Of a stretch of DNA of 64,000 nucleotides, positions 1 to 64,000 are shown piece after piece. Where the stretch lies: positions 320,001-384,000 of the forward strand of contig CBDBKE010000003.1 in the NCBI GenBank assembly GCA_965206645.1, in the 5' to 3' direction. Position numbers and translations under genes: made by a program. Numbering within the stretch: the stretch's first letter is position 1; every line of letters starts with the position of its first letter. The notes under the pieces are model-generated. The model had not been told where the DNA came from. It saw nothing but the letters and a program-made list of their open reading frames with translations, and made no database searches. The DNA comes from Terriglobia bacterium. GTDB taxonomy: Bacteria > Acidobacteriota > Terriglobia > JAJPHL01 > JAPKYU01.

Positions 1-1
1 T

Positions 2-181
2 GACTTCCTATCGGCTTTACAGTTCGTCGGTTACGAGGGCGCTCTCTCGATCGAGATGGAGTGTGATTATTTTGATGTCAAAGAGGGACTTGAAAAGTCG
101 ATTGAGTTTCTAAAGCCACTTATTCCAAAAAAGCTGCCCGGCAAACGGTGGTGGGGATATGCCGGGTGGGAGATGCCCTGA
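2..181 (+). CDS. 3' end of a sugar phosphate isomerase/epimerase (xylose isomerase-like TIM barrel), partial
   Basis: Frame 2 translates as DFLSALQFVGYEGALSIEMECDYFDVKEGLEKSIEFLKPL...*, resembling the GY-x-G-x-x-SIE C-terminus of this family; stop TGA at 179-181. Confidence 0.6.
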   Translation, partial: DFLSALQFVGYEGALSIEMECDYFDVKEGLEKSIEFLKPLIPKKLPGKRWWGYAGWEMP

Positions 182-322
182 GAGCTCGTGGGAGTTTGAG
201 ACGTTTTTTAAAGGAAAAGACCTGCTCTTAGGATTCCATCCGGTGCAACCCCGGCATCTGCCCAAATACGCTGCGGTTCTCGTCACCTTCGGAGGATTGG
301 TTCATATCCTTCAAACGGAGCG

Positions 323-1060
323 TCACCTCGCGGTGGACATCTTGAGGTCGGTGGAGCGCATTACCGCAACGTTTTTCTCTTTGAAGGAGGCGCGCATCTT
401 GTCGACGCTACCGGTGGGAAACCCGACCGCTCGCGTCGCATCCTCAACGACCACCGGTTCAAAGCCCTCGGATACCGCCCCTTCAGCCGACCAGCCTACG
501 CAGTAGTCGAACGCCAATCCCACCAAGAAGCAACGGCGCACCCCTCGGTGGCGGAGCCGTTCGGCCAAGCCCGTCGCACGCCGGAGGTTGTCGAAAAAAC
601 CGCTGTAGGAGTCGAACTTGGGGTCCAGACCCTTCCCCTGGACAAAGGCGAAGTCCGATTCCGACAGCGCCGGGTGCAGTTCCGCCTCCGTCGTGCCGGC
701 AATGGCATGATCGGGCCAGAGGACCTGCACCTGGACCTCGCTGAGGTATTGTTTCAATTCGGCCAGCGTGAACCCGGCGTGCGGTGCCAAGCAATGCTGT
801 GCTTCGGTCCAGGCCGCAACGGCTGCCGGCGTCAGAGGTGTCATTGGCGCAAAGTCAACGTAGGAACTGGCCAACGAAATATGCCCGCGCGGGTGCTGGT
901 CCTTGGTGGCGAGCCGGCGCGAGGGCGGGAAGCTCTCCATCAGTTTCCGCACCACCGGCACCACCTGATCGCCCTCCTCGACGGGCAGGCCGCCGCCGGG
1001 CATGAACGTCGGCTGCACGTCTACGACGAGCAGCGCATCTGTCTCCAAGTTCAGCAGCAT
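323..1060 (-). CDS. pncA: Nicotinamidase/pyrazinamidase (isochorismatase family)
   Basis: LLVVDVQPTF, GGLPV, D-x-H, WPDHA, KG...DSYSGF and GLAFDYCV motifs. Confidence 0.9.
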   Translation of the reverse strand: MLLNLETDALLVVDVQPTFMPGGGLPVEEGDQVVPVVRKLMESFPPSRRLATKDQHPRGHISLASSYVDFAPMTPLTPAAVAAWTEAQHCLAPHAGFTLAELKQYLSEVQVQVLWPDHAIAGTTEAELHPALSESDFAFVQGKGLDPKFDSYSGFFDNLRRATGLAERLRHRGVRRCFLVGLAFDYCVGWSAEGAVSEGFEPVVVEDATRAVGFPTGSVDKMRASFKEKNVAVMRSTDLKMSTAR

Positions 1061-1160
1061 GTTCTCCTACCTTCGAGCACTGAGGGAACCGCGCCGCAGA
1101 GCGCGACTCTATCACGGGAGGACAGCTTCGCAGACCCGGTGGCTAAAGGTGATCGCGCGA

Positions 1161-1454
1161 TTAGACGGTGGGTGAGGAGACCACCTGAAACGATTTCCGC
1201 GAGGGCTGAGGAGAGGGGGGTTGTTCCGCTTCCGTGGGATCGGAGTTGCGGTAGCGGAAGGCGAGCAAGAGAATGCTGCCCATAATGGCCACAGGAGGAA
1301 TCAGCAAGACCAGGATACCCAGGTTCAGTGCCTTTATAGCCTCCGAGTCCTGGGCCGCGGCCGTGCTGTAGCACATGGCACACTGCGCGGCGGCAGACGA
1401 AGCAGTGACCGCCAGAAGCAGGAGAACGAGGGCGAGGGCACGAGGGAAGGTCAC
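1161..1454 (-). CDS. Small exported membrane protein with a CAMC motif, last gene of the oxidase operon
   Basis: Signal peptide, AQCAMC, one further TM helix; 4-bp overlap with the upstream gene. Confidence 0.7.
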   Translation of the reverse strand: MTFPRALALVLLLLAVTASSAAAQCAMCYSTAAAQDSEAIKALNLGILVLLIPPVAIMGSILLLAFRYRNSDPTEAEQPPSPQPSRKSFQVVSSPTV

Positions 1455-1762
1455 GGCTGGCCCAACTCCAGGATGCGGAGGCTATCCGGGTAAAACACGA
1501 ACAGCAGGCTGATGGCGACCACTAGCGCGGGAACCAGCGTCAATACCAGCCGCAATCGCTCGAATCGCAGGTGCATGAAGTAGGACATGATCAGGGCTGC
1601 CTTGACTATGGAGAGGCCCATCAGCAGGGTGAGCATCGGTACGGGCGGCAGTTGCAGGTAGGCGAGGAATATCTCCACACCGGTGAGGCCGAGCAGCCAG
1701 CCCCAGACAGCTAAGTAAAGCCGGTTTCCGGCTCCGGCGTGCTCCTCGCTATGCGCGCTCAT
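1451..1762 (-). CDS. Cytochrome c oxidase subunit IV family protein
   Basis: Three TM helices, LTGVE and KAALIMSYFMHLRFE motifs. Confidence 0.85.
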   Translation of the reverse strand: MSAHSEEHAGAGNRLYLAVWGWLLGLTGVEIFLAYLQLPPVPMLTLLMGLSIVKAALIMSYFMHLRFERLRLVLTLVPALVVAISLLFVFYPDSLRILELGQP

Positions 1763-1781
1763 ATGCCTCCTTCCCTGCCCG

Positions 1782-2405
1782 CTAGATCTTGGTCGACATC
1801 AAATAGACGAGCGGGAAAATGAACATCCAGACCAAATCTACAAAGTGCCAGTACAGCCCGCTGACCTCCACGTCCGTTCCACTCCAGCGACCGGCGCGGA
1901 ACCCCAGGGCCACGATCGTCAGGTAAATCACCCCGATGGCGACGTGGGTCATGTGCAGGCCGGTCAGAGTAAAGAAGGTGGCTCCGAACAGGGGTGAACC
2001 CCAGGGGTTGCTGAACGGCCTCATCCCCTCGTGGATCAGACCGAGCCACTCATTCGCGTGGAGCACGATAAACGCCAGGCCGCCCGCGATGGTGGCGAAA
2101 AGCCATCGGGCCGCCTGCTTGCGGCGGTCCTGATGGGCAGCGGCAACCGCCATCACCATGGTCAAGCTGCTCGAGAGCAGGCAGAAGGTCATGATACTGG
2201 CCAGCGCGATACTGGAGCCATGAAACGGAGTGGGCCAGTCAGTGCTGGCCAGGCGCACGTAGCTGTAGGTTACCAATAACACGGAGAAGGTGAGCGAGTC
2301 GGAGACAATGAACAGCCACATGCCCAGCTTCTTCGAGGGCACCGCATAGGGGCGTACCCCGCCGCCCCAAATCTCCGCCCGAGCCTGTGCTGTTGCGTCA
2401 GACAA
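1782..2405 (-). CDS. Cytochrome c oxidase subunit III (second copy)
   Basis: GMWLFIVSD, FFTLTGLHMTHV, GLYWHFVDLVW. Confidence 0.9.
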   Translation of the reverse strand: MSDATAQARAEIWGGGVRPYAVPSKKLGMWLFIVSDSLTFSVLLVTYSYVRLASTDWPTPFHGSSIALASIMTFCLLSSSLTMVMAVAAAHQDRRKQAARWLFATIAGGLAFIVLHANEWLGLIHEGMRPFSNPWGSPLFGATFFTLTGLHMTHVAIGVIYLTIVALGFRAGRWSGTDVEVSGLYWHFVDLVWMFIFPLVYLMSTKI

Positions 2406-2411
2406 TTTTCC

Positions 2412-3056
2412 CTACCTCCAAACCAGAAACAGCAAAAAGATGAAGACCCACAAACCACCCAGGAAATGCCAGTAGACGGCGGTCACCTCCACCGCGGCGC
2501 GCGGGGCCGGACCCGCTCCCGCGCGCGCCGCCTGGAAAGCTACATAGAGCAGCGCAACTTCGCCGCCCAGCAGGTGCAGGCCGTGGGCGGCTGTCAACAA
2601 GTAAAAGAAGGAGCTGCTGGGATTGCTGGCCAGATAGACGCCGCGATCCGTCAGTTGCCACCATGCTCCCAGTTGGCCGACCAGGAACGCCACGCCTAGG
2701 GCTGTGGTCGCCGACCACCAGCGGCTAAACCCGTCTCGCAGCCCGCGGTTCAAGCAATCGCGAGCGCGCTCCAGGGCCAGGCTGCTGGCTGCCAGCAGCG
2801 CCGTATTCAACCACAGGATGGCAGGCAGCTCCAGAGGTTGCCAGTCCTTGCCGAGACCACGGCGCACGATGTAGGCGCTGGAAAAGGCGACAAACATCAT
2901 CATGATGGGCGCCAGGGCAATCCAGATACCCGTGCGGTAGACGCGCCGGTTGGGTTGGGGACCGGCACGGCCTCCTTCATCACCGAAGCCGCCGTTGCGC
3001 GGGCCACGTCCCCCGACGCCCGGGACTTTCTCCACAGTTTCAGAAGCAACCGGCAT
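2412..3056 (-). CDS. Cytochrome c oxidase subunit III (first copy)
   Basis: FSSAYIVR, SFFYLLTAAHGLHL, YWHFLGGLW. Confidence 0.9.
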   Translation of the reverse strand: MPVASETVEKVPGVGGRGPRNGGFGDEGGRAGPQPNRRVYRTGIWIALAPIMMMFVAFSSAYIVRRGLGKDWQPLELPAILWLNTALLAASSLALERARDCLNRGLRDGFSRWWSATTALGVAFLVGQLGAWWQLTDRGVYLASNPSSSFFYLLTAAHGLHLLGGEVALLYVAFQAARAGAGPAPRAAVEVTAVYWHFLGGLWVFIFLLFLVWR

Positions 3057-4798
3057 CAGGTTTTTACAGCCTCCGGCGGAGCGTCTTGCATGATGTAGTC
3101 CCGCGGCGCGCCGGGCACACCGTACTCATACGGCCCATGATTAACAACGGGCTCCCGCCCTGCGAAATTATCGTGGGGCGGCGGCGAGGGAACGGTCCAT
3201 TCCAGAGTGGTCGCCTCCCAGGGATTCTCGCTCGCCTTCGCACCCTTGAACATGCTCCAGAACAGGTTGAACAGGAAGACCAGCTGAGCGGCAGCTGTGA
3301 CGAAGGCGGCAATGGTGATGAAGACATGTACCGGCTCCAGCGGCGCCAGAAAATCCACCCCGCTAATCTCCGAGTAGCGCCGCGGGTGCCCCACCATGCC
3401 CAGGAAGTGCATGGGCATGAAAATGGCGTAGACACCCACGAAGGTGAACCAGAAGTGGATCCGGCCCAAGGTCTCGTTCATCATGCGGCCGAACATCTTG
3501 GGGAACCAGTAGTAGGTGCCGGCAAAGATGCCGAAGATGGCGGCCACGCCCATAATCATGTGGAAGTGGGCGACCACGAAATAGGTGTCGTGGAAATAGA
3601 TGTCCACCGAAGGCTGGCCGAGGAAGATGCCGCTGAGCCCGCCGGTGACAAACAGCGACACAAAGCCCAGCGCAAACAGCATTGGAGTGGCAAAGCGGAT
3701 GTTGGCTCCCCACAGGGTCCCCAGCCAGTTGAACGTCTTGATGGCGGAGGGCACGGCGATGGCCATGGTCAGCACCGAGAAGGCCAGGCTGGAGTAAGGG
3801 CTCATCCCGCTGATAAACATGTGATGGCCCCACACGAAGAAGCCCAGCATGCCGATGCCCAGGAGGGCGTACACCATCGCCCGGTAGCCAAAAATGGGCT
3901 TGCGGGCGAAGGTGGACAGGATCTGGGAGGTGGCGCCCATGCCGGGCAGAATGGCGATATAGACCTCCGGGTGGCCGAAAAACCAGAACAGGTGCTGCCA
4001 AAGCAGTGGTGAGCCGCCCTTGTGATCAATAATCCGGTCACTGAGGATTAGCCCGCCGGGGACGAAAAAGCTGGTGCCCGCCGAGCGATCCATGATCAGC
4101 AGGATGCCAGCGGCGGCCAGCACCGCAAAGGCCAGCAGGGCCAGAATCGCGGTGGTGAACCAGGCCCAGACCGTCAGGGGGAGGCGCATCAGCGACAGCC
4201 CCCGGGCCCGCAAGTCCAGTGTGGTCACGATGAAATTCAGAGCTCCCAGCAGTGAGCCAGCACAGAAAAAGACCAGGCTGACGATCCACAGCGTTTGTCC
4301 CATTCCCTGACCGGGGGCGGCTCCGGGCAGCGCGCTCAGCGGCGGGTAGGCGGTCCAGCCGCCGCTGGCGGGCCCGCCAACGACAAAAAAGGAAGCGACC
4401 AGGACGCACAACCCGACGAAGGTCACCCAGAAGGAAAGCATATTCAGGATTGGGAAGGCCATGTCAGCCGCGCCAATCTGAATGGGCAGCACGTAATTGC
4501 CAAAGCCGCCCTGCGGCGCGGTGGTCAGCACAAAAAACACCATCAGCGTTCCGTGCATGGTCATCAGCGCCAGGTAGGTTTCCGGCTTCATGATGCCCAT
4601 CCCGGGCAATTCAGCCGATGGCCACACCAGGTGGAACCGCATCAGCATCGACAGGCCCATTGCCAGGAACACCGAGAACAGAGCCAGCATGTAATACTGA
4701 ATGCCGATGACCTTGTGGTCGGTGCTGAAGATGTACCTGCGGATGAAGCTCTTAGGAGCTTCGTGGGCAACGGCATGTGCATGCGCCATCTCTGCCAT
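3056..4798 (-). CDS. ctaD: Cytochrome c oxidase subunit I, A1-type heme-copper oxidase
   Basis: STDHKVIG, MHG, WFFGHPEVY, VWGHHMF, HDTYFVVAHFH, PRR. Confidence 0.97.
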   Translation of the reverse strand: MAEMAHAHAVAHEAPKSFIRRYIFSTDHKVIGIQYYMLALFSVFLAMGLSMLMRFHLVWPSAELPGMGIMKPETYLALMTMHGTLMVFFVLTTAPQGGFGNYVLPIQIGAADMAFPILNMLSFWVTFVGLCVLVASFFVVGGPASGGWTAYPPLSALPGAAPGQGMGQTLWIVSLVFFCAGSLLGALNFIVTTLDLRARGLSLMRLPLTVWAWFTTAILALLAFAVLAAAGILLIMDRSAGTSFFVPGGLILSDRIIDHKGGSPLLWQHLFWFFGHPEVYIAILPGMGATSQILSTFARKPIFGYRAMVYALLGIGMLGFFVWGHHMFISGMSPYSSLAFSVLTMAIAVPSAIKTFNWLGTLWGANIRFATPMLFALGFVSLFVTGGLSGIFLGQPSVDIYFHDTYFVVAHFHMIMGVAAIFGIFAGTYYWFPKMFGRMMNETLGRIHFWFTFVGVYAIFMPMHFLGMVGHPRRYSEISGVDFLAPLEPVHVFITIAAFVTAAAQLVFLFNLFWSMFKGAKASENPWEATTLEWTVPSPPPHDNFAGREPVVNHGPYEYGVPGAPRDYIMQDAPPEAVKT

Positions 4799-4835
4799 CG
4801 CTAGTCCTCCTCAGCACCTCCGGCCCTTCCGGCCG

Positions 4836-5624
4836 TTACTCAACTGCTCGTTCTTCCAACCACTTCTCATAGTCTTGCTCCGAAAGCACATCCAGGAAAC
4901 TGCGCATCTTGTAGTGCCCCAGGCCGCATAGCTCAGCGCAGACGATCTCGTATTGGCCGACCCGGGTGGCAGTGAAATGCGCGCGGATCACCATGCCCGG
5001 CACGGTGTCTTGCTTGAGCCGCAACTCGCGCACAAAGAAGCTGTGGGTCACGTCTTTGGAGCGCAGGATCAGCTCCACCGGGCGGTTGATGGGCACCGCC
5101 ATAGTCGGCACCACAATGTCATCGCCGGCAGCGGCATCCGTGTCATCCAGGCCCAAGGGATTGCCGGCCGCATCGTTCACCAAGTGGATGTCAGTGCGGC
5201 CGAACTTGCCGTCCGGGCCCGGGTAGCGAATGTTCCAGACAAACTGCTGGCCTACCACCTCAATCTGCATAGCCCCGCGCGGTGCCCTGGCGAAGTAGCG
5301 CTCGGCCCAGACCTTCTGCCCCACCAGATTGATCCCGATGAACATGATGGCGGTGGCTATCGTCCAGACCACTTCCATCCGGTTGCTGCCGTGGGAGTAG
5401 CGAGACTGCTGGCCCCGAGCGCGGTAGCGGAAGATCAGCCATCCCAGCCCAATTTGGGCCGCGAAGAAAATGATGCCGCAGAGCACGAACGTCCAGATGA
5501 TCTGCTGGTCAATGGCGCCCCCGTGTTCGGAGGCCAGCACCGGAAACCACCAGTACTGCCCGGCGAACCCAACTATGCTGGAAATGGTGATCAGGGCCAA
5601 CACTAGGGCCAACGCTAGCGCCAT
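4836..5624 (-). CDS. ctaC: Cytochrome c oxidase subunit II (CuA, no fused cytochrome c)
   Basis: DVTHSF and CAELCGLGHYKM CuA ligands; ATG at 5624 preceded by GAGGA. Confidence 0.95.
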   Translation of the reverse strand: MALALALVLALITISSIVGFAGQYWWFPVLASEHGGAIDQQIIWTFVLCGIIFFAAQIGLGWLIFRYRARGQQSRYSHGSNRMEVVWTIATAIMFIGINLVGQKVWAERYFARAPRGAMQIEVVGQQFVWNIRYPGPDGKFGRTDIHLVNDAAGNPLGLDDTDAAAGDDIVVPTMAVPINRPVELILRSKDVTHSFFVRELRLKQDTVPGMVIRAHFTATRVGQYEIVCAELCGLGHYKMRSFLDVLSEQDYEKWLEERAVE

Positions 5625-5843
5625 GGTAAGATATCCTCGCTCGAGTCGGGAAACATCAGGCCTTGAGTCCAATCCAACCTGGCAACCTTGGAACCGGACA
5701 ATTTAACCTAACATAGGGCAAACCGGTCAAGTGTATCTTTACTGTTCGCGCCTTTGGACTGTTCGCTTCTTTGGGGGCGTTGGCCGGGGAGCCTGTCCGG
5801 GAGCGCAGACCGAGGTGGAATCCCTGAAGCACAAGGAGTCTCG

Positions 5844-6011
5844 ATGGAAACCGAACGCCTTTCCAGTTTTCAAACGACGCCGGCAGACGCCAATTACAAA
5901 TGCGGCCAGTGCGGCAACGTCTTAAGCTTGAAGAAGGGACAACTGCTGCCGCCCTGCCCCAAGTGCGGCTTCCGCCAGTTTGATCAAACCGAGGCCAGCG
6001 CGGAGTGTTGA
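5844..6011 (+). CDS. Small zinc-ribbon protein (55 aa)
   Basis: AAGGAG RBS before ATG 5844; YKCGQCG...LPPCPKCG. Confidence 0.7.
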   Translation: METERLSSFQTTPADANYKCGQCGNVLSLKKGQLLPPCPKCGFRQFDQTEASAEC

Positions 6012-6035
6012 GCTATTCCAGCAGGCCTGCCACGC

Positions 6036-6437
6036 TCACGGGGGCGGTGCGCCCACTGCCTGCAAGGCTGCCGTTTCGTTGGGAAATGAAGGCCATGGCG
6101 CGAAGATGCGCACGTAGCGCATCGGCTCGGCGGCCACCCCGGAGGGCATCACGATTTTCAGTTCAATCTTCCGCTTGGAACATTCCTCCAGCACCGAAGC
6201 CAGCGCCATGATCCCCCTCGTGTCTACATGAGTCACACCACCCAGGCTCAGCACCAGTTGTGCCGGAAGATTACCCAGCCCCGAGCGAAACTTCTCCAGC
6301 AGGCTCTCTGCCTGCTCGGGACGGCTCCATAGGCGTATGTCTCCTTTGACGCGAAAGACCAAGCATTCCCCACGACGCTCCAGTTCCGCTTCCACAGCCT
6401 GTTCCAGCCGCCCAGCCAGCGGCGAGCCCGAGCACAA
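6036..6437 (-). CDS. STAS-domain protein (anti-sigma factor antagonist-like); start uncertain
   Basis: VFRVKGDI...LVLSLGGVTHVDTRGIMAL resembles the STAS D-S/T-x-G motif. Confidence 0.65.
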   Translation of the reverse strand: MCSGSPLAGRLEQAVEAELERRGECLVFRVKGDIRLWSRPEQAESLLEKFRSGLGNLPAQLVLSLGGVTHVDTRGIMALASVLEECSKRKIELKIVMPSGVAAEPMRYVRIFAPWPSFPNETAALQAVGAPPP

Positions 6438-6550
6438 TATCCTTACCCTCGGGCTAATGTCAAACGGTGCGCGGAGCCAAGCCGCTGCAAATGGCTGTGT
6501 GTGAGTTGAGGGAGGATGCAGGGCTGGTTTGAAACGGAAGCTTCGGCCAA

Positions 6551-6593
6551 GCTATCCGGATTCCAAAATACAGGCTATTCGGATTTCCAAATA
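6551..6593. promoter_or_regulatory. Imperfect 20-bp direct repeat between the divergent STAS and TPR genes
   Basis: gctatccggattccaaaata (6551) and gctattcggatttccaaata (6574), 23-bp period. Confidence 0.4.
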
Positions 6594-6659
6594 GTTGTAT
6601 CATCGTCCGGGGGGGAGCTGAAGACCGGCCCTCATACAGTAAGGAGACTAGAGACCAGT

Positions 6660-7511
6660 ATGACAAGAACAAGAATTTCATGGCTGCTGCTGGGAGTCTT
6701 GTGTTTGGCTGCTTTTGCCGTGGCTCAAGGCAACGCATGGCAGAAGTACATCATGGCCGGTGCCAAGGCCTACCGAAGTGGTCAGTACGCCAAAGCTGAG
6801 AAACAATGGGTGGCGGCCCTAAAGGAAGCGGGAAAGTTCGGCCAGGAAGACCCCCGCCTGGCCACAACCCTGAACAACCTGGCGGCGCTTTACCAGGCGC
6901 AGAGAAAGTACGCGAAGGCCGAGCCGCTCTACCTACGTGCGTTGGCGATCAAAGGAAAGGCCCTGGGCGAGGAGCATCCGGACCTGGTCCGAAGCCTCAA
7001 CAACCTGGCGGCGCTCTATCGTGCCCAGGACAAGTACAAAGAAGCCGAGCCGCTTTACCAACGAGCGTTGGCGATCCGGGAGAAGGCCCTGGGGAAGCAA
7101 CATCCAGACGTGGCCAAGAGCATCGACAACCTGGCTGAGCTGTATCACGATATGGGCGGGCGCGCGCGGAATCAGGTCGGGCGCGCGACGTTATACCGCA
7201 AGGCCGGGGGGCTCTACCGACGCGCGCTGGCCATCCGAGAGAAGGCCCTTGGGCCGCAGCATCTGGACGTGGGTCAGAGCCTCCACAACCTGGCGTTCCT
7301 CTACTCCAACGACAAGGCGTACAAAGAAGCCGAGCCGCTTTATAAGCGGTCACTGGCGATTTCTGAGAACGCCTTCGGGCCGCAGCATCCCAAGGTGGCC
7401 ACCATCTTGGAGAACTACGCCAAGATGCTACGCAAGACGAAGCTCAGCGATGGTGATGCGGCCAAGCTGGAAGCCCGTGCCAAGGCCATCCGCACCAAGC
7501 ACGCCAAATAG
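6660..7511 (+). CDS. Secreted tetratricopeptide repeat protein (42-aa kinesin light chain-type repeats)
   Basis: Signal peptide; repeated LNNLAALY...AEPLY-RALAI-EKALG--HP units. Confidence 0.9.
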   Translation: MTRTRISWLLLGVLCLAAFAVAQGNAWQKYIMAGAKAYRSGQYAKAEKQWVAALKEAGKFGQEDPRLATTLNNLAALYQAQRKYAKAEPLYLRALAIKGKALGEEHPDLVRSLNNLAALYRAQDKYKEAEPLYQRALAIREKALGKQHPDVAKSIDNLAELYHDMGGRARNQVGRATLYRKAGGLYRRALAIREKALGPQHLDVGQSLHNLAFLYSNDKAYKEAEPLYKRSLAISENAFGPQHPKVATILENYAKMLRKTKLSDGDAAKLEARAKAIRTKHAK

Positions 7512-7700
7512 AACCCGCCGAGGTAGGCCCTTGGAGTGAGCACTCTGGCAAGGTTCTCAGTATCCCGTCTGGGCTGACCATTCCCCTTGCAATTCAGGAC
7601 TGGGGGGCGTAATAAATGGGGTCCGCGCCAGGAGGTTCACGCAATCTTTAAACTGGCTGGAGGCGCCCTGTGAGCGTTTCAACATAAAGGAGGAAAGGCA

Positions 7701-9206
7701 ATGGCCACTGCTACGCAAACCCATAAGTTGGATGACAAGGTAACCCGCTTTGTTTCAATAACTCAAAAGATGCTCATCAATGGAAAGTGGGTGCAATCTG
7801 CGTCGGGAAAGACATTTGCAACCTATAATCCGGCGACCGGAGAAGTTCTTTCCCAGGTTGCCGAGGGAGACCGAGAGGATATCGATCGCGCAGTTAACTC
7901 GGCCCGGGCTGCATTTGACACCGGGCCGTGGTCAAGGCTCACTGCCTCGGAGCGCGGCTGTCTCATTTGGAAGCTCGCTGATCTCCTAGAAAAGAATCTG
8001 GAAGAGTTCGCTCAACTCGAGTCTCTGGACAATGGCAAGCCGCTCAAAGTTGCCCGCGCCGCCGACGTACCACTTGCGGTCGACCTATTTCGCTATATGG
8101 CCGGGTGGGCGACAAAGATCGAAGGAAATACGATTCCAATTTCTGTCCCCTACACCCCCGGCGTGAAATACCTCGCATATACCCTACGCGAGCCGGTGGG
8201 GGTTGTTGGACAGATCATCCCATGGAATTTCCCGCTCTTGATGGCCGCCTGGAAGCTTGGCCCGGCGCTGGCGGCTGGCTGCACGGTGGTCTTGAAGCCG
8301 GCAGAGCAGACGCCTCTCACCGCTATTCGACTCGGCGAACTGATTCAGGAAGCAGGATTCCCTGACGGAGTTGTCAATATCGTTCCAGGATACGGAGAAA
8401 CGGCTGGCGCAGCGATAGCCGCTCATCCGAAAGTGGATAAAGTTGCGTTCACTGGATCCACCGAGGTAGGAAAGCTGATCATTCAAGCGGCCACCGGAAA
8501 TCTCAAGAAGGTCTCTCTGGAACTTGGCGGCAAATCGCCGAACGTTGTGTTGCACGATGCTGATATGCAAACCGCGATTCCTGGCGCGGCGAGCGCAATA
8601 TTTTTCAACCACGGTCAGTGCTGCTCTGCCGGGTCCCGGCTGTACATCGAGAAAGGATCATTTGACAAGGTGGTGGAAGGCATCGCCGAACAAGCCCAAA
8701 AAATCCATGTCGGCCCTGGTTTGGAGTCCTCCACTGATATGGGCCCCCTGGTTTCCGAGGAACAATTGAATCGGGTCTGCGGTTACCTGGAATCCGGATT
8801 TTCAGAAGGAGCCAAGGCAGTTGTTGGAGGCAGCAGGCTCGGCGACAAAGGATATTTTGTAAAGCCGACAGTGTTGGTGAATACCAACGAAAGAATGAAG
8901 GTAGTCCAAGAGGAAATCTTCGGCCCGGTAGTAACTGCCATTCCGTTTCGTGACGCAAATGAACTCATTGCGCAAGCAAACGACACGATCTACGGATTAG
9001 CGGCAGGCATATGGACCCGCGATATTCAAAAGGCAAACCGCATTGCTTCTCAACTCCGTGCGGGCACCGTTTGGATCAACTGCTACAACATCTTTGATGC
9101 GGCGCTGCCTTTCGGCGGATACAAACAATCCGGATGGGGGCGCGAGATGGGACATGAAGTGCTCGAGGCGTACACCGAAGTGAAGTCGGTCTGCACTCCG
9201 ATCTGA
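7701..9206 (+). CDS. NAD-dependent aldehyde dehydrogenase
   Basis: IIPWNFP, FTGSTEVG, LELGGKSP, FFNHGQCCSAG, EEIFGPV, PFGGYKQSG; strong AGGAGG RBS. Confidence 0.96.
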   Translation: MATATQTHKLDDKVTRFVSITQKMLINGKWVQSASGKTFATYNPATGEVLSQVAEGDREDIDRAVNSARAAFDTGPWSRLTASERGCLIWKLADLLEKNLEEFAQLESLDNGKPLKVARAADVPLAVDLFRYMAGWATKIEGNTIPISVPYTPGVKYLAYTLREPVGVVGQIIPWNFPLLMAAWKLGPALAAGCTVVLKPAEQTPLTAIRLGELIQEAGFPDGVVNIVPGYGETAGAAIAAHPKVDKVAFTGSTEVGKLIIQAATGNLKKVSLELGGKSPNVVLHDADMQTAIPGAASAIFFNHGQCCSAGSRLYIEKGSFDKVVEGIAEQAQKIHVGPGLESSTDMGPLVSEEQLNRVCGYLESGFSEGAKAVVGGSRLGDKGYFVKPTVLVNTNERMKVVQEEIFGPVVTAIPFRDANELIAQANDTIYGLAAGIWTRDIQKANRIASQLRAGTVWINCYNIFDAALPFGGYKQSGWGREMGHEVLEAYTEVKSVCTPI

Positions 9207-9399
9207 CGCTGCGGCTGTTGGGGGCAATGGTGCGGGGGATCGAGGCGCATCGATTGCCTGCGGGGTAGCTGAACCGCTCGGTAAGAGGAGAAGCGTTCGC
9301 TTCGAGCGGAGGAAGTGCCGGACTGGAGGTCTCCTGACGGCTTGAGCGACCCATCGCGCCCAGGGCTGATCCTGCCGGGCCTATCTCTGCCTCTCGAAC

Positions 9400-10008
9400 C
9401 TAGCCTTGCCTCTCGAAATGGATAAAATCGATCAAGAAGACTGCGCCCAGGAGCACACTTTTAGCCTCTACACTTTTGCCAGGAGGCATTTCGATGGCGA
9501 AGTTGTCCGCAGCGGTGAAGACCTCCTTCAGGGCGCCGCTCCATCTCTTGGTGATCTTTCCCGACTCTTGCTCAATGTCACCGAACCGCTCACGGATCTG
9601 AAACGTCCACGGGTGAAGGATGGGTCCGTACAGCTGGCAGGTCATGTTTCCCGTGGCGTCGGAGACCCGGTAGAGCCGCCGCACCACGGAAAATTCGCGG
9701 TCCACGGTCCCTAACAACCTTCCCTGAGCGTCACGCACGTCGATCTTGTGGAAGTAGAAGCGGAAGGGCCGTTCCAGTCGAAGGACAACGCTACCGTCGG
9801 TGCGCGTCACGATGATGGTGAAGGGCCTCAAGGCTTTGAGAAACAAACGGAGCAACAGGGAGCCCTTCTCTTCAGCCGCAAAGTAGAGCTCGTTCCCCAG
9901 TTCCGAGAGAATCACGTAGCGGTTTCTCGTCTCAAAACCACTTAGAATTTCTCCCCATTCCTTTTTCTGGCTCACCACCAGGGTGTGAACAGAGGCGAGT
10001 GCGTTCAT
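9400..10008 (-). CDS. Phospholipid scramblase/LURP-one-like protein
   Basis: EILSGFETRNRY, RPF, GKITKRWSG, FTAADNF, LLGAVFLIDF match scramblase-family motifs. Confidence 0.8.
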   Translation of the reverse strand: MNALASVHTLVVSQKKEWGEILSGFETRNRYVILSELGNELYFAAEEKGSLLLRLFLKALRPFTIIVTRTDGSVVLRLERPFRFYFHKIDVRDAQGRLLGTVDREFSVVRRLYRVSDATGNMTCQLYGPILHPWTFQIRERFGDIEQESGKITKRWSGALKEVFTAADNFAIEMPPGKSVEAKSVLLGAVFLIDFIHFERQG

Positions 10009-10189
10009 TCAAACCTCCAGAGCTTCATCGGAAATCGGCAGTTTTCCCTAATGATAGAACAGCTTGCGAGGAATTGAAATGCGCTTCAGTTCCGGCTGGA
10101 ACACGTAGCCGACGGCAACATCCCGCAGCCTCGGGTGCTATAATGGCCGCGATCGTTCGGGGATAGAAGCGCTAAATCAGAGGCAGTGG

Positions 10190-11854
10190 TTGCTGTGGCT
10201 GATCCGCGTCCGGATCGTCATTATTACCTTCCTGCTCGGCATCCAACTGGCGGTGGCGCAGTTAACCCAGGCTCAGATCCCGGTCCGATGGTTCGTCTTC
10301 ACTGTCCTGTTCTGGTATGCGCTGACCATCTTCTTCAGTCTGCTGCTGAAACTCTCCACCGACTACACCATGCAGTCCTACCTGCAGATCATCTGCGACA
10401 TCTGCATGATTACGGCGGTCATCCGTTTCAGCGGGGGGGTGGGCAGCCCCTACTTTTCCCTCTACCCGCTGGTGATCATCCTGGCGGCTATCTCGCTGTC
10501 GAGGGCGGGGACGTACCTGGTCGCCAGCCTCAGCTTCATTCTGGCCGGGGCCACGCTGGAACTCTCCTTGTATAACGAGTTGAAGGATTTTCTCCTTGCG
10601 CTTTCAGAAATGACGCCGGAGCTGCAGGACCTGCAGGTGCGAATCTTTACCAACTTGTTTGCCTTCCTGGCGATGGCCTACCTTTCCAGCAGTCTGGTGG
10701 AGAACCTGCGCAAGACTGGCACCCGGCTTCAGGCCGCCAGCGGCGAGCTGGAGAACCTGCAGGCGTTCAACGAGAACGTGATTGACAGCATGGCCGGCGG
10801 GCTGGTGACCACCGGCCTGGGGGGACGGGTGCTGCTGTTGAACCGGGCCGCCGCGCTGACCCTGGGGCGCTCGCCTGCTGCCGCCGTGGGTCGGCCGCTG
10901 GCGGAGGTACTGCCGGAATTCGCTCGCCTGTCGTTGAATGCCCCAGCACAGGAGGTCGAGATCTTCACTCCCGGCGGGCAGGAGAAATACCTGCGCGTGA
11001 GCGTGTCGGAGCTCACCAGGCCCGACAGCAGCGGACAGGGACATGCCTCGCAGGGACACGTCTACTTTTTTCAGGACTTGACCGAACTGAAGCGGTTGGA
11101 GCGGGAGGTCCGGCTGAAGGAGCGCATGGCGGCGCTGGGCCGCATGGCTTCTGCCATCGCCCACGAGATCCGCAACCCGCTGACCTCGATCGCCGGCTCC
11201 ATCAAGGTCTTTTCCACCCTTGGCTCGCTCCCCAGTGAACAGCAGCGACTGGTGGGGATCGTCGTGAAGGAGTCACAGCGCCTGGATCGCATCGTCTCCG
11301 ATTTTCTGAGCTATTCCCGGGAACGCCGCTATGAGTTTCGCCCGACTGACCTGCACGGGCTGCTGGAAGAAACGCTGGTCCTGCTGGAGAACCATCCCGA
11401 CGCGGGCCGCATCCGCTTCGAGCGCGTCTTTGCAGCCGAGCCGCTGGTGGCTCAGGTGGATCCCGACGCCATCAAGCAGGTCTTCTGGAATATCTGCGAC
11501 AACGCGCTGAAGGCCATGCCCGAGGGCGGCAAGCTGAAGGTGGAAACGGTCCGCGCGGACGGGCATGGCGTGATCCGCTTCCACGACACTGGTGTCGGAC
11601 TGAGCTCGGCTCTTCCGGGAAAAATCTTCGAGCCGTTCCAGTCCGCCTTCTCCAATGGTACCGGCCTGGGGTTGGCAATTGTGTATGAAATCATCACCGC
11701 GCACCAAGGAACGGTCGAGGTCGAATCGGTACCCGAAGGAGGTTCGGTGTTCCAGCTGGAGCTCCCGCTGACCCTGGGGAAACCGAACCTTCCCCGTGCC
11801 GCCGAGCCCGGATCCATTCCGTTCGCGCAGACGCGGAGCGCCGCAACCGAGTGA
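10190..11854 (+). CDS. pilS: PilS-like membrane sensor histidine kinase with PAS domain
   Basis: Multi-TM N-terminus, PAS region, AHEIRNPL H-box, N/G1/F/G2 boxes; adjacent to a pilR-like gene. Confidence 0.8.
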
Positions 11855-11857
11855 GCC

Positions 11858-13246
11858 ATGGCCCACCTGCTGGTGGTGGATGACGAGAAATCCATTTGCG
11901 AAATGCTGGATATCGCCCTGCGCAAGCAGGGCAACGGTCACCTCGCTGGAAATGGCGCGTCGTCGACTGCTCTCCAACATTTACGACATCGTCATCACCG
12001 ACATCAAACTGCCGCAGGGCAGCGGCCTGGATGTTCTGCAACACGTCCGCGAGACCCAGCCTGAGACCCTGGTCATCCTGGTGACCGCCTATGCCTCGGT
12101 GGATTCGGCAGTGCAAGCCCTGAACCTGGGCGCCTTCCGCTACATCATCAAGACTCCCAACCTGGTGGACGAAGTGCGGGTCACTGTGGCCAGGGGAGTC
12201 GAGGAACGCAGCCTGCGGCAGGAAAATCGCGCGCTCAAGCGCGAGCTGCGCAAGAGCCTGGACAGCCTGCTGGGGGTGAGCCCACCCATCAAGGCGCTAA
12301 AGGAGCTGGTGGCCACCGTCGCTCCCACCAACAGCACCATCCTAATCACCGGCGAGAGCGGCACCGGCAAGGAACTGGTGGCCCGCGCCATCCACGCCGC
12401 CAGCGGCCGCTGGGACCGCTCCTTTGTCTCGGTCAACTGCGGCGCCTTCCCCGAGACGCTGCTCGAGAGCGAACTGTTCGGCTACGTCAAAGGCGCCTTC
12501 ACCGGCGCCACCACCAATAAGGAGGGCCTGTTCAAGTACGCCGACACCGGCACCCTGTTTCTGGACGAGGTCGCGCCGAGATGAGCCTGGCGATGCAGGT
12601 GAGGCTGCTGCGAGTGTTGCAGGAGCGGTTGGTGCGTCCGGTCGGGGCCAGCGAGGAGGTGCCGGTGGACGTGCGCCTGATCTTGGCCACCAACAAAGAC
12701 CTTCACCAGCGCGTCCAGGAAGGCACGTTTCGTGAGGACCTCTACTACCGCATCAGTGTCATCCCGGTGGAGTTGCCGCCGCTCCGGGAGCGCCGCGAGG
12801 ACATCCCCCTGCTGGCCATCTATTTCTTGGGGAAGTTTGCTCGGGCGATGAACAAACCGGTCCACAAGATTGACGAGCCGGCCATGAAGTGCCTGAAACG
12901 GTACGACTGGCCGGGCAATGTGCGGGAACTGGAAAACGCCCTGGAGCGTGCCGTCGCCCTGGAAAAACAGGAGGAGGTTGCGGTGTGGACGCTGCCCGAA
13001 CGCGTCTCAGGAGTCGCGCCGCAAGCGGTGGCGGCCGCCGCCAGCGGCGACGGCTCTTCCGTTCCCTCCTCGCTGCCTTCTCTGCCTGAAGCAGGTCTGG
13101 ACCTGGAACAGCACATCACTCAACTGGAGCGCCGTTACATTGAAGCGGCGATCGAGCGCGCCGGTGGCGTTCGCACCCGCGCCGCTGAGCTGCTCCACAT
13201 GAGCTACCGCTCCTTTCGCCACTACGCCAAGAAATACCGCATCTGA
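11858..13246 (+). pseudogene. pilR: PilR/NtrC-family sigma54 response regulator, interrupted by two frameshifts
   Basis: [10 protein letters not shown] start, then a frame change near 11933; [21 protein letters not shown]; second frame change near 12574 ([12 protein letters not shown]); C-terminal HTH. Confidence 0.8.
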
Positions 13247-13270
13247 GGCCACCTCCCCCACCACTCCCTT

Positions 13271-13301
13271 GTCATCCCGAGTGCAGCAAGAGACCTGATT
13301 T
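13271..13301 (+). repeat. REP-like element (copy 1)
   Basis: gtcatcccgagtgcagcaagagacctgattt resembles the copy at 57293. Confidence 0.45.
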
Positions 13302-13340
13302 TTCCCGCTTTGCCTGCGGCCGCCGCGCTAGAATCCTGGA

Positions 13341-13814
13341 GTGGCAACCCCTGGAGTAGCAGCCGTGGATGAGCAATTCATGCGCCTGGCGCTGGAGGAA
13401 GCGGAAGCCGCCCGACGGGAAGGGGAGGTCCCGGTCGGAGCGATAGTGGTCTGCGACAACCAGGTGGTGGGACGTGGCCACAACCGCAACATCACCGATC
13501 GCGATCCCACGGCGCACGCCGAAATCCTGGTCCTGCGCGAAGCCGCCCGGCGGCTGGGCAACCACCGCCTGCCCCTATGTACGCTGTATGTTACAATCGA
13601 ACCGTGTGTTATGTGCGCCGGGGCGGCCGTGCAGGCGCGCTTGGCACGGGTAGTGTACGGCTGCGACGACCCCAAGGGCGGGGCGGTTCGGTCGCTCTAC
13701 CATGTGGCCGATGATGCCCGACTGAACCACCGGACGGAGATCGCCGGTGGGGTGCTTGGCGCTGAATGCGCGGAGCTGATCCGCAGCTTTTTTCAGCAGA
13801 AACGCCTTTCCTGA
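13341..13814 (+). CDS. tadA: tRNA adenosine(34) deaminase; start may be GTG 13365
   Basis: GEVPVGA, DPTAHAE, TIEPCVMCAGA, DPKGGA. Confidence 0.95.
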   Translation: MATPGVAAVDEQFMRLALEEAEAARREGEVPVGAIVVCDNQVVGRGHNRNITDRDPTAHAEILVLREAARRLGNHRLPLCTLYVTIEPCVMCAGAAVQARLARVVYGCDDPKGGAVRSLYHVADDARLNHRTEIAGGVLGAECAELIRSFFQQKRLS

Positions 13815-13839
13815 ACCGGACTGCCCGTTCCCGCCTTGC

Positions 13840-13932
13840 GGTGAGGTGCGAGAGTGGTTTAATCGGGCCGCCTCGAAAGCGGCTGTCCTGGCAGCCCCGG
13901 GACCGGGGGTTCGAATCCCTCCCTCACCGCCA
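13840..13932 (+). tRNA. tRNA-Ser (anticodon CGA)
   Basis: Acceptor stem GGTGAGG/CCTCACC followed by GCCA, anticodon arm gccgc-ctCGAaa-gcggc, long variable arm, GGTTCGAATCC T-arm. Confidence 0.96.
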
Positions 13933-14074
13933 CTGCCTAACAAACACGACAGAGCGGCAGCTCGCCGCCCGATCCTGTCCGCTGGCATGCCATCTCGGTT
14001 CGGGGCGACACTAGCGGCAACAAGCAAGGTCCGGGTAGGATAAGAGATCAGATTCCAAGATGGAGGAGGAAAGC

Positions 14075-14458
14075 ATGTCAGTGGCAACTCCACAAGCATT
14101 GCTCGACGCGTTCTTTCGCGCCTTCAACGCGGGCGATCTCGATGCCACGCTGGCCCTCTACGAGCCCAATGCCGCGCTGGTTGCAGAGCCTGGCAAGGTG
14201 GCGCACGGCATGGCGGCTCTGCGCGAGGCACTGGGCGCCTTCCTCGAGATGAAGCCAAAGTTGGCCCCAGAGAAAAGCGAATTGATCACGGCCGGCGACC
14301 TCGCGTTGTCGCTGGTCAAGTGGACCTTGAACGGCACCGGGCCGGACGGCAAACCTCTAACCATGACGGGGACAAGCTCCGACGTTGCACGACGGCAACC
14401 GGATGGGACGTGGCGATTGGTGATCGACAACCCCTGGGGGACAGCCATCGTCGGCTAG
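14075..14458 (+). CDS. SnoaL/NTF2-like (YybH/DUF4440) protein
   Basis: AFNAGDLDATLALYEPNA...DVARRQPDGTWRLVIDNPWG; GGAGG RBS. Confidence 0.85.
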   Translation: MSVATPQALLDAFFRAFNAGDLDATLALYEPNAALVAEPGKVAHGMAALREALGAFLEMKPKLAPEKSELITAGDLALSLVKWTLNGTGPDGKPLTMTGTSSDVARRQPDGTWRLVIDNPWGTAIVG

Positions 14459-14492
14459 CAGGGTGCTGAAAGGAATTGGATTAAGCACTCTG

Positions 14493-15142
14493 CTAGAGCA
14501 AGAGCGTCAGACAGCCGGTCACCATGAGAGCGATTGCCCATACCAGATCGAGGTTCAACCAGGCTTTGCGCAAAAGAGCCAGCCCGAACTTTCCATAGAC
14601 CAGCAAGGCAACCAGCCCAGTGACCAGCAAATAGCCCAGGGTGTGAACGAGGGTCGCCAGCAGGATTGTCAGTGGATCTTGGAAAGCGCTCACTTGCAGA
14701 TGATGCTTCCCTAGCAGGGAGTGTCCGGCGTGTTCCCCGGCAGGCATCGCGAGCAGAACCGGCAGGACCATGAAGCCGGCGCCGACGCCATCAGGAATGA
14801 CCAGATGGTGAGGTCGCGGAACCCTACCTGCATTCCGCCCCACCGGGGGTGCCGACCGCGCAAGAGGCGATACAGACCGAAGGCGATCAGAATCAGAGCG
14901 ACGGGAATCTTGAGGTAAGCCAGGGGCACGACCACCTGGATCAACCCGGCGAGCATGACCACCAGACCGATCGCCACACCATGACCCAGGGCAATGGGGA
15001 GCAACGACCGTCCGACAGCCCGGCGGCTCCCCTCCTGCATCCCCAGTGCGACGGCGAACAGCCATCCCATGCCCGGATTGATGCCGTGGTAGGCGCCCAG
15101 CAGAAACAATGCGGGCCAGGCCCAAGACGCCCCCTCGCTCAT
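14493..15142 (-). pseudogene. Multi-TM membrane protein downstream of SBP56, frameshifted near 14780
   Basis: N-terminal LGAYHGINPGMGWLFAVALG frame switches to GAGFMVLP...WLNLDLVWA in another frame. Confidence 0.75.
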
Positions 15143-16542
15143 GGGTAGCAGTAAGAGTCCGAGGAAGCGTCGCCGCCTTCCAGGCGGACCTGATGGCTGC
15201 GCAGGTCTTTGAACTCCAGGAAGAAGCGCTGGTCAATCTCCATGCCACCCTCCGGCTTGGCGTTCACCTTCACCATCCAGCTACGGATGCCTTCCGGATA
15301 GAACTGGTCATCGATGGTTGAGTAGAGGGAGTTGGTGAAATAGATCCGCTGGCCGTCGCGGCTCACCTCGACCATTTGCGGCGCACCGTTCAGCGCCTGC
15401 TTGGGCTTCTTCGGGTGCGCCGCCCGGCGCACGATGCCGTCCAGATGCACCGAGCCGGTCTTCTTGGGGTTAAACGGATCGGCTCACGTCGTACTGGATA
15501 AACTCACCCGTCCCCCAGCAGGCAACATGGAGGAAGCGATCATCCAGAGAGAGGTCGATGTCGGTCACCAACGGCGGAACCGCCTTGAAGTCCTTCAGCA
15601 TGGGCGGGAGCTGATCCGGGTCAGCAGGTTCCGCGGGGATATCAATAACTTTCCGGATCGCCCAGTTGCCGTTCTTGCCTTCCTCCCGGTGCCACAACCA
15701 GATTGACGATGAAAGATCCTTGAGCGAGATCACCACGCCCAGAAAACCGTAAGCCTTGGTGGGGTTGTGAGCCGGCCGAAGATCAAAGGCCAGTTGGTAT
15801 TCCTTGCCCAGGTCCAACACCTGGCGATGGCGCCGCTGGCGCAGGTCCCAGACGTGGATGGCGTGGCCGTAACCGCTGTTGAGCAGGACCTCCGGGATCA
15901 GCCCGTTCTCAAATGTCTTCGGTGTGCCCCACTCGCTGGTGACGATGGTGTCGTAGCCCAGATGCCACCAGAAATCGCAGGCCAGGTACTGAGGTCCGCG
16001 GTCCAGCTCCCACTGGCCGAGCACCTCGAAGTTGTTTTGGTCCATCATGAAGATGCCGCCAGGCCCATCGCCAGTCGGCGAGCCGAGGGCGCTGACGTAG
16101 ATACCCCAAGGGCCACAGTGAACCGTGTGCGGCCGGCTGTAGCCGGTGCGCGCTGCCAGGGTCTCTGCTTCAATCACCTTGACGATCTTCGGCTTCCGGG
16201 GGTTGGGCTTGGTGTCAATGACGTGAATCCGCGAGGAGCGAAGGCCGGGAACGATCAGGTAGCGCCGCTCGAGGTGGGCATGCGGCGCCTGGCCGGCCAG
16301 CAGGCACTGCAGGCGCTCCAGCCGAAGTGGTGGAGCTCATCGCCAGCGTTGGGCATCTCCACCTGGCCAACAACCTGACTGTAGGTGGAAGACGCTGGGT
16401 CGACATCCACTACCGCCAGAGCGTCGTGGCGGCCTTTGTGCTTGGGATTGAGCAGGGCCAGATAGGCCAGCTTTTCCGCCGGCGCCTGCATCGCCATCTT
16501 GGGCGAGGGGTAAAACGTTGGGGCAGGTTTCAAGAGTGCCAT
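15139..16542 (-). pseudogene. Selenium-binding protein SBP56 (methanethiol oxidase-like), two frameshifts
   Basis: TFYPSP, GDELHHFGW, HTVHCGP, DFWWH, TSEWG, TDIDLSLDDRF, PQMVEVSRDG, GGDASSDSYCYP spread over three frames; breaks near 16295 and 15482. Confidence 0.9.
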
Positions 16543-16816
16543 GGTTCGCTCTCCTTTTCCGTGATTTGCATTCGCTTTGCACGACAACCAGAAGCCCCCG
16601 GCGTGCCTGCGCGGCTGGAGGCCGCCTGCAGGCACGCCGGCAAAGGGAGTATAGTCTAAGCACTCGTCCTGGCGTTTCAAGCAGGAAAAATCTCCGTCGC
16701 AGCTGGCGCAGAGGCAGCGCAACGGGCTCCCAGCGCCGGCGACGCCCCCCGCCTGGCCGATCAATCCCACCGCAACTTAGGTGCTCCCCACGCGAAATGA
16801 ATGTAGAATAGTCAGG

Positions 16817-17992
16817 ATGAGGTGCTTCTGGCGGCTACCCTCCCTGCTGTGCCTCTGCGTAGCACTGGCTGTGGCGGCTGCGGCGCAAACACCGCCCACA
16901 GAGGCGAAGCCGCCGACCACGGCGCCACCACCAGACAGCCAACAGCCGATCCCCACCTTCGTCGGTGGAGTGACCGAAGTGATGGCCCCGGTCACCGTCA
17001 CCGATGAGTATGGCGAATTCGTACTGACCCTGAGGCCGGAGGACTTTCTGCTGTACGACAACACGATTCGCCAGCAGATCAAAGTGCAGTTGACCGAGAT
17101 GCCGCTTTCAGTCGCCATCCTGCTTAGCGTCAGCTCCCGCGTGGAACCTTTGCTTCCTCAGGTGAAGAAGGCGGCACCGCTGTTCACCAATCTGCTGCTC
17201 GGAGAAAATGACGAGGCCGCCCTGATTAGGTTTGATCACCGGGTGGAGGTGGTTCAGAACTTTACTCGCGACCCGGAACGAGTGGAGAAAGTGTTCAAGG
17301 ATCTGAAGCCGGGCAGCGGGCAGTCGCGGCTGACCGATGCGATGGTTCGTGCCCTGTCCATGCTCAGCACTCGTCCCCGGGGACGGCGCAAAGTGGTTCT
17401 GGCTATTGCGGAAAGCCGCGACATGGGCAGTGAGGCAAACTTAGGGTTCGTGATGCGGGAGGCACAACGGGCCAATATCTCCATTTATGCTGTGGGACTC
17501 AGCACGGTCCGCGCCCAATTGACCCGGAAACCACCCCCACCTCCTCCCTCGCGCTTCCCGCCAGGGGCCACCGGCACCATTCCCGGAATCCCGCCGACGC
17601 CCTCCATGGAACTGGCGACCGGCTCCACCGTCAACATTGGCAACCTGCTGGTGGAAGCCTTCCATGGCGTGAAGAACATCTTCTGGGATCACCCGTTGGA
17701 AGCATTTGCCAAATCCACTGGCGCGGTGCTCCTGGACGGGTTCTCCAGTCGTGCGGTGGAGCGAGCGGTGAGCGAGATTTCTCGAGAACTGCGCAGCCAG
17801 TACCTGATTACCTACCGCCCGAACAATCTCAACCAGGCCGGCTTTCACCGCATCAGGGTGGTCGTGGATCGGCCTGAAGTTAAGGTGCGCACTCGCCCGG
17901 GCTATTATTTTCCTGGCGGCAGCCTTCCCGCAGCACCTCCAGCCAAGACTTCCGCGCAGTTTAGCCCGCAGCTTGTGGCCTGTGGTTCGTAG
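16817..17992 (+). CDS. VWA-domain protein (Acidobacterial VWFA-related type), exported
   Basis: Signal peptide, VTVTD, PLSVAILL, TGA, ELRSQYLITYRP, VRTRPGYY. Confidence 0.85.
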   Translation: MRCFWRLPSLLCLCVALAVAAAAQTPPTEAKPPTTAPPPDSQQPIPTFVGGVTEVMAPVTVTDEYGEFVLTLRPEDFLLYDNTIRQQIKVQLTEMPLSVAILLSVSSRVEPLLPQVKKAAPLFTNLLLGENDEAALIRFDHRVEVVQNFTRDPERVEKVFKDLKPGSGQSRLTDAMVRALSMLSTRPRGRRKVVLAIAESRDMGSEANLGFVMREAQRANISIYAVGLSTVRAQLTRKPPPPPPSRFPPGATGTIPGIPPTPSMELATGSTVNIGNLLVEAFHGVKNIFWDHPLEAFAKSTGAVLLDGFSSRAVERAVSEISRELRSQYLITYRPNNLNQAGFHRIRVVVDRPEVKVRTRPGYYFPGGSLPAAPPAKTSAQFSPQLVACGS

Positions 17993-18047
17993 CTTGCACC
18001 TCTCCTGCAGGCGTTCCGACGGGTGACTGCAAGCTATGAGCGGGCCG

Positions 18048-18809
18048 CTATCTAGCTGTCCAGCCGCCGTCAATCACGATGTCGGTGCCGGTGATGAAGC
18101 CGGAAGCCTCGGAGGCCATGTACACGACCAGGGGGCCGATGTCGCCTCCCCGGCCCCAGCGCCCCAGCGGAATCTTGCTGACAAACTCCTGGTTCTTGAC
18201 TGGGTCCTCCCGCAGCGGCTGGGTCATTTCAGTGACAAACGGGCCTGGGCTGATGCTGTTCACGGTGATGCCGTGTGGGGCTAACTCAAGAGCGAGCGCC
18301 CGCGTCATCGCCACCAATCCCCCTTTACTGGCGCAGTAGGCGGTGCGTCCAGGCATTGCGATGTGAGCCATGATGGAGGCAATGTTCAGGATGCGCCCAT
18401 AAGACTGCCGGACCATTGGCGCCAGGAAGGCTTTCGAGCAAAGCATGGGGCCGAACAGGTTCGTGGCGATGACTGACCGCCACTCCTCGAAAGGAGATTC
18501 TCCGAGCGTCTTGCGACTGACGGTCCCAGCGTTGTTAATCAGAATGTCGGCGCGGCCAAATTCGTTCAGCACGCGGGCGGCCAGCGTGTCCACAACAGCC
18601 GGGTCCGAGACGTCGGCCGCGCAGCAGAGGTGGCGCGCGCCGCCTGCTAGCTCGCCCGCTACACTTTCCAGCGCCTGGATGTCCCGGCTGACCAGCACCA
18701 CCGAGGCGTTGGCTTCGGCCAGCGCTGCAGCCATAGCTTTGCCCAGCCCGCGGCTGGCCCCGGTCACCACCGCCACCCGCCCCTTCAGAGAAGAGCTTTC
18801 AGGAGTCAT
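18048..18809 (-). CDS. Short-chain dehydrogenase/reductase
   Basis: TGASRGLG, NNAG, YCASK, PG, ITGTDIVIDGG. Confidence 0.95.
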   Translation of the reverse strand: MTPESSSLKGRVAVVTGASRGLGKAMAAALAEANASVVLVSRDIQALESVAGELAGGARHLCCAADVSDPAVVDTLAARVLNEFGRADILINNAGTVSRKTLGESPFEEWRSVIATNLFGPMLCSKAFLAPMVRQSYGRILNIASIMAHIAMPGRTAYCASKGGLVAMTRALALELAPHGITVNSISPGPFVTEMTQPLREDPVKNQEFVSKIPLGRWGRGGDIGPLVVYMASEASGFITGTDIVIDGGWTAR

Positions 18810-18970
18810 AGAGGGAACCCGACGAAGGAGGCACGCTCAGACTGCGTCCGCAATCATTCATATGCTAACGGAGCACGTGGAGGATAACTGTGGAGGACAG
18901 CTGCCCTCGCTGGTTTTCACAAAGTGGCTGCCGATTCTACGCGAATCCCTTCGTTAAGTGAACCGAACCT

Positions 18971-20533
18971 TCACTTGCGCGATCTGAAATCCGAAGTGCG
19001 CATGAGCTCATGTCGGCCCTTTTGCTTCCAGGCGCTCGTGCGCGGCCCCGAGTTCCGCTGCGAAGTATTCTCTTGCCCATTCCCCCGCCCATTTCCCCAA
19101 TTGTTGCGCCCGGCGGCATAGAGCGCGGCGCCGATCAGGGCGATGTCGGCGAGGTCCGCAGCCCTGCCTGGATCGGAGGTCGGCGCGGCCGCCTGCAGCC
19201 GGTCCAGCAGGCCAGTATCCAGCTCGCCTGCCAGAAACTCGCGATCTTCCAGCAAGCGCTTGAAGAACGGAATGGTGGTCTTGATGCCCGCGATGAAATA
19301 TTCGTCCAGGGCGCGGCGCATGCGCTGGATGGCTTCACCGCGGTCACGGCCCCAGGTGATGAGCTTGGCGATGAGCGGGTCGTACTCGACCGGCACCGTC
19401 CAGCCGGGGTAGACGCCACTATCTTCGCGAACACCCGGCCCGCCCGGAGCGACCAGCTCGGTGATCGTGCCGGGCGAAGGAAAGAACTGATTGTCGGGAT
19501 CTTCGGCGTAAATCCGGCATTCGAGCGCCGCGCCATGCCGTCCGGCCAGCACCTGTTCCTGGGTAAACGGGAGCGGCTCGCCGGCCGCGACCGCCAGTTG
19601 CAGCTTCACCAGGTCCAACCCGGTGACCATCTCGGTGACCGGGTGCTCCACCTGGAGCCGGGTGTTCATCTCAAGAAAATAAAAATTGCGATTGCGGTCC
19701 ACCAGGAATTCCACCGTGCCGGCGTTCCAGTAGTCGGCGGCACGCGCCGCCCGGACCGCCGCTTCCCCCATGCGCCTGCGCAGCGGCTTGTCCACGAGCG
19801 GGGAGGGGGACTCCTCCACCAGCTTCTGGTGGCGGCGCTGGATGGAGCACTCGCGCTCGCCCAAATAGACGAGGTTGCTGTGCAGGTCGCCCAGCACCTG
19901 AATTTCGATGTGGCGCGGCCGTTCCAGGTATTTCTCCAGGTACACTTCCGAGTCGTTGAAGGCGTTCAACGCTTCCGAGCGCGCATCGCGGAAGGCAGCG
20001 GGCAATTCGGCAGCGTCTTGAACCAGACGCATGCCCTTGCCGCCGCCGCCGCACGCAGCTTTCACCATCACCGGGTAGCCCAGCTCGGCAGCTACCGCCG
20101 CCGCCTGCTCGGTGGATTCCACGCTCGACTGGGTGCCGGGCACCACCGGGACCCCAGCGGCCTTCATCGCCTGGCGGGAGCGCGTCTTGGAGCCCATCAG
20201 CTCCATGGCCGCCGAGCTAGGGCCAACCAGCGCGATGTCGCTCGCTTCGCAAGCTCGCGCCAGCTCCGGATTCTCGGCCAGGAATCCGTAACCGGGATGG
20301 ACGGCCTCGGCGCCGGACCGCTTGGCTACCTCCAGGATGCGGTCAATTCGCAAATAGCTTTCCGAGGCCGGCGCCGGGCCGATGGGGTAGGCCTCGTCGG
20401 CGCGCAGCACGTGAAGCGACGTGCGGTCCACTTCCGAGTAGACGGCTACGGTTGCGATACCCATCTCCCGGCAGGCGCGGAGGATGCGCACCGCGATCTC
20501 GCCACGGTTGGCAATCAACACTTTCCGAAACAT
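18971..20533 (-). CDS. accC: Biotin carboxylase subunit of an acyl-CoA carboxylase
   Basis: MFRKVLIANRGEIA, HPGYGFLAEN, GGGGKGMR, ERECSIQRRHQK, EMNTRLQVEHPVTE. Confidence 0.92.
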   Translation of the reverse strand: MFRKVLIANRGEIAVRILRACREMGIATVAVYSEVDRTSLHVLRADEAYPIGPAPASESYLRIDRILEVAKRSGAEAVHPGYGFLAENPELARACEASDIALVGPSSAAMELMGSKTRSRQAMKAAGVPVVPGTQSSVESTEQAAAVAAELGYPVMVKAACGGGGKGMRLVQDAAELPAAFRDARSEALNAFNDSEVYLEKYLERPRHIEIQVLGDLHSNLVYLGERECSIQRRHQKLVEESPSPLVDKPLRRRMGEAAVRAARAADYWNAGTVEFLVDRNRNFYFLEMNTRLQVEHPVTEMVTGLDLVKLQLAVAAGEPLPFTQEQVLAGRHGAALECRIYAEDPDNQFFPSPGTITELVAPGGPGVREDSGVYPGWTVPVEYDPLIAKLITWGRDRGEAIQRMRRALDEYFIAGIKTTIPFFKRLLEDREFLAGELDTGLLDRLQAAAPTSDPGRAADLADIALIGAALYAAGRNNWGNGRGNGQENTSQRNSGPRTSAWKQKGRHELMRTSDFRSRK

Positions 20534-20775
20534 AGAGCGTTCTGCCATTTCACCACAAAGACACAAAGACCTCTCGCAGCGCTTCTTCTGGGTAAAACTC
20601 TGTAGCCCTAACCGGCCTTTTATGGATGCATGGAACGACAAGCCAGCAACCCGGAACCATATCATACCCGCTAATAGTCGATCGGAAGCGCCGGCGGCGC
20701 CCGGGTGTCTCCTACTTCGCATGCCAGGCGATCTTTGATACCTTAGGGGCTTACGCGCATTCAGACGAATCGGGC

Positions 20776-22716
20776 ATGGCGACGATCAAGGTTACTCTCC
20801 CCGACGGCAGTGGGCAGGATTGCGAGAAGGGCACTACTCCCCTTGAGGTAGCCCGCTCGCTGGGCCCACGGCTGGCCCAGGCCGCGCTGGTGGCCCAGGT
20901 CAACGGGAATCTGGTAGAGCTGAAGCGCCCGTTGGAGCAGGATACCCGGCTTCGAATCCTGACCGAGAAAGACCCAGAGGCGCTGGAAGTCTACCGCCAT
21001 TCGAGCGCCCACCTGCTGGCCGCCGCCGTGCTGGAATTGTTCCCGGAAACTAAACTGGGCATCGGCCCGCCCACCGACACCGGGTTCTTCTACGACTTCC
21101 AACGCTCCGAGCGCTTCACTGAGCAGGACCTGGAGCGGATCGAGAAGAAGATGCAGGAGCTGGTCGAGAAGGACCTCCCCTACGACCGGTTGCTATTCCC
21201 CAAGAAAGAGGGTCTGAAGAAATTCGTAGGGATGGGCGAGCAGATGAAGTGCGAGCTGATCAGCGAGAAGGCCGAAGATGTGTTTTCCTGCTACACGTTG
21301 GGGCCGAACTTCATTGATTTCTGCCGCGGGCCGCACATTCCCTCCACCGGCAAGATCAAGGCCTTCAAGCTGCTGTCCATTGCCGGCGCCTACTGGAAGG
21401 GCAACGAGCGCAATCCGCAGATGCAGCGCATCTATGGGACCAGCTTCTACACCCGCAAGGAGCTGGAAGAGTATCTGGCCAGGCTGGAGGAGGCCCGCCG
21501 ACGAGATCACCGCAAGCTGGGGCGTGAGTTGGACCTGTTCAGCGTTCAGGAGGCGGCTGGGCCGGGGCTGATCTTCTGGCATCCCAAAGGCAGCCTGGTG
21601 CGTAAGATCATGGAAGATTGGATGCGGGACGAGTACCTGAAGCGTGGCTACGATCTGGTGTACACGCCGCACGTGGCCCGGCTGGATCTGTGGAAGAGGA
21701 GCGGGCACACCAACTTCTACGCCCAGAACATGTTCGTTCCGATGGAGCTGGAAGACGCTGAGTACCAGCTCAAGCCGATGAACTGCCCCTTCCACATCCT
21801 CATCTACCAGGATCGCCTGCGCAGTTACCGCGAGTTGCCGATCCGGTTCGGTGAGCTGGGAACGGTCTACCGCTACGAGCGCAGCGGGGTGATGCACGGC
21901 CTGCTCCGCGCCCGCGGCTTCACCCAGGACGACGCGCACATCTTCTGCACGCCAGAGCAGATCAAAGACGAGGTGGTGGGTTGCCTGGATTTCGCGCTCC
22001 ACGTGTTCCACACCTACGGCTTCGAGCGTTATCAGGTGGAGCTGTCCACCTGGGATGACGGTGCCTCGGGCAAGTACGACGGCACGTCCGAGCAGTGGCG
22101 CCTGGCGGAAACCGCCTTGCGCCAGGCGCTGGAGGAGCGTGGCATCCCCGTCCAGATCATGCACGACGAGGCTGCCTTTTACGGCCCCAAGATTGACCTC
22201 AAGCTGCTGGACGCGCTGGGCCGGCCGTGGCAGCTCAGCACCATCCAGTTTGACTTTACGCTGCCCCGCCGCTTCGGGCTCGAGTACATCGCTGAGGATG
22301 GCAAGCCGCACCAGCCGCTGATGGTCCACCGTGCCCTGTACGGGGCAGTGGAGCGCTTTTTCGGCGTGCTGCTGGAACACTACGCCGGCGCCTTCCCGCT
22401 GTGGCTGGCCCCGTTGCAGGCCGTGGTGCTGCCCATCAGTGACCGGCACCACGACTACGGCCGGCGGGTGGCGGCCCGCCTGAAGGAGGCCGGGCTGCGC
22501 GCCCGTCCCGATGAGCGGAACGAGAAGGTAACCTTCAAGATTCGGGAAGCGCAACTGCAGAAGGTCCCTTACATGCTGGTGGTGGGCGACCGCGAGGTCC
22601 GCGAGGGCAGTGTCAGCGTCCGCAACCGGCGGCACGGCGACCTGGGCAGCCGCAGCCTGGAGCAGTTCATCACCGAGACGCAGGAGCTGGTCGAGCGCAA
22701 GGTCCCCGCAGAATGA
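20776..22716 (+). CDS. thrS: Threonine--tRNA ligase
   Basis: TGS domain, HSSAH, DFCRGPH, RDHRKLG, KPMNCP, FTQDDAH, FYGPKID. Confidence 0.98.
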   Translation: MATIKVTLPDGSGQDCEKGTTPLEVARSLGPRLAQAALVAQVNGNLVELKRPLEQDTRLRILTEKDPEALEVYRHSSAHLLAAAVLELFPETKLGIGPPTDTGFFYDFQRSERFTEQDLERIEKKMQELVEKDLPYDRLLFPKKEGLKKFVGMGEQMKCELISEKAEDVFSCYTLGPNFIDFCRGPHIPSTGKIKAFKLLSIAGAYWKGNERNPQMQRIYGTSFYTRKELEEYLARLEEARRRDHRKLGRELDLFSVQEAAGPGLIFWHPKGSLVRKIMEDWMRDEYLKRGYDLVYTPHVARLDLWKRSGHTNFYAQNMFVPMELEDAEYQLKPMNCPFHILIYQDRLRSYRELPIRFGELGTVYRYERSGVMHGLLRARGFTQDDAHIFCTPEQIKDEVVGCLDFALHVFHTYGFERYQVELSTWDDGASGKYDGTSEQWRLAETALRQALEERGIPVQIMHDEAAFYGPKIDLKLLDALGRPWQLSTIQFDFTLPRRFGLEYIAEDGKPHQPLMVHRALYGAVERFFGVLLEHYAGAFPLWLAPLQAVVLPISDRHHDYGRRVAARLKEAGLRARPDERNEKVTFKIREAQLQKVPYMLVVGDREVREGSVSVRNRRHGDLGSRSLEQFITETQELVERKVPAE

Positions 22717-22797
22717 AAACGCCCGCCGGATGAAAACACCGGTAAAAACACAGAAGAAAACAACTGTTTGCCCGCCCCGCCCAGCGAAGTCGCGCTG

Positions 22798-22806
22798 TGC
22801 TATACT
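22798..22806 (+). promoter_or_regulatory. Extended -10 promoter element upstream of infC
   Basis: TGcTATACT. Confidence 0.5.
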
Positions 22807-22888
22807 CGGGGCTCCCTTGGGGACGGCCGCGGCATGCCCGGCCGGTGCAGTAATCCCTGTTCCCACGGTTTAGCAGAGGAGGATTCTT

Positions 22889-23449
22889 ATCGCCCAACAT
22901 TCGAACCGTATCAACGAGCGAATCCGTGCCCGTGAGGTGCGCGTCATTTCCGATTCCGGGGAGCAACTAGGCATCATGCCTCCCATCGAGGCAATCAAGA
23001 TTGCTCGCCAGCAGCGCCTGGATCTGGTAGAGATTTCGGCCACAGCGCAGCCGCCCGTGTGCAAGATCATGGACCACGGCAAGTTCCTCTACCAGGAGAG
23101 CAAGCGCCAGCACGAGGCTCGCAAGCGCCAGCATCATGTGGTGGTCAAGGAAGTCAAGTTCCGCCCCAACGTGGATGAGCACGATTACCAGTTCAAGAAG
23201 AATCATGTCGCGCGCTTTCTCACGGAAGGGGACAAGGTCAAGGTGGTCATCGTGTTTCGCGGCCGCGAGATCACCCACTCCAACATCGGACGGCAGGTGT
23301 TGGAGCGCTTGATTCAGGACATCTCGGGCCTGGGCATGGTCGAGAGTCGTGGGCGCATGGAAGGGCATACCATCATCGCGATTCTGGCCCCGAAAAAGCA
23401 GGCGCAGCAGTCCCGACCGCAATCCTCCGCGTCTGCCGGGCCAGGTTAA
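22889..23449 (+). CDS. infC: Translation initiation factor IF-3, non-canonical ATC start
   Basis: AGGAGG at 22877-22882, then ATC GCC CAA CAT TCG AAC CGT ATC AAC GAG (RINERIRAREVRVI); PPVCKIMD, KEVKFRP, FRGRE. Confidence 0.95.
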   Translation: MAQHSNRINERIRAREVRVISDSGEQLGIMPPIEAIKIARQQRLDLVEISATAQPPVCKIMDHGKFLYQESKRQHEARKRQHHVVVKEVKFRPNVDEHDYQFKKNHVARFLTEGDKVKVVIVFRGREITHSNIGRQVLERLIQDISGLGMVESRGRMEGHTIIAILAPKKQAQQSRPQSSASAGPG

Positions 23450-23574
23450 GAGTTAACAGGTTAAGAGTTAAACAGTTTGAGTGAAGAGTTATGAGTGAAG
23501 GCGGGCTCGGCACGCCATCGGGTTTCACTCATTGTTCATTGAACTCATCACCCTAACCGATTTGAGGTGTGTAG

Positions 23575-23769
23575 GTGCCGAAACTGAAATCGCATCGGGG
23601 CGCTCGTAAGCGCTTCAAGAAGACTGCAACCGGCAAGGTGATGCGGCGTCACGCCTTTGCGCGTCATATCTTGAGCAAGAAATCGCGCAAGCGGAAGCGC
23701 AAGCTGGGAACGGCAGTGGTGGTCGAGGGAGCTGAGGCCAAACGCGTGACGCGCATGCTTGGGCAGTAG
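23575..23769 (+). CDS. rpmI: 50S ribosomal protein L35
   Basis: [21 protein letters not shown]; synteny. Confidence 0.97.
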
Positions 23770-23790
23770 ACAGCCAAAAGGAGCAACCCA

Positions 23791-24348
23791 GTGCCCAGAG
23801 TCAAACGAGGAAGCAAGCGCCGGCAGAGGCGCAAGAAGATCCTCGAGCGGGCCTCCGGATATTTCCTCACGAAGTCCAAACTCTTCAGGGCGGCCCGGCT
23901 GCAGGTGGAAAAGGGACTGCGGTATGCGTACCGGGACCGGCGCCAGCGGAAGAGGCAGTTCCGCGCCTTGTGGATCGTCCGCATTGGAGCCGCTGCCCGC
24001 CAGCACCAGCTTACGTACAACCAGTTCATCCACGGCCTGAAGCTGGCCGAGGTGGAACTGGATCGCAAGATTCTGGCCGACCTAGCAGTTCGGGATGCTC
24101 CCGGCTTTGCCACGCTTGCCGAGCAAGCCCGCACTGCTCTGGCAGCACCGCGAAAAGCAACGCCGACTGGCGAAGCCGTGGCAGCCGAGCAAAAACCCGC
24201 GCCGGCTGGCCAAGCTCCGGCAGCCAAGCGAAAACCCACGCCGGCTGGCCAAGCTCCGGCAGCCAAGCTGAAAGCCTCGTCGGTTGGCGAAGTTCCGGCG
24301 GCCAAGCGAAAACCCGCGCCGCCTCGCAAACGCAGCACCGGGAATTAG
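23791..24348 (+). CDS. rplT: 50S ribosomal protein L20 with a K/A/P-rich repeat tail
   Basis: [37 protein letters not shown]. Confidence 0.97.
24151..24321 (+). repeat. 39-bp tandem repeat, about 4.4 copies, in the rplT tail
   Basis: Units start at 24151, 24190, 24229, 24268 and 24307 and encode [13 protein letters not shown]-like 13-mers. Confidence 0.9.
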
Positions 24349-24367
24349 CCGGGCATGCCGGCTTTTC
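24347..24367 (+). terminator. Possible intrinsic terminator after rplT
   Basis: agccgg-gcatg-ccggct hairpin with a short T-run. Confidence 0.45.
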
Positions 24368-24402
24368 CCGCGCGTCAGCTCGGCAAGGGCAAACAGCAAA
24401 TT

Positions 24403-24490
24403 CCTGGTCCAATTTACCATGCCGCCCGGTCGGATCTTCCATGCCCCCTGGTCTGGTTTTCTATGCCACCTGGTCTGATTTTCTATGACA
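24403..24490 (+). repeat. Four degenerate 22-bp tandem repeats ending in the pheS start codon
   Basis: cctggtccaatttaccATGccg / cccggtcggatcttccATGccc / cctggtctggttttctATGcca / cctggtctgattttctATGaca. Confidence 0.85.
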
Positions 24491-25576
24491 ATTGAGGAGC
24501 AAGTTCGCCGCAAATTGGAAGAGCTAGAGGTGCGCGAGGAAGCCGAAGTCGCTCGGCTCTTCCAGAAGTTGCGCGAGCAGATGGACCCCGAACTGCGCGA
24601 CCTCGCCGCCTCGGACGATGGTGAGCAGTTTCGCGTGCGCTGGCTGGGACGCAAACGGGGCATTCTGACTGCGGCCAACGACAACTGGCTTAAGCCGGTG
24701 GTCCCGAAGCTGAAGCGCTCCGTCGGCCGGCTGCTCAACGAGCTGAAGCAGCACGCTGGGGAGGCGCTGGAAACCCGCCGCCGGGAACTGGAAGCCGCGC
24801 AGGAGGCGGCGCTCGTGGCCGCCCAGCGCCTGGACGTCACCCTGCCGGGCGTGCGCCGCACGCCTGGCGCCCGGCATCCTGTCCAGACTGCGCTGGAGGA
24901 AATCCAGGAGATTTTCCTCTCCATGGGTTACTCGGTGGAAGTGGGGCCGGAGATCGAGACCGACTACTACAACTTCGAGGCTCTGAACATCCCGCGGGAT
25001 CATCCGGCCCGCGATGCGCAGGACACGCTCTACGTCGCCGGGGACTACCTGCTGCGCACCCACACCTCCCCCGTGCAGATTCGCACCATGGAGCGCCAGC
25101 AGCCCCCGCTGCGGGTGATCGTGCCGGGCAAGGTCTATCGCCGCGATACTCCCGACGCCACCCACTCGTTCATGTTTCATCAGCTGGAAGGGCTGGCCGT
25201 GGATACCCACATCACCTTTTGCGACCTGAAAGGGACGCTCGACCACTTCTTGAAGTGCTATTTCGGCGAGCACGTGCGGACTCGCTTCCGCCCCAGCTTC
25301 TTCCCCTTCACCGAGCCCAGCGCCGAGGTGGACATCTCCTGCATTGGCTGCGACGGCCGCGGCTGCCGTCTCTGCAAGCACTCGGGCTGGATTGAGCTGC
25401 TCGGCTGCGGCATGGTGGACCCGACGCTGTATTCCTTCGTCCACTACGACGCCGAGAAATATTCCGGCTTTGCCTTTGGTATGGGAGTCGAACGGTGTGC
25501 CATGCTCCGCTATGGCATTGATGACCTGCAACTGTTCTTCCAAGGGGACTTGCGGTTCTTACGCCAGTTCCGCTGA
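24485..25576 (+). CDS. pheS: Phenylalanine--tRNA ligase alpha subunit
   Basis: HPARDAQDT, LRTHTSPVQ, FHQLEG, FPFTEPSAE, GFAFGMGVER. Confidence 0.98.
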   Translation: MTIEEQVRRKLEELEVREEAEVARLFQKLREQMDPELRDLAASDDGEQFRVRWLGRKRGILTAANDNWLKPVVPKLKRSVGRLLNELKQHAGEALETRRRELEAAQEAALVAAQRLDVTLPGVRRTPGARHPVQTALEEIQEIFLSMGYSVEVGPEIETDYYNFEALNIPRDHPARDAQDTLYVAGDYLLRTHTSPVQIRTMERQQPPLRVIVPGKVYRRDTPDATHSFMFHQLEGLAVDTHITFCDLKGTLDHFLKCYFGEHVRTRFRPSFFPFTEPSAEVDISCIGCDGRGCRLCKHSGWIELLGCGMVDPTLYSFVHYDAEKYSGFAFGMGVERCAMLRYGIDDLQLFFQGDLRFLRQFR

Positions 25577-26099
25577 AGACAACGATACAGGCCACTTTGC
25601 GCGGAAGAGGATGGCGACGTCATCGCCCGCCACATTGGGGATTTCTTGGACACCCTAATTAATCTCCAGCACATGGACGTTTCTTTTTGGACGCTGGTCT
25701 GTTTTGCGATCGCAATGACTTATCTCTTCTTCGCCGTTCGCGCAAATTCTAAAGAAGAGCGCCCAGGACTGGATTTCGGCGGATCGAGTACAACAACAGG
25801 AGTGGGAATTGGATAGCGAACCCGCTTTCTCAACAACTATAATTCAACAATCGTGACCACTAACGTTCGACGCGCGAAATCCGCGCCATGAGGTGGTTCA
25901 TTTCAGCCTCACATTTGTCGTTCTGGGAATTGACCCCCATCGCCGGCAAGAGTGCGCTGGGCCGGTGGAGCGCAGAGAAGAGCTCAAAGAGGAGATGTAT
26001 TGCGGGTCAACAGGTGACGAAGTCCTGAGGGATTGAGCCGATGGTCGATCGGGCGCTCTGAAAACGCAATTGGGGATTCAGATTTTGGACTGATGATTC

Positions 26100-28163
26100 A
26101 TGCTTCTGGTTTCCAATTGGCTCCGCGAGTTTGTAGAGATTCCCGTCGAGGACCGGCAGTTGGCCGAGGACTTGACGATGGCCGGCATCGCCATTGATTC
26201 CCTCGGCAGCGCGGACAACGGGGAGAAGGTGCTGGAGGCCGACATCACCACCAACCGCCCCGATGCCATGAATCACTACGGGATGGCGCGGGAAGCCTCG
26301 GCCATTTACGATCGCGACCTGAAGCCCTATCAGGCCGCGCCCGAGGAGGGCGAGCGAGCTGCCGCCTCGTTCGCTTCGGTGGAGATCGCCGACGCCGACC
26401 TGTGCGCGCGCTATTCGGCGCGGGTGATCCTGGGCGTGAAAGCAGGCCCGTCGCCGGAATGGTTGGTGCGGCGGCTGGAAGCGGCCGGGTTGCGCCCAAT
26501 CAATAACGTCACCGACGTCACCAACTACCTACTGCTGGAGCTGGGGCATCCGCTTCACGCCTTTGATTTGGACCGGCTGGCCGGGCGAAAGATTGTCGTG
26601 CGGCGAGCGCGGGCGGGCGAAACCCTGATCACGCTGGACGAAGTGCCGCGCGACCTGGCGCCTCACAACCTGGTGATTGCCGACGCCGAGCGTCCGGTGG
26701 CAATTGCGGGGGTCATGGGCGGGCAACAGAGCAGCATCCACGAGGGGACCAGCAATGTACTGCTGGAGAGCGCCTGGTTTGAGCCGCGTTCGATCCGCAA
26801 GACAGCCAGACAGTTTGGGCTGCATACCGAAGCCAGCCACCGCTTTGAGCGTGGCGCCGACCCGGCCATTCCCGGCCTGGCCGCCGACCGCGCCGCCGAG
26901 TTGATCTCGGCCGTGGCGGGTGGGGAAATCCTGCGCGGCCTGCTCAACGTCTACCCGGCGCGGCAACCACGCTCCCCAATCACTCTGCGCCGGCGCGAAC
27001 TGGACCGCATCCTGGGCGAAGCGGTCCCTTCCGAACAGGTGGAGCGCATCCTGCGCCGTCTCGGCTTCCAAGTGGCGCCAGCCGACGGCACCGAGGGGTG
27101 GACGGCGCTGCCGCCCAGTTTCCGGCTGGACGTGGAGCGCGAAACTGACCTAATCGAAGAAGTGGCGCGCCACTTCGGCTACCAGCGCTTCCCCAGCCGC
27201 CTGCCAGCCTGGACCGGAGTGGCTCACCGCGCTCCCCGCTGGGGCGCGGAATGCGCCGTGCGGGAAACAGCGCTGGCACTAGGCTATAGCGAAACCATCT
27301 CGTTCAGCCTGATCGCGCCGCGCGAGGCCCAGCAATTCTCCAGAGAGCAGCCGGTGCACTTGGCGAATCCGCTCAGCGAAGAAGCCAGCGTGCTGCGCAC
27401 CTCCGGTGTCCCCGGAGCCCTGAGTGCCGTGGAATGGAACCTGAACCGCGGCCAGCGGCGGATCCGGTTATTCGAGATCGGCAAGATTTACCGGGAAGCC
27501 GACGGGGGCTACCAGGAGCCGCCCGTGCTGTGCCTGGCTGCATCTGGGCAGGGGGTCGAGGCCTCGGTCCAGGCGCAGGGGCGAGAGCTGGGCTTCTACG
27601 ACCTGAAAGGGGACGTCGGAACTTTGCTGGAGCGGTTTGAGCACCGCCGGCTTTCTTTTGATTCCGGCGTGGGCGTGGACTACTATCATCCGGGGCGCGC
27701 AGCGCAGGCGGTCATGGACGGCGAAGCTGTAGCGCGCTTCGGCGAAATCCACCCGCAAATCGCCGTTGCCCGCAAATGGCGGCAGCCGGTGCTGGTAGCG
27801 GAACTGTTCTTGGACCGTCTCTGGGGACATCCGTTGCGCCGGCCGCGCTACGAAGCCTTGCCCCGAGTGCCGTCAGTGGCTCGGGACTTTTCCTTGCTGC
27901 TTCCCGAGGGCGTTACATTCGAGCAAGTGGCGCAGGCGGTGCGAAGGCCGGGCATCCCGGAGCTGGCCGAGATTCGGCCGGTGGAGATCTTCCGCGGCGA
28001 GGCGGTGCCGGAAGGCAAGTACAGCCTGCTCTTGCGGCTGGTCTTCCAGCGCCCCGAGCAAACGCTGTCGGATTCTGAGGTCAACCAGTGGAGCCGGGCG
28101 ATTGGCACCGCCCTGGAACAAGAATTGGGCGCCACCCTGCGGACCGAGCAACTGAAAACCTAA
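26100..28163 (+). CDS. pheT: Phenylalanine--tRNA ligase beta subunit (short form without the B2 OB-fold)
   Basis: ITTNRPD, NNVTDVTNY, PLHAFD, LESAWF, SHRFERG, DLIEEVAR, C-terminal FDX-ACB domain. Confidence 0.96.
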   Translation: MLLVSNWLREFVEIPVEDRQLAEDLTMAGIAIDSLGSADNGEKVLEADITTNRPDAMNHYGMAREASAIYDRDLKPYQAAPEEGERAAASFASVEIADADLCARYSARVILGVKAGPSPEWLVRRLEAAGLRPINNVTDVTNYLLLELGHPLHAFDLDRLAGRKIVVRRARAGETLITLDEVPRDLAPHNLVIADAERPVAIAGVMGGQQSSIHEGTSNVLLESAWFEPRSIRKTARQFGLHTEASHRFERGADPAIPGLAADRAAELISAVAGGEILRGLLNVYPARQPRSPITLRRRELDRILGEAVPSEQVERILRRLGFQVAPADGTEGWTALPPSFRLDVERETDLIEEVARHFGYQRFPSRLPAWTGVAHRAPRWGAECAVRETALALGYSETISFSLIAPREAQQFSREQPVHLANPLSEEASVLRTSGVPGALSAVEWNLNRGQRRIRLFEIGKIYREADGGYQEPPVLCLAASGQGVEASVQAQGRELGFYDLKGDVGTLLERFEHRRLSFDSGVGVDYYHPGRAAQAVMDGEAVARFGEIHPQIAVARKWRQPVLVAELFLDRLWGHPLRRPRYEALPRVPSVARDFSLLLPEGVTFEQVAQAVRRPGIPELAEIRPVEIFRGEAVPEGKYSLLLRLVFQRPEQTLSDSEVNQWSRAIGTALEQELGATLRTEQLKT

Positions 28164-28179
28164 ACCGGACAGACGAGAA

Positions 28180-28470
28180 ATGGCCCAACCAACCCCTGGC
28201 GGCGAGCGGCAGACTCTGGAGCAGCTCCAGGAACTCGAGGAACGGATCGTCGATACCATCCGGCTGCTGACCCAGATGCGGCAGGCGCGCCAGGCGGCGG
28301 AAACCACGGCGGCCCAGGTACGCGCCGAGCTGGCTGGGCGTGACGCGGAAGTTGCCGCCCTGCGCCGGCAACTGGCGGAAGCCCACAAGGAGCGCGAGGA
28401 GGTCCGCCGGCGAGTAGAAAAATTGCTGCGGCAGATAGACTCCTTGACCAAGGAGCTAACTGACGGATAA
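28180..28470 (+). CDS. Coiled-coil ZapB-like cell division protein
   Basis: Entirely helical coiled coil ending VRRRVEKLLRQIDSL; lies between pheT and zapA. Confidence 0.7.
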   Translation: MAQPTPGGERQTLEQLQELEERIVDTIRLLTQMRQARQAAETTAAQVRAELAGRDAEVAALRRQLAEAHKEREEVRRRVEKLLRQIDSLTKELTDG

Positions 28471-28549
28471 TAGCGCGACCTGCTTTCAGCCGCCTGCCTT
28501 TAACAGGCTGAGCAGGGGAGGCAAACCACGCAGCAGAGAAAGCGAATCC

Positions 28550-28855
28550 GTGGCTGAAACTTCTGGAATTCGCGTTGTCATCTACGACCAGGTTTACCAC
28601 ATTCGTCCGAGCGGCGACTCTGCCCCGGAACAGGTGGAATGGCTGGCCCGGTACGTGGACACCCGCATGCGGACGATCGCCGGAAAAACTCGGGACGTGG
28701 ACTCGCTTCGGGTGGCCGTGCTCACCGCGCTTCACATTGCCGATGAGTATCACTCCGTGAAAAGCAACCATGAAGCGCTGCTGGAGGCGGTGAGCGAGAA
28801 AAGCGCCGAGTTCAGCCGCTTGCTGGACACCGAACTCCGCAAAACCGCCGTCTGA
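28550..28855 (+). CDS. zapA: Cell division protein ZapA
   Basis: VVIYDQVY, LARYVDTRM, RVAVLTALHIADE. Confidence 0.92.
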   Translation: MAETSGIRVVIYDQVYHIRPSGDSAPEQVEWLARYVDTRMRTIAGKTRDVDSLRVAVLTALHIADEYHSVKSNHEALLEAVSEKSAEFSRLLDTELRKTAV

Positions 28856-28941
28856 GACAGGTGTCCGTGTTCTGGCGCCAGCACCTTTCGTTCCCGGTCG
28901 ACACCTAGCATCTGAAACCTAAGGCCTGACACCTTTCCATC

Positions 28942-29724
28942 ATGCGAATCCTGTTCATCGGTGACATTTACGGCAGTCCCGGCCGCAAGGCGGTGGCCGA
29001 TTACCTGGCCGACATCGTTTCCAACAAGAAAATTGACCTGGTCGTGGCCAACGGCGAGAATGCCGCCGCCGGCTTTGGCATCACGCCGCGGCTGGCTGAA
29101 GAACTGTTTCAACTAGGCATTGAGGTGATGACCACCGGCAACCATGTCTGGGATAAGAAGGAAATCCTGGACTATTTGGGTCAGCAGCCGCGGCTGCTGC
29201 GGGGTGCCAACTACCCGGCCCAGGCGCCGGGGCGCGGACTCTTTTGTGGCCGGACGCGGGAAGGGGTTCCTTATGCCGTGCTGCACCTGATCGGGCGCGT
29301 TTTCATGGAGCCGCTCGATTCCCCCTTCCGAACCGCCGAAGCGGAGCTGTCCCGGTTGCCGGCCGAGTGCCGCATTCGCATCGTGGACTTCCATGGCGAA
29401 GCCAGTTCCGAGAAGCAGGCGTTTGGCTGGTTCCTCGATGGGCGGGTCACCGCAGTCATCGGCACACACACGCACGTGCCGACCGCCGACGAGCGCGTGC
29501 TGCCCGGCGGCACTGCCTACATCACCGACGTGGGGATGACCGGCCCCTACGAGTCAGTGATCGGCGTAGACCACCAGATCGCTCTGCAAAAATTCCTCAC
29601 CCACATGCCGGTCCGCTTTGAGCCGGCCCGGGGCGATGTGCGCCTTGCTGCAGTGATCCTTGACGCCGATGAAGCCACCGGACGCGCCCGTTCCATTGAA
29701 CGCTACATGCTTTCGGTTTCTTGA
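28942..29724 (+). CDS. ymdB: YmdB-family metallophosphoesterase
   Basis: ILFIGDIYG, NGENAAAG, TGNH, DFHGEASSEK, GTHTHV, DVGMTG. Confidence 0.95.
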   Translation: MRILFIGDIYGSPGRKAVADYLADIVSNKKIDLVVANGENAAAGFGITPRLAEELFQLGIEVMTTGNHVWDKKEILDYLGQQPRLLRGANYPAQAPGRGLFCGRTREGVPYAVLHLIGRVFMEPLDSPFRTAEAELSRLPAECRIRIVDFHGEASSEKQAFGWFLDGRVTAVIGTHTHVPTADERVLPGGTAYITDVGMTGPYESVIGVDHQIALQKFLTHMPVRFEPARGDVRLAAVILDADEATGRARSIERYMLSVS

Positions 29725-29785
29725 ATTCTTCCTTCTGTGCTTGAGCTGGAACTGCTGGACAGGAGGAACGTCGACCGCTGCCCTC

Positions 29786-31000
29786 TCACTCCGGAGCCGG
29801 TTTCTTGCGGCGCAGGAACGCGGGCACATCCAGGTCATCTTCGGCAAACTCTCCACCGAGCTGGTGCACTAATTCCTCCCGGCGCACGTCCTGGCCCTTG
29901 GGCACCGGAGGCGCAGGCATCGGGGGGGCCGTGCGAATCGGAGGCGGCGAAGGAGACGGGGCCTCCTCGGGCGTTTGGGCGGCCTTCGCCGCGGTGGTGG
30001 CAACTGCCGCGGCGCTCCGTCCACCGACGGTTTCCGAGCGAAACCCGGTGGCGATCACGGTAATCTTGACCGAGTCTTTCATCTGATCATTCAGCACCGC
30101 GCCGAAGATGATGTTGGCGTCTTCGTGCGCCGCCTGGTGGATGATGGAGGAGGCTTCATGGACCTCGTGCAGCATCAGGTCGCTGGAGCCGGTGATGTTG
30201 ATCAGGATGCCTTTGGCGCCCTGGATCGAGGCATCTTCCAGCAGCGGGCTGGAAATGGCGCGGTTGGCCGCCTCCACTGCCCGGTTCTCCCCCGAGGCCA
30301 CCGCCGTTCCCATCAACGCATAGCCCATTCCCTGCATCACCGCTTTTACGTCAGCAAAATCGCGGTTGATGATGCCGGGAATGGTGATGATATCGCTGAT
30401 GCCCTGGACCGCCTGGCGCAGGATGTCGTCGGCGATGTGGAAAGCTTCAAAGAAACTGGTTCCGTGGTCCAGCAACAGTAGGCGTTCGTTGGGGATGGTG
30501 ATGACGGTATCCACAGTTTCGGCCAGCGCGTTCAGTCCTTCCTCGGCCTGCTGCATGCGGCGTCTGCCTTCAAAGGGAAAGGGCTTGGTGATGACGGCGA
30601 CCACCAGCGCGCCCAGTTCGCCGGCCAGCGAAGCGACAATGGGCGCCGCGCCGGTACCCGTGCCGCCACCCAAGCCGGTGGTCACGAAGATCATGTCGGC
30701 GCCTTCCAGCGCTTCGATCAGTTTGTCAGTATCCTCCAGCGCGGCCCGGCGGCCAAGGTCCGGGTTGGCGCCGGCTCCCAGTCCTTTGGTGAGCTTGGAG
30801 CCAATCTGCAACTTCACCGGGGCCTGCGACTGGCGGAGAGCCTGGGCATCGGTGTTGGTCACCAAAAATTCCACGCCTTCCATGCCCACCGAGATCATGC
30901 GGTTGACGGCGTTGCCGCCTCCCCCGCCGACCCCGATCACTTTGATTCGTGCGCCACCACGCGGCTCGTCGCCAAAACTGAATTTGATGGTTTCATCCAT
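29786..31000 (-). CDS. ftsZ: Cell division protein FtsZ
   Basis: [22 protein letters not shown]-terminal LDVPAFLR. Confidence 0.98.
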
Positions 31001-31022
31001 AAAGCCACTCCAATGCGCTTTT

Positions 31023-32240
31023 CTATCCTTTGCCCGCGAAAAAGGTCCGAATCCGGGGTCCCAGGCCCGTCCGCTGGGATTCTTGGCGCTGGCGCACGCG
31101 TTGGGCGAAGAACAACAAGCCGACCAGTGCAGCGTAGGCTGGGTGCTCCAGTGTTTCTGGTCCGCCATCCAGTTTAGCCGGCAGGCCGATGCGGGCGGGA
31201 ACGTCCAGAACCTCCTCGGCGACGTCGCACATCCCCGCCAGTCGGGCGCCGCCGCCAGTCAAGACTACTCCCGCACCCACCTGGCGCTCCAGGCCCACGC
31301 GGCGCAACTCGTCACGTACCAGGGCGAGCACTTCTTGGGCGCGCGGCTCCAGGATATCGGCCAGAGCGCGCTGGGGCATCAGCCGAGACGGCCGGTCGCC
31401 AACGCTGGGCACCTCAATGGAAGTGTTTTCTCCGGCCAGCAGGTGAGTCGCCACACCAAAGCTGCGTTTGATCTTCTCCGCATCGGGGATGGGGGTACGA
31501 AGGCCGACTGCAATGTCATTGGTGAAATGATCACCTCCGATCGTAATGGTGACGCAGTGCTGCAGTGCCCCCTGGCGGAAGACTACTACATCCGTCGAAC
31601 CGGCACCGATGTCCACGAGCACCACCCCAAGCTCCCGCTCATCACTGTTTAGCACGGCCTCCGAGGCGGCCAGCGGTTCGAGCACGGTCTCCTCCACAAC
31701 TAAGCCGGCCCGGTTCGCGGCAGTGACCAGGTTGGTAACAGCGCCGGAGGCGGCCGTCACGATGTGCACGTTGACCTCCAGCCGACCCCCGATCATCCCC
31801 ACCGGGTCGCGGATGCCATCCTGAGAATCCAGCAGGAATTCCTGGGGCACGACGTGTAGCACGGTGCAATCCGACGGCAGCGGGATCGTCCGGGCTACCT
31901 CCACCGCTTTGCGCACATCCTCGCGCTGTATCTCTCGATGGCGGGAAGAAATGTTGATGCCCCCCCGGCTGTTGACCCCTTTCAGCTGGGAGGCCCCCAA
32001 ACCCATGACCGCACTTTCCACTGGTGCGCCGATGGCGTGCTCGGCTTGTTCAACGGCTCTGCGGATGGAAGAGACAACCGCGTCCAGATTGATGATCAGG
32101 CCCTTGCGCCAGCCCCTGGATTCGACCCGACCCAGGGCCAGGCACCTGAGCTTGCCGGTGGCCGTGACCTCGGCCACCAGCGCGCACGTCTTGACGCTGC
32201 CCGCGTCCAGCGCCACCAAGTGCTTCTGCTTGCTGGCCAA
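31023..32240 (-). CDS. ftsA: Cell division protein FtsA
   Basis: [37 protein letters not shown]. Confidence 0.97.
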
Positions 32241-32429
32241 TGCGCCCGTTGAGTGCTCCTTCCGACTACTTGTTGCAATTTAGCAGAAGTGGCGACAAGC
32301 GTCCAAGCCTGTGCCAATCTTCAGCTTCGGGGCAGCTTCGGGAAAGCTTTGAGAAAGACGCGCGGCTTGGGGAAAGATGGACAGCTGCGGGAAACGGGAA
32401 CCGGTGCCGGGGACCCTGGGCCTTGGGGG

Positions 32430-35318
<2,889 letters not shown>

Positions 35319-35675
35319 CTCTTCTTTCTATTTTATCACGGCAGGCCGCGCGGCGCTTTTCGCCGCCGGCGTGGATGGAGCAACGGAAGCTGCTTTGCTA
35401 CAGTCAGCTTTCGTAGGTGGTCATGGGCAAAGGGGTGGCGGTTGAACATATGGATTCGGCCGGAGGGGCCAGCGCACGGGTCGGAAACGTATTGCGCTGA
35501 GGCTCGGGGGCGAGGCCGAGCGGCGCGGGCAATCGTGGGCACGGGGCGGGGAGCGCCGCCTGCACTCGACAGCCGACTACCTAGCGAGGTTCCGGCCAAG
35601 AAGGCGGGAAGATCCCTCCCCTCGCGCGGCATCGGGAGATTGATGCCTGCCCTGCGCGGTGGCAGTAACGGGCCG

Positions 35676-35999
35676 TCAGGGATTGCCCGGTCCGGCCTCG
35701 TCGAACACTTGCTTGGCCACCTGAACCGCATTGGCCGCTGTGGGCCACCCTCCGTAGAAAGCCATGTGGGTGATGACCTCGCCGATCTCCTCTTTCGTGA
35801 CCCCGTTTGCCAGGGCCCTCCGGACATGGCTGCGCAGTTGATCGGTGCGGTAAAGGGCTGTCAGCGCCGCCACGGTAATCAGGCTGCGCTCGCGCTTGGA
35901 CAGGCCTGGGCGTTCCCAAATGTCGCCGAACAGTACCTGAGTGCTTAGCTCCGCCAGGCGTGGAGCAATCTCCTGCATCGCGGTTTGTCGTTGACTCAT
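35676..35999 (-). CDS. Carboxymuconolactone decarboxylase family protein
   Basis: LFGDIWERPGLSKRERSLITVAAL, HVRRALANG, YGGWP. Confidence 0.9.
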   Translation of the reverse strand: MSQRQTAMQEIAPRLAELSTQVLFGDIWERPGLSKRERSLITVAALTALYRTDQLRSHVRRALANGVTKEEIGEVITHMAFYGGWPTAANAVQVAKQVFDEAGPGNP

Positions 36000-36234
36000 C
36001 TTTGCCTCCGGCGCCCAAGTGTAGCTCGCATTTCGCCACGGGTGTCGTGGTTGGCCTGCCTTGTTCGCAGAAAGCTTTTCGCGTTGAACGCGGGAGGGAC
36101 CAGCAACGTCCATGTCAGTCCTCGCACACGCCTGCTCGCACGCTCTGCCTGACCTAGCTGAGCGACAGCCCGCAGGCTGCTTTGGATTGACCCACGAGCC
36201 AGGCTCCGGTAGCCTCCTGGTCGGGGGCTTTCAG

Positions 36235-36792
36235 ATGCGCAAGTTCTTTCTTGTCTTCGTGCTGTTCGGGCTCCTTATTGGCTGTCAATCCGACGGCTCG
36301 TCGCAGGGCTCGCAATACGCGAGCCCGTCCGCGAGCGCCAGCTCCCAGCCGCCTGCCCAGCGATCATCCACCTACTTCGAGGTTGCAGGCGGCGTGACTG
36401 TAGCTGTGGATGACGCAACGGCTACTCTCTTCAAGAACCGGCGCAATATTTGGGCGTTGAACATGGTTTCCTCGCCAGCGGCGGTCAAGCGGCTGAAGAG
36501 GACGTACGGCGTCAACCTGTTCTTCTCGCGAAAGTTTGACCCCAAGCCGGGCAAGTATCCCGTGCAATTTAGCTATCTGAACAGGCAGAACACGCTGGGG
36601 GGATCGTTTACCGGACCGAGAATGCTTTTCTCCCATGACACGCAAGGAGAGGCGGAGTTTCTCGAGTTCGGCGACCAGGTCAAGGTGCGGTTCGAGTTCA
36701 CGGCGTACGACAAGAGTGAAGGCAACGAAGATCGAGCCCAGGTGACGGTCAAAGGCGAGGCCGTTTGCGATCGTGGCGACGCCTTCAAATAA
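36235..36792 (+). CDS. Hypothetical lipoprotein
   Basis: MRKFFLVFVLFGLLIGC lipobox followed by an S/Q-rich linker. Confidence 0.7.
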   Translation: MRKFFLVFVLFGLLIGCQSDGSSQGSQYASPSASASSQPPAQRSSTYFEVAGGVTVAVDDATATLFKNRRNIWALNMVSSPAAVKRLKRTYGVNLFFSRKFDPKPGKYPVQFSYLNRQNTLGGSFTGPRMLFSHDTQGEAEFLEFGDQVKVRFEFTAYDKSEGNEDRAQVTVKGEAVCDRGDAFK

Positions 36793-36938
36793 GAATTCCA
36801 GGATCCAGACGCTTATCAGTAATGCCCCGTAACTGGCGGAGAATCTTCCACCAAGGGCACCGCACTTGACGGAAGCGGGGGCGCGAGTGGCTGCCGCAAC
36901 ACCTGATAGTACTCGCGGAGTGACCAAGCGAGCCGGCG

Positions 36939-37814
36939 CTATTTCTTGCTCTGGTGGGTCACAGCGACGGCCGTGCCCTCGTCGGTGACGGCAACCACGA
37001 TGGTGGCGGTTCGCTTGCTGGCGTCATCGGCGCCGTGCAGACTGATGAGTTTGACCCCTCCACCCTGGTTCATGACGTTTTTGGTTGTTTTCATCCCGGC
37101 TTGCTTGAGCTGCTGCTCGTAGAACGCAGCGACCTGCTCGGGGGAGTCGCCGGTCTTGAACCCTGCCGTTCCACCCTCGCCCTCCGGACCTTGCATGGTC
37201 GCACCACCGGTCGCCTCAGCGCCCGGATAGGCGGCCAACCAAGCTGGAAGCTTGCCGGCGCCGGCGCCGAAAACCATGGAGCCCTCAGAGGAGTCTACAC
37301 GAAGCGACCTGGAGGAGCCCTCGCCCTGCCCTTGGATCTCGACTTTCTCGCCGCCTTTTCCTTCGAAGACAATCCTGCCTTTCTCAACGTCCTCGAAGTT
37401 CATCGTCACGGTCTCGCCGCTTTTCTTATCCCGCAAGGTGATGGTGCCGCTGTTCTCGTCGGTGGACACCACGTCCACGTCAGGGTTCATTGCGGCGATC
37501 ATCTTGGCCGCCGCCAGCCCCGGGTTCTTCTCTATCAGCTCCGGATCGATGCCAGCCTGCTTGACCTTATGAGCAACGAACAAGCCGCCGCCAATGACAG
37601 CGATGCTGGTAAGCACGAAAAATGCCGCCACCACCACCAGGATCCAGAACAGCGGTCCCTTTTTCTTTTGCGGCGCCCCCGTGCCGGGCGGTGTAGCGAT
37701 GGGAGTCGCCGCCGGGGGCGGGCTGCCCGCCGTGGCGGTCGACCCCGTACGCGTCCCGCACTTGGCGCAGAAGTTTCCTTCCATCGGCGAACCACAGGAT
37801 GAGCAGAATGGCAT
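36939..37814 (-). CDS. Zinc-ribbon single-pass membrane protein
   Basis: FCSSCG...FCAKCG, Pro-rich linker, one TM helix; AAAGGAG RBS. Confidence 0.8.
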   Translation of the reverse strand: MPFCSSCGSPMEGNFCAKCGTRTGSTATAGSPPPAATPIATPPGTGAPQKKKGPLFWILVVVAAFFVLTSIAVIGGGLFVAHKVKQAGIDPELIEKNPGLAAAKMIAAMNPDVDVVSTDENSGTITLRDKKSGETVTMNFEDVEKGRIVFEGKGGEKVEIQGQGEGSSRSLRVDSSEGSMVFGAGAGKLPAWLAAYPGAEATGGATMQGPEGEGGTAGFKTGDSPEQVAAFYEQQLKQAGMKTTKNVMNQGGGVKLISLHGADDASKRTATIVVAVTDEGTAVAVTHQSKK

Positions 37815-37961
37815 GTCTCGCTCCTTTGAAGGCTTAGGTCAGGATTTCCGATTTCAGCTTCTGGTGGCTGCAAGTATACATCCGACCAGTTATGTTTTGG
37901 ACGAACTCGGCCATAGGGCGAAATGGACATAGGCCAACTCGCCCGGCAGCGGGATGATCTT

Positions 37962-38756
37962 CTAGCGTTCGATTTCTTCCAGGACAGCGGTGATGGTGCC
38001 CACCCATAAGCGGGCCCGTATCTGAACTGGGAGGCGTTGGGGATCGTCGCTGAACCAGATGTGCAAGCGGCCTCTTCCTTGGAACAAGTATCCACCCACA
38101 ATTGTGGGTTCGACCCGGATGGCGGGAAAGTCCCCCGCGCCGGTCCTCACTTCTTCCTCGGCCTGTACTTCCACCTGGATGGGCAGGGTCCTAGACCCAT
38201 CGTTGACGGGTACCTGGAAGGTCCGGCCGACCTCCAGCGGCAGCGAACGTACGTAGAACAGTGCGGAGACTAGGTCGTAAGCGCATTTGGGGATGGAGTT
38301 CTCGGCCTGACGAACCAGGCGGCCATGGTTCGGGTCGGTTTCCTCCAGCACTGCCATCTGGCGCTCCTTTTGGAAGTCAATGCGGATGGAGCGGTGCCGG
38401 CGGCCTTCGTGTAGGGTTTTGAGTACGAATTGCGAACACATCGCCCCGTTATCAAAGCGGGAAATCAGCGTATCGTTGACCGGGAACAACTTGGAGACAA
38501 AGCCATTGGAGGCGGCTTTGACCGTGGCCTCCCAGTAAGGCAGCCCGTCGGCTGGGCTATGGCGCTCAACCTGGACGCGACCTTCCCCAGCGGGGGACAA
38601 CCGCCACGAAATGCGGTATCGCAGAGCCTCGCCCGAAGGGAACGGAGGAACAGCGTCGGAGGTAAGGCCGGAGGCCTGAGGCCAGGCCGCAAGCGCTCCC
38701 AGCAGCGCTCCTGCTAGTGCTATTCCAACGAGTTTTGCCCAGTTGCCGTGTGTCAT
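37962..38756 (-). CDS. DUF3108-family exported protein
   Basis: Signal peptide, GE-L-Y, DLVSALFY-R, IWFSDD...LPV-I. Confidence 0.75.
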   Translation of the reverse strand: MTHGNWAKLVGIALAGALLGALAAWPQASGLTSDAVPPFPSGEALRYRISWRLSPAGEGRVQVERHSPADGLPYWEATVKAASNGFVSKLFPVNDTLISRFDNGAMCSQFVLKTLHEGRRHRSIRIDFQKERQMAVLEETDPNHGRLVRQAENSIPKCAYDLVSALFYVRSLPLEVGRTFQVPVNDGSRTLPIQVEVQAEEEVRTGAGDFPAIRVEPTIVGGYLFQGRGRLHIWFSDDPQRLPVQIRARLWVGTITAVLEEIER

Positions 38757-38825
38757 CGAGTGAGCCTTTGCCACAAGTGCCGCGGCTGCATCCTGGCAGC
38801 ACAGCGGAATGAGCCAGTCAGGCGA

Positions 38826-39371
38826 CTAGAGCAGCTTCCAAAGCAGCAACGCAATGCCAAGCAGATAGCCCAGCAACGCATTGTACTCCTGGTTCTTCGA
38901 ATACAAGGCCCAGCGGAAGCTGCTTGAGGCGGACCCTTCGAGCCGGACAGGCCGCCTGGGCCAGAATCGCGGCACGGCCGCTGCGTACTTACGGAACTCA
39001 GGAAACAGCTTGGCCAAATGCGCTTCTTCTTCGCTCACCACTGGCAGGTACAGCGTCACCAGGAACAACGTCAACAACAGTCCCAACCACCAGACTCCTC
39101 CGGCCAGGGCGAACCCCAGCGCCACGAGAGCGGAGCCCAGATAGAGGGGGTTGCGCGTGTAGGCAAAGGGTCCCGAAGTTGCTAGCCGAAGATTTTTCTC
39201 CAAGTGCCCGGCAGCGTACGCCCGCAGAGCGATCCCCGCCAGCGCCACTGCTGAGCCTAGAGCCAGCAGTCTTGGACTGGGCTGCGCGAAGAACGCATAG
39301 ACGGCCACCAGCAGGAATCCGCAGGGGACACGGATGCGGGCAGCCAATTCGGCGTAACGCTTCCAACTCAT
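38826..39371 (-). CDS. Isoprenylcysteine carboxyl methyltransferase/PEMT-family membrane methyltransferase
   Basis: LATSGPFAYTRNPLYLG, EEAHL, YAAAVPRF. Confidence 0.85.
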   Translation of the reverse strand: MSWKRYAELAARIRVPCGFLLVAVYAFFAQPSPRLLALGSAVALAGIALRAYAAGHLEKNLRLATSGPFAYTRNPLYLGSALVALGFALAGGVWWLGLLLTLFLVTLYLPVVSEEEAHLAKLFPEFRKYAAAVPRFWPRRPVRLEGSASSSFRWALYSKNQEYNALLGYLLGIALLLWKLL

Positions 39372-40420
39372 CGGGCCTGTAGCAGCTCGTGGGCGGCACG
39401 AAACACCTGCTCGACCGTGACACTGCGAATGGCTTGCCGGTCGGCGGCCCGCGAGTAGGTGGTCGACGCGTCCTCGGCCCGGACCACGCGGCTGGCTGTA
39501 GAAAAGGGGCCGTTGCGCGCCGGATCAGTGGGGCCGAAGATCGCCACCACTGGCGTGCCGCAGGCAGCGGCCAGATGCAACGGACCGGTGTCGCCCGCCA
39601 CCAGCAGCGCCGCCTCGCGCACCAAAGCCATCAATTCGCCCAGCGAAGGGCGCAGCAGCAGGGGTCGGGCGTCGGCGGCAAGTTCCGCCACTCGTTCGGC
39701 GATCAGCTCGTCGCCGGGGCCACAATGAATCACTACCCGCAAGCCCAGCTCCCGGCTGAGGCGTAACAGCAGGGCCCCATAAGCTTCTTCTGGCCAGCGC
39801 TTGGCGGCCCAACCGGCCGAGGGGCTCACGATCGCGTAGCGTGCCACGTGGGCTAGGCTGGGCAGGCCGGCGGAGCCGGCCGTCGCCGCCCGCATGCTTG
39901 CCACGGCTTCCGGGGCGGGCGTACAGCAAAACTCCATCACCGGTTCTTTGGCCCCCACCGCGGCAGCCAGCGCCAGGTTCCGCTCCACCACGTGGGCAGC
40001 ACGCCCATCTGCGGGGGAACTCGCCTGCGCTGTGTAGAACAGGGCGGCGGCTCGTTCTCGCAATTCAGCACGGCCGAACCCCACCACCGACACCGCGCCG
40101 CTCAGGCGCCCCACTACGGCCGACTTGACAAGGCCCTGAAAGTCCAGCGCGCAATCGTAGCCCCGGTGCCGGAGCCGGCTGACGCTCCCCAGCAAGGCGC
40201 GCCAAGTGCCGGCTGCGGCCAGCCGCCGCCTCCAGGAGCGCGTTTCCAGCCGGTGCAGTTGGGCCAGATACGGATTGCGCTCCAGTAGCGGCGCCCAGTG
40301 CCCTTCCACTACCCAATCAATCTCCGCCTCGGGGAAGCCGCGCTTCAGCGTGGCCACTGCCGGCAGCGTGTGAATGATGTCGCCCATCGAGCCCAGGCGC
40401 AGAATCAAGATCCTTTGCAT
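39368..40420 (-). CDS. waaC: LPS heptosyltransferase I (GT9)
   Basis: RLGSMGDIIHTLP, DFQGLVKS, DTGPLHLAAA, FGPTDP. Confidence 0.85.
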   Translation of the reverse strand: MQRILILRLGSMGDIIHTLPAVATLKRGFPEAEIDWVVEGHWAPLLERNPYLAQLHRLETRSWRRRLAAAGTWRALLGSVSRLRHRGYDCALDFQGLVKSAVVGRLSGAVSVVGFGRAELRERAAALFYTAQASSPADGRAAHVVERNLALAAAVGAKEPVMEFCCTPAPEAVASMRAATAGSAGLPSLAHVARYAIVSPSAGWAAKRWPEEAYGALLLRLSRELGLRVVIHCGPGDELIAERVAELAADARPLLLRPSLGELMALVREAALLVAGDTGPLHLAAACGTPVVAIFGPTDPARNGPFSTASRVVRAEDASTTYSRAADRQAIRSVTVEQVFRAAHELLQAR

Positions 40421-40485
40421 CGAACCAAGCCAGGTGGCAGGTTTCAGGTGCCAGTTGCGCAGTTAGACTCCCACCTGCCTACCGC

Positions 40486-40980
40486 CTACTGCGTACTGTC
40501 TTGAGCCTTCACGATGCGGCTGATCAGGTCACGGGTCGAGTGGTGCTTGGCGTCGCCGACGATGGCGACCTCGCCGCCCAGAGCGCGCATCGTCTCCCGC
40601 TCGGGCACGGTCTCGGAGGTGTAGTCGGTGCCCTTGGCGTGGACCTGCGGGCGCAGTTCCCTCAGCAGCGCGGTCACGTCTGGCTCGTCGAAGACGATGA
40701 CCCAGTCCACCGCCGACAGAGCGGCCACCATGCGGGCGCGCGCTTGCTGGTCCATCAGCGGGCGCCCGTCGCCCTTCAGAGCGCGCACGCTTCGGTCCGA
40801 GTTAATGCCCACTACCAGCAGGTCGCCGCAGGCTCGCGCGCCCTGCAGGTAGCGCACATGGCCCGCGTGCAGCAGGTCGAAGCAGCCGTTGGCCAGCACC
40901 AAGCGGCGCTCGTCGCACCGTGCCTGGTCCGCAAGCTCGCGCGCTCGCACGCGGTCAACGACTTTGTCAGCTGTGTTCAT
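40486..40980 (-). CDS. hldC: D-glycero-beta-D-manno-heptose 1-phosphate adenylyltransferase (RfaE domain II)
   Basis: NGCFDLLHAGHVRYL, GINSD-SV, KGTDY. Confidence 0.92.
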   Translation of the reverse strand: MNTADKVVDRVRARELADQARCDERRLVLANGCFDLLHAGHVRYLQGARACGDLLVVGINSDRSVRALKGDGRPLMDQQARARMVAALSAVDWVIVFDEPDVTALLRELRPQVHAKGTDYTSETVPERETMRALGGEVAIVGDAKHHSTRDLISRIVKAQDSTQ

Positions 40981-42088
40981 CTTGCCCTGCCCGGCCCTTG
41001 CCCGACCCCTGCCCGGCCCCTGTCCGGTCCCTGTCCGGGATTGCCGGGCCGCGCACGTCGCTGCTCGTGACTGCCTCTCGCAGTTCCTCGAGGGTTACGG
41101 TGGCCGTGCCGCGCTTCATGACCACAATGCCGCCCGCAAAGTTCGCCAGCCGCGCCGCTTGCTCAAAGCTGGCGCCGGCGGCCAGGGCCAGAGTGAAGGT
41201 GGCAATCACCGTGTCGCCGGCCCCGGTCACGTCCGCAATCTCATCGGAGCCCCAGACGGGGATGTACACCGGGCGGCGGCGCGGCTCAAACAGCACCATT
41301 CCGTGCCGCCCGCGAGTAACCAGCAGGGCCTCGAGCCGCATCCGGCGCAGCACGCTTCGCGCCGTCTGCTCCAGCTTGCGCGTGTCGGCGCCGATGCGCG
41401 CGTGAAACGCCTCCTCTAGTTCCGGCTCATTCGGCGTGGCCGCGGTGGCTCCGGCGTACTTCAGGAGGTCGAAGCGCGAATCAATCGTCACCGGACGACC
41501 GTTGAGGACCGCACCCAGCGCACCGGCCAGTTCCGGAGAGGCGGCGCCGTAGCCGTAGTCGGAGACCAGAGCGGCGTCGGCCCGGCGCGCCAGGCGCAGG
41601 GCACGCCGCTGGACCTCCGCCTGCCGGGCCGGGGAGGCCGGCTGCGCTGGCTCGCGGTCAATCCTCACTACCTGTTGGCAACTGCCGTGGACCGTGTCCG
41701 CTAGAATGCGGCTCTTGGTGGTGGTGGTAAATTCGCGCGCCACTACGATGCCGCTTGTTTCCACCCCGCGCCGGCGAAAGCATTCCAGCAGCGCCCCCCC
41801 GGCCGCATCGCCGCCAACCACCCCCACGGGTATGACCTGGGCACCGAGGTCGGCCAGGTTATACGCCGCGTTGGCGCCGCCACCGGGCAGAACCTGGGTC
41901 TGCCGGTGCTTCAGAATGAGCACTGCGGCTTCCCGCGAAACCCGGGAAATCTCGCCCAGCACGAATTCGTCGGCCACCAGATCGCCAACCACCAGCACCG
42001 TCTGTGCGGGGAAGCGCTTGAGAATCTCCAGATACTTGCTTGGCTTTTCCTTGCTCAACGGTTCTTTGCTCCTTTTGAACCCGGACAA
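40967..42088 (-). CDS. hldA: D-glycero-beta-D-manno-heptose 7-phosphate kinase (RfaE domain I)
   Basis: GDLVADE, RVSREA, PGGGANAA, SDYGYG, TPNE-E, DVTGAGDT. Confidence 0.92.
   Translation of the reverse strand: MSGFKRSKEPLSKEKPSKYLEILKRFPAQTVLVVGDLVADEFVLGEISRVSREAAVLILKHRQTQVLPGGGANAAYNLADLGAQVIPVGVVGGDAAGGALLECFRRRGVETSGIVVAREFTTTTKSRILADTVHGSCQQVVRIDREPAQPASPARQAEVQRRALRLARRADAALVSDYGYGAASPELAGALGAVLNGRPVTIDSRFDLLKYAGATAATPNEPELEEAFHARIGADTRKLEQTARSVLRRMRLEALLVTRGRHGMVLFEPRRRPVYIPVWGSDEIADVTGAGDTVIATFTLALAAGASFEQAARLANFAGGIVVMKRGTATVTLEELREAVTSSDVRGPAIPDRDRTGAGQGSGKGRAGQDEHS
40985..41039. repeat. Five tandem 11-bp repeats in the hldA 3' end
   Basis: ccctgcccggc/ccttgcccgac/ccctgcccggc/ccctgtccggt/ccctgtccggg. 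Confidence 0.85.
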
Positions 42089-42100
42089 GGCAAGGGTGCA

Positions 42101-43162
42101 TTAGGCATGGCCTCGACGAAGACTGGGTTCTCCCAGCATCTGCTGCGCGGCGGCTAGCACTTCCTCGGTCTCTACGGCGCTCATGCAGCGATGGTCAATG
42201 GGACAATCGCGCAGCTTGCAGGGGCTGCACGGCACCGGCTTCTTGATGATCCGGACACAAGGGCCGAGCGGGGCGGTGGCCACTTCGTCCGTGGCTCCAA
42301 AGATCGCCAGCACCGGAACGCCGGCCGCTGCGGCCAGATGCATGGTGCCGGTGTCGTTGGTCAGAAACAGGTCGCAGCCTGCCACCAGCTCTAGAAATTC
42401 GCTCAAGCTGGTGCGGCCAGCAGTGGAAACTGCCGCCGGGCCAACGCTGGCGGCCACCTCCTCAGCCAGCCTGCGTTCCGAGGCAGCGCCGAACAGGACC
42501 ACGGCCGCGCCTTGCGCGGCCAGCGCCTGTCCCACCGCTGCGAACCGCGACGGGAACCAGCGCTTCGCCGTACCGAACGCGGCTCCCGGATTGATCCCGA
42601 CTACTGGGCCACGAAAGGCGTCGGGCAGACCAAAGTTCACCAGCTTGTCGCGGCCAATTTCTCGCGCGTGCGGCCGGGCCAGCCGGATCTGAGAGACCTG
42701 CGGCAGTTCAGGCAGCACGCCCAGGCGCCGCAGCAACTCCAGGTAGTAGTAGCACTCGTGCGGAGGAATCTCCCCCTGGCGCGGGACCGGGACCGCGTGG
42801 GTCAGCAACCAGGAGCGGCCGTCGCGGGCGTAGCCGCAGCGGACCGGAACCCGCGCCCAGCGGGCCAGCAGGGCGGCTTCGAAAGCGTTCTGGAACAGCA
42901 CCGCTGTCTCGAAGCGCTCCGTGCGCAGCGCGACGGCGGTCTGGCGCCAGCCCATGCTTCCATTGCTGGGATACAGCAGCAGGCGGTCGGCGACAGCTTC
43001 TCGCTCGAAGACGGTGCTGACCCAGGGCCGGGCCAGCAGGGTGATGTGGGCCGCCGGCAACGCTCGGCGCAACTCGCGCAGTGCCGGCAGAGTCATCACC
43101 GCATCGCCCACCCAGTTGGTGGCGCGCACCAGGATTTTCCGCGCTTCGAGCAGCCGGCTCAT
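42101..43162 (-). CDS. waaF: LPS heptosyltransferase II (GT9)
   Basis: ILVRATNWVGDAVM, NPGAAFGTAKRW, NDTGTMH, CSPC...CPIDHRCM. Confidence 0.9.
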   Translation of the reverse strand: MSRLLEARKILVRATNWVGDAVMTLPALRELRRALPAAHITLLARPWVSTVFEREAVADRLLLYPSNGSMGWRQTAVALRTERFETAVLFQNAFEAALLARWARVPVRCGYARDGRSWLLTHAVPVPRQGEIPPHECYYYLELLRRLGVLPELPQVSQIRLARPHAREIGRDKLVNFGLPDAFRGPVVGINPGAAFGTAKRWFPSRFAAVGQALAAQGAAVVLFGAASERRLAEEVAASVGPAAVSTAGRTSLSEFLELVAGCDLFLTNDTGTMHLAAAAGVPVLAIFGATDEVATAPLGPCVRIIKKPVPCSPCKLRDCPIDHRCMSAVETEEVLAAAQQMLGEPSLRRGHA

Positions 43163-44202
43163 TTGCGTACCAACCCCGCTACGCAATCTACCAGTTTGGC
43201 ACCCTGTTCCACCTCCAGTTCCATTCCCAGCACCCGCAGTGGCAGCTCCAGCCCGTTTCGGCAGGAGTCGGGCAGGTTGGCGGCGTCCTTCTCGGTGGTG
43301 ACGAGCGCTTCGGCGCCCACCCGGCGGGCGCGCTGCTCGAGTCGCCGCAGGTCGCGCGCCGTGTAGCGATGGTGGTCGCGAAACGGCTGCGTGCCCACGA
43401 CCCGAAACCCCGCCAGGCAAAGGTCGGCGAAGAAGGCCCTCGGATTGCCCACACCCGCAAACGCCAGAGCAGGCTGCGAGGACGCAGATGCGAGGCCTGG
43501 AACCGAAGGCTCAGCCGCCCCGACGTCGCCTGTCAGGCGCGTGCGCGCCCGGTAAATCTCGGCTTGCGGCGCCACGCCTCTCAGGCGCGCTTCCAGCTGC
43601 TCCCTGGCCGTCCAATCCTGCACTCGGGTTAACACGATAACTCCAGCGCGCCTCAAGGCCGAAGGTGACTCTCGCAGCCGACCAGCCGGTAGCAGGTCAT
43701 CCTCCCACGGTGGGCGCGTGCTGTCCACCAGCACGATGTCCAGGTCCCGGCCCAGTGCCAGATGTTGAAACCCGTCATCGAGCAGGTGCAGGTCCACTGC
43801 GCCCTTGGCTTCCAGTGCTCGTCCGGCCCGGAGGCGGTTCCCGTCAACGCCAACAGGTGCCAGCCCATGCCGCAGCATCACCTGTACTTCGTCGCCCGCG
43901 CTCACAGCGTCCGGCGTCCATGCTGCACCGTGGGCCGCGCGGGTGAACAGCAGCGTTTCCTCTCCGGCCGGACGCCGATAGCCGCGCGTCAGCACCGCAG
44001 GTCTCAGACCGTGCTCCACCAGCGCGGAGAAAAGCCAGATAACGAACGGCGTCTTCCCTGCTCCGCCTACTGAGAGGTTGCCGACGCTGACTACCGGGCG
44101 CTCCAGCCGTTGCTGGCGCCAAGTGCCCGAAGCGTACAGGCGGACGCGTGTGCGCGTGGCGAGGGACCACAGGCGTGCCGCCGGCCACAGGAGCAAGCTC
44201 AT
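43159..44202 (-). CDS. lpxK: Tetraacyldisaccharide 4'-kinase
   Basis: SVGNLSVGGAGKTP, LTRGY, LDDGFQH, LPAGRLRE, DHH, TTEKD. Confidence 0.96.
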   Translation of the reverse strand: MSLLLWPAARLWSLATRTRVRLYASGTWRQQRLERPVVSVGNLSVGGAGKTPFVIWLFSALVEHGLRPAVLTRGYRRPAGEETLLFTRAAHGAAWTPDAVSAGDEVQVMLRHGLAPVGVDGNRLRAGRALEAKGAVDLHLLDDGFQHLALGRDLDIVLVDSTRPPWEDDLLPAGRLRESPSALRRAGVIVLTRVQDWTAREQLEARLRGVAPQAEIYRARTRLTGDVGAAEPSVPGLASASSQPALAFAGVGNPRAFFADLCLAGFRVVGTQPFRDHHRYTARDLRRLEQRARRVGAEALVTTEKDAANLPDSCRNGLELPLRVLGMELEVEQGAKLVDCVAGLVRK

Positions 44203-45548
44203 AAGGTCCGCCCCGCGGCCACCTCAGCCGGTGCTGGCAGCAGCGCGGCCACGGCCTCGAGCACCCGTTCGGTGGCGCCGCGATTGGCTTCCAGCAACCG
44301 GCGACCGGCCTGCCCCATCGCCGCCGCGGCAACGGGATCGTCGAAAAGCTGCTCGATCGCGGGGAACAATTCGGCGCCCGATGCAACCTGCCGCAACGCG
44401 CCTGCCGCGCGAAATGCGTGCGTAATATCCCGGAAATTCTGCATGTATGGACCCACCACAACAGGACAGGCAAACTGCGCCGCTTCCAGGATATTCTGCC
44501 CGCCGTGCGGCACCAAACTGCCGCCCACAAACGCCACGGTGGCGTACCGATAGGCGGCGCCCAACTCGCCCACGCTGTCCAAGAGCAGCACGGCGGCCTC
44601 CGGGTCAATCTCTGCGTCTGACTCTGCGTCTGGCTCCGCGGCCGGCGCCGTGGTGAGCCGCGAGCGGCGTGCCAGGCGGAAGCCGCGCGCCGCGATCAGC
44701 TCAGCCACCTCTTCAAACCGCTCCGGGCGTCGCGGGGCCAGCAGGAGGCGCAACGCGGGCCGCTGCTCGCGAAGGCGCTGGAACGCCGCCAGCACGATTT
44801 CCTCTTCGCCGGCGGCGGTGCTACCGGCTACCAGTGCCCCCGGCGCAGTCCAGCGGCTGAGCTGCCGGTCCAGCCAATGCGGCAAGGGTGCAGCAGCTTC
44901 CCGATCAAATTTCAAGTTTCCCGCAACTCGGACACGCAAGGGATCCGCACCCAACCGCCGCAGGCGTTCGGCATCCACCTCCGACTGCGCCAGCAGCAGC
45001 GTCGCCTGGTTCAACACCTTCCGGACAAAGAGGCGGAAGAGGCGGTAGCCAGGAAATGAGTGGTCGGAGATGCGCGCATTCACCACCACCACTCGAGCTC
45101 CGCCCCTTGAGGCCTCGCGGAACAGGTTTGGCCAGAACTCGGTCTCCGCCACCAAGAGCACCGCCGGCCGCACGCGCCGCAGCACCCGCCGCACGAAAAA
45201 GCGGAAATCGAAGGGGCAGTAGAAAATGCCATCGGCCTCAAGCGCCCCAGTTTCCCGTCGCTGCTGCGCCGTGCGAAACCCTGTCTCAGTGGTGGTGGAA
45301 ACCAGCAGGGGCCGCTGCGGGAAGCGCCGCCTGAGCCCGGCCAGCAAGCTCTGGCAGGCCAGCACTTCTCCCACGGAAACCGCATGGAGCCACAGCGCGG
45401 CTCCTGGGGTGCGGGCCGTCTCCGGCACCCAGCCCAGCCGCGCGCGGAGGCTGCCCAGATATTTTCCGTGGCGCAGGCCCTGCACCAGAAAGTAAGGGAA
45501 CATCACCAGGGCAGCCAGGGCCAGCAGGAAACTGTAGAGCAGGTACAT
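44199..45548 (-). CDS. waaA: Kdo transferase
   Basis: WLHAVSVGE, ETEFWPN, NARIS, GNLKFD, PRRPERF, FVGGSL, GGQNILE. Confidence 0.96.
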   Translation of the reverse strand: MYLLYSFLLALAALVMFPYFLVQGLRHGKYLGSLRARLGWVPETARTPGAALWLHAVSVGEVLACQSLLAGLRRRFPQRPLLVSTTTETGFRTAQQRRETGALEADGIFYCPFDFRFFVRRVLRRVRPAVLLVAETEFWPNLFREASRGGARVVVVNARISDHSFPGYRLFRLFVRKVLNQATLLLAQSEVDAERLRRLGADPLRVRVAGNLKFDREAAAPLPHWLDRQLSRWTAPGALVAGSTAAGEEEIVLAAFQRLREQRPALRLLLAPRRPERFEEVAELIAARGFRLARRSRLTTAPAAEPDAESDAEIDPEAAVLLLDSVGELGAAYRYATVAFVGGSLVPHGGQNILEAAQFACPVVVGPYMQNFRDITHAFRAAGALRQVASGAELFPAIEQLFDDPVAAAAMGQAGRRLLEANRGATERVLEAVAALLPAPAEVAAGRTL

Positions 45549-45672
45549 CTGTTCCGGGCGAAAGGTAAAACGGAAACTGGCGAAAATGGTTGTTCTACCG
45601 GTCCGGCCCTCATTATATCTTGCCGAGCAACTCTATCTTGCTGAACTAACGTCCCGTTCCCATAATTGGTTG

Positions 45673-46371
45673 ATGACTCGACACCGGCGGCCCAGGCTGC
45701 GGCTCAGGCTAAGGATTCGCGGTTGGGTTGCTTTGCTGGGAGTGGCGCTGTGGGCCTGTGGCGCTGTGGCCGGCGAGAAGGAGCGCCTGGCGTTCCGTGC
45801 CAAGCCGGCGGAAGCCTATCCGGCACGCGACGCGCACGAGGGGTTAATCGCGGCCGCCGAACCGTTCGAGACCCGCCAGAAAGCTAAACCGGTTTTCGGA
45901 AAGCCCAATCTGGCGAAAGCGGGCATCCTGCCGGTGCTGGTGGTGATTGCCAACACGACGGACAAGACGGTGCGCCTGGATGACCTTTTGGTGCAATTGC
46001 TGACGCGGGACCGGCAGAAGATCGAGCCCACCCCGGCGGAGGTTGTGGTTCAACGGCTGACGGGGAAAGGGAAACAGCCGCGCCGAACGGTGCCCTACCC
46101 ACTGCCGCGCTTGCCCGGCGGGTCACGGGCAAACGTAGTCATGGAAGTGCTGGTTCACGAGTTCAACATGCGCCTGCTGCCGCCGGAGTCCACGGCTAGT
46201 GGCTTCTTCTACTTCGAGACCGGGAGTGGTAGGGACTGGCTGTCCGGTTCCAAGCTCTACCTCACCCAGCTTGTCTGGGCCCACAACTCACAGCCGCTGA
46301 TGTATTTCGAAATCAGCCTGGACGACGCCCTTCGCGGCCGACCGCCCTCCAGCTCCGGCCGCAAGCCGTAA
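45673..46371 (+). CDS. Hypothetical exported protein; start uncertain
   Basis: Long ORF with a signal-like N-terminus and typical codon usage. Confidence 0.6.
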   Translation: MTRHRRPRLRLRLRIRGWVALLGVALWACGAVAGEKERLAFRAKPAEAYPARDAHEGLIAAAEPFETRQKAKPVFGKPNLAKAGILPVLVVIANTTDKTVRLDDLLVQLLTRDRQKIEPTPAEVVVQRLTGKGKQPRRTVPYPLPRLPGGSRANVVMEVLVHEFNMRLLPPESTASGFFYFETGSGRDWLSGSKLYLTQLVWAHNSQPLMYFEISLDDALRGRPPSSSGRKP

Positions 46372-46454
46372 CAATGCGCTGATTGCTCTTGAACCCTGTT
46401 GGCTGCAAGCAGGCGCTGGCCTGATGGCAACGATCGCGCCACCGATTTCTTTGG

Positions 46455-46483
46455 TTGACAAGGTGCGGGGTGGGTGCTATAAA
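46455..46483 (+). promoter_or_regulatory. Sigma70 promoter of the HU gene
   Basis: TTGACA-17bp-TATAAA with an extended TG. Confidence 0.75.
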
Positions 46484-46530
46484 CCCGCCGCAATCTGCTT
46501 TACCGCTGTAACAACCAGGAGGATGTCTTC

Positions 46531-46815
46531 ATGAATAAGGGAGACTTGATTGAGCGGGTTTCGAACGATGCTGGCATCAGCAAGGTGCAGGCCAACCGCG
46601 CCCTGGACGCGCTGGTAGAAGGCGTTACCGGCGCTCTCAAGAAGGGAGGCCGGGTAACCCTGGTCGGGTTTGGCACCTTTTCCACTTCTCACCGCAAGGC
46701 GCGCACCGGACGCAATCCACAGAACGGACGGCCACTGAAGATCGCCGCCCGGCGCGTGGCCAAGTTCGCGCCCGGCGCCGAACTGAAAGCCGCAGTCAAC
46801 AGGAGCAAGAAGTAG
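46531..46815 (+). CDS. hup: DNA-binding protein HU
   Basis: MNKGDLI, VTLVGFGTF, RTGRNPQ, FAPGAELK. Confidence 0.96.
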   Translation: MNKGDLIERVSNDAGISKVQANRALDALVEGVTGALKKGGRVTLVGFGTFSTSHRKARTGRNPQNGRPLKIAARRVAKFAPGAELKAAVNRSKK

Positions 46816-46923
46816 CTTCCCACCATTGGGTCGCGGAAGGACGCGCAGAGTCATGCTCTGAGGCGTCGTGCCGCGACCTCTCGCTGGGGAAAATCCCCCT
46901 TCCCCCTCCCTGGCCGCGAGCCA

Positions 46924-47631
46924 TTGGAACAGCGGGTCACCATCGCCGTTCCCGGCGCGGTTCCCGGGGCCGAGCGCGTCTCGGCGGCCTTGGCCGGAGA
47001 GCCCGCCTCACGCACCATCGCCGTGTTTGCCCACGGCGCGGGCAGCGGCATGGATTCCGAGTTCATGCGGGTGTTCCACGACGGCCTGGCTGAGCGCGGC
47101 TGCTTGGCGGTGCGCTTCAATTTCCCTTACAAGGAAGCCAAACGGAAACTGCCAGACCGGCGGCCACTGTTGGAAACCTGCTATCGTGCCGCGGCCGACT
47201 TCGCGCGCGGGCAATCGAAGCTGCCTGCCCCTCGACAGCCGAAAATTGTGCTAGGCGGCAAGTCCATGGGCGGGCGCATCGCCTCCCATCTGGTCGCCGC
47301 CGGCTACCCCGCCCACGCGCTGGTGTTTCTGGGTTATCCGCTCCACCCGCCCGGCAAGCCGCAGCAGATCCGGGACCAGCACCTGTACTCCATTCGCTGC
47401 CCGATGCTATTCCTGTCCGGGACCCGAGATGCCTTTGCCCAAAGGGATTTGTTGGTCCCGGTCGTCGAACGGCTCGCCGGCAGTGGACCCGGACGCCGTG
47501 CCACGTTGGTCTGGATTGAGGACGGAGACCACTCCTTCCGCGTCCGCGGCCGGCCGCAGACACAGGTCTACACCGAAGCGCTGGACACCATCGTTGGCTG
47601 GCTGACGCAGGTACTGAAACCTGAGAGCTGA
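46924..47631 (+). CDS. Alpha/beta hydrolase (KANL3/Tex30-like)
   Basis: AHGAG, RFNFPY, GGKSMGGR, LGYPLHPPGK, GTRD, GDH. Confidence 0.9.
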   Translation: MEQRVTIAVPGAVPGAERVSAALAGEPASRTIAVFAHGAGSGMDSEFMRVFHDGLAERGCLAVRFNFPYKEAKRKLPDRRPLLETCYRAAADFARGQSKLPAPRQPKIVLGGKSMGGRIASHLVAAGYPAHALVFLGYPLHPPGKPQQIRDQHLYSIRCPMLFLSGTRDAFAQRDLLVPVVERLAGSGPGRRATLVWIEDGDHSFRVRGRPQTQVYTEALDTIVGWLTQVLKPES

Positions 47632-47651
47632 GACCTGAGAGGTGGGACCGA

Positions 47652-48182
47652 CTACTTGGCGCCTTTGAAAGCCTTCGCCAGTACCCCGGCCACGGAAATC
47701 ATAGTGGTGAGGTCTTTGATGGTGAAATCAGGACCCGATGCCGGGGCAGTCTTGCCCTTGCGAGAGACCTGGACCACCCCTACCGCCTTGCCATCCACCA
47801 CCAAAGGTGCGCTCATGATCTTCTGAATGGGGCTGCCCTTGGTCTCGGAGCTCAGCTCGATGGCCTCAAAAATTGTCGGGTGTTTTTGGGCGGGGAAATT
47901 GTTGATCATCTCCGGCCGCTTCTCGCGTACGGTCCGCACCGCCAGCGAGGCGGTGCTGGTCATCGGGATGCTGCCCACTTTTTGCAGCTTTAACGGATAG
48001 ATAAAGGAAAGCACGGCCCCGCTGTGGGTCAGGTGCAGGACGGCCACTTCGTCCAATTTCACAAGGAAGGCCTTGGAGAGTTCGGCGACAATTTTTCCCA
48101 GAACCTGCCCGGACAGACCCCCTCCGGACTTGGCGGCTTCATCAACCAGTCTGGACAACCCTGCAGTCAGTGCGGCACCCAT
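47652..48182 (-). CDS. Stand-alone GAF-domain protein
   Basis: IMSAPLVVDGKAVGVVQVSRK...DFT--DL GAF signature. Confidence 0.7.
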   Translation of the reverse strand: MGAALTAGLSRLVDEAAKSGGGLSGQVLGKIVAELSKAFLVKLDEVAVLHLTHSGAVLSFIYPLKLQKVGSIPMTSTASLAVRTVREKRPEMINNFPAQKHPTIFEAIELSSETKGSPIQKIMSAPLVVDGKAVGVVQVSRKGKTAPASGPDFTIKDLTTMISVAGVLAKAFKGAK

Positions 48183-48217
48183 AATGTCCTCCCGGGGAGC
48201 GCCCCATTTTATAGCGG

Positions 48218-48251
48218 AAAGAAGCTACCAAACAAAAGAAGCTACCAAACA
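48218..48251. repeat. Perfect 17-bp tandem duplication upstream of the GAF gene
   Basis: aaagaagctaccaaaca twice. Confidence 0.85.
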
Positions 48252-48322
48252 AGGGTAACTGATCATCCGCAACCGTGCCCTTCCGGGGTGGTAGGCCCCG
48301 GGGGGCTCATCGGGTGTTGACC

Positions 48323-49177
48323 TCAGTCGAAAACAACGGTCTTGTTCCCGTAAGTCAACACTCGATGAGCCAGATGCAGGCGCACTGCGCGGGCCAGAAC
48401 CACTCGTTCCAGATCCTTCCCCTTGCGAATCAGATCCTGGACTGAGTCACGGTGGCTCACGCGCGCGACTTTCTGTTCAATGATCGGACCTTCATCCAGA
48501 TCCATTGTCACGTAGTGAGAGGTGGCTCCGATCAGCTTCACGCCACGTTGGAAAGCCTGGTGGTAGGCTTGGCCCCTCGCAAAGGCCGGAAGAAAGGAAT
48601 GGTGGATATTGATGATCCGATTGGGAAAGGCGGCGACGAAATCCTCGCTCAGAATCTGCATATAGCGGGCCAGCACGATCAGGTCAATTCCTCTGGCCCG
48701 CAGCTCGCCGATCTCCCTGGCCTCCTGTTCCTTCTTGCTGGCCGCGGTAATGGGGAAGTGAAGGAACGGGATTCCGAACTCCTGCGCCACCGCATTGGCC
48801 TCCAGATGATTGCTGACGACCATTGCGATCTCGGCCTGGAACTCGCCGGCCCGGTGCCGGAGCAGTAGATCCTGGAGGCAATGCAGCATCCTGGAGGCGA
48901 AGATCGCGAGTTTCGGCGCGTCATCGCTGAAGTGGACCTCGAACTGTATCTGGTGCTCTTGGGCCAGCGGCTGAAAACGCGCGGCGATTTGCGCGCGTGG
49001 GATCTCGAACCCCTCCAGATCCCATTCCATCCGCGCCAGAAACACCCCGGTCTCGAGATCCGTGTGCTGGTCGGCGTCCAGAATGTTACCGCCGTGGCGA
49101 AAGATGAACCCGGAGATCTTGGCCACGAGCCCCTTCTGGTCGGGGCAGAAGACTAACAACGTCGCGGTCTCGCGCAT
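48323..49177 (-). CDS. purU: Formyltetrahydrofolate deformylase
   Basis: CPDQKGLVA ACT domain, LARYMQIL, INIHHSFLP, GATSHYVT, LDEGPIIEQ. Confidence 0.96.
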   Translation of the reverse strand: MRETATLLVFCPDQKGLVAKISGFIFRHGGNILDADQHTDLETGVFLARMEWDLEGFEIPRAQIAARFQPLAQEHQIQFEVHFSDDAPKLAIFASRMLHCLQDLLLRHRAGEFQAEIAMVVSNHLEANAVAQEFGIPFLHFPITAASKKEQEAREIGELRARGIDLIVLARYMQILSEDFVAAFPNRIINIHHSFLPAFARGQAYHQAFQRGVKLIGATSHYVTMDLDEGPIIEQKVARVSHRDSVQDLIRKGKDLERVVLARAVRLHLAHRVLTYGNKTVVFD

Positions 49178-49904
49178 GGGGACGGTTCGACAGATGCTTC
49201 CTCAGATCGTCTCGCGAGGAAACGATGTGCTCGGTCATGGCCCGCCGCGCTTCCTCGGGGTCACCTTTCTTGAGGGCCCGCAAGATTTTCTTGTGCTCGG
49301 CGAGGGAAACAGCGGCTCGCCGGGTCGAGTCGCTGGCCGGGGAAGACGCCAGGGTCTCCCGGATAAAGGCCTGCAGATAGCCCCGGATGGTGGTCAGCAG
49401 GTTGTGTAGGATCGAGTTCTGCGTCGCCCGGGCGATGCCCAGGTGGAACCGCAGGTCACTTTCCAGGTATTTCTCTGGATCGGCCAGCGATTTCTCCATG
49501 CCCTGAAGGGCCACTTCGATGTCGCGCAGGTCTTTCTTCGTTGCCTTCTGGGCAGCCAGATCGGCCGTTTGCGACTCCAGCATCAACCGGGTTTCCACCA
49601 GGTCCTCGACTACCTTGCGGTCCAGCAGCAGGCCCCACTGAAAGACCCGCTCCAGATAGCGGCCCGGGTCGAGGCAAACGAAGGTTCCTTCGCCCGGGTG
49701 CGATTCCAGGATCCCCATCACCGAGAGCGACCGCAGTGCCTCCCGAACCGACGTCCGGCCCACGCGGAACTGCCGGCACAGCTCCTTCTCTGAAGGGATG
49801 TGGTCGCCCGGCTTGAAAACGCTGCTCGCAATCAGAGCAGTGATCTGCTCGACGATGCCCTCGCTGAGCAACCTGCGGGCGACTGGCTGGAGAGACTCAA
49901 CCAT
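49086..49904 (-). CDS. GntR/FadR-family transcriptional regulator
   Basis: PSEKEL...VGRTSVREAL wHTH; FCD domain with D-RFH, TQN, EH--IL. Confidence 0.93.
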   Translation of the reverse strand: MVESLQPVARRLLSEGIVEQITALIASSVFKPGDHIPSEKELCRQFRVGRTSVREALRSLSVMGILESHPGEGTFVCLDPGRYLERVFQWGLLLDRKVVEDLVETRLMLESQTADLAAQKATKKDLRDIEVALQGMEKSLADPEKYLESDLRFHLGIARATQNSILHNLLTTIRGYLQAFIRETLASSPASDSTRRAAVSLAEHKKILRALKKGDPEEARRAMTEHIVSSRDDLRKHLSNRPHARDRDVVSLLPRPEGARGQDLRVHLSPRR

Positions 49905-49926
49905 CGGCTTTACACCTTCCTGGGGC

Positions 49927-49978
49927 TTTACAGCTTGCTGCCAACTGGGGTATACTAAGGTGTCAGCTTAGCAGACAA
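49927..49978. promoter_or_regulatory. Divergent promoter region with a candidate operator
   Basis: + strand TTTACA(49927)-18bp-TATACT(49951); TGTC-N9-GACA inverted repeat at 49961-49977. Confidence 0.5.
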
Positions 49979-50041
49979 GCAGGCAGGATGTCAAACGTGA
50001 CTCCCTGCCGGCCGGCACTCTCTGCCAGGAGGATCCTGACT

Positions 50042-50674
50042 ATGGGCCGAACGCTGGATCTGGGTAACCGCGTCGAACTGGTCTCGATGGATCCCCATTG
50101 CCAGGACATCACCGTTGCTCTCTATCGCCAGGATGGCGGTCACCAGCCGGAATACTTGGTGCACAGCTACAGCCGGCTGGAAGGCGTTCGCGAACGAGTC
50201 GAATTTCTGGCCCGGGCGCTCGAGAAGCTGGCGGGGGCGGAGCGGACGGACGCTCGGCTCCGCTTCTCCTGTGGCTCGGCGCACCAGGCTGGGGCCAAGC
50301 GTGGTTTTCTGGAGGCATGCAAGCTGCCCTCCACCGCGGCGCTCGAACCGAGGCCGCTCTCCGCCCTGGACAAACGGTCGGGCCGAAACATCGCCGTGGC
50401 GAGTCTGGGGGCGGGCGTCTACCAGCTGACGGCAGACGGGCCCAAGGAAGACAAGTCTAAGCGGGTGGAAGCCATCGCAGCCGGATTCCGGAAGCTAGCC
50501 GAGATGTCACCGGTGGAAGGCAGCGCCGACCGGGTGGCATTCCCCTGCGGGCAGATCCACGATGCGCTGGTCGGGTTGTTGCTTGTTCGCGCCTTGAACC
50601 TGCGCGCGGTGTTGCGCGAAGATGAGGCAGCTACCTCCCGTGGCCAGCTGGTAGCACCGAGCCAGCAAAAGTAA
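50042..50674 (+). CDS. Hypothetical protein with internal duplication (two F-x-CG-x-x-H motifs)
   Basis: First ORF of the methyl-transfer operon; FSCGSAH and FPCGQIH. Confidence 0.8.
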   Translation: MGRTLDLGNRVELVSMDPHCQDITVALYRQDGGHQPEYLVHSYSRLEGVRERVEFLARALEKLAGAERTDARLRFSCGSAHQAGAKRGFLEACKLPSTAALEPRPLSALDKRSGRNIAVASLGAGVYQLTADGPKEDKSKRVEAIAAGFRKLAEMSPVEGSADRVAFPCGQIHDALVGLLLVRALNLRAVLREDEAATSRGQLVAPSQQK

Positions 50675-50690
50675 TTCTAAGGAGAATGAG

Positions 50691-51728
50691 ATGGTCGGAC
50701 CAATGACGAGTCGCCAGCGCGTGCTGGCCGCCCTGCGTCGTGAGCCGGTGGACCGCACGCCGGTCTGCAACCCCACCTCGGTAGCCACCGTGGAGCTCAT
50801 GGACCTGGTGAACGCGCCCTTCCCGGACGCCAACCGCAAGCCGGAACTGATGGCGCGGCTGGCCGCCACCGGACACACCGAGCTCGGCTTCGACACCATC
50901 ATGCCGGTCTTCAGTATCATTCAGGAGTCCTCGGCGCTGGGTTGCAAGATCCAGTGGGAGCAGAAGGACAACTGGCCGACGGTGAGAATGCGCGAGCCGA
51001 TCTTCCAGAAGCCGGAAGACATCCGGATTCCCCCGGACCTGCTGAAGCATCCCGACATGCAGTGCGTGATCCAGGCCATCAAGATTCTGCGCCGGGAGTT
51101 CGGCGACGAGGTGGCGATCGTTGGTAAGACGATGGGGCCCTGGTCGCTGGGCTACCACTGCTTCGGCGTGGAGCCGTTCCTGCTGCTGTCGCTGGATGAC
51201 CCGGGTGCCACCAAACAGTGCCTGGAGAAACTCAAGCAGGTCACCATTGACTTTGGCCTGGCCCAGATCGAAGCCGGCGCCGACGCCCTCACCCTGCCCG
51301 ACCACGCCACCGGCGACCTGGTCAGCGGCGAGTACTACCGGCGCTACCTGCGCGACATGCACATCGAGTTTGTCGAGCGGATCCCGATCCCGCTGATTAT
51401 GCACATCTGTGGCCACACGGTGGACCGGATGGAGTACATCGCCCAAACCGGATTCGCGGCGTTTCACTACGACTCCAAGAACCAGCCGGCCGAGTCGATG
51501 GCGATCATGAAGAACCGCATCTCGCTGGTGGGAAATATCAACAATCCGGAGACCCTGTATTCGAGGGGCCCTGAGCAAGTCCGGCAAGAGGTTTGGAAGA
51601 ACCTGGACGCGGGCGTGCAGTTGGTGGGCCCGGAGTGCGCCATCCCGCTGCAGACTACGGTCGAGAACCTCAAGGAGATTCCCGGGGCCGTGCGCGAGTG
51701 GCACCGGCAGCACGCCTCGGCCAACTAG
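50691..51728 (+). CDS. MtaA/CmuA-family (URO-D fold) corrinoid-dependent methyltransferase
   Basis: MTSRQRVLAAL, GPWSLG, QIEAGAD, Zn motif H-I-C-x75-C (MHICG...GPEC), GNINNP; AAGGAG RBS. Confidence 0.9.
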   Translation: MVGPMTSRQRVLAALRREPVDRTPVCNPTSVATVELMDLVNAPFPDANRKPELMARLAATGHTELGFDTIMPVFSIIQESSALGCKIQWEQKDNWPTVRMREPIFQKPEDIRIPPDLLKHPDMQCVIQAIKILRREFGDEVAIVGKTMGPWSLGYHCFGVEPFLLLSLDDPGATKQCLEKLKQVTIDFGLAQIEAGADALTLPDHATGDLVSGEYYRRYLRDMHIEFVERIPIPLIMHICGHTVDRMEYIAQTGFAAFHYDSKNQPAESMAIMKNRISLVGNINNPETLYSRGPEQVRQEVWKNLDAGVQLVGPECAIPLQTTVENLKEIPGAVREWHRQHASAN

Positions 51729-51749
51729 GAACAGGCTTAGGAACACACT

Positions 51750-52499
51750 ATGGCGGAACTCAGCGACATTTCCAACGACTTCATCCGGCAGGAGATCGAA
51801 GAGTACATCGAGCGGCCGGAGGAGCGGAAGCGCATGATTGACACCTTCGCGAAGGTCAAGCCGAAAATGCAGACCATTGCGGCGGCGCTGATTGACGGCG
51901 ACAACGGCACGGTAGATCAACTGACCAAAGAGGCGCTGGAGGAGGGGACCGTGGCGCTGGAGGTGATGGACGACGGCTTGATTGCCGGCATGGGAATTGT
52001 CGGCATCAAGTTCCGGGAGAACTTCATCTTCGTGCCGGAAGTTCTGGCCTGCGCGCGGGCAATGAAGGCGGGCATGGCCTACATTGAGCCCATCCTGTCG
52101 GCCTCCGGCGTTAAGCCCATTGCCAAGGTCGTCATGGGCACCGTCAAAGGGGACCTGCACGACATCGGCAAGAACCTGTGCATCATGATGTTGCGAGGCA
52201 CCGGCTTTGTGGTGATTGACCTGGGAGTGGACACCTCGGCGGACCGGTTCATTGAGGCCGTCGAGGAGCACGAGGCCCCCCTGATGGGGATGTCCGCCCT
52301 GCTGACCACCACCATGCCCAACATGGGCAAGACGATCGAAGCCTTCATTGACGCCGACCTGCGAGACAACGTGAAAATCATGGTCGGGGGCGCGCCTGTC
52401 ACGCAGGACTTTGCCGACGACATGGGAGCCGACGGTTACGGCAAGGACGCAATGGCGTGTGTCGCGCTGGCCAAGCGGCTGATGGGGGTGGCGGTCTAG
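51750..52499 (+). CDS. Corrinoid-binding methyl carrier protein
   Basis: Cap domain (GLIAGM-IVG-KF...FVPEVL), GTVKGDLHDIGKNL (DxHxxG), MSALLTTTM, MVGGAPVT. Confidence 0.96.
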   Translation: MAELSDISNDFIRQEIEEYIERPEERKRMIDTFAKVKPKMQTIAAALIDGDNGTVDQLTKEALEEGTVALEVMDDGLIAGMGIVGIKFRENFIFVPEVLACARAMKAGMAYIEPILSASGVKPIAKVVMGTVKGDLHDIGKNLCIMMLRGTGFVVIDLGVDTSADRFIEAVEEHEAPLMGMSALLTTTMPNMGKTIEAFIDADLRDNVKIMVGGAPVTQDFADDMGADGYGKDAMACVALAKRLMGVAV

Positions 52500-52515
52500 G
52501 CCTTGACGGGACGCC

Positions 52516-52758
52516 ATGCAAAAAATCGACCAACACGAGTACCGAAAACGCCTGGACCGGCTCACCGAAATCCTGACGGGGATCTCGGCGCGCGCCGACG
52601 AGCTGTCTCTCCGGCGTTGCCCTTACAAGAATCGCCTGGACCAATGCACGGCGCAGTTTGGCTGCCGCAATAAGCGCAAGCCCAAGCAGGCTGGGGAGCT
52701 GCCCGTGTGCGCCAGCGACGACAAGCTGGATTACCGAAAGGCGTGGGAAACTGCCTGA
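52516..52758 (+). CDS. Small Cys-rich hypothetical protein (80 aa)
   Basis: Fills the gap between the corrinoid and RACo genes; RCPYKN...QCTAQFGCRN...VC. Confidence 0.75.
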   Translation: MQKIDQHEYRKRLDRLTEILTGISARADELSLRRCPYKNRLDQCTAQFGCRNKRKPKQAGELPVCASDDKLDYRKAWETA

Positions 52759-52781
52759 CCCCGGGAACCTCCTGAACAAAG

Positions 52782-54413
52782 ATGGCCCACATCTGCTACG
52801 ACAGCAGCCGCTGCAGCCTGGAGCGCGGTCGAACCGTCTTCGACTATGCCGACGAGCTCGCCATCCAGGTGCCCACCTCGTGCGGCCGTAGCGGTGTCTG
52901 TCACGAATGCATCGTGGAAATCAAGCGCGGCCTGGAAGCCCTGAGTCCGCGCAGCGAGGCGGAAGACTTCCTGCGGGAGAACTTCCGGCTGGCCTGCCAG
53001 GCGACAATCCAAAATCTCGACATTGACGTCGAGTTCGCACTGCTCCGCCGGCGTCCGAAAATCCTGACCCGTTCCGCGCCCACCGCGGTTGAACTGGATC
53101 CGCTGGTCACTCGCGCCGGAGATAAAGTCCTCTACGACGGCGCGGTGATCGACGACTACCGTGGCCACCTCTACGGCTTGGCCATCGACCTGGGCACCAC
53201 CACCATCGTCATCGAGCTGGCGGATCTGGAGACCGGCGAGGTGGTTTGCCTGGTTTCGCTCGAGAACCCGCAGCGCTTCGGCGGCAGCGACATCATGCAC
53301 CGCATCTCCTACGATTCGGGCCAGTACCAGGGCGAGTTACACAAAAGCGTGATCCGGGAGGTCAATTACGAGCTGAAGGAGATGTACCGGGCGCTGGGGA
53401 TTAGCCGCCACCAGATTTATGAGACGGTGCTGGTGGGCAACTCCACCATGCGCGACCTGTTTTTCAACCTGGACGTGCAGTCGATCGGCCAGCGGCCCTA
53501 CAAGTCCCTGGTCGAGCAGGAATACCTGGCCGGGAAGCGGCAGACGACCGCGCTGATCGAGCTGGCCCATCGCCTGGGCCTGCTGACACATCCGAAGGCC
53601 CGCATCTTCGGGGCTCCCTTGGTGGCCAGCCACGTAGGCGCCGACGTGGTTGCCGACCTGGTAGCGATCGATATCGCCTCGCAGCGCGACCCGGTGATGT
53701 TGGTGGACGTGGGCACCAATACGGAGGTGGTGGTGGGCCATGCCGGCCGACTGTTGGCCGCCTCCTGCCCCGCCGGTCCGGCCTTTGAGGGCGGCCTTAT
53801 CAAGTACGGGATGACCGCCGGCGACGGAGCTATCGAGGCACTCGAGCTGAATGGGAGCGCCTGGAAGTACCGCACCATCGGCGAGGTTCCACCCACGGGA
53901 ATCTGCGGCTCGGGCCTGATTGATTTGCTTGCCGAGCTGCGCCGCCACGAGCGGATGACACCCAAAGGTGTCTTTGCCGACAAGCAACGCGAGCTCCCTA
54001 TCGTGCCGGAACACGGCATCACTTTTTCCCGCCTGGACGCCAGCAATCTGGCCCAGGCCAAAGGCGCCAATTACTGCGGCCAGTTTATTGTGCTGCGCCA
54101 GTTCGGCGTGTGCCCGGCCGACATCAGCCGGCTCTACCTGGCCGGCGGCTTCGCCAACTACATCAACGTGCGGAATGCGATCGAGATCGGGTTCCTGGCG
54201 CCGGTACCTGAGGACCGCGTGGTCAAGGTAGGCAACTCCGCGGTCGCCGGAGCGCGCCAGATGCTGCTCTCACGCAGGAAACGCCGCGCCATCGAAGAAC
54301 TGGTTCAGCGCATCGAGCACATTGAGCTCGAAATGACCCCCGACTTTTTTGACGTCTTCGTCGAAGCCTGCCAATTTAAGCCCATGCCGGCGGCGTTCGG
54401 AGGCAAGACGTGA
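52782..54413 (+). CDS. ATP-dependent reductive activator of corrinoid proteins (RACo/DUF4445, ASKHA) with an N-terminal 2Fe-2S domain
   Basis: SCGRSGVCHEC...RLACQ, AIDLGTTT, NPQRFGGSDIMHRI, VGNSTM, DVGTNTE, AGPAFEG, GICGSG, LAGGF. Confidence 0.93.
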   Translation: MAHICYDSSRCSLERGRTVFDYADELAIQVPTSCGRSGVCHECIVEIKRGLEALSPRSEAEDFLRENFRLACQATIQNLDIDVEFALLRRRPKILTRSAPTAVELDPLVTRAGDKVLYDGAVIDDYRGHLYGLAIDLGTTTIVIELADLETGEVVCLVSLENPQRFGGSDIMHRISYDSGQYQGELHKSVIREVNYELKEMYRALGISRHQIYETVLVGNSTMRDLFFNLDVQSIGQRPYKSLVEQEYLAGKRQTTALIELAHRLGLLTHPKARIFGAPLVASHVGADVVADLVAIDIASQRDPVMLVDVGTNTEVVVGHAGRLLAASCPAGPAFEGGLIKYGMTAGDGAIEALELNGSAWKYRTIGEVPPTGICGSGLIDLLAELRRHERMTPKGVFADKQRELPIVPEHGITFSRLDASNLAQAKGANYCGQFIVLRQFGVCPADISRLYLAGGFANYINVRNAIEIGFLAPVPEDRVVKVGNSAVAGARQMLLSRRKRRAIEELVQRIEHIELEMTPDFFDVFVEACQFKPMPAAFGGKT

Positions 54414-55957
54414 ACGAATCGCCCGCACCCACGCGGCCATCTTCCGGAGCTTGGAGCAAGCGCACATTCCGGCACCTGCTGGAGGAAACCTCCAGTTTCG
54501 TCACCGTGGTCGAGCTGGTGACTTCCCGGGGGCTGATCACGGAGCGCAGCGGTCGCCGCATTCTGGAAATGGCGCGATTGCTGGCCGAGCATCCTCGCTT
54601 CCACGCCCTGAGCATCACGGACAACCCCGGCGGCCACGCTATGCTCAGCGCCGACACCCTGGGTACGGACCTGATCTCCCGCGGCCAGGAGGTCATCATC
54701 CACCTCTCCTGCAAGGACTGGAACCGCAACGCCCTGGAGAGCCGCGGCTGGAAGCTGTCCAGCGAAGGTTTTCACAACGTGCTGGCACTCTCGGGCGACT
54801 ACCCGGTGACCGGACACCAGGGTCAGGCCGCCCCGGTCTTTGACCTTGATTCGGTCAGCCTGCTGGAAATGTTCTCCCAGATGGAGGGGACCAAATTTTT
54901 CCTCGGCTCGGTGGTGAACAATTACAAGCGGTATGAGGGCGAGGTGATGCCGCAGTACTTCAAGCTGGCCAAGAAGATCGAGTCTGGCGCCCGCTTCATC
55001 ATCAACCAGATCGGCTACGACGCGCGCAAGCAGGATGAGCTACTGCGCTACATGGCGCTGAAGGGACTCCAAGTGCCCGTGCTGTGCAATGTATACGTCC
55101 TCAGCGCCTCCGCCTCACGCTTCTTCCACGCTGGCCGGATTCCCGGCGCCGTGGTCACCGACGACCTGCTGGCACTGGCCGAGGAGCGGGGAGCCTCGCC
55201 CGACAAGGGCAAGGCATTCTTCCTGGAGTTCGCCGCCAAGCAGTGCGCCATTGCCCGGGGACTCGGCTATCGGGGGGTCTACCTGGGGGGGCATATGCGG
55301 TTCGAAGACTACGAGCGGATCCTCCAGATCTGGGACAGCTTCGGCGACAATGACTGGAAGGAGTTTGCCCGCCAGATTCGTTTCGCTCAGCCTGAGGAGT
55401 TCTACTACTTTGAGCCCGATCCAGAGACGGGCCTCAGTTCCTCGGAGGTCAACCGCGAGTACTTACGCTCGAAAGCCTCGCCGGCCGGCGCGCCGCTCTC
55501 CTACCGGCTCAACCGCCTGGTGCACGGGAAGGTATTCGAGAAGGACAGTTCGGGGTTCCGGGCAGGAAAGGCGCTCTACCAGTCGGTGGAGGGGTCGCCG
55601 CGGATCCGGAAGACGCTACACGCGGCTGAGCACGCGTTCAAAATCCTCGCCTTCGACTGTCAGGACTGCGGCGACTGCTCGCTCCCGGACATTGCCTACC
55701 TCTGTCCCGAGTCGCAATGCGTGAAGAACCAGCGCAACGGTCCCTGCGGAGGAACACGGCAGGGCCTGTGCGAAGTTGGAGAGAAGGAGTGCATCTGGAG
55801 CCGCGCCTACCAGCGCCTGAAGGCCTATGGCGAGGAGGAGCAGATGCTCGACCGGCCGGTGGTCTTCCGCAATGGGGCGCTGCGAGGCACCAGCGCCTGG
55901 GCCAATGCCTTCCTCGAGCGGGATCATAACGCCAGCAAGAAGCCGAAGGAGCAATGA
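54410..55957 (+). CDS. metF: Methylenetetrahydrofolate reductase fused to a C-terminal MetV-like Cys-rich domain
   Basis: ITDNPGG, HLSCKDWNR, NVLALSGD, KKIESGARF; C-terminal CQDCGDC...CPESQCVKNQRNGPCGG...CEV...CIW. Confidence 0.9.
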   Translation: MNESPAPTRPSSGAWSKRTFRHLLEETSSFVTVVELVTSRGLITERSGRRILEMARLLAEHPRFHALSITDNPGGHAMLSADTLGTDLISRGQEVIIHLSCKDWNRNALESRGWKLSSEGFHNVLALSGDYPVTGHQGQAAPVFDLDSVSLLEMFSQMEGTKFFLGSVVNNYKRYEGEVMPQYFKLAKKIESGARFIINQIGYDARKQDELLRYMALKGLQVPVLCNVYVLSASASRFFHAGRIPGAVVTDDLLALAEERGASPDKGKAFFLEFAAKQCAIARGLGYRGVYLGGHMRFEDYERILQIWDSFGDNDWKEFARQIRFAQPEEFYYFEPDPETGLSSSEVNREYLRSKASPAGAPLSYRLNRLVHGKVFEKDSSGFRAGKALYQSVEGSPRIRKTLHAAEHAFKILAFDCQDCGDCSLPDIAYLCPESQCVKNQRNGPCGGTRQGLCEVGEKECIWSRAYQRLKAYGEEEQMLDRPVVFRNGALRGTSAWANAFLERDHNASKKPKEQ

Positions 55958-57006
55958 AACCTCAAGGCTTGAACAAAGAGTTCGTTGTCATCGGGGAAAA
56001 CATCCACACGACCCGCGTCTTGCGCCGCGCTGGCAAGCTGGTCACCACCACTCCCAGCGGCGAGGAGGCGGTCCGCTACATCAGCGCGAGCGGAGAAACC
56101 CGCTACCTGATCATCCCGAAAGAGGTCAAGCGCCAGCAGGACTATGAAGAGGGACGCGTCAAGCACGTGGCCATCGCGGTGCGGGCGGCCATGTCGGGCG
56201 CCGAGCCCGCCGCCAGCGAAGGAATGCAGTACCTGCGCGCGCTGATGGCGCGGCAGCTCAAAGGCGGCGCCGACTTCCTGGACTTGAACGTGGACGAGGT
56301 CTCCCTCTACCCGGACAAACAGCTCGAAGCGATGCGCTGGCTGGTGCGCGCCATCGAACCGCTGGCGCCGGTGCCGCTCTCGATTGATTCCTCCAATCTG
56401 GACACCATTCGCGCCGGCATTCAGGCCTGCTCGGGGAGCACAGGCCGGCCCATGCTGAACTCCGCCTCGCTGGAACGGCTGGAGGCGTTGGACCTGGCCC
56501 GGGAGCGAAACCTGTCGGTGATCGTCACGGCCTCTGGCTCCAGCGGCATGCCCCAAAACACCGAGGAGCGAGTGGCCAACGCCTCCCAGGTGATCGATAC
56601 CGCCCTGGCTAAGAGCCTCCCCATCGAGGACCTTTATGTGGACGGCCTGGTCTTCCCCATCTCGGTGGACGGTCAGTTCGGAAACCATTACCTGGAGGCG
56701 ATCCGCCAGCTGCGTGAGAAGTACGGCGAGAAGATTCACCTGACGGGCGGCTTGAGCAACGTGTCGTTTGGGCTGCCCTGCCGCCGGCTGATCAACGAGG
56801 CGTTCATCAATCTCTCCGTGGAAGCCGGCGCCGACTGCGGCATCGTGGACCCGGTGGGTAACGACCTGAACCGGGTGTTCGCAGCCGACAAAAATTCCCA
56901 GCCCTATCAGCTGGCCCAGGACATGCTGCTGGGACACGATCGCAACTGCAAAAACTTCCTCCGCGCCTACCGCAAGGGGGAACTGGAGCCGGTCACGGCT
57001 AGGTAG
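55954..57006 (+). CDS. Pterin-binding methyltetrahydrofolate:corrinoid methyltransferase (AcsE/MetH folate-domain-like)
   Basis: VIGENIH, GADFLDLN, LSIDSS, MLNSAS, GGLSNVSFGLP. Confidence 0.9.
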   Translation: MKPQGLNKEFVVIGENIHTTRVLRRAGKLVTTTPSGEEAVRYISASGETRYLIIPKEVKRQQDYEEGRVKHVAIAVRAAMSGAEPAASEGMQYLRALMARQLKGGADFLDLNVDEVSLYPDKQLEAMRWLVRAIEPLAPVPLSIDSSNLDTIRAGIQACSGSTGRPMLNSASLERLEALDLARERNLSVIVTASGSSGMPQNTEERVANASQVIDTALAKSLPIEDLYVDGLVFPISVDGQFGNHYLEAIRQLREKYGEKIHLTGGLSNVSFGLPCRRLINEAFINLSVEAGADCGIVDPVGNDLNRVFAADKNSQPYQLAQDMLLGHDRNCKNFLRAYRKGELEPVTAR

Positions 57007-57014
57007 GGAAACAC

Positions 57015-57281
57015 ATGGCCAAATACCAGATCCTCTACTGGAAGCATATCCCGGCGCAGGTGAAGGTGTCCGCCGAGGGCCAGAGAACTCTGTCGCGGCC
57101 GATGCCCGACCGGTTCCAGGAAGAGATTGACAAGATCGCCATGAGGGAAGGCTTGGCCGGCACCGACGACTATCTGAATCAGTGGAACTGGACGCCGAAA
57201 CAGGAACGGCCGGGCACTCCAGAACAGGTGGCTGAGGCCCTGATTCAGGAACTGGAGCAGCAGGTGGAGTTCACTGAATGA
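57015..57281 (+). CDS. 'Virulence factor' family small protein (Virulence_fact-like)
   Basis: ILYWKHIPAQV...RFQEEIDKIAM-EGL-GTDDYL-QW. Confidence 0.8.
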   Translation: MAKYQILYWKHIPAQVKVSAEGQRTLSRPMPDRFQEEIDKIAMREGLAGTDDYLNQWNWTPKQERPGTPEQVAEALIQELEQQVEFTE

Positions 57282-57290
57282 TTAGGTCCG

Positions 57291-57351
57291 TTGTCATTCC
57301 AAGCGGAGCGAGGGATCTGCTTTACGACTGGTTTCGGTCGCGACGTGACAA
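57291..57351. repeat. REP-like element (copy 2) bounded by TTGTCA/TGACAA
   Basis: ttgtcattccaagcggagcgagggatctgc...gtgacaa. Confidence 0.5.
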
Positions 57352-57373
57352 AGGAAGCCTCCTTGGGCTTCCT
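57352..57373. terminator. Hairpin after the methyl-transfer operon
   Basis: aggaagcc-tccttg-ggcttcct; no T-tract. Confidence 0.4.
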
Positions 57374-57419
57374 CCGGAGTTGAAGAGCCATTTCGAATCT
57401 CGGATTTCGGATTGAAAAG

Positions 57420-58688
57420 TTGAGAAGGAGTTTCTTTCATTCGACGGTCCCCGCCGCGTCCCTTTTATTCTTCCTGGCCCTCAGTGTTCTGGCCTGCGGT
57501 CCAGCAAAGCCGAAATCCGAAACGCAAAATCCGAAATCTGAAGTGCGCAATCCACAATCGAAAGACTGGCTGAGTCAGGCGCGCCAAATTCACCGCCGCG
57601 CTATTGTCATTGACAGCCACGCCGACACGACGCAGAGGTTGCTAGAGGAGAACCTGGACCTGAGCCTCCGTGACCCGGAAGGCCACCTGGACCTGCCCCG
57701 GATGCGCGAGGGAGGCCTGGACGCCGTCTTCTTCTCCATCTATGTGCAGCCGAAGCACAAACCCCATTACCTGCGCCGCGCCCTGGAGCAGATTGACGCC
57801 GTGTTGGATCAGGTGGAGCGCCACTCGCGCGAGCTGGAACTGGCGCGCACGGCGGCCGACATCCGCCGCATCCATCGCGCCGGCAAGCTGGCCGCGCTGA
57901 TGGGAGTTGAAGGCGGACACGCCATCGAAGACAGGGCGGGCGTGCTCGACGTCTTCTATCGCCTGGGTGTGCGCTACATGACCCTGACCTGGTCCTTCTC
58001 CACCTCCTGGGCCGGCTCCTCCGGAGATGCCGGCCGCAAGCGCGGCTTGAACGAGAAGGGCCGCGCCATCGTTGCCCGCATGAACCAGCTGGGCATGATG
58101 GTGGATGTCTCCCACGTCTCCGACCAGACCTTCTATGACGCGCTCAAGGTGGCGCGCGCCCCGGTGATCGCGAGCCACAGCTCCTGCCGCGCCCTCGCCA
58201 ATGTGCCGCGCAACATGAACGACGCAATGATCCAGGTGCTGGCTGAGAACGACGGGGTGATCCAGATCAATTTTTACTCCGCGTTCTTAGACTCCGACTA
58301 CGCAGCAGCCTGGAGCAAGGTGAGCGCTGAGTTCCGGCGGGAGCGGCGCGAACTGGAGCAGCAGTGGCAGGGCGACCCGGCCCGGCTGGTCCGCGAGGAG
58401 CGCCGCCTGGAGCTGGCCTACGACGCCCGCCTCCCCCGGCCGGGCGTGGAACGAATCGCCGACCACATTGACCACGTGGTGAAGCTGGTGGGCGTGGACT
58501 CCGTGGGGCTTGGCTCGGACTTCGACGGTGCAACTATGCCGCGCGGCATGGCGGACGTCTCCCAGTTGCCGCGCCTCACCGCCGAACTGCTGCGGCGCGG
58601 CTACTCGGAGCCGGACCTGGTAAAAATTCTCGGGGGCAACCTACTGCGCGTCATGGAGCGCGTCGAACAGGTTGCATTGAAGCCGTGA
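57420..58688 (+). CDS. Membrane (renal) dipeptidase, M19 family, probable lipoprotein
   Basis: VLAC lipobox; [33 protein letters not shown]. Confidence 0.93.
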
Positions 58689-58755
58689 TGAGTGGATGAT
58701 TGCAGATCGGTTGCACTGCCAATCGTCAATGATCAATTTCGGATTCGGAGGAACT

Positions 58756-59322
58756 ATGAAAAGAGGGCTGATCCTTGCAATCGCGTTGGGCTTGGCAACC
58801 AGCGCGCTGGCGCAGAAGAAGCGCTCCCCGGGTGTTTACGCCACCTTTCACACCTCGATGGGCCAGATCGTCTGCGAGCTTTATGAGAAGCAGACCCCGA
58901 AGACGGTGGCCAACTTCATCGGCCTGGCGACCGGCACCAAGGGGTGGACTCACCCGGTAACCAAGGCCAAGAAGAAGACGCCGCTCTACAGCGGAACCAT
59001 CTTTCATCGGGTCATCCCCAAATTCATGATCCAGGGCGGCGACCCCGCAGGCAACGGCACCGGTGGACCCGGCTACAAGTTTGCAGATGAGATTGTGCCG
59101 GTCTTGAAGTTCGAGCGCGCGGGCCGGCTGGCGATGGCCAACAGCGGGCCGGACACCAACGGAAGCCAGTTCTTCATCACCGAAATTCCCACCCCGCACC
59201 TGAACGGCAAGCACACCATCTTTGGCCAGGTGGTCAGTGGACAGAGCTTGGTGAAGAAAATTGCGCGGACGAAGAGCAGGGTAAAGCTGGCAAAGGTCAC
59301 CATCGAGCGCATCGACAAATAG
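58756..59322 (+). CDS. Cyclophilin-type peptidyl-prolyl isomerase, exported
   Basis: Signal peptide; [35 protein letters not shown]. Confidence 0.96.
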
Positions 59323-59464
59323 CCAGGGGGCCCGGCCCAGCGGCGGAGGCTCCGAGCCGCGCGCGTCAGCAAGCGGTTCTGCAGGGCCGGGAATCACCGC
59401 TCCCTCATGGTCGCGGCTCGGATCGTGGTTGAAGCGATCGAGCCGCGAGTCTTCCGGCAGCCTG

Positions 59465-61627
59465 TTAAGCCTGTTCCAGCGGTTTGCGGGCGAACAGATA
59501 GAGGACGAGAGCTAGCAGCAGGAACATGGCCAGCGCCAGCAGGTCGCTGGTGGCAAAGTCGCCCAAAATCCCAGGCCCGATCGCAAATTTTTCCTCCAAC
59601 TTATTGGCGCGGATGGGAGCAATGACCAGCAGACCCACCAGCGCACCTGCGGCAATCAGGCCCGAGCCGAACAGCTCCCCGCTGCCCACCTCGCTTTCGC
59701 CGTGTGCCCCGGCCGCGGCAGCCGGTTTGCGGTTGCGCTCCACAAGCCAGCGCACCGCGCCGCCGCCAAAAATGGCGGCACTGGTGGAGATCGGCAGGTA
59801 GGTGCCCACTGCAAAGGCCAGCGAGGGCACCCCGAGCAACTCGACCACGATTACCAGGAACACCCCCAGCAGCACCAGGCGCCAGGGCAGGTTTTGACTG
59901 AGGATGCCGTTGATCACCGTGGACATCAACAGTGCCTGCGGCGCCGGCAGCCGCTCGGAGCCGATTCCGTGCGCCAGTTGATACTGGATCTGGCCGGTGG
60001 CCGGATCGGCGTAGTAGGTGCCGTCGGGAACCTGGCGGGAGCCGATCACCGTCAGCCGTTGGTACTGCCGGCCCTGGTATTCCACCGTGCCCTCGGATTT
60101 GGCTTCCGCCAGCGCGTGCGCATCCACGGCAAGAGTAATTTCGTGCACTCGGGTTTCCGATTGGTTCAGGTAGGTGATCGTGTAGCCGATCACCATCACC
60201 GAAACCAGCGTCCCTACGATCAAGGCGAGCTGCATGCGCCACGGTGTGCCGCCCACCAGGAAGCCGGTCTTCAGATCCTGCGAAGTAGCTCCGCCGTTGG
60301 CAGCGGCAATGCACACGACTGCCCCAATAGATAGCGCCACGGCGGGGAAGACGCCCCCGGTCCAGCCCACCAGTAGAAACAGCAGCGAGGTGGCCATCAG
60401 CGTCGCAATGGTCATGCCGGAAATCGGGTTGGCCGAGCTGCCGATGATTCCCACAACCCGTGAGGACACGGTGACGAAGAGAAACCCGAAGATCACCATC
60501 AGGACGGCGGCGATCAGGTTGCCGAGCGGAGCGCCAGGATTGATGTTGAACTGCAGCAGCCCCCAGATCACGACCAGCAGCACCAGTGAGCCGCCCAACA
60601 CCAGTGTCAGGGGCAGGTCCTGGTCGGTGCGCAGGCGGGCTTCGCGTTCCTCCCGTCCTTCACGACCCGCCAGCAGATCGCGCACGCCGGCGCGGAACGA
60701 CTCCACAATGGTGGGGATGGTGCGCCACACTGTGAACAGTCCCGCCATGGCCACCGCGCCCGCGCCGATCGGGCGGATGTAGTTGTGCCAGATCTGGCCG
60801 GCACTCATCTCGGCGATGGGAATGGTGCCGGGGAAGATGGGCGTCGTGAGGTTTCCGCCGAAAAACTTGATGGCCGGAATCAGCACCAGCCAGGACAGCA
60901 CGCCTCCGGCAATGATCGTGCCCGCGATTCGCGGCCCAATGATGTAGCCCACCCCCAGGTATTCCGGAGTGATGTTGCCAGCCACCGTGCCACCCGGATA
61001 CCAGCGCGGCTGATAGATGGGCGTGTCTTTCCAGAACTGCAAGCCCTCCATCAGGAACTTGTAGACCGCTCCGATGCCCAGCCCCCAGAAGACCCTGCCG
61101 GCGAAGGAGCCACCGCGCTCGCCGGCCACCAGAACGTCGGCGCAGGCGGTTCCTTCCGGATAGGTGAGGTTGCCGTGCTCCTTCACGATCAGGTAGCGCC
61201 GCAGCGGGATCATGAACAGCACGCCCAGGCAGCCGCCTACCAGCGCAACCAGGAAGATGCGCGAGGGCGTGAAGTATTCGGCGAACCCCAGGAAAATCAG
61301 TGCCGGCAGGGTAAAGACGACGCCGGCGGCGATGGACTCGCCGGCGGAGCCTGCCGTTTGCACAATGTTGTTTTCCAGGATGGTGGCCCGCCCCAGGCGC
61401 TTGAACAGAGCGATGGCCAGCACGGCGATGGGGACCGAGGCGCTCACCGTCAGCCCCGCCCGCAAGGCCAGGTAGACGGTGACCGCCCCGAAAACCAGCC
61501 CAAAGAAGGCGCCTAAGAGAACCGCCTTGACCGTGAACTCCGCTGGCGACTCCTGGGGCGACACATAGGGCTTGAAGGCGGCCGCCGCCTCAGTCTGCGA
61601 GTGTGTCACCTGGGGCTTCTCAGCCAT
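59465..61627 (-). CDS. OPT-family oligopeptide transporter
   Basis: YLALRAGLTVSASVP, ENNIVQT, YPEGTACA, NPISGM, SQDLKTG, LPAPQA. Confidence 0.95.
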   Translation of the reverse strand: MAEKPQVTHSQTEAAAAFKPYVSPQESPAEFTVKAVLLGAFFGLVFGAVTVYLALRAGLTVSASVPIAVLAIALFKRLGRATILENNIVQTAGSAGESIAAGVVFTLPALIFLGFAEYFTPSRIFLVALVGGCLGVLFMIPLRRYLIVKEHGNLTYPEGTACADVLVAGERGGSFAGRVFWGLGIGAVYKFLMEGLQFWKDTPIYQPRWYPGGTVAGNITPEYLGVGYIIGPRIAGTIIAGGVLSWLVLIPAIKFFGGNLTTPIFPGTIPIAEMSAGQIWHNYIRPIGAGAVAMAGLFTVWRTIPTIVESFRAGVRDLLAGREGREEREARLRTDQDLPLTLVLGGSLVLLVVIWGLLQFNINPGAPLGNLIAAVLMVIFGFLFVTVSSRVVGIIGSSANPISGMTIATLMATSLLFLLVGWTGGVFPAVALSIGAVVCIAAANGGATSQDLKTGFLVGGTPWRMQLALIVGTLVSVMVIGYTITYLNQSETRVHEITLAVDAHALAEAKSEGTVEYQGRQYQRLTVIGSRQVPDGTYYADPATGQIQYQLAHGIGSERLPAPQALLMSTVINGILSQNLPWRLVLLGVFLVIVVELLGVPSLAFAVGTYLPISTSAAIFGGGAVRWLVERNRKPAAAAGAHGESEVGSGELFGSGLIAAGALVGLLVIAPIRANKLEEKFAIGPGILGDFATSDLLALAMFLLLALVLYLFARKPLEQA

Positions 61628-61816
61628 AGCACGCTCCTTTGGGGCTGCCGCGCGGGCTGTGGCCACGGGCGCAAGCATCGCACGTTACCATCGGCATGAG
61701 GGAGGGTCAAGCTGGCAAACGTCCCATCAGCGATCCCCTTTTTGGCTTTCAGTAGGCAGTAAGGAGCAGAAATAGGCGCTCGGTTTGCCGACTGCCTACT
61801 GCGTACTGCCTATTGC

Positions 61817-62269
61817 CTACTGGCTGCTCAGCCGGGCGCGCACCTTCTCATTGACCTGCTTGCCGTCCGCCCGACGGCCCGCCAGCCGGGCCATCGCGGC
61901 TTTCATGACCGCACCCATCTGTTTCGCGGAGGTCGCGCCGGTTTCCGCAATCGCAGCCTCGATGGCCGCTTCCAACTCCGACTCGCTGACCGGGGCGGGC
62001 AGATACTCTTCCAGGATGCGGATTTCAGCTTCTTCCTTTCCGGCAAGCTCCTCGCGCCCGCCTTTTCGGTACTGCTCGATGGAATCCCGGCGCTGCTTGA
62101 TCAATGTGGAGAACACCTGCTGGCACTCTGCCTCGTCCAGCGTTTTGCGCTTCTCCACCTCCCGGTTGCGAACTGCGGTTTTCATCATGCGCAGGACACT
62201 CAGACGCAGTTCGTCCTTTCGACGCATGGCGTCGGCCAGTTCTGCTTGAACGCGCTCCTGAACCGTCAT
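61817..62269 (-). CDS. GatB/YqeY domain protein
   Basis: KQRRDSIEQY-KGGR-ELA-KE--E...YLP, MGAVMK. Confidence 0.93.
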   Translation of the reverse strand: MTVQERVQAELADAMRRKDELRLSVLRMMKTAVRNREVEKRKTLDEAECQQVFSTLIKQRRDSIEQYRKGGREELAGKEEAEIRILEEYLPAPVSESELEAAIEAAIAETGATSAKQMGAVMKAAMARLAGRRADGKQVNEKVRARLSSQ

Positions 62270-62335
62270 GGTGTCGACCGGTGTGTTATTCTAGCTTGTC
62301 TACGGCTCTTCTTGGCGTTCCTCAGGTGAATCTTC

Positions 62336-63496
62336 ATGATTCGTAAGCCACGGCTTTTCACTCCCGGGCCGACACCCCTGTTGCCGGAGGCCCGGCAGGC
62401 GCTGGCGGCAGCCGATCTGCACCACCGCAGCGCCGAATTCCGCCGCATTTTCCGCAACGTTCTGGAGGACTTGAAGTATTTCTACGGGACCGAGAACCAG
62501 GTGATCCTGTTCACCAGTTCCGGGACCGGCGCCATGGAGGCAGCCATTTCCAACCTGTTCTCCGCCGGCGAGCGCGTCCTGGTCGCTACCTCGGGCAAGT
62601 TCGGTGAGCGCTGGGTGGAGTTGGCGAATGCCTTCGGGCTGGAGGTGGAATGCGTGGCCGCGCCCTACGGCCAGGCGGTGCCGGCAGCCGCGGTGGCTGA
62701 GAAGATGCGCGGCGGTGAATTCCGCGGCGTCTTCATCCAGGCCACGGAAAGCTCCACTGGGGTCCGCCAGGATGTGCGCGGCATCGCCGAAGCTGCACGC
62801 GCCGCCCGGGGTGAGCCCTTGATGGTGGTGGACGCCGTCACCGGCCTGGGCACCACCGCGCTCGAAGTCGACGAATGGGGCCTGGACGTGGTGATCAGCG
62901 GTTCGCAGAAGGCACTGATGATTCCACCCGGGCTGGCCTTTGCCAGCGTCAGCGAGCGCGCCTGGCGACGCATGGAGACTGCCCGGCTGCCGCGTTACTA
63001 CTTTGACTTCCGCAAGGAACGCAGCGCTGCGCAGAACGGCGAAGCCGCCTTCACCCCGGCTACCGCTCTGGTGCTGGGTCTGGCGGAAGTCTTGCGCTAC
63101 GTGCGCGAGCTGGGCCGCGAGCGCCTGATCGCCAACGCCCACCTGCTGGCCGAAGCCACCCGGGCGGCAGTGAGAGCGCTCGGCCTGAAGTTGTTTGCTC
63201 CCGACTCTCCTTCGGACGCCATCACGGCCGTCTGCGCACCCGAGGGCCTGGACTCGGGTGCCATCCTCCAGCAGGTGCGGTCGCAATTCGGCCTGGCGCT
63301 AGCCAACGGACAAAGCAGCCTCAAAGGCCGCATCTTTCGCATCGCTCACCTGGGCTACGTCGATCTCTCCGAAACGCTGGGCCTGCTGGCCTCCCTGGAG
63401 ATCGCGCTCCAGACGCTGCACGTGCCGGTGTCGCTGGGTGCGGGGGTGCGTGCCGCCCAAGAAATCTACTTGCGCGAGACCGAGAAAACCGAATGA
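62336..63496 (+). CDS. Class V PLP aminotransferase (serine-glyoxylate/phosphoserine type)
   Basis: LFTPGPT, HHRS, SGTGAME, GKFGERW, VDAVT, GSQKALM-PPG. Confidence 0.92.
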   Translation: MIRKPRLFTPGPTPLLPEARQALAAADLHHRSAEFRRIFRNVLEDLKYFYGTENQVILFTSSGTGAMEAAISNLFSAGERVLVATSGKFGERWVELANAFGLEVECVAAPYGQAVPAAAVAEKMRGGEFRGVFIQATESSTGVRQDVRGIAEAARAARGEPLMVVDAVTGLGTTALEVDEWGLDVVISGSQKALMIPPGLAFASVSERAWRRMETARLPRYYFDFRKERSAAQNGEAAFTPATALVLGLAEVLRYVRELGRERLIANAHLLAEATRAAVRALGLKLFAPDSPSDAITAVCAPEGLDSGAILQQVRSQFGLALANGQSSLKGRIFRIAHLGYVDLSETLGLLASLEIALQTLHVPVSLGAGVRAAQEIYLRETEKTE

Positions 63497-64000
63497 AGGT
63501 CGTCGTCGCCGAGAAGATTTCCCGTCGTGGCATCGAGTTGCTGAAGTCGGAGCGCTGGAAGGTCGTAGAAACCCCCAGCACCGAGGAGCTGCCGTGGGCG
63601 CTGAAGGATGCCGACGCGCTCATCTTGCGCGGGGGCGTCCAGGTTACAACCGAAGTATTGGAACGGGCGCCAACCCTGCGGGTGGTGGGACGAGCCGGCG
63701 TGGGCGTGGACAATGTGGACCTGGAGGCGGCCACCAAGCGAGGTGTGCTGGTGCTGAACACGCCAGGCGGCAACGCCGTCAGCGTCGCCGAACACACCTT
63801 GGCCCTGATGTTCGCGCTGGCGCGCGCGATTCCTCAGGCCAACCAGTCGGTCAAACAAGGCCGTTGGGAAAAGAAGCACTTCATGGGCCGCGAGCTGCGC
63901 GAGAAGACGCTGGGCGTCGTGGGCCTGGGCCGCACTGGGGTGGAGGTCGCCAAGCGGGCGCGCGCCCTGGAGATGAAGGTGCTAGCTCACGACCCCTATG
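63493..64000 (+). CDS. serA: D-3-phosphoglycerate dehydrogenase, 5' part (runs off the window)
   Basis: ATGA overlap with the upstream gene; MKVVVAEKIS, VGRAGVGVDNVD, NTPGGNAVSVAEH, KTLGVVGLG. Confidence 0.9.
   Translation, partial: MKVVVAEKISRRGIELLKSERWKVVETPSTEELPWALKDADALILRGGVQVTTEVLERAPTLRVVGRAGVGVDNVDLEAATKRGVLVLNTPGGNAVSVAEHTLALMFALARAIPQANQSVKQGRWEKKHFMGRELREKTLGVVGLGRTGVEVAKRARALEMKVLAHDPY

Follow-up and report, generated by a model that had tools for sequence, protein, structure and literature searches.

The DNA studied here (the window) is a 64,000-nt stretch of the Terriglobia bacterium assembly GCA_965206645.1, contig CBDBKE010000003.1, positions 320,001-384,000 of the forward strand. 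Open reading frames, together with Pfam and NCBIfam searches, delineate an operon of eight tightly packed genes at 50042-57281 on the plus strand, facing two genes on the minus strand:

48323..49177, minus strand: purU (Formyl_trans_N and ACT domains, TIGR00655)
49086..49904, minus strand: GntR/FCD transcription regulator (Pfam GntR and FCD)
49905..50041, no strand: control region between the divergent genes, including a promoter-like site (sequence inspection)
50042..50674, plus strand: 210-aa protein without a family, predicted to partner the MtaA-like enzyme as a subunit
50691..51728, plus strand: MtaA/CmuA-family zinc methyltransferase of the UroD fold (URO-D, TIGR01463)
51750..52499, plus strand: corrinoid (cobamide-binding) methyl carrier protein (B12-binding and B12-binding_2)
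52516..52758, plus strand: 80-aa four-Cys protein (no Pfam or NCBIfam family)
52782..54413, plus strand: RACo-type ATP-dependent reductive activase (RACo_C_ter, Raco_middle, Fer2)
54410..55957, plus strand: MetF-MetV fusion (MTHFR and DUF5981)
55954..57006, plus strand: pterin-binding methyl-THF:corrinoid methyltransferase, MeTr/MT2/MtgD-like (Pterin_bind)
57015..57281, plus strand: PF13769 protein, named "Virulence_fact" in Pfam

All ten genes lie where the first-pass annotation had placed them, including the FadR-type regulator and purU from which the operon diverges, and the profile searches agree with the families it named, with the frames at 49988-50674 and 52516-52758 remaining without a family. 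The overlaps that it reported among the RACo, metF and AcsE-like genes can be read in the sequence letters, as GTGA between RACo and MetF-MetV (54410-54413) and ATGA between MetF-MetV and the pterin methyltransferase (55954-55957); the remaining gaps within the operon are 8-23 nt. The frame of the 210-aa gene could formally begin at 49988; homologues align from the ATG at 50042, which has an AGGAGG 8 nt upstream and is, as judged from the sequence, most likely the start.

The gene order, for which a survey across genomes had been suggested, is conserved in related loci labelled as Acidobacteriota, Latescibacterota, Poribacteria, Gemmatimonadota, Actinomycetota, Lentisphaerota or Planctomycetota, at least seven phylum labels in all. 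We kept 80 loci, of which 63 extend at least 7.9 kb downstream and 72 at least 2.5 kb upstream. The 63 loci contain the corrinoid gene in 58 cases, the four-Cys gene in 57, RACo in 56, the pterin methyltransferase in 45, the PF13769 gene in 38 and MetF-MetV in 36, an arrangement that is far from chance. The eight genes are confirmed as a real and regulated operon for vitamin-B12-dependent methyl transfer between folate and a small molecule. No transporter family recurs in the related clusters, and a homocysteine S-methyltransferase gene is inserted in 13 of the 63, linking the cassette to methionine synthesis over some of its range. It occurs patchily, in 6 of 41 relatives and 2 of 30 genera, and many carriers come from peat or soil, judging by record titles. 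Full-length MetH is found in none of the 6 cluster-bearing relatives versus 24 of the 35 others, which hints at a role in methionine synthesis; in other phyla, among the matches listed, 13 of 34 cluster-bearing genomes also encode full MetH.

The methyltransferase matches URO-D (2.7e-65) and TIGR01463 (mtaA_cmuA; 254.3 bits, cut-off 235.4), and it does not reach the NCBIfam equivalog cut-offs for MtaA and MtbA. All 28 of 28 sequences share its zinc ligands, His238, Cys240 and Cys316, and the H-x-C...C pattern aligns with that of the nearest solved structure, Methanosarcina mazei MtaA (4ay7; E 1.7e-54, 188 bits); at E<=0.001, the PDB search returned MtaA and uroporphyrinogen decarboxylases only. 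Identity is 78-87% across the 80 loci, and the methyltransferase and the carrier together show a mean column identity of 87%. Their genes are adjacent in 58 of the 63 loci, and four metagenome proteins of 607-634 aa are natural fusions of an MtaA-like and a corrinoid part, 76-83% identical to the methyltransferase. Methyl transfer from CH3-THF to a thiol amounts to about -30 kJ/mol, so that the path from a thioether to THF runs uphill. For the homologue MtpA, methylation of cob(I)alamin by its thioether is called "thermodynamically unfavorable", having been observed only when the substrate was highly concentrated (10.1101/548461). The available text of PMC10418091 treats His-Cys-Cys zinc sites as the mark of thiol methyltransferases, which normally serve in methyl acceptance.

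The 210-aa partner protein is undescribed and is conserved among many soil and sponge bacteria. It consists of two pseudo-repeats with an F-x-C-G-x-x-H motif in each, both of which are missing in 2 of 28 aligned homologues, so these Cys and His residues cannot be essential everywhere. No Pfam or NCBIfam family matches it; scans of 28 homologues gave no family common to two of them (five families were hit, each by a single homologue, with a best E of 0.014), and of its 1518 relatives at E<=1e-5, the 120 matches listed include no Pfam domain, the named ones all being hypothetical. The AF2 model (pLDDT 88.6) had 0 Foldseek matches at E<=0.001, and its best VIA match (Z 6.9) is not convincing. The gene lies upstream of the methyltransferase gene in 79 of 80 loci, and in 5 full-flank Poribacteria loci the two occur without corrinoid genes. 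Complex prediction for the pair scored 0.85 (runs 0.87, 0.85 and 0.84), versus 0.32 for the best of 3 controls; among solved complexes 58 of 80 attained that mark, and among mismatched pairs 2 of 110. Contacts agree between runs to at least 76%, the partner pLDDT is at least 86, and the predicted interface comprises methyltransferase residues 34-41, 91-93 and 320-325, beside the zinc ligand Cys316. Hence, we predict that the protein acts as a partner subunit to the MtaA-like enzyme.

The corrinoid protein (B12-binding 5.4e-27, B12-binding_2 4e-21) carries the DxHxxG motif as DLHDIG at residues 135-140 and stays below the NCBIfam equivalog cut-offs for MtgC, MtbC and MtaC. RACo (RACo_C_ter 2.5e-67, Raco_middle 4.1e-39, Fer2 5.1e-8) combines an N-terminal plant-type 2Fe-2S domain (C34-x5-C40-x2-C43-x28-C72), a middle domain and an ASKHA ATPase. 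The four-Cys protein, with the pattern C35-x8-C44-x5-C50-x14-C65 invariant in 27 of 27 aligned homologues, has no family and no PDB relative in a profile search; modelled by AF2 (pLDDT 75.2) as an N-terminal helix and a Cys-rich knob, it probably assists the corrinoid/RACo core as a metal or Fe-S accessory. The PF13769 protein (3.7e-16), the sole copy in the genome and without a solved relative, is presumably a small accessory travelling with corrinoid/RACo systems; on a Gemmatirosa plasmid, its gene directly follows a corrinoid gene, beside RACo.

In the folate arm, MetF-MetV (MTHFR 3.4e-13, residues 53-279; DUF5981/MetV 1.5e-26, residues 399-481) is a divergent methylene-THF reductase with a C-terminal eight-Cys domain (Cys 417, 420, 423, 432, 437, 446, 454 and 461). 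Besides it, the genome has a single MTHFR, a housekeeping enzyme fused to a homocysteine methyltransferase (C4:889234-890955). The pterin methyltransferase (Pterin_bind 2.4e-18) scores 191.5 bits against PRK07535, below the cut-off of 259, and its nearest solved relative is 4o0q (E 2.6e-36), deposited as a "dihydropteroate synthase", which we take to be the MT2 of the Desulfitobacterium hafniense O-demethylase; AcsE/MeTr 2e7f ranks behind it at 9.1e-26.

The regulator (GntR 5.9e-20, FCD 8.6e-29) falls below the cut-offs of all NCBIfam equivalogs, and the last 92 nt of its frame overlap purU (TIGR00655 379 bits, cut-off 286; Formyl_trans_N 3e-39, ACT 3.8e-9). Of the 72 related loci that extend at least 2.5 kb upstream, 54 have a divergent GntR/FCD gene and 4 an adjoining purU. 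The promoter-like site, TTTACA-18-TATACT at 49927-49956, is not significant alone, as this pattern occurs once in 48000-58000 with 1.2 sites expected by chance; the short GTATAC palindrome that spans its -10 hexamer is a possible GntR operator.

As the first-pass annotation had held, the genome has an aerobic oxidase (COX1, 3056-4798, minus strand, 1.2e-146), and family searches find no MttB/MtaB-type or homocysteine-binding genes in the cluster. MttB (PF06253) is absent from the whole genome, which leaves the MtaA-like pair as the only candidate for a third methyltransferase. The route from CH2-THF to formate that had been drawn is borne out in its parts, with PurU adjacent, FolD encoded outside the window (C1:216866) and formate-dehydrogenase-like genes in the genome; Fhs was not found, which leaves PurU as the sole step detected that turns formyl-THF into formate. 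MetE is present and MetH was not found. The only pterin-binding and MetH-type cobalamin-binding modules in the genome are those of the cluster, and the homocysteine domain lies at C4:889234-890094. CbiC and CobS, for corrin synthesis, were not found (genome 97.9% complete), and the sole cobalamin riboswitch lies ahead of a TonB receptor gene rather than metE. In an organism that keeps MetE and lacks cobamide synthesis, the module would be accessory and work only with imported B12.

We give an even chance to the reading of this GntR-controlled operon as a modular cobamide-dependent demethylase feeding CH3-THF, where the direction, the substrate and what the three small proteins do are our inference. 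The RACo activase would keep the corrinoid carrier as Co(I) at the expense of ATP, probably with help from the four-Cys protein. The His-Cys-Cys zinc methyltransferase, in complex with the 210-aa protein, would transfer the methyl group of a small membrane-permeant compound to Co(I); the pterin methyltransferase would exchange it between carrier and THF, and the MetF-MetV paralogue would interconvert CH3-THF and CH2-THF, with the PF13769 protein riding along. FolD could then yield formyl-THF, from which PurU would release formate for oxidation to CO2 by formate dehydrogenase. The donor may be a methyl halide or a methylated sulfur or selenium compound; since thioether donors are thermodynamically uphill, halomethanes or the reverse direction remain candidates. 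The catabolic direction is suggested by the divergent regulator in 54 of 72 loci, by the adjacent PurU, as with purU-folD divergent from cmuA on pCMU01, by FolD and formate-dehydrogenase-like genes without a detected Fhs, by the proximity of the pterin methyltransferase to 4o0q, presumably a demethylase MT2, and by MetF-MetV being a second MTHFR, like MetF2 beside mtgD in Ruegeria pomeroyi. In the available part of that work, MetF2 is the protein most induced on methylated osmolytes (PMC12478193). We counted against the demethylase reading the thiol-type zinc site with its uphill thioether chemistry, the MetH pattern among relatives together with the homocysteine methyltransferase in 13 of 63 loci, the adjacency of PurU in just 4 of 72 loci, and the loss of the partner Cys/His motifs in 2 of 28 homologues.

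The flow might instead be reversed, which we consider unlikely: the pterin methyltransferase would use CH3-THF made by MetF-MetV to charge the corrinoid protein, from which the MtaA-like enzyme and its partner would pass the methyl group to a thiol or selenol. Homocysteine is one conceivable acceptor, which would make the cassette a modular B12-dependent methionine synthase; others are sulfide, methanethiol, selenide or another thiol. The cluster has all five activities of MetF plus MetH, the zinc site is that of MtaA, and the high column identity of methyltransferase and carrier fits a central function. The lack of full MetH in the cluster-bearing relatives points the same way, but it does not extend to the 13 of 34 genomes of other phyla noted above, the extra homocysteine methyltransferase in 13 of 63 clusters would be redundant, and a housekeeping MTHFR is already present. 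MetE without a B12 riboswitch does not imply a B12-dependent isozyme, and the distribution is patchy. Furthermore, a GntR/FCD regulator with an adjacent PurU is typical of catabolic loci. Thermodynamics, for its part, favours transfer from methyl-corrinoid to a thiol, as far as the available text goes (10.1101/548461).

Still less probable, in our view, is a dual-use hub, with the corrinoid protein, pterin methyltransferase and RACo also serving methionine synthesis with the MTHFR-fused homocysteine domain and the MtaA-like pair as donor module in the place of MtgB. In R. pomeroyi, the available account has MtgC and MtgD needed for both glycine betaine demethylation and methionine synthesis (PMC12478193), and the Terriglobia genome has its only pterin-binding and MetH-type cobalamin modules in the cluster. 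Among the matches listed, 11 of 34 other genomes have a homocysteine methyltransferase beside the pterin methyltransferase of the cluster, with full MetH in 1 of 11 versus 12 of 23, although these kin are not independent. Here, however, the homocysteine domain lies outside the cluster, and MetE is present and not B12-regulated. An acetogen-type O-demethylase for methoxylated aromatics or O-methyl sugars shares the four-component layout, is consistent with the origin of many carriers in peat or soil and would suit a pterin methyltransferase closest to the presumed D. hafniense MT2. We nevertheless consider it highly improbable: the enzyme is far closer to MtaA (188 bits), its PDB matches at E<=0.001 are confined to MtaA and uroporphyrinogen decarboxylases, and its zinc triad is invariant in the 28 sequences, whereas known UroD-type O-demethylases, in the available part of PMC10418091, replace one or both zinc cysteines.

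Literature searches found no description of the cassette. The first-pass view that the arrangement matches no characterised system holds for the substrate-side pair but not for the core, which has an aerobic analogue, MtgC/MtgD/MetF2/RamA of R. pomeroyi (PMC12478193), so that only the pair is uncharacterised. As far as the available texts describe them, R. pomeroyi MtgB-MtgC-MtgD-(MtgE)/MetF2/RamA and the split MetH of Phaeobacter inhibens (PMC12478193, PMC5764234) share with our locus an aerobic host, a separate corrinoid protein, a pterin methyltransferase beside a second MetF, an ATP-dependent reductive activase and, over some of the range, a connection with methionine synthesis. Unlike in R. 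pomeroyi, all parts lie in one operon with a GntR regulator, the donor module is an MtaA-family zinc enzyme with the 210-aa protein rather than MttB-type, the activase, of the RACo type, carries a 2Fe-2S domain, MetF has a MetV domain, and four-Cys and PF13769 proteins stand where R. pomeroyi has DUF1638.

Like cmuA on pCMU01 of Methylorubrum extorquens CM4, the locus pairs a UroD-fold H-x-C...C methyltransferase with a corrinoid module and has purU divergent from the methyltransferase gene, and both enzymes are TIGR01463 by name. However, the two parts are fused in CmuA and separate here, identity to the CmuA methyltransferase domain is 23% (41.6 bits), and no partner protein, RACo or four-Cys protein was seen in 12.6 kb around cmuA. 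The methanogen enzymes MtaA, MtbA, MtsA and MtpA include the closest relative in sequence and structure (4ay7), with an identical zinc triad, and MtpA, in the available report, binds its corrinoid protein in a complex and has a thioether/thiol pair as its substrates (10.1101/548461); our enzyme differs in falling below the MtaA and MtbA cut-offs, in its bacterial host with a haem-copper oxidase, in coupling to THF instead of coenzyme M, and in its candidate obligatory extra subunit. With the O-demethylases of acetogens and Desulfitobacterium (MT1, corrinoid protein, MT2, activating enzyme), it shares the four-component logic, an MT2-like pterin methyltransferase and a RACo-like activase, but its MT1 is His-Cys-Cys without the O-type ligands, the host is aerobic, and MetF-MetV and PurU are attached. 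Finally, the type 1 mlp clusters of Kountz & Balskus (PMC10418091) have MtaA-like UroD His-Cys-Cys enzymes, a corrinoid protein and a bacterial activase, with methyl-sulfur or methyl-selenium compounds proposed as substrates. As described in the available part of that paper, they contain two or three Mlp paralogues and no THF methyltransferase and are confined to obligate anaerobes, whereas the Terriglobia cluster combines a single methyltransferase with a THF arm in an aerobic host.

The operon in the window is real, serves cobamide-dependent methyl transfer and is conserved in a wide range of genomes. Its core belongs to a type that has by now been described in aerobes; the uncharacterised part is its substrate module, a methyltransferase with a new partner protein. 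All the genes that the first-pass annotation had listed for this region were recovered by open reading frame, Pfam and NCBIfam analysis, and the GTGA and ATGA overlaps it described can be read directly in the sequence; the remaining intergenic gaps are 8-23 nt.

Genes of the locus, with the terminal oxidase gene of the same window
48323-49177, minus strand, purU (TIGR00655, 379 bits, cut-off 286)
49086-49904, minus strand, GntR/FCD regulator (Pfam/NCBIfam)
49988-50674, plus strand, frame of no family (Pfam/NCBIfam), gene of the predicted partner protein
50691-51728, plus strand, MtaA/CmuA-family UroD-fold methyltransferase (URO-D, 2.7e-65; TIGR01463, 254.3 bits, cut-off 235.4)
51750-52499, plus strand, corrinoid protein (DLHDIG at residue 135; PF02607 and PF02310)
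52516-52758, plus strand, 80-aa four-cysteine frame of no family (Pfam/NCBIfam)
52782-54413, plus strand, RACo activase (2Fe-2S, middle and ASKHA domains)
54410-55957, plus strand, MetF-MetV fusion (Pfam/NCBIfam)
55954-57006, plus strand, pterin-binding methyltransferase (Pterin_bind, 2.4e-18)
57015-57281, plus strand, PF13769 protein (Pfam)
3056-4798, minus strand, COX1, the "aerobic oxidase" of the first-pass annotation

The partner protein most likely starts at 50042, downstream of an AGGAGG, which gives a product of 210 aa. The MetF-MetV and pterin methyltransferase genes overlap by ATGA, so that the latter adjoins a second MetF. The genes flanking the cluster on both sides (M19 dipeptidase, cyclophilin and OPT downstream; GAF, hydrolase, KdtA and LpxK upstream) look unrelated to it. 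Two frames of the window are irregular. The GntR frame continues for 45 codons beyond the FCD domain and into the first 92 nt of purU (49086-49177); either the two genes overlap in this unusual way, or the tail is due to read-through. Elsewhere, within 11796-13246, the frame of a sigma-54 activator stops in the middle of the AAA+ domain, of which it covers profile positions 2-103 of 168; another frame runs from 12581, so that this gene may be frameshifted or split.

In a collection of one genome per species, a relative of the methyltransferase is encoded in at least 501 stretches (501 of 542 candidates). In the best 80 of these, where the methyltransferase is 78-87% identical, the gene order is kept across seven phylum labels (by row, Acidobacteriota 26, Poribacteria 24, Latescibacterota 21, Gemmatimonadota 4, Actinomycetota 2, Lentisphaerota 2 and Planctomycetota 1), the conservation that the first-pass annotation had proposed to survey. 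Among the 63 of these loci whose downstream flank spans 7.9 kb or more, the corrinoid protein is present in 58, the four-cysteine protein in 57 and RACo in 56; the pterin methyltransferase (45), the PF13769 protein (38) and MetF-MetV (36) are found less often, an absence that is partly apparent because insertions shift genes past the flank in some loci. Inserted genes include a PF02574 homocysteine S-methyltransferase (13/63) and, in Poribacteria only, a PhyH dioxygenase (10/63); at L023:12533-13204 and in nine other Poribacteria loci, this dioxygenase lies with a 227-aa protein of no family between RACo and MetF-MetV. On the upstream side, 79 of 80 loci have the gene for the 210-aa protein ahead of the methyltransferase gene, 54 of 72 have a divergent GntR gene and four of 72 an adjacent purU. 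No transporter family recurs inside the clusters. In six Poribacteria loci (L058, L059, L061, L068, L078 and L082, five of them with the full 7.9 kb flank), the 210-aa protein and methyltransferase genes stand alone, with no corrinoid genes within the flank; the neighbours in L058 are mraW, a penicillin-binding protein, a Mur ligase and cytochrome b.

In a FastTree phylogeny of 86 methyltransferases, the phylum labels require 17 changes, against a possible minimum of 7 and a mean of 47.5 after shuffling, a pattern consistent with several transfers from phylum to phylum, or with MAGs that bear a wrong label. Among 41 relatives, six genomes (three in the genus of the window, three in one genus of another family) encode near-identical or 78-98% identical copies of the methyltransferase, the next best match being 33% identical.

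The methyltransferase is nearest to Methanosarcina mazei MtaA (4ay7, E 1.7e-54), and the zinc ligands of the latter align with His238, Cys240 and Cys316, which are invariant in all 28 orthologues. It passes the subfamily cut-off of TIGR01463 and scores 250.9 against PRK06252 (cut-off 244); the equivalog level is not reached for either MtaA_Meth (234.8, below 400) or MtbA (198.3, below 600). The closest full-length representatives that are not orthologues share 38-51% identity with it and are named "MtaA/CmuA family methyltransferase", automatically, or not at all. A plasmid search detected no close relative, the best matches (23-28% identical) being mostly hemE. According to excerpts of Kountz and Balskus (PMC10418091), the His-Cys-Cys triad marks the S-methyltransferases of the superfamily, O-demethylases replace the cysteines, and UroD-type aryl O-demethylase MT1 proteins carry a carboxylate or a non-ligand residue in place of one or both. 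Given the invariant triad, an identity with the latter proteins was rejected.

The 210-aa protein could not be assigned to a family in any of 28 homologues, and among its at least 1518 relatives, the 120 listed are all without a Pfam domain and "hypothetical" wherever they bear a name. It consists of two pseudo-repeats, each with an F-x-C-G-x-x-H motif that is missing in two of the 28 homologues. Its AF2 model is confident (pLDDT 88.6); Foldseek against the PDB returned no matches at E<=0.001, the best of the 48,161 chains compared by VIA-align reached a Z of 6.9 over half of the model, under the informative level of the tool, and the protein atlas held no usable match. The complex of this protein with the methyltransferase was predicted with a score of 0.85, compared to 0.32 for the best of three controls; 58 of 80 solved complexes attain this mark, as do two of 110 mismatched pairs, counts that are rough since our own alignments were supplied. 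At least 76% of the contacts agree between runs, with a partner pLDDT of at least 86, and the predicted interface brings residues 34-41, 91-93 and 320-325 of the methyltransferase, next to Cys316, into contact with the N-terminal half of the partner. The modelling supports, rather than demonstrates, binding of the 210-aa protein to the methyltransferase.

The corrinoid protein combines the cap and Rossmann B12-binding domains with DxHxxG, and RACo has its three Pfam domains with a four-Cys ferredoxin motif. The closest PDB relatives of the pterin methyltransferase are 4o0q (2.6e-36), named "dihydropteroate synthase" by its depositors and presumably the MT2 of the D. hafniense O-demethylase, and then MeTr (2e7f, 9.1e-26); its score against the NCBIfam domain model PRK07535 is 191.5, under the cut-off of 259. 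For the four-cysteine protein, the protein atlas gave only unnamed clusters and a PDB profile search nothing at E<=1; no solved relative of the PF13769 protein was found.

The first-pass annotation had derived from the locus a route from a methyl donor through methyl-THF to formate, and a search of the genome (97.9% complete) recovered much of what such a route calls for. FolD and MetE are both present, as are formate-dehydrogenase-like genes, one with an in-frame TGA; Fhs and a full MetH were not found. The gene with the single TGA (C4:1408431-1410317, outside the window; alpha subunit-like, 659 bits, just below the cut-off of 666) may encode selenocysteine at this codon. The only MetH-like pieces are the corrinoid and pterin modules of the cluster and a homocysteine domain that shares one 630-aa frame with the housekeeping MTHFR (C4:889234-890955). 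The sole cobalamin riboswitch of the genome (C3:90988-91192, 109 bits) precedes the gene of the best BtuB-like TonB receptor (C3:91529-93394; both outside the window), and no riboswitch reached the gathering score at window positions 44000-64000 or around metE or the MTHFR fusion. Because neither CbiC nor CobS was found, the organism looks like a cobamide auxotroph. From this gene content, cobamides would be imported, methionine would be made without B12, and folate-bound C1 units could be oxidised to CO2.

In the best reading of these data, which we consider about evenly balanced, the operon demethylates a small methyl-sulfur, methyl-selenium or methyl-halide compound, and the methyl group would pass from the donor via the MtaA-like enzyme and the carrier into the folate C1-oxidation route. 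A catabolic role in demethylation is favoured by the GntR/FCD regulator, by PurU as a neighbour in a divergent layout like that of pCMU01 (the plasmid of Methylorubrum extorquens CM4), by the extra MetF and by the proximity of the pterin methyltransferase to 4o0q. The extra MetF resembles MetF2, encoded beside mtgD in Ruegeria pomeroyi, which in the Results of PMC12478193 shows the strongest induction of any protein on methylated osmolytes. The main rival, a reverse, thiol-methylating direction, appears less likely to us. Against a catabolic demethylase stands that thiol-type zinc enzymes usually accept methyl groups and that methyl transfer from a thioether to THF is endergonic by about 30 kJ/mol. 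For MtpA, the abstract of 10.1101/548461 likewise describes methylation of cobalamin by its thioether as unfavourable. It also speaks against this role that MetH is absent from all six cluster-bearing relatives, which represent only two lineages, and present in 24 of the 35 others. Among carriers from other phyla, 13 of 34 have a full MetH, which led us to reject replacement of MetH as the only reading; the cassette is therefore not simply a substitute. A homocysteine methyltransferase lies beside the cluster in 11 of these 34 genomes; because, among the rows listed, MetH occurs in one of these 11 versus 12 of the 23 others, the cassette would then, in some of its carriers, also act as a split methionine synthase, by analogy with MtgBCDE.

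Returning to demethylation, we regard as quite improbable, though of consequence, the possibility that the MtaA-like enzyme works together with its 210-aa partner as a new two-subunit methyltransferase with which aerobic soil and sponge-associated bacteria demethylate volatiles that need no transporter (methyl halides, or methanethiol and dimethylsulfide) and burn the methyl group via folate. If true, climate-active trace gases would have a biological sink that is widespread and so far overlooked, and for methyl halides it would be a cmu-independent sink for chloromethane and bromomethane. The carriers include dominant sponge symbionts as well as peat and soil Acidobacteriota. Knowledge of the substrate would bring a cobamide-dependent step into methylated sulfur, selenium or halogen cycling, give these organisms a B12 requirement, and set right the "methanol/coenzyme M methyltransferase" annotation that these genes receive automatically in metagenome surveys.

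A literature search found no published description of the cassette; related clusters might appear in Dataset S2 of PMC12478193 or among the supplementary tables of PMC10418091. In its carrier, THF methyltransferase and RACo, the cluster agrees with three-component corrinoid systems that have an ATP-dependent activase. It falls outside the type 1 mlp clusters, which in sections of PMC10418091 combine at least Mlp2 and Mlp3 and lack a THF methyltransferase, whereas here one UroD-type gene accompanies a pterin methyltransferase. A different UroD-type methyltransferase is encoded on plasmid 1 of Gemmatirosa kalamazoonensis, a cultured aerobic member of the Gemmatimonadota; the next, 323-aa frame joins a corrinoid protein, 53% identical to that of the window, to a PF13769-like stretch, possibly as a fusion, and RACo and a homocysteine S-methyltransferase follow. 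Because mannonate dehydratase, SDR and glycosidase genes adjoin, this set (5748-13983) could demethylate an O-methyl sugar acid.

CmuA combines methyltransferase and corrinoid domains in one polypeptide, whereas here these are separate genes, and orthologues fused to a corrinoid domain were found in only four metagenome proteins of the protein collection. The methyltransferase is 23% identical to the corresponding CmuA domain (41.6 bits) and is not a CmuA orthologue; the corrinoid protein shares 32-35% identity with the C-terminal part of CmuA. The H-x-C...C zinc motif is common to both enzymes (HICG/HTCT and PECA/PGCD aligned); because the chloromethane enzyme thus shares the triad, it does not separate thiol from halide substrates, and halides stay among the candidates. 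Of the metF, folD and purU genes linked in the Cmu pathway, MetF-MetV is here part of the operon, with PurU encoded next to it and FolD at another site of the genome; purU is divergent from the methyltransferase operon as purU-folD is from cmuA on pCMU01. Directly upstream of cmuA, pCMU01 also encodes a 286-aa "uroporphyrinogen decarboxylase family protein" (3901-4761) with no detectable similarity to the methyltransferase of the window.

Corrinoid methyltransferase systems were long regarded as a trait of anaerobes. The first shown to be important in aerobic marine bacteria, in 2025, acts on glycine betaine, and the MtgBCDE hub or split MetH (R. pomeroyi, P. inhibens) resembles our locus in that MtgD lies beside a second MetF; in the present genome, the other MTHFR is encoded away from the cluster. 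The corrinoid protein scores 193.7 and 170.7 bits against the NCBIfam MtgC models, which are of the anaerobe type (cut-offs 370 and 310). A homocysteine-binding methyltransferase, which in the hub is MtgE, is absent from the cluster here and occurs fused to MTHFR outside it; one lies inside the cluster in the 13 of 63 related loci with PF02574. The hub relies on MtgB, a donor enzyme of the MttB superfamily (PF06253), of which the present genome has no match; by analogy, the MtaA-like pair would occupy the place of MtgB. The cassette is a second aerobic type, with a different and uncharacterised substrate module.

What the first reader, a model, noticed from the sequence alone, without database searches (positions are those of the whole stretch)
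50691..52499. MtaA-type enzyme with an intact H-x-C-x75-C Zn motif beside the corrinoid protein: split CmuA-like, or a thiol methylase
Seen: MHICG and GPEC separated by 75 residues, followed 21 bp later by the corrinoid gene. Established: this motif binds Zn and activates thiols in MtaA/MtbA, and CmuA is a fusion of these two domains in this order. Inference: this is the substrate-specific component. It either demethylates a methyl halide, thioether or ether, or runs in reverse (CH3-THF -> corrinoid -> thiol) as an unusual methionine or methanethiol synthase. The linked purU favours the catabolic direction.
Basis: partly seen in the sequence, partly recalled or inferred. Interest (0 to 1): 0.72.

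Follow-up and report, generated by a model that had tools for sequence, protein, structure and literature searches.

The report
B12 methyl-harvesting operon, substrate unknown
This gene is a methanogen-type zinc methyltransferase that sits beside a vitamin-B12 carrier protein and is always paired with an uncharacterised 210-residue protein; it probably strips methyl groups from an unidentified, probably sulfur-linked, compound and passes them to folate.

Summary
ORF 50691-51728 encodes a 345-aa MtaA/CmuA-family enzyme with H238-x-C240-x75-C316. These residues align with the zinc ligands of Methanosarcina MtaA. The corrinoid-protein gene starts 21 bp downstream. It is not HemE; the genome has a true hemE elsewhere. 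It is not a CmuA orthologue either (23% identity, distant in the tree).

It is the second gene of a nine-gene operon: unknown 210-aa partner, MtaA-like, corrinoid protein, small RACo-linked ORF, RACo activase, MTHFR, pterin-binding methyltransferase and PF13769, with a divergent GntR regulator. All except the first two genes match the recently described aerobic MtgC/MtgD/MetF2/RamA hub.

The MtaA-like enzyme is 79-87% identical across at least nine phyla. The partner gene precedes it in 78 of 80 genomic loci. The partner has no Pfam family and no clear fold match, and carries a duplicated C-x3-H motif.

Best reading is a methyl-donor:cob(I) methyltransferase feeding methyl-THF. The donor is most likely S-methyl, but it is not identified. 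The methionine-synthase reading is unlikely for this enzyme: MetE is present, and relatives add a separate homocysteine module.

This scan has reported the same system on other DNA at least 15 times. No paper describing it was found.

The parts
48323..49177 (-). purU, formyl-THF deformylase. Loosely linked and not part of the conserved module.
   Evidence: TIGR00655 379 bits against a cut-off of 286. ACT plus Formyl_trans_N domains. Found beside the module in 4 of 80 related loci.
49086..49904 (-). GntR/FCD-family regulator, transcribed divergently from the operon.
   Evidence: PF00392 plus PF07729. A homologue stands in the same position in 52 of 80 loci. The ligand is unknown.
49927..49956 (+). 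Sigma-70-like promoter match in the divergent intergenic region. A GTATAC palindrome overlaps the second hexamer.
   Evidence: 10 of 12 hexamer matches. It is 1 site where shuffles give 1.9, so it is weak. Sequence read.
50042..50674 (+). Partner protein, about 210 aa. The ORF is open from 49988. It has no known family, an internal duplication and two C-x3-H motifs.
   Evidence: - No Pfam or NCBIfam match.
- AGGAGG lies 7 nt before ATG 50042, and homologues start there.
- It precedes the MtaA-like gene in 78 of 80 loci.
- AlphaFold pLDDT is 88.3, with no clear PDB match.
- The two halves align at 97% probability.
- C95, H99, C187 and H191 are invariant in A3.
50691..51728 (+). MtaA/CmuA-family Zn methyltransferase. 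This is the finding.
51750..52499 (+). Corrinoid (B12) carrier protein with D-x-H-x-x-G. It is the only methyltransferase-type corrinoid protein found in the genome.
   Evidence: PF02607 plus PF02310. The other PF02310 matches in the genome are 138-158-aa or 516-615-aa frames of other types. It is 32% identical to the CmuA C-terminal half.
52516..52758 (+). 80-aa ORF. It is conserved, and in some relatives it is fused to the N-terminus of RACo.
   Evidence: Matched in 62 of 80 loci. In 7 of 23 loci examined the ORF runs on for about 1.9 kb into the RACo gene. No family match.
52782..54413 (+). RACo-type reductive activase of corrinoid proteins: Fer2, RACo middle region and ASKHA domain.
   Evidence: PF00111, PF17651 and PF14574.
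54410..55957 (+). Second MTHFR of the genome, fused to a MetV-like C-terminal domain (DUF5981).
   Evidence: PF02219 plus PF12225. The housekeeping MTHFR domain lies in the YitJ-type protein elsewhere.
55954..57006 (+). Pterin-binding methyl-THF:corrinoid methyltransferase (MeTr / MtgD-like).
   Evidence: PF00809 67 bits. NF005719 scores 191.5 bits, below its cut-off of 259.
57015..57281 (+). PF13769 small protein, a constant companion of the folate or homocysteine arm.
   Evidence: PF13769 59.7 bits. Found in 38 of 80 loci. In metagenome loci it also follows the PF02574 gene.

Best explanation
P0001 is the substrate-side methyltransferase (MT1) of an aerobic-type corrinoid methyl-transfer hub.

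Proposed mechanism:
1. Working with the 210-aa Cys2His2 partner encoded just upstream, its Zn(His-Cys-Cys) site binds the heteroatom of a small methylated compound. An S-methyl compound is the most likely donor: methanethiol, dimethylsulfide, or a methylthio-carboxylate such as methylmercaptopropionate.
2. It passes the methyl group to the Co(I) form of the corrinoid protein P0002.
3. The pterin-binding enzyme P0006 moves the methyl group on to tetrahydrofolate.
4. The MTHFR/MetV fusion P0005 oxidises methyl-THF to methylene-THF for C1 oxidation or biosynthesis.
5. RACo, together with the 80-aa ORF, re-reduces Co(II).
6. A GntR/FCD regulator controls the operon.

What is shown: family, fold, Zn ligands, gene order, conservation of the gene set, and the constant partner. 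What is inferred: direction, donor and the partner's role. My odds are about 0.75 for a methyl-harvesting direction on this hub and about 0.4 for a sulfur-bound methyl donor.
For: Enzyme identity:
- It is MtaA-type in sequence and in model, and the Zn triad is invariant in 39 of 39 rows.
- In UroD-superfamily corrinoid methyltransferases, His-Cys-Cys marks S- or Se-methyl enzymes, while O-demethylases replace the Cys residues (PMC10418091, Results read).
- The haloalkane enzyme CdmB needs no zinc (PMC13222342, passages).

Hub context:
- The remaining genes equal the MtgC/MtgD/MetF2/RamA hub shown genetically in Ruegeria pomeroyi. There MetF2 is the most induced protein on methyl donors (PMC12478193, Results and Discussion read).
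- P0005 is a second MTHFR. The anabolic MTHFR domain, a homocysteine methyltransferase and MetE are encoded elsewhere in the genome.

Direction:
- Among 18 metagenome loci of the core clade with at least 6 kb downstream, 7 carry a PF02574-like homocysteine methyltransferase, 6 carry MeTr and 1 carries both.
- Where only the homocysteine arm is present, the MtaA-like enzyme is the only visible methyl source.

Tight unit:
- The partner is adjacent in 78 of 80 genomic loci. The two misses, L039 and L075, have only 304 and 102 bases upstream.
- Partner and MtaA-like genes were found in the same 13 of 301 genomes of the window's phylum, adjacent in all 13.
- A more divergent version keeps the same gene set in another order, with MtaA-like 66% and partner 34-36% identical.
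- Four natural MtaA-corrinoid fusions of this clade exist.

Expression:
- Contigs from RNA libraries of two studies cover the operon and bridge the partner/MtaA, MtaA/corrinoid, orf80/RACo and MeTr/PF13769 junctions.
Against: - No transporter, sulfur-handling gene or other substrate-revealing gene is conserved near the module.
- CmuA, which acts on chloromethane, also keeps H-x-C...C. The motif therefore does not exclude halides.
- Direction is inferred from context only. MeTr could be encoded elsewhere in the genomes that show only the homocysteine arm.
- purU linkage is rare, at 4 of 80 loci.
- Thirteen metagenome loci carry MtaA-like genes 58-76% identical to P0001 (L168 also a corrinoid gene) with no partner detected, in mixed contexts. 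The enzyme type can therefore work without the partner.
- The RNA evidence comes from assembled contigs. These cannot show level, strand or a single transcript, and DNA carry-over is not excluded.
- The partner's metal site and its binding to P0001 are untested.
Confidence: 0.55

Rival explanations
1. Methyl halide dehalogenase. The pair P0001 plus P0002 does the job of CmuA (CH3Cl, CH3Br or CH3I to corrinoid), with P0006 as the CmuB analogue and MTHFR and PurU downstream.
For: - The domain order matches CmuA, and four fused forms of this clade exist.
- CmuA keeps the same H-x-C...C.
- P0002 is 32% identical to the CmuA corrinoid half.
- MtgC-type carriers are reported as close to CmuA (PMC12478193).
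- A gaseous substrate would explain the lack of a transporter.
- purU and a second MTHFR recall the cmu pathway. The make-up of that pathway is recalled, not tested here.
Against: - P0001 is only 23% identical to CmuA (41.6 bits) and far from it in the tree.
- CmuA has Gln in place of the corrinoid His ligand, whereas P0002 keeps His.
- The zinc-free CdmB shows that halide activation needs no thiolate-type Zn site.
- A GntR/FCD regulator suggests a carboxylate effector. This family habit is recalled; the nearest models are NanR and LldR.
Confidence: 0.12
2. Reverse direction. Methyl-THF goes to the corrinoid and then to a thiol, so that P0001 is a thiol methylase. That would make it an unusual methionine synthase, a methanethiol or thioether synthase, or a methylase of a cysteine of the partner protein.
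For: - MtaA proper works in this direction.
- MTHFR plus MeTr plus corrinoid plus a Zn-thiol enzyme would form a complete route from methylene-THF.
- The genome has no full-length MetH.
- The partner has invariant cysteines.
Against: - MetE is complete (1115.7 bits), and a YitJ-type homocysteine methyltransferase/MTHFR is present.
- Related operons add a separate PF02574 homocysteine module beside the MtaA-like gene: 15 of 80 loci and 7 of 18 long metagenome loci. This makes a second homocysteine methylase redundant.
- In loci with only the homocysteine arm, two methyl acceptors would have no donor.
- Full-length MetH coexists with the module in 2 of 5 phylum-mates checked.
Confidence: 0.12
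3. Methyl-selenide or methyl-metal(loid) demethylase, by analogy with the Mlp enzymes of type 1 mlp gene clusters.
For: - His-Cys-Cys favours soft ligands.
- ClMlp2 prefers selenide over sulfide (PMC10418091).
- The Cys2His2 partner could bind a soft metal(loid).
Against: - The mlp clusters have two or more Mlps, no folate methyltransferase, and occur in obligate anaerobes.
- This genome has one MtaA-like gene.
- A folate and MTHFR arm for carbon harvest makes little sense for trace selenium.
- No selenium genes were seen near the module.
Confidence: 0.05
4. O-demethylase of methoxylated aromatics or other methyl ethers.
For: - UroD-superfamily MT1 enzymes do this in acetogens.
- The soil and peat distribution of many carriers fits lignin-derived methoxy compounds (record titles).
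- Some GntR regulators sense aromatic acids (recalled).
Against: - O-demethylases replace one or both Zn cysteines (PMC10418091). Here both are invariant.
- No O-demethylase or CdmB chain appears among the 17 PDB sequence hits or the Foldseek rows shown.
- The protein sits inside the MtaA-type branch.
Confidence: 0.04

Closest known systems
Soluble methylcobamide:CoM methyltransferases of methanogens (MtaA, MtbA, and the thioether-using MtsA and MtpA)
   Same: - Same family (TIGR01463 above its cut-off) and same fold (TM 0.94-0.96 to 4ay7).
- Same His-Cys-Cys Zn ligands.
- Works with a separate corrinoid protein.
- MtsA and MtpA take methyl groups from DMS or MMPA. This is recalled; only a search listing of the MtpA preprint was seen.
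   Different: - Below the equivalog cut-offs of MtaA (234.8 against 400) and MtbA (198.3 against 600).
- Forms a separate, strongly supported clade (100/100) inside a 31-row group of unnamed proteins.
- No coenzyme M context.
- Found in bacteria of aerobic type, next to a folate arm.
- Always has an extra 210-aa partner.
MtgB-C-D-E / MetF2 / RamA hub of aerobic Alphaproteobacteria (Ruegeria pomeroyi, Phaeobacter inhibens; PMC12478193)
   Same: A corrinoid carrier, a bidirectional pterin-binding methyltransferase, an adjacent second MTHFR and a RACo/RamA-type activase. In relatives there is also a PF02574 homocysteine module on the same carrier.
   Different: - The substrate enzyme there is MtgB (PF06253). 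None was found in this genome.
- Here it is an MtaA-like enzyme plus the unknown partner.
- DUF1638 was not looked for.
- Here PF13769 and the 80-aa ORF are the constant small companions.
CmuA/CmuB chloromethane pathway (Methylorubrum extorquens CM4, pCMU01)
   Same: An MtaA-like domain followed by a corrinoid domain, the H-x-C...C motif, and a folate-side methyltransferase plus MTHFR and PurU logic.
   Different: - Split rather than fused in the window.
- 23% identity in the methyltransferase half.
- CmuA has Gln at the cobalt-ligand position.
- CmuA sits on a very long separate branch.
Type 1 mlp gene clusters (Kountz and Balskus, PMC10418091)
   Same: MtaA-like enzymes with His-Cys-Cys, a corrinoid protein and a RACE/RACo activase. 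Proposed methyl-S or methyl-Se metabolism.
   Different: Those clusters have Mlp2 plus Mlp3 (often Mlp1 too), no folate methyltransferase, and occur in obligate anaerobes, mostly Firmicutes. No 210-aa partner is described in the sections read.
Cdm and O-demethylase MT1 enzymes (CdmB, MtvB, OdmB, MtoB; PMC13222342)
   Same: UroD-superfamily MT1 plus corrinoid protein plus folate-side MT2.
   Different: A different branch of the superfamily. CdmB is zinc-free. No sequence-level match to P0001 appeared among the PDB chains.

Membership tests
MtaA/CmuA family (TIGR01463, UroD superfamily) | Score above the curated family cut-off | tested here: met
   254.3 bits against 235.4. NF004889 scores 250.9 against 244.
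MtaA/CmuA family (TIGR01463, UroD superfamily) | Zn ligands His-x-Cys ... Cys at the positions of MtaA | tested here: met
   Aligned with 4ay7. Invariant in 39 of 39 rows. Positions are 238, 240 and 316.
MtaA/CmuA family (TIGR01463, UroD superfamily) | MtaA-type TIM-barrel fold | tested here: met
   Model pLDDT 94.6. 4ay7 matches at TM 0.94/0.96 and rmsd 1.4 A. HemE structures match at TM about 0.8 and rmsd 3.1-3.8 A.
MtaA/CmuA family (TIGR01463, UroD superfamily) | Zinc content and methyl transfer to or from a corrinoid | not testable with these tools
   Needs purified protein.
MtaA or MtbA proper (methylcobamide:CoM methyltransferase equivalogs) | Score above the equivalog cut-off | tested here: not met
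   NF040654 scores 234.8 against 400. NF041608 scores 198.3 against 600. Labelled equivalogs fall outside its clade.
CmuA (chloromethane:corrinoid methyltransferase) | One polypeptide with a methyltransferase and a corrinoid domain | tested here: not met
   Two genes 21 bp apart in the window. Four fused proteins of the same clade exist elsewhere.
CmuA (chloromethane:corrinoid methyltransferase) | Orthology with characterised CmuA | tested here: not met
   23% identity and 41.6 bits. The CmuA branch is 3.13 changes per column, outside all other rows. That long branch makes its exact placement unsure.
CmuA (chloromethane:corrinoid methyltransferase) | Corrinoid domain without the His cobalt ligand | tested here: not met
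   P0002 has D-L-H-D-I-G where CmuA has N-T-Q-D-I-G.
HemE (uroporphyrinogen decarboxylase) | Score above the hemE equivalog cut-off | tested here: not met
   66.9 bits against 302.95. The genome's true hemE scores 415.3 bits and lies next to hemH.
MtgBCDE-type aerobic corrinoid hub | Corrinoid carrier plus pterin-binding methyltransferase plus adjacent second MTHFR plus RamA/RACo activase | tested here: met
   Pfam domains of P0002, P0006, P0005 and P0004. Compared with the description in PMC12478193. No direct sequence comparison with the R. pomeroyi proteins was made.
MtgBCDE-type aerobic corrinoid hub | MtgB (PF06253) as the substrate methyltransferase | tested here: not met
   No PF06253 match in the 97.9%-complete genome.
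MtgBCDE-type aerobic corrinoid hub | Homocysteine-binding module (MtgE, PF02574) served by the same carrier | tested here: inconclusive
   None in this operon. A YitJ-type fusion lies elsewhere in the genome. A PF02574 gene sits inside the operon in 15 of 80 relatives.
Type 1 mlp gene cluster | At least Mlp2 and Mlp3 together, and no folate methyltransferase | tested here: not met
   The genome has one MtaA-like gene plus hemE. A pterin-binding methyltransferase is in the operon.

The most novel reading that the evidence does not exclude
The MtaA-like enzyme and its Cys2His2 partner form a previously unrecognised two-protein methyl-thioether or methanethiol (or methyl halide) : cob(I)alamin methyltransferase.

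This would let aerobic soil, peat, groundwater and sponge-symbiont bacteria of many phyla harvest methyl groups from volatile methylated compounds into folate or methionine. It would be an unaccounted biological sink for such trace gases.

The partner would be a new metalloprotein fold that delivers or activates the substrate.
Probability: 0.35. Interest if true: 0.8.

Novelty: new variant of a known kind. Interest (0 to 1): 0.64.

Why it matters
If the reading holds, a vitamin-B12-dependent route known from methanogens and a few methylotrophs is in wide use by oxygen-exposed bacteria. The carriers span Acidobacteriota, Latescibacterota, Poribacteria, Gemmatimonadota, Planctomycetota, Verrucomicrobiota and other phyla, and they would use it to take methyl groups from an as yet unnamed compound.

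- Scale and constraint. The enzyme is about 80% identical across phyla, which points to a strongly constrained and ecologically relevant reaction.
- Practical value. Naming the substrate would give a marker gene for an unknown part of the methyl-sulfur or methyl-halide cycle. It would also give a function to a protein family of at least 884 members that now has none.
- Reinterpretation. It may change how the 'Wood-Ljungdahl-like' folate and corrinoid genes reported from sponge symbionts are read. Those reports are recalled, not checked here.

Tried and rejected
Complex prediction:
- A predicted complex of P0001 with the partner could not be obtained. The tool's queue was full or the machine gave no answer.
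- The one job accepted was lost on the remote machine.
- Binding of the two proteins is therefore untested.

Fold and family of the partner:
- Foldseek against the PDB gave a best E of 0.08.
- VIA-align wide gave a best Z of 6.9 over 88 residues of one half.
- The ESM Atlas gave no usable hit.
- No relationship can be claimed or excluded.

Substrate hints from gene context, none found:
- Inserted genes in related loci are HNH nucleases, transposases and a PhyH-like gene in three Poribacteria loci.
- Recurrent flanking families are lineage-specific sugar and housekeeping genes.
- Flanks of the divergent version gave nothing.
- Flanks of solo homologues at 58-76% identity gave nothing.
- Flanks of the P0133-like sister group gave nothing.

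Other checks:
- tblastn of P0001 against plasmids at E 1e-5 did not find CmuA. A direct search of pCMU01 did.
- The ORF next to cmuA in L089 is unrelated to P0006.
- Cluster look-ups gave no functional names for the nearest relatives.
- No Rfam family lies in the locus.
- MetH exclusivity does not hold: 2 of 5 module-bearing phylum-mates have a full MetH.
- Parts of the laid stretch without RNA-library contigs are not used as evidence.

Literature. Searches found no paper describing this MtaA-like plus partner module. Supplements were not opened, so datasets of PMC12478193 or PMC10418091 could still list it.
Full report
**The observation**

ORF 50691-51728 (+) encodes 345 residues, and ORF 51750-52499 (+) encodes 249 residues, 21 bases later. 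H238, C240 and C316 give H-x-C-x75-C.

The bare pattern is not rare: 575 of 20,000 shuffles carry a loose version of it. Homology makes it meaningful:
- The protein matches Pfam URO-D (221 bits).
- It passes the curated cut-offs of TIGR01463 mtaA_cmuA (254.3 against 235.4) and NF004889 (250.9 against 244).
- Its best solved relative is MtaA of Methanosarcina mazei (4ay7, E 1.7e-54, 188 bits). In that alignment the H-x-C and the last Cys fall on the same columns.
- The three residues are invariant in 39 of 39 aligned relatives, ten of them only 36-49% identical.
- An AlphaFold model (pLDDT 94.6) superposes on 4ay7 at TM 0.94/0.96 and rmsd 1.4 A. HemE structures reach TM about 0.8 at rmsd 3.1-3.8 A.

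It is not HemE. The hemE model gives 66.9 bits against a cut-off of 302.95. The genome has a real hemE (415.3 bits) beside hemH on another contig.

The downstream protein has both B12-binding domains and the D-x-H-x-x-G motif.

**The operon**

On the + strand the genes follow each other with gaps of -4 to 24 bases. An 80-base gap then precedes the divergent GntR/FCD regulator gene (49086-49904, -).

| Gene | Coordinates | Note |
|---|---|---|
| Unknown partner protein | ORF 49988-50674 | Probable start ATG 50042, behind AGGAGG |
| MtaA-like enzyme | 50691-51728 | The finding |
| Corrinoid protein | 51750-52499 | |
| 80-aa ORF | 52516-52758 | |
| RACo-type activase | 52782-54413 | |
| MTHFR fused to a MetV-like domain | 54410-55957 | |
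| Pterin-binding methyltransferase | 55954-57006 | |
| PF13769 protein | 57015-57281 | |

Domain assignments are. purU lies beyond the regulator. The genes after PF13769 (M19 dipeptidase, cyclophilin, OPT transporter) are not conserved with the module, at 0 of 80 loci each. No Rfam family lies in the locus. One weak sigma-70-like site lies in the divergent intergenic region.

**Conservation**

A word-based search gave 3207 relatives among 8000 scored candidates, and the best 120 clusters were 80-98% identical. The best 80 loci are 79-87% identical. By their record titles they come from Acidobacteriota, Latescibacterota, Poribacteria, Gemmatimonadota, Lentisphaeria, Planctomycetota, Opitutales, Acidimicrobiia and Alphaproteobacteria MAGs.

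tblastn of the window's proteins on these 80 loci, many of them cut by contig ends, gave these counts:

| Gene | Loci with a match (of 80) |
|---|---|
| Partner | 78 |
| Corrinoid protein | 67 |
| 80-aa ORF | 62 |
| RACo | 59 |
| GntR | 52 |
| MeTr | 43 |
| PF13769 | 38 |
| MTHFR | 34 |
| purU | 4 |

The two loci without the partner have only 304 and 102 bases upstream of the gene. Within the same loci the MtaA-like and corrinoid proteins are far more conserved (76-91%) than RACo (59-77%), MeTr (56-77%) or the partner (46-58%).

A family present in 15 of 80 loci, between MTHFR and MeTr, is a PF02574 homocysteine S-methyltransferase. This rests on clustering and on a Pfam scan of one representative.

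Four proteins of 607-634 aa fuse this same MtaA-like clade (76-83% identity) to the corrinoid domains. In 7 of 23 loci examined, the 80-aa ORF runs on into the RACo gene.

**Deeper relatives**

In 301 genomes sampled from the window's own phylum, the partner profile and P0001 (E at most 1e-40) hit the same 13 genomes. In all 13 the two matches are no more than about 100 bases apart.

The 12 genomes other than the window's own carry a more divergent version, with MtaA-like 66-68% and partner 34-36% identical. It has the same gene set in another order: PF13769, partner, MtaA-like, MeTr, corrinoid, 80-aa ORF, RACo, MetV/MetF. The window's copy resembles those of other phyla more than those of its phylum-mates. 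That fits horizontal spread, although I built no species tree.

A metagenome scan seeded with a sister-group protein returned 80 loci:
- 47 belong to the core clade (at least 73% identity to P0001).
- The partner is present in 30 of the 34 with at least 700 bases upstream.
- The corrinoid gene is present in 33 of the 36 with at least 900 bases downstream.
- Of the 18 with at least 6 kb downstream, 7 carry a PF02574-like gene, 6 carry MeTr and 1 carries both.
- Ten loci at 58-70% identity and 4 core loci lack a detectable partner and sit in mixed contexts.
- The 41-56% sister group is likewise solo.

**Place in the family**

A maximum-likelihood tree was built from 83 rows (careful search; quick version). 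The rows were 75 representatives of 50%-identity clusters from a full HMMER scan, 6 clade members, the window protein and the CmuA N-terminal half.

- The window protein falls in a 7-row clade with 100/100 support on a long stem.
- That clade sits inside a 31-row group (100/93) of unnamed proteins.
- Rows that pass the MtaA or MtbA equivalog cut-offs lie outside this group.
- CmuA of M. extorquens CM4 is 23% identical (41.6 bits). It sits on a branch of 3.13 changes per column, so its exact place is unsure, but it is clearly not a close relative.
- The corrinoid protein is 32% identical to the CmuA C-terminal half. CmuA has Gln where P0002 has the His ligand.

**The partner protein**

It has no Pfam or NCBIfam match. 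A profile search found 884 relatives. The 120 listed are 207-260 aa, carry no Pfam domain, and are named 'hypothetical protein' wherever a name is given. The genome has one copy.

AlphaFold gives pLDDT 88.3, with two similar beta-alpha halves and a less confident C-terminal tail. The two halves align at 97% probability (E 7.7e-11), which superposes two F-x-C-G-x-x-H motifs. With the divergent homologues included, C95, H99, C187 and H191 stay invariant, as do D35 and an R-G-x-L motif in the tail.

I read this as a Cys2His2 metal site across a pseudo-dimer, plus a docking tail. That is inference.

Foldseek (best E 0.08), VIA-align (best Z 6.9 over one half) and the ESM Atlas gave no clear relative.

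**The rest of the genome**

The assembly is 4.4 Mb and 97.9% complete.
- It has a full MetE (1115.7 bits) and no full-length MetH.
- It has a YitJ-type bifunctional homocysteine methyltransferase/MTHFR (759.6 bits against a cut-off of 453).
- It has no MttB/MtgB family protein.
- P0002 is the only methyltransferase-type corrinoid protein found.
- Of 5 module-bearing phylum-mates, 2 have a full MetH.

**Expression**

Twenty of 24 listed public runs hold part of the operon, and five of these are on record as RNA. Assembled contigs of four metatranscriptome runs from two studies lie on it at 95-100% identity. Among them are pieces that bridge four gene junctions:

| Junction | Run and record | Window coordinates |
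|---|---|---|
| Partner / MtaA-like | X15 record 10 | 50393-51320 |
| MtaA-like / corrinoid | X11 record 4, X17 record 20 | 51300-52031 (no differing letters) |
| 80-aa ORF / RACo | X11 record 5 | 52546-52931 |
| MeTr / PF13769 | X17 record 21 | 56753-57290 |

Contigs cannot show strand, level or a single transcript, and DNA carry-over is not excluded.

**What is known**

- Mausz et al. 2025 (PMC12478193; abstract, Results and Discussion read) showed in Ruegeria pomeroyi that one corrinoid protein (MtgC) and one bidirectional pterin-binding enzyme (MtgD) serve two functions. These are glycine betaine demethylation by MtgB and methionine synthesis by a homocysteine module (MtgE). MetF2 lies next to mtgD and is strongly induced on methyl donors, and a RamA-type activase is present. 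The window's operon has this hub, but with an MtaA-like enzyme and the partner in the place of MtgB.
- Kountz and Balskus (PMC10418091; Results read) describe mlp clusters of anaerobes with several MtaA-like enzymes and no folate arm. They summarise that His-Cys-Cys marks S- or Se-methyl enzymes in this superfamily, while O-demethylases lose the cysteines.
- Bernhardt et al. 2026 (PMC13222342; abstract and passages) show that the haloalkane enzyme CdmB is zinc-free. They also report that CmuA diverged early in the superfamily.
- Eight literature searches found no description of the MtaA-like plus partner module. Supplements were not opened.

**Mechanism**

I conclude that P0001 is the substrate-side enzyme, and that the most likely direction is donor to Co(I) to tetrahydrofolate. 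The reasons:
- The MTHFR in the operon is a second copy.
- The anabolic route and MetE are encoded elsewhere.
- A divergent GntR/FCD regulator is typical of catabolic operons (recalled).
- In relatives that show only a homocysteine arm, the MtaA-like enzyme is the only visible methyl source.

The Zn triad points to a sulfur-bound methyl group. Halides (as for CmuA), selenium compounds and the reverse thiol-methylating direction remain open. No gene context names the substrate.

**Earlier notes of this scan**

Look-ups made after I had stated my own reading show that the same system has been reported on other genomes at least 15 times. Those notes give the same closest-known system and also leave the substrate unknown. 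They agree with my reading but are not independent evidence.

Noticed in passing
window 15148-16530 (-): A gene of the SBP56 / methanethiol-oxidase family (PF05694) is read in three pieces. Model positions 2-80 and 334-453 are in one frame, and positions 80-341 are in another frame with a TAA at its end. That means two frame changes near 16290 and 15475, so it is either a broken gene or an assembly error. It is of interest because methanethiol is a candidate substrate of the operon.
   Followed up: partly
window 52516-52758 and L023, L035, L061, L070, L072, L073, L079: The 80-aa ORF between the corrinoid and RACo genes is a separate gene here. In 7 of 23 relatives examined it continues into the RACo gene, so it is probably an N-terminal RACo module of unknown role.
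   Followed up: partly
L027, L043, L045, L048, L062, L074 (Poribacteria): In some genomes the partner plus MtaA-like pair stands alone, between mraW/ftsL/PBP genes and a Rieske/cytochrome b cluster, with no corrinoid gene nearby. The corrinoid carrier must be encoded elsewhere in those genomes.
   Followed up: partly
P0158 (686 aa): One representative fuses a 3-dehydroquinate-synthase-like domain (aroB model, 339 bits) to an MtaA-like domain of the wider 31-row group.
   Followed up: no
window 49949-49956: A GTATAC palindrome overlaps the second hexamer of the promoter-like site between the GntR gene and the operon. It is a possible operator.
   Followed up: no
G000:C4:889198-891063 (L083:1465-3330): A YitJ-type bifunctional homocysteine S-methyltransferase/MTHFR (759.6 bits) is present in a genome with MetE and without full-length MetH. 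Its homocysteine domain could in principle also use the operon's corrinoid protein.
   Followed up: no
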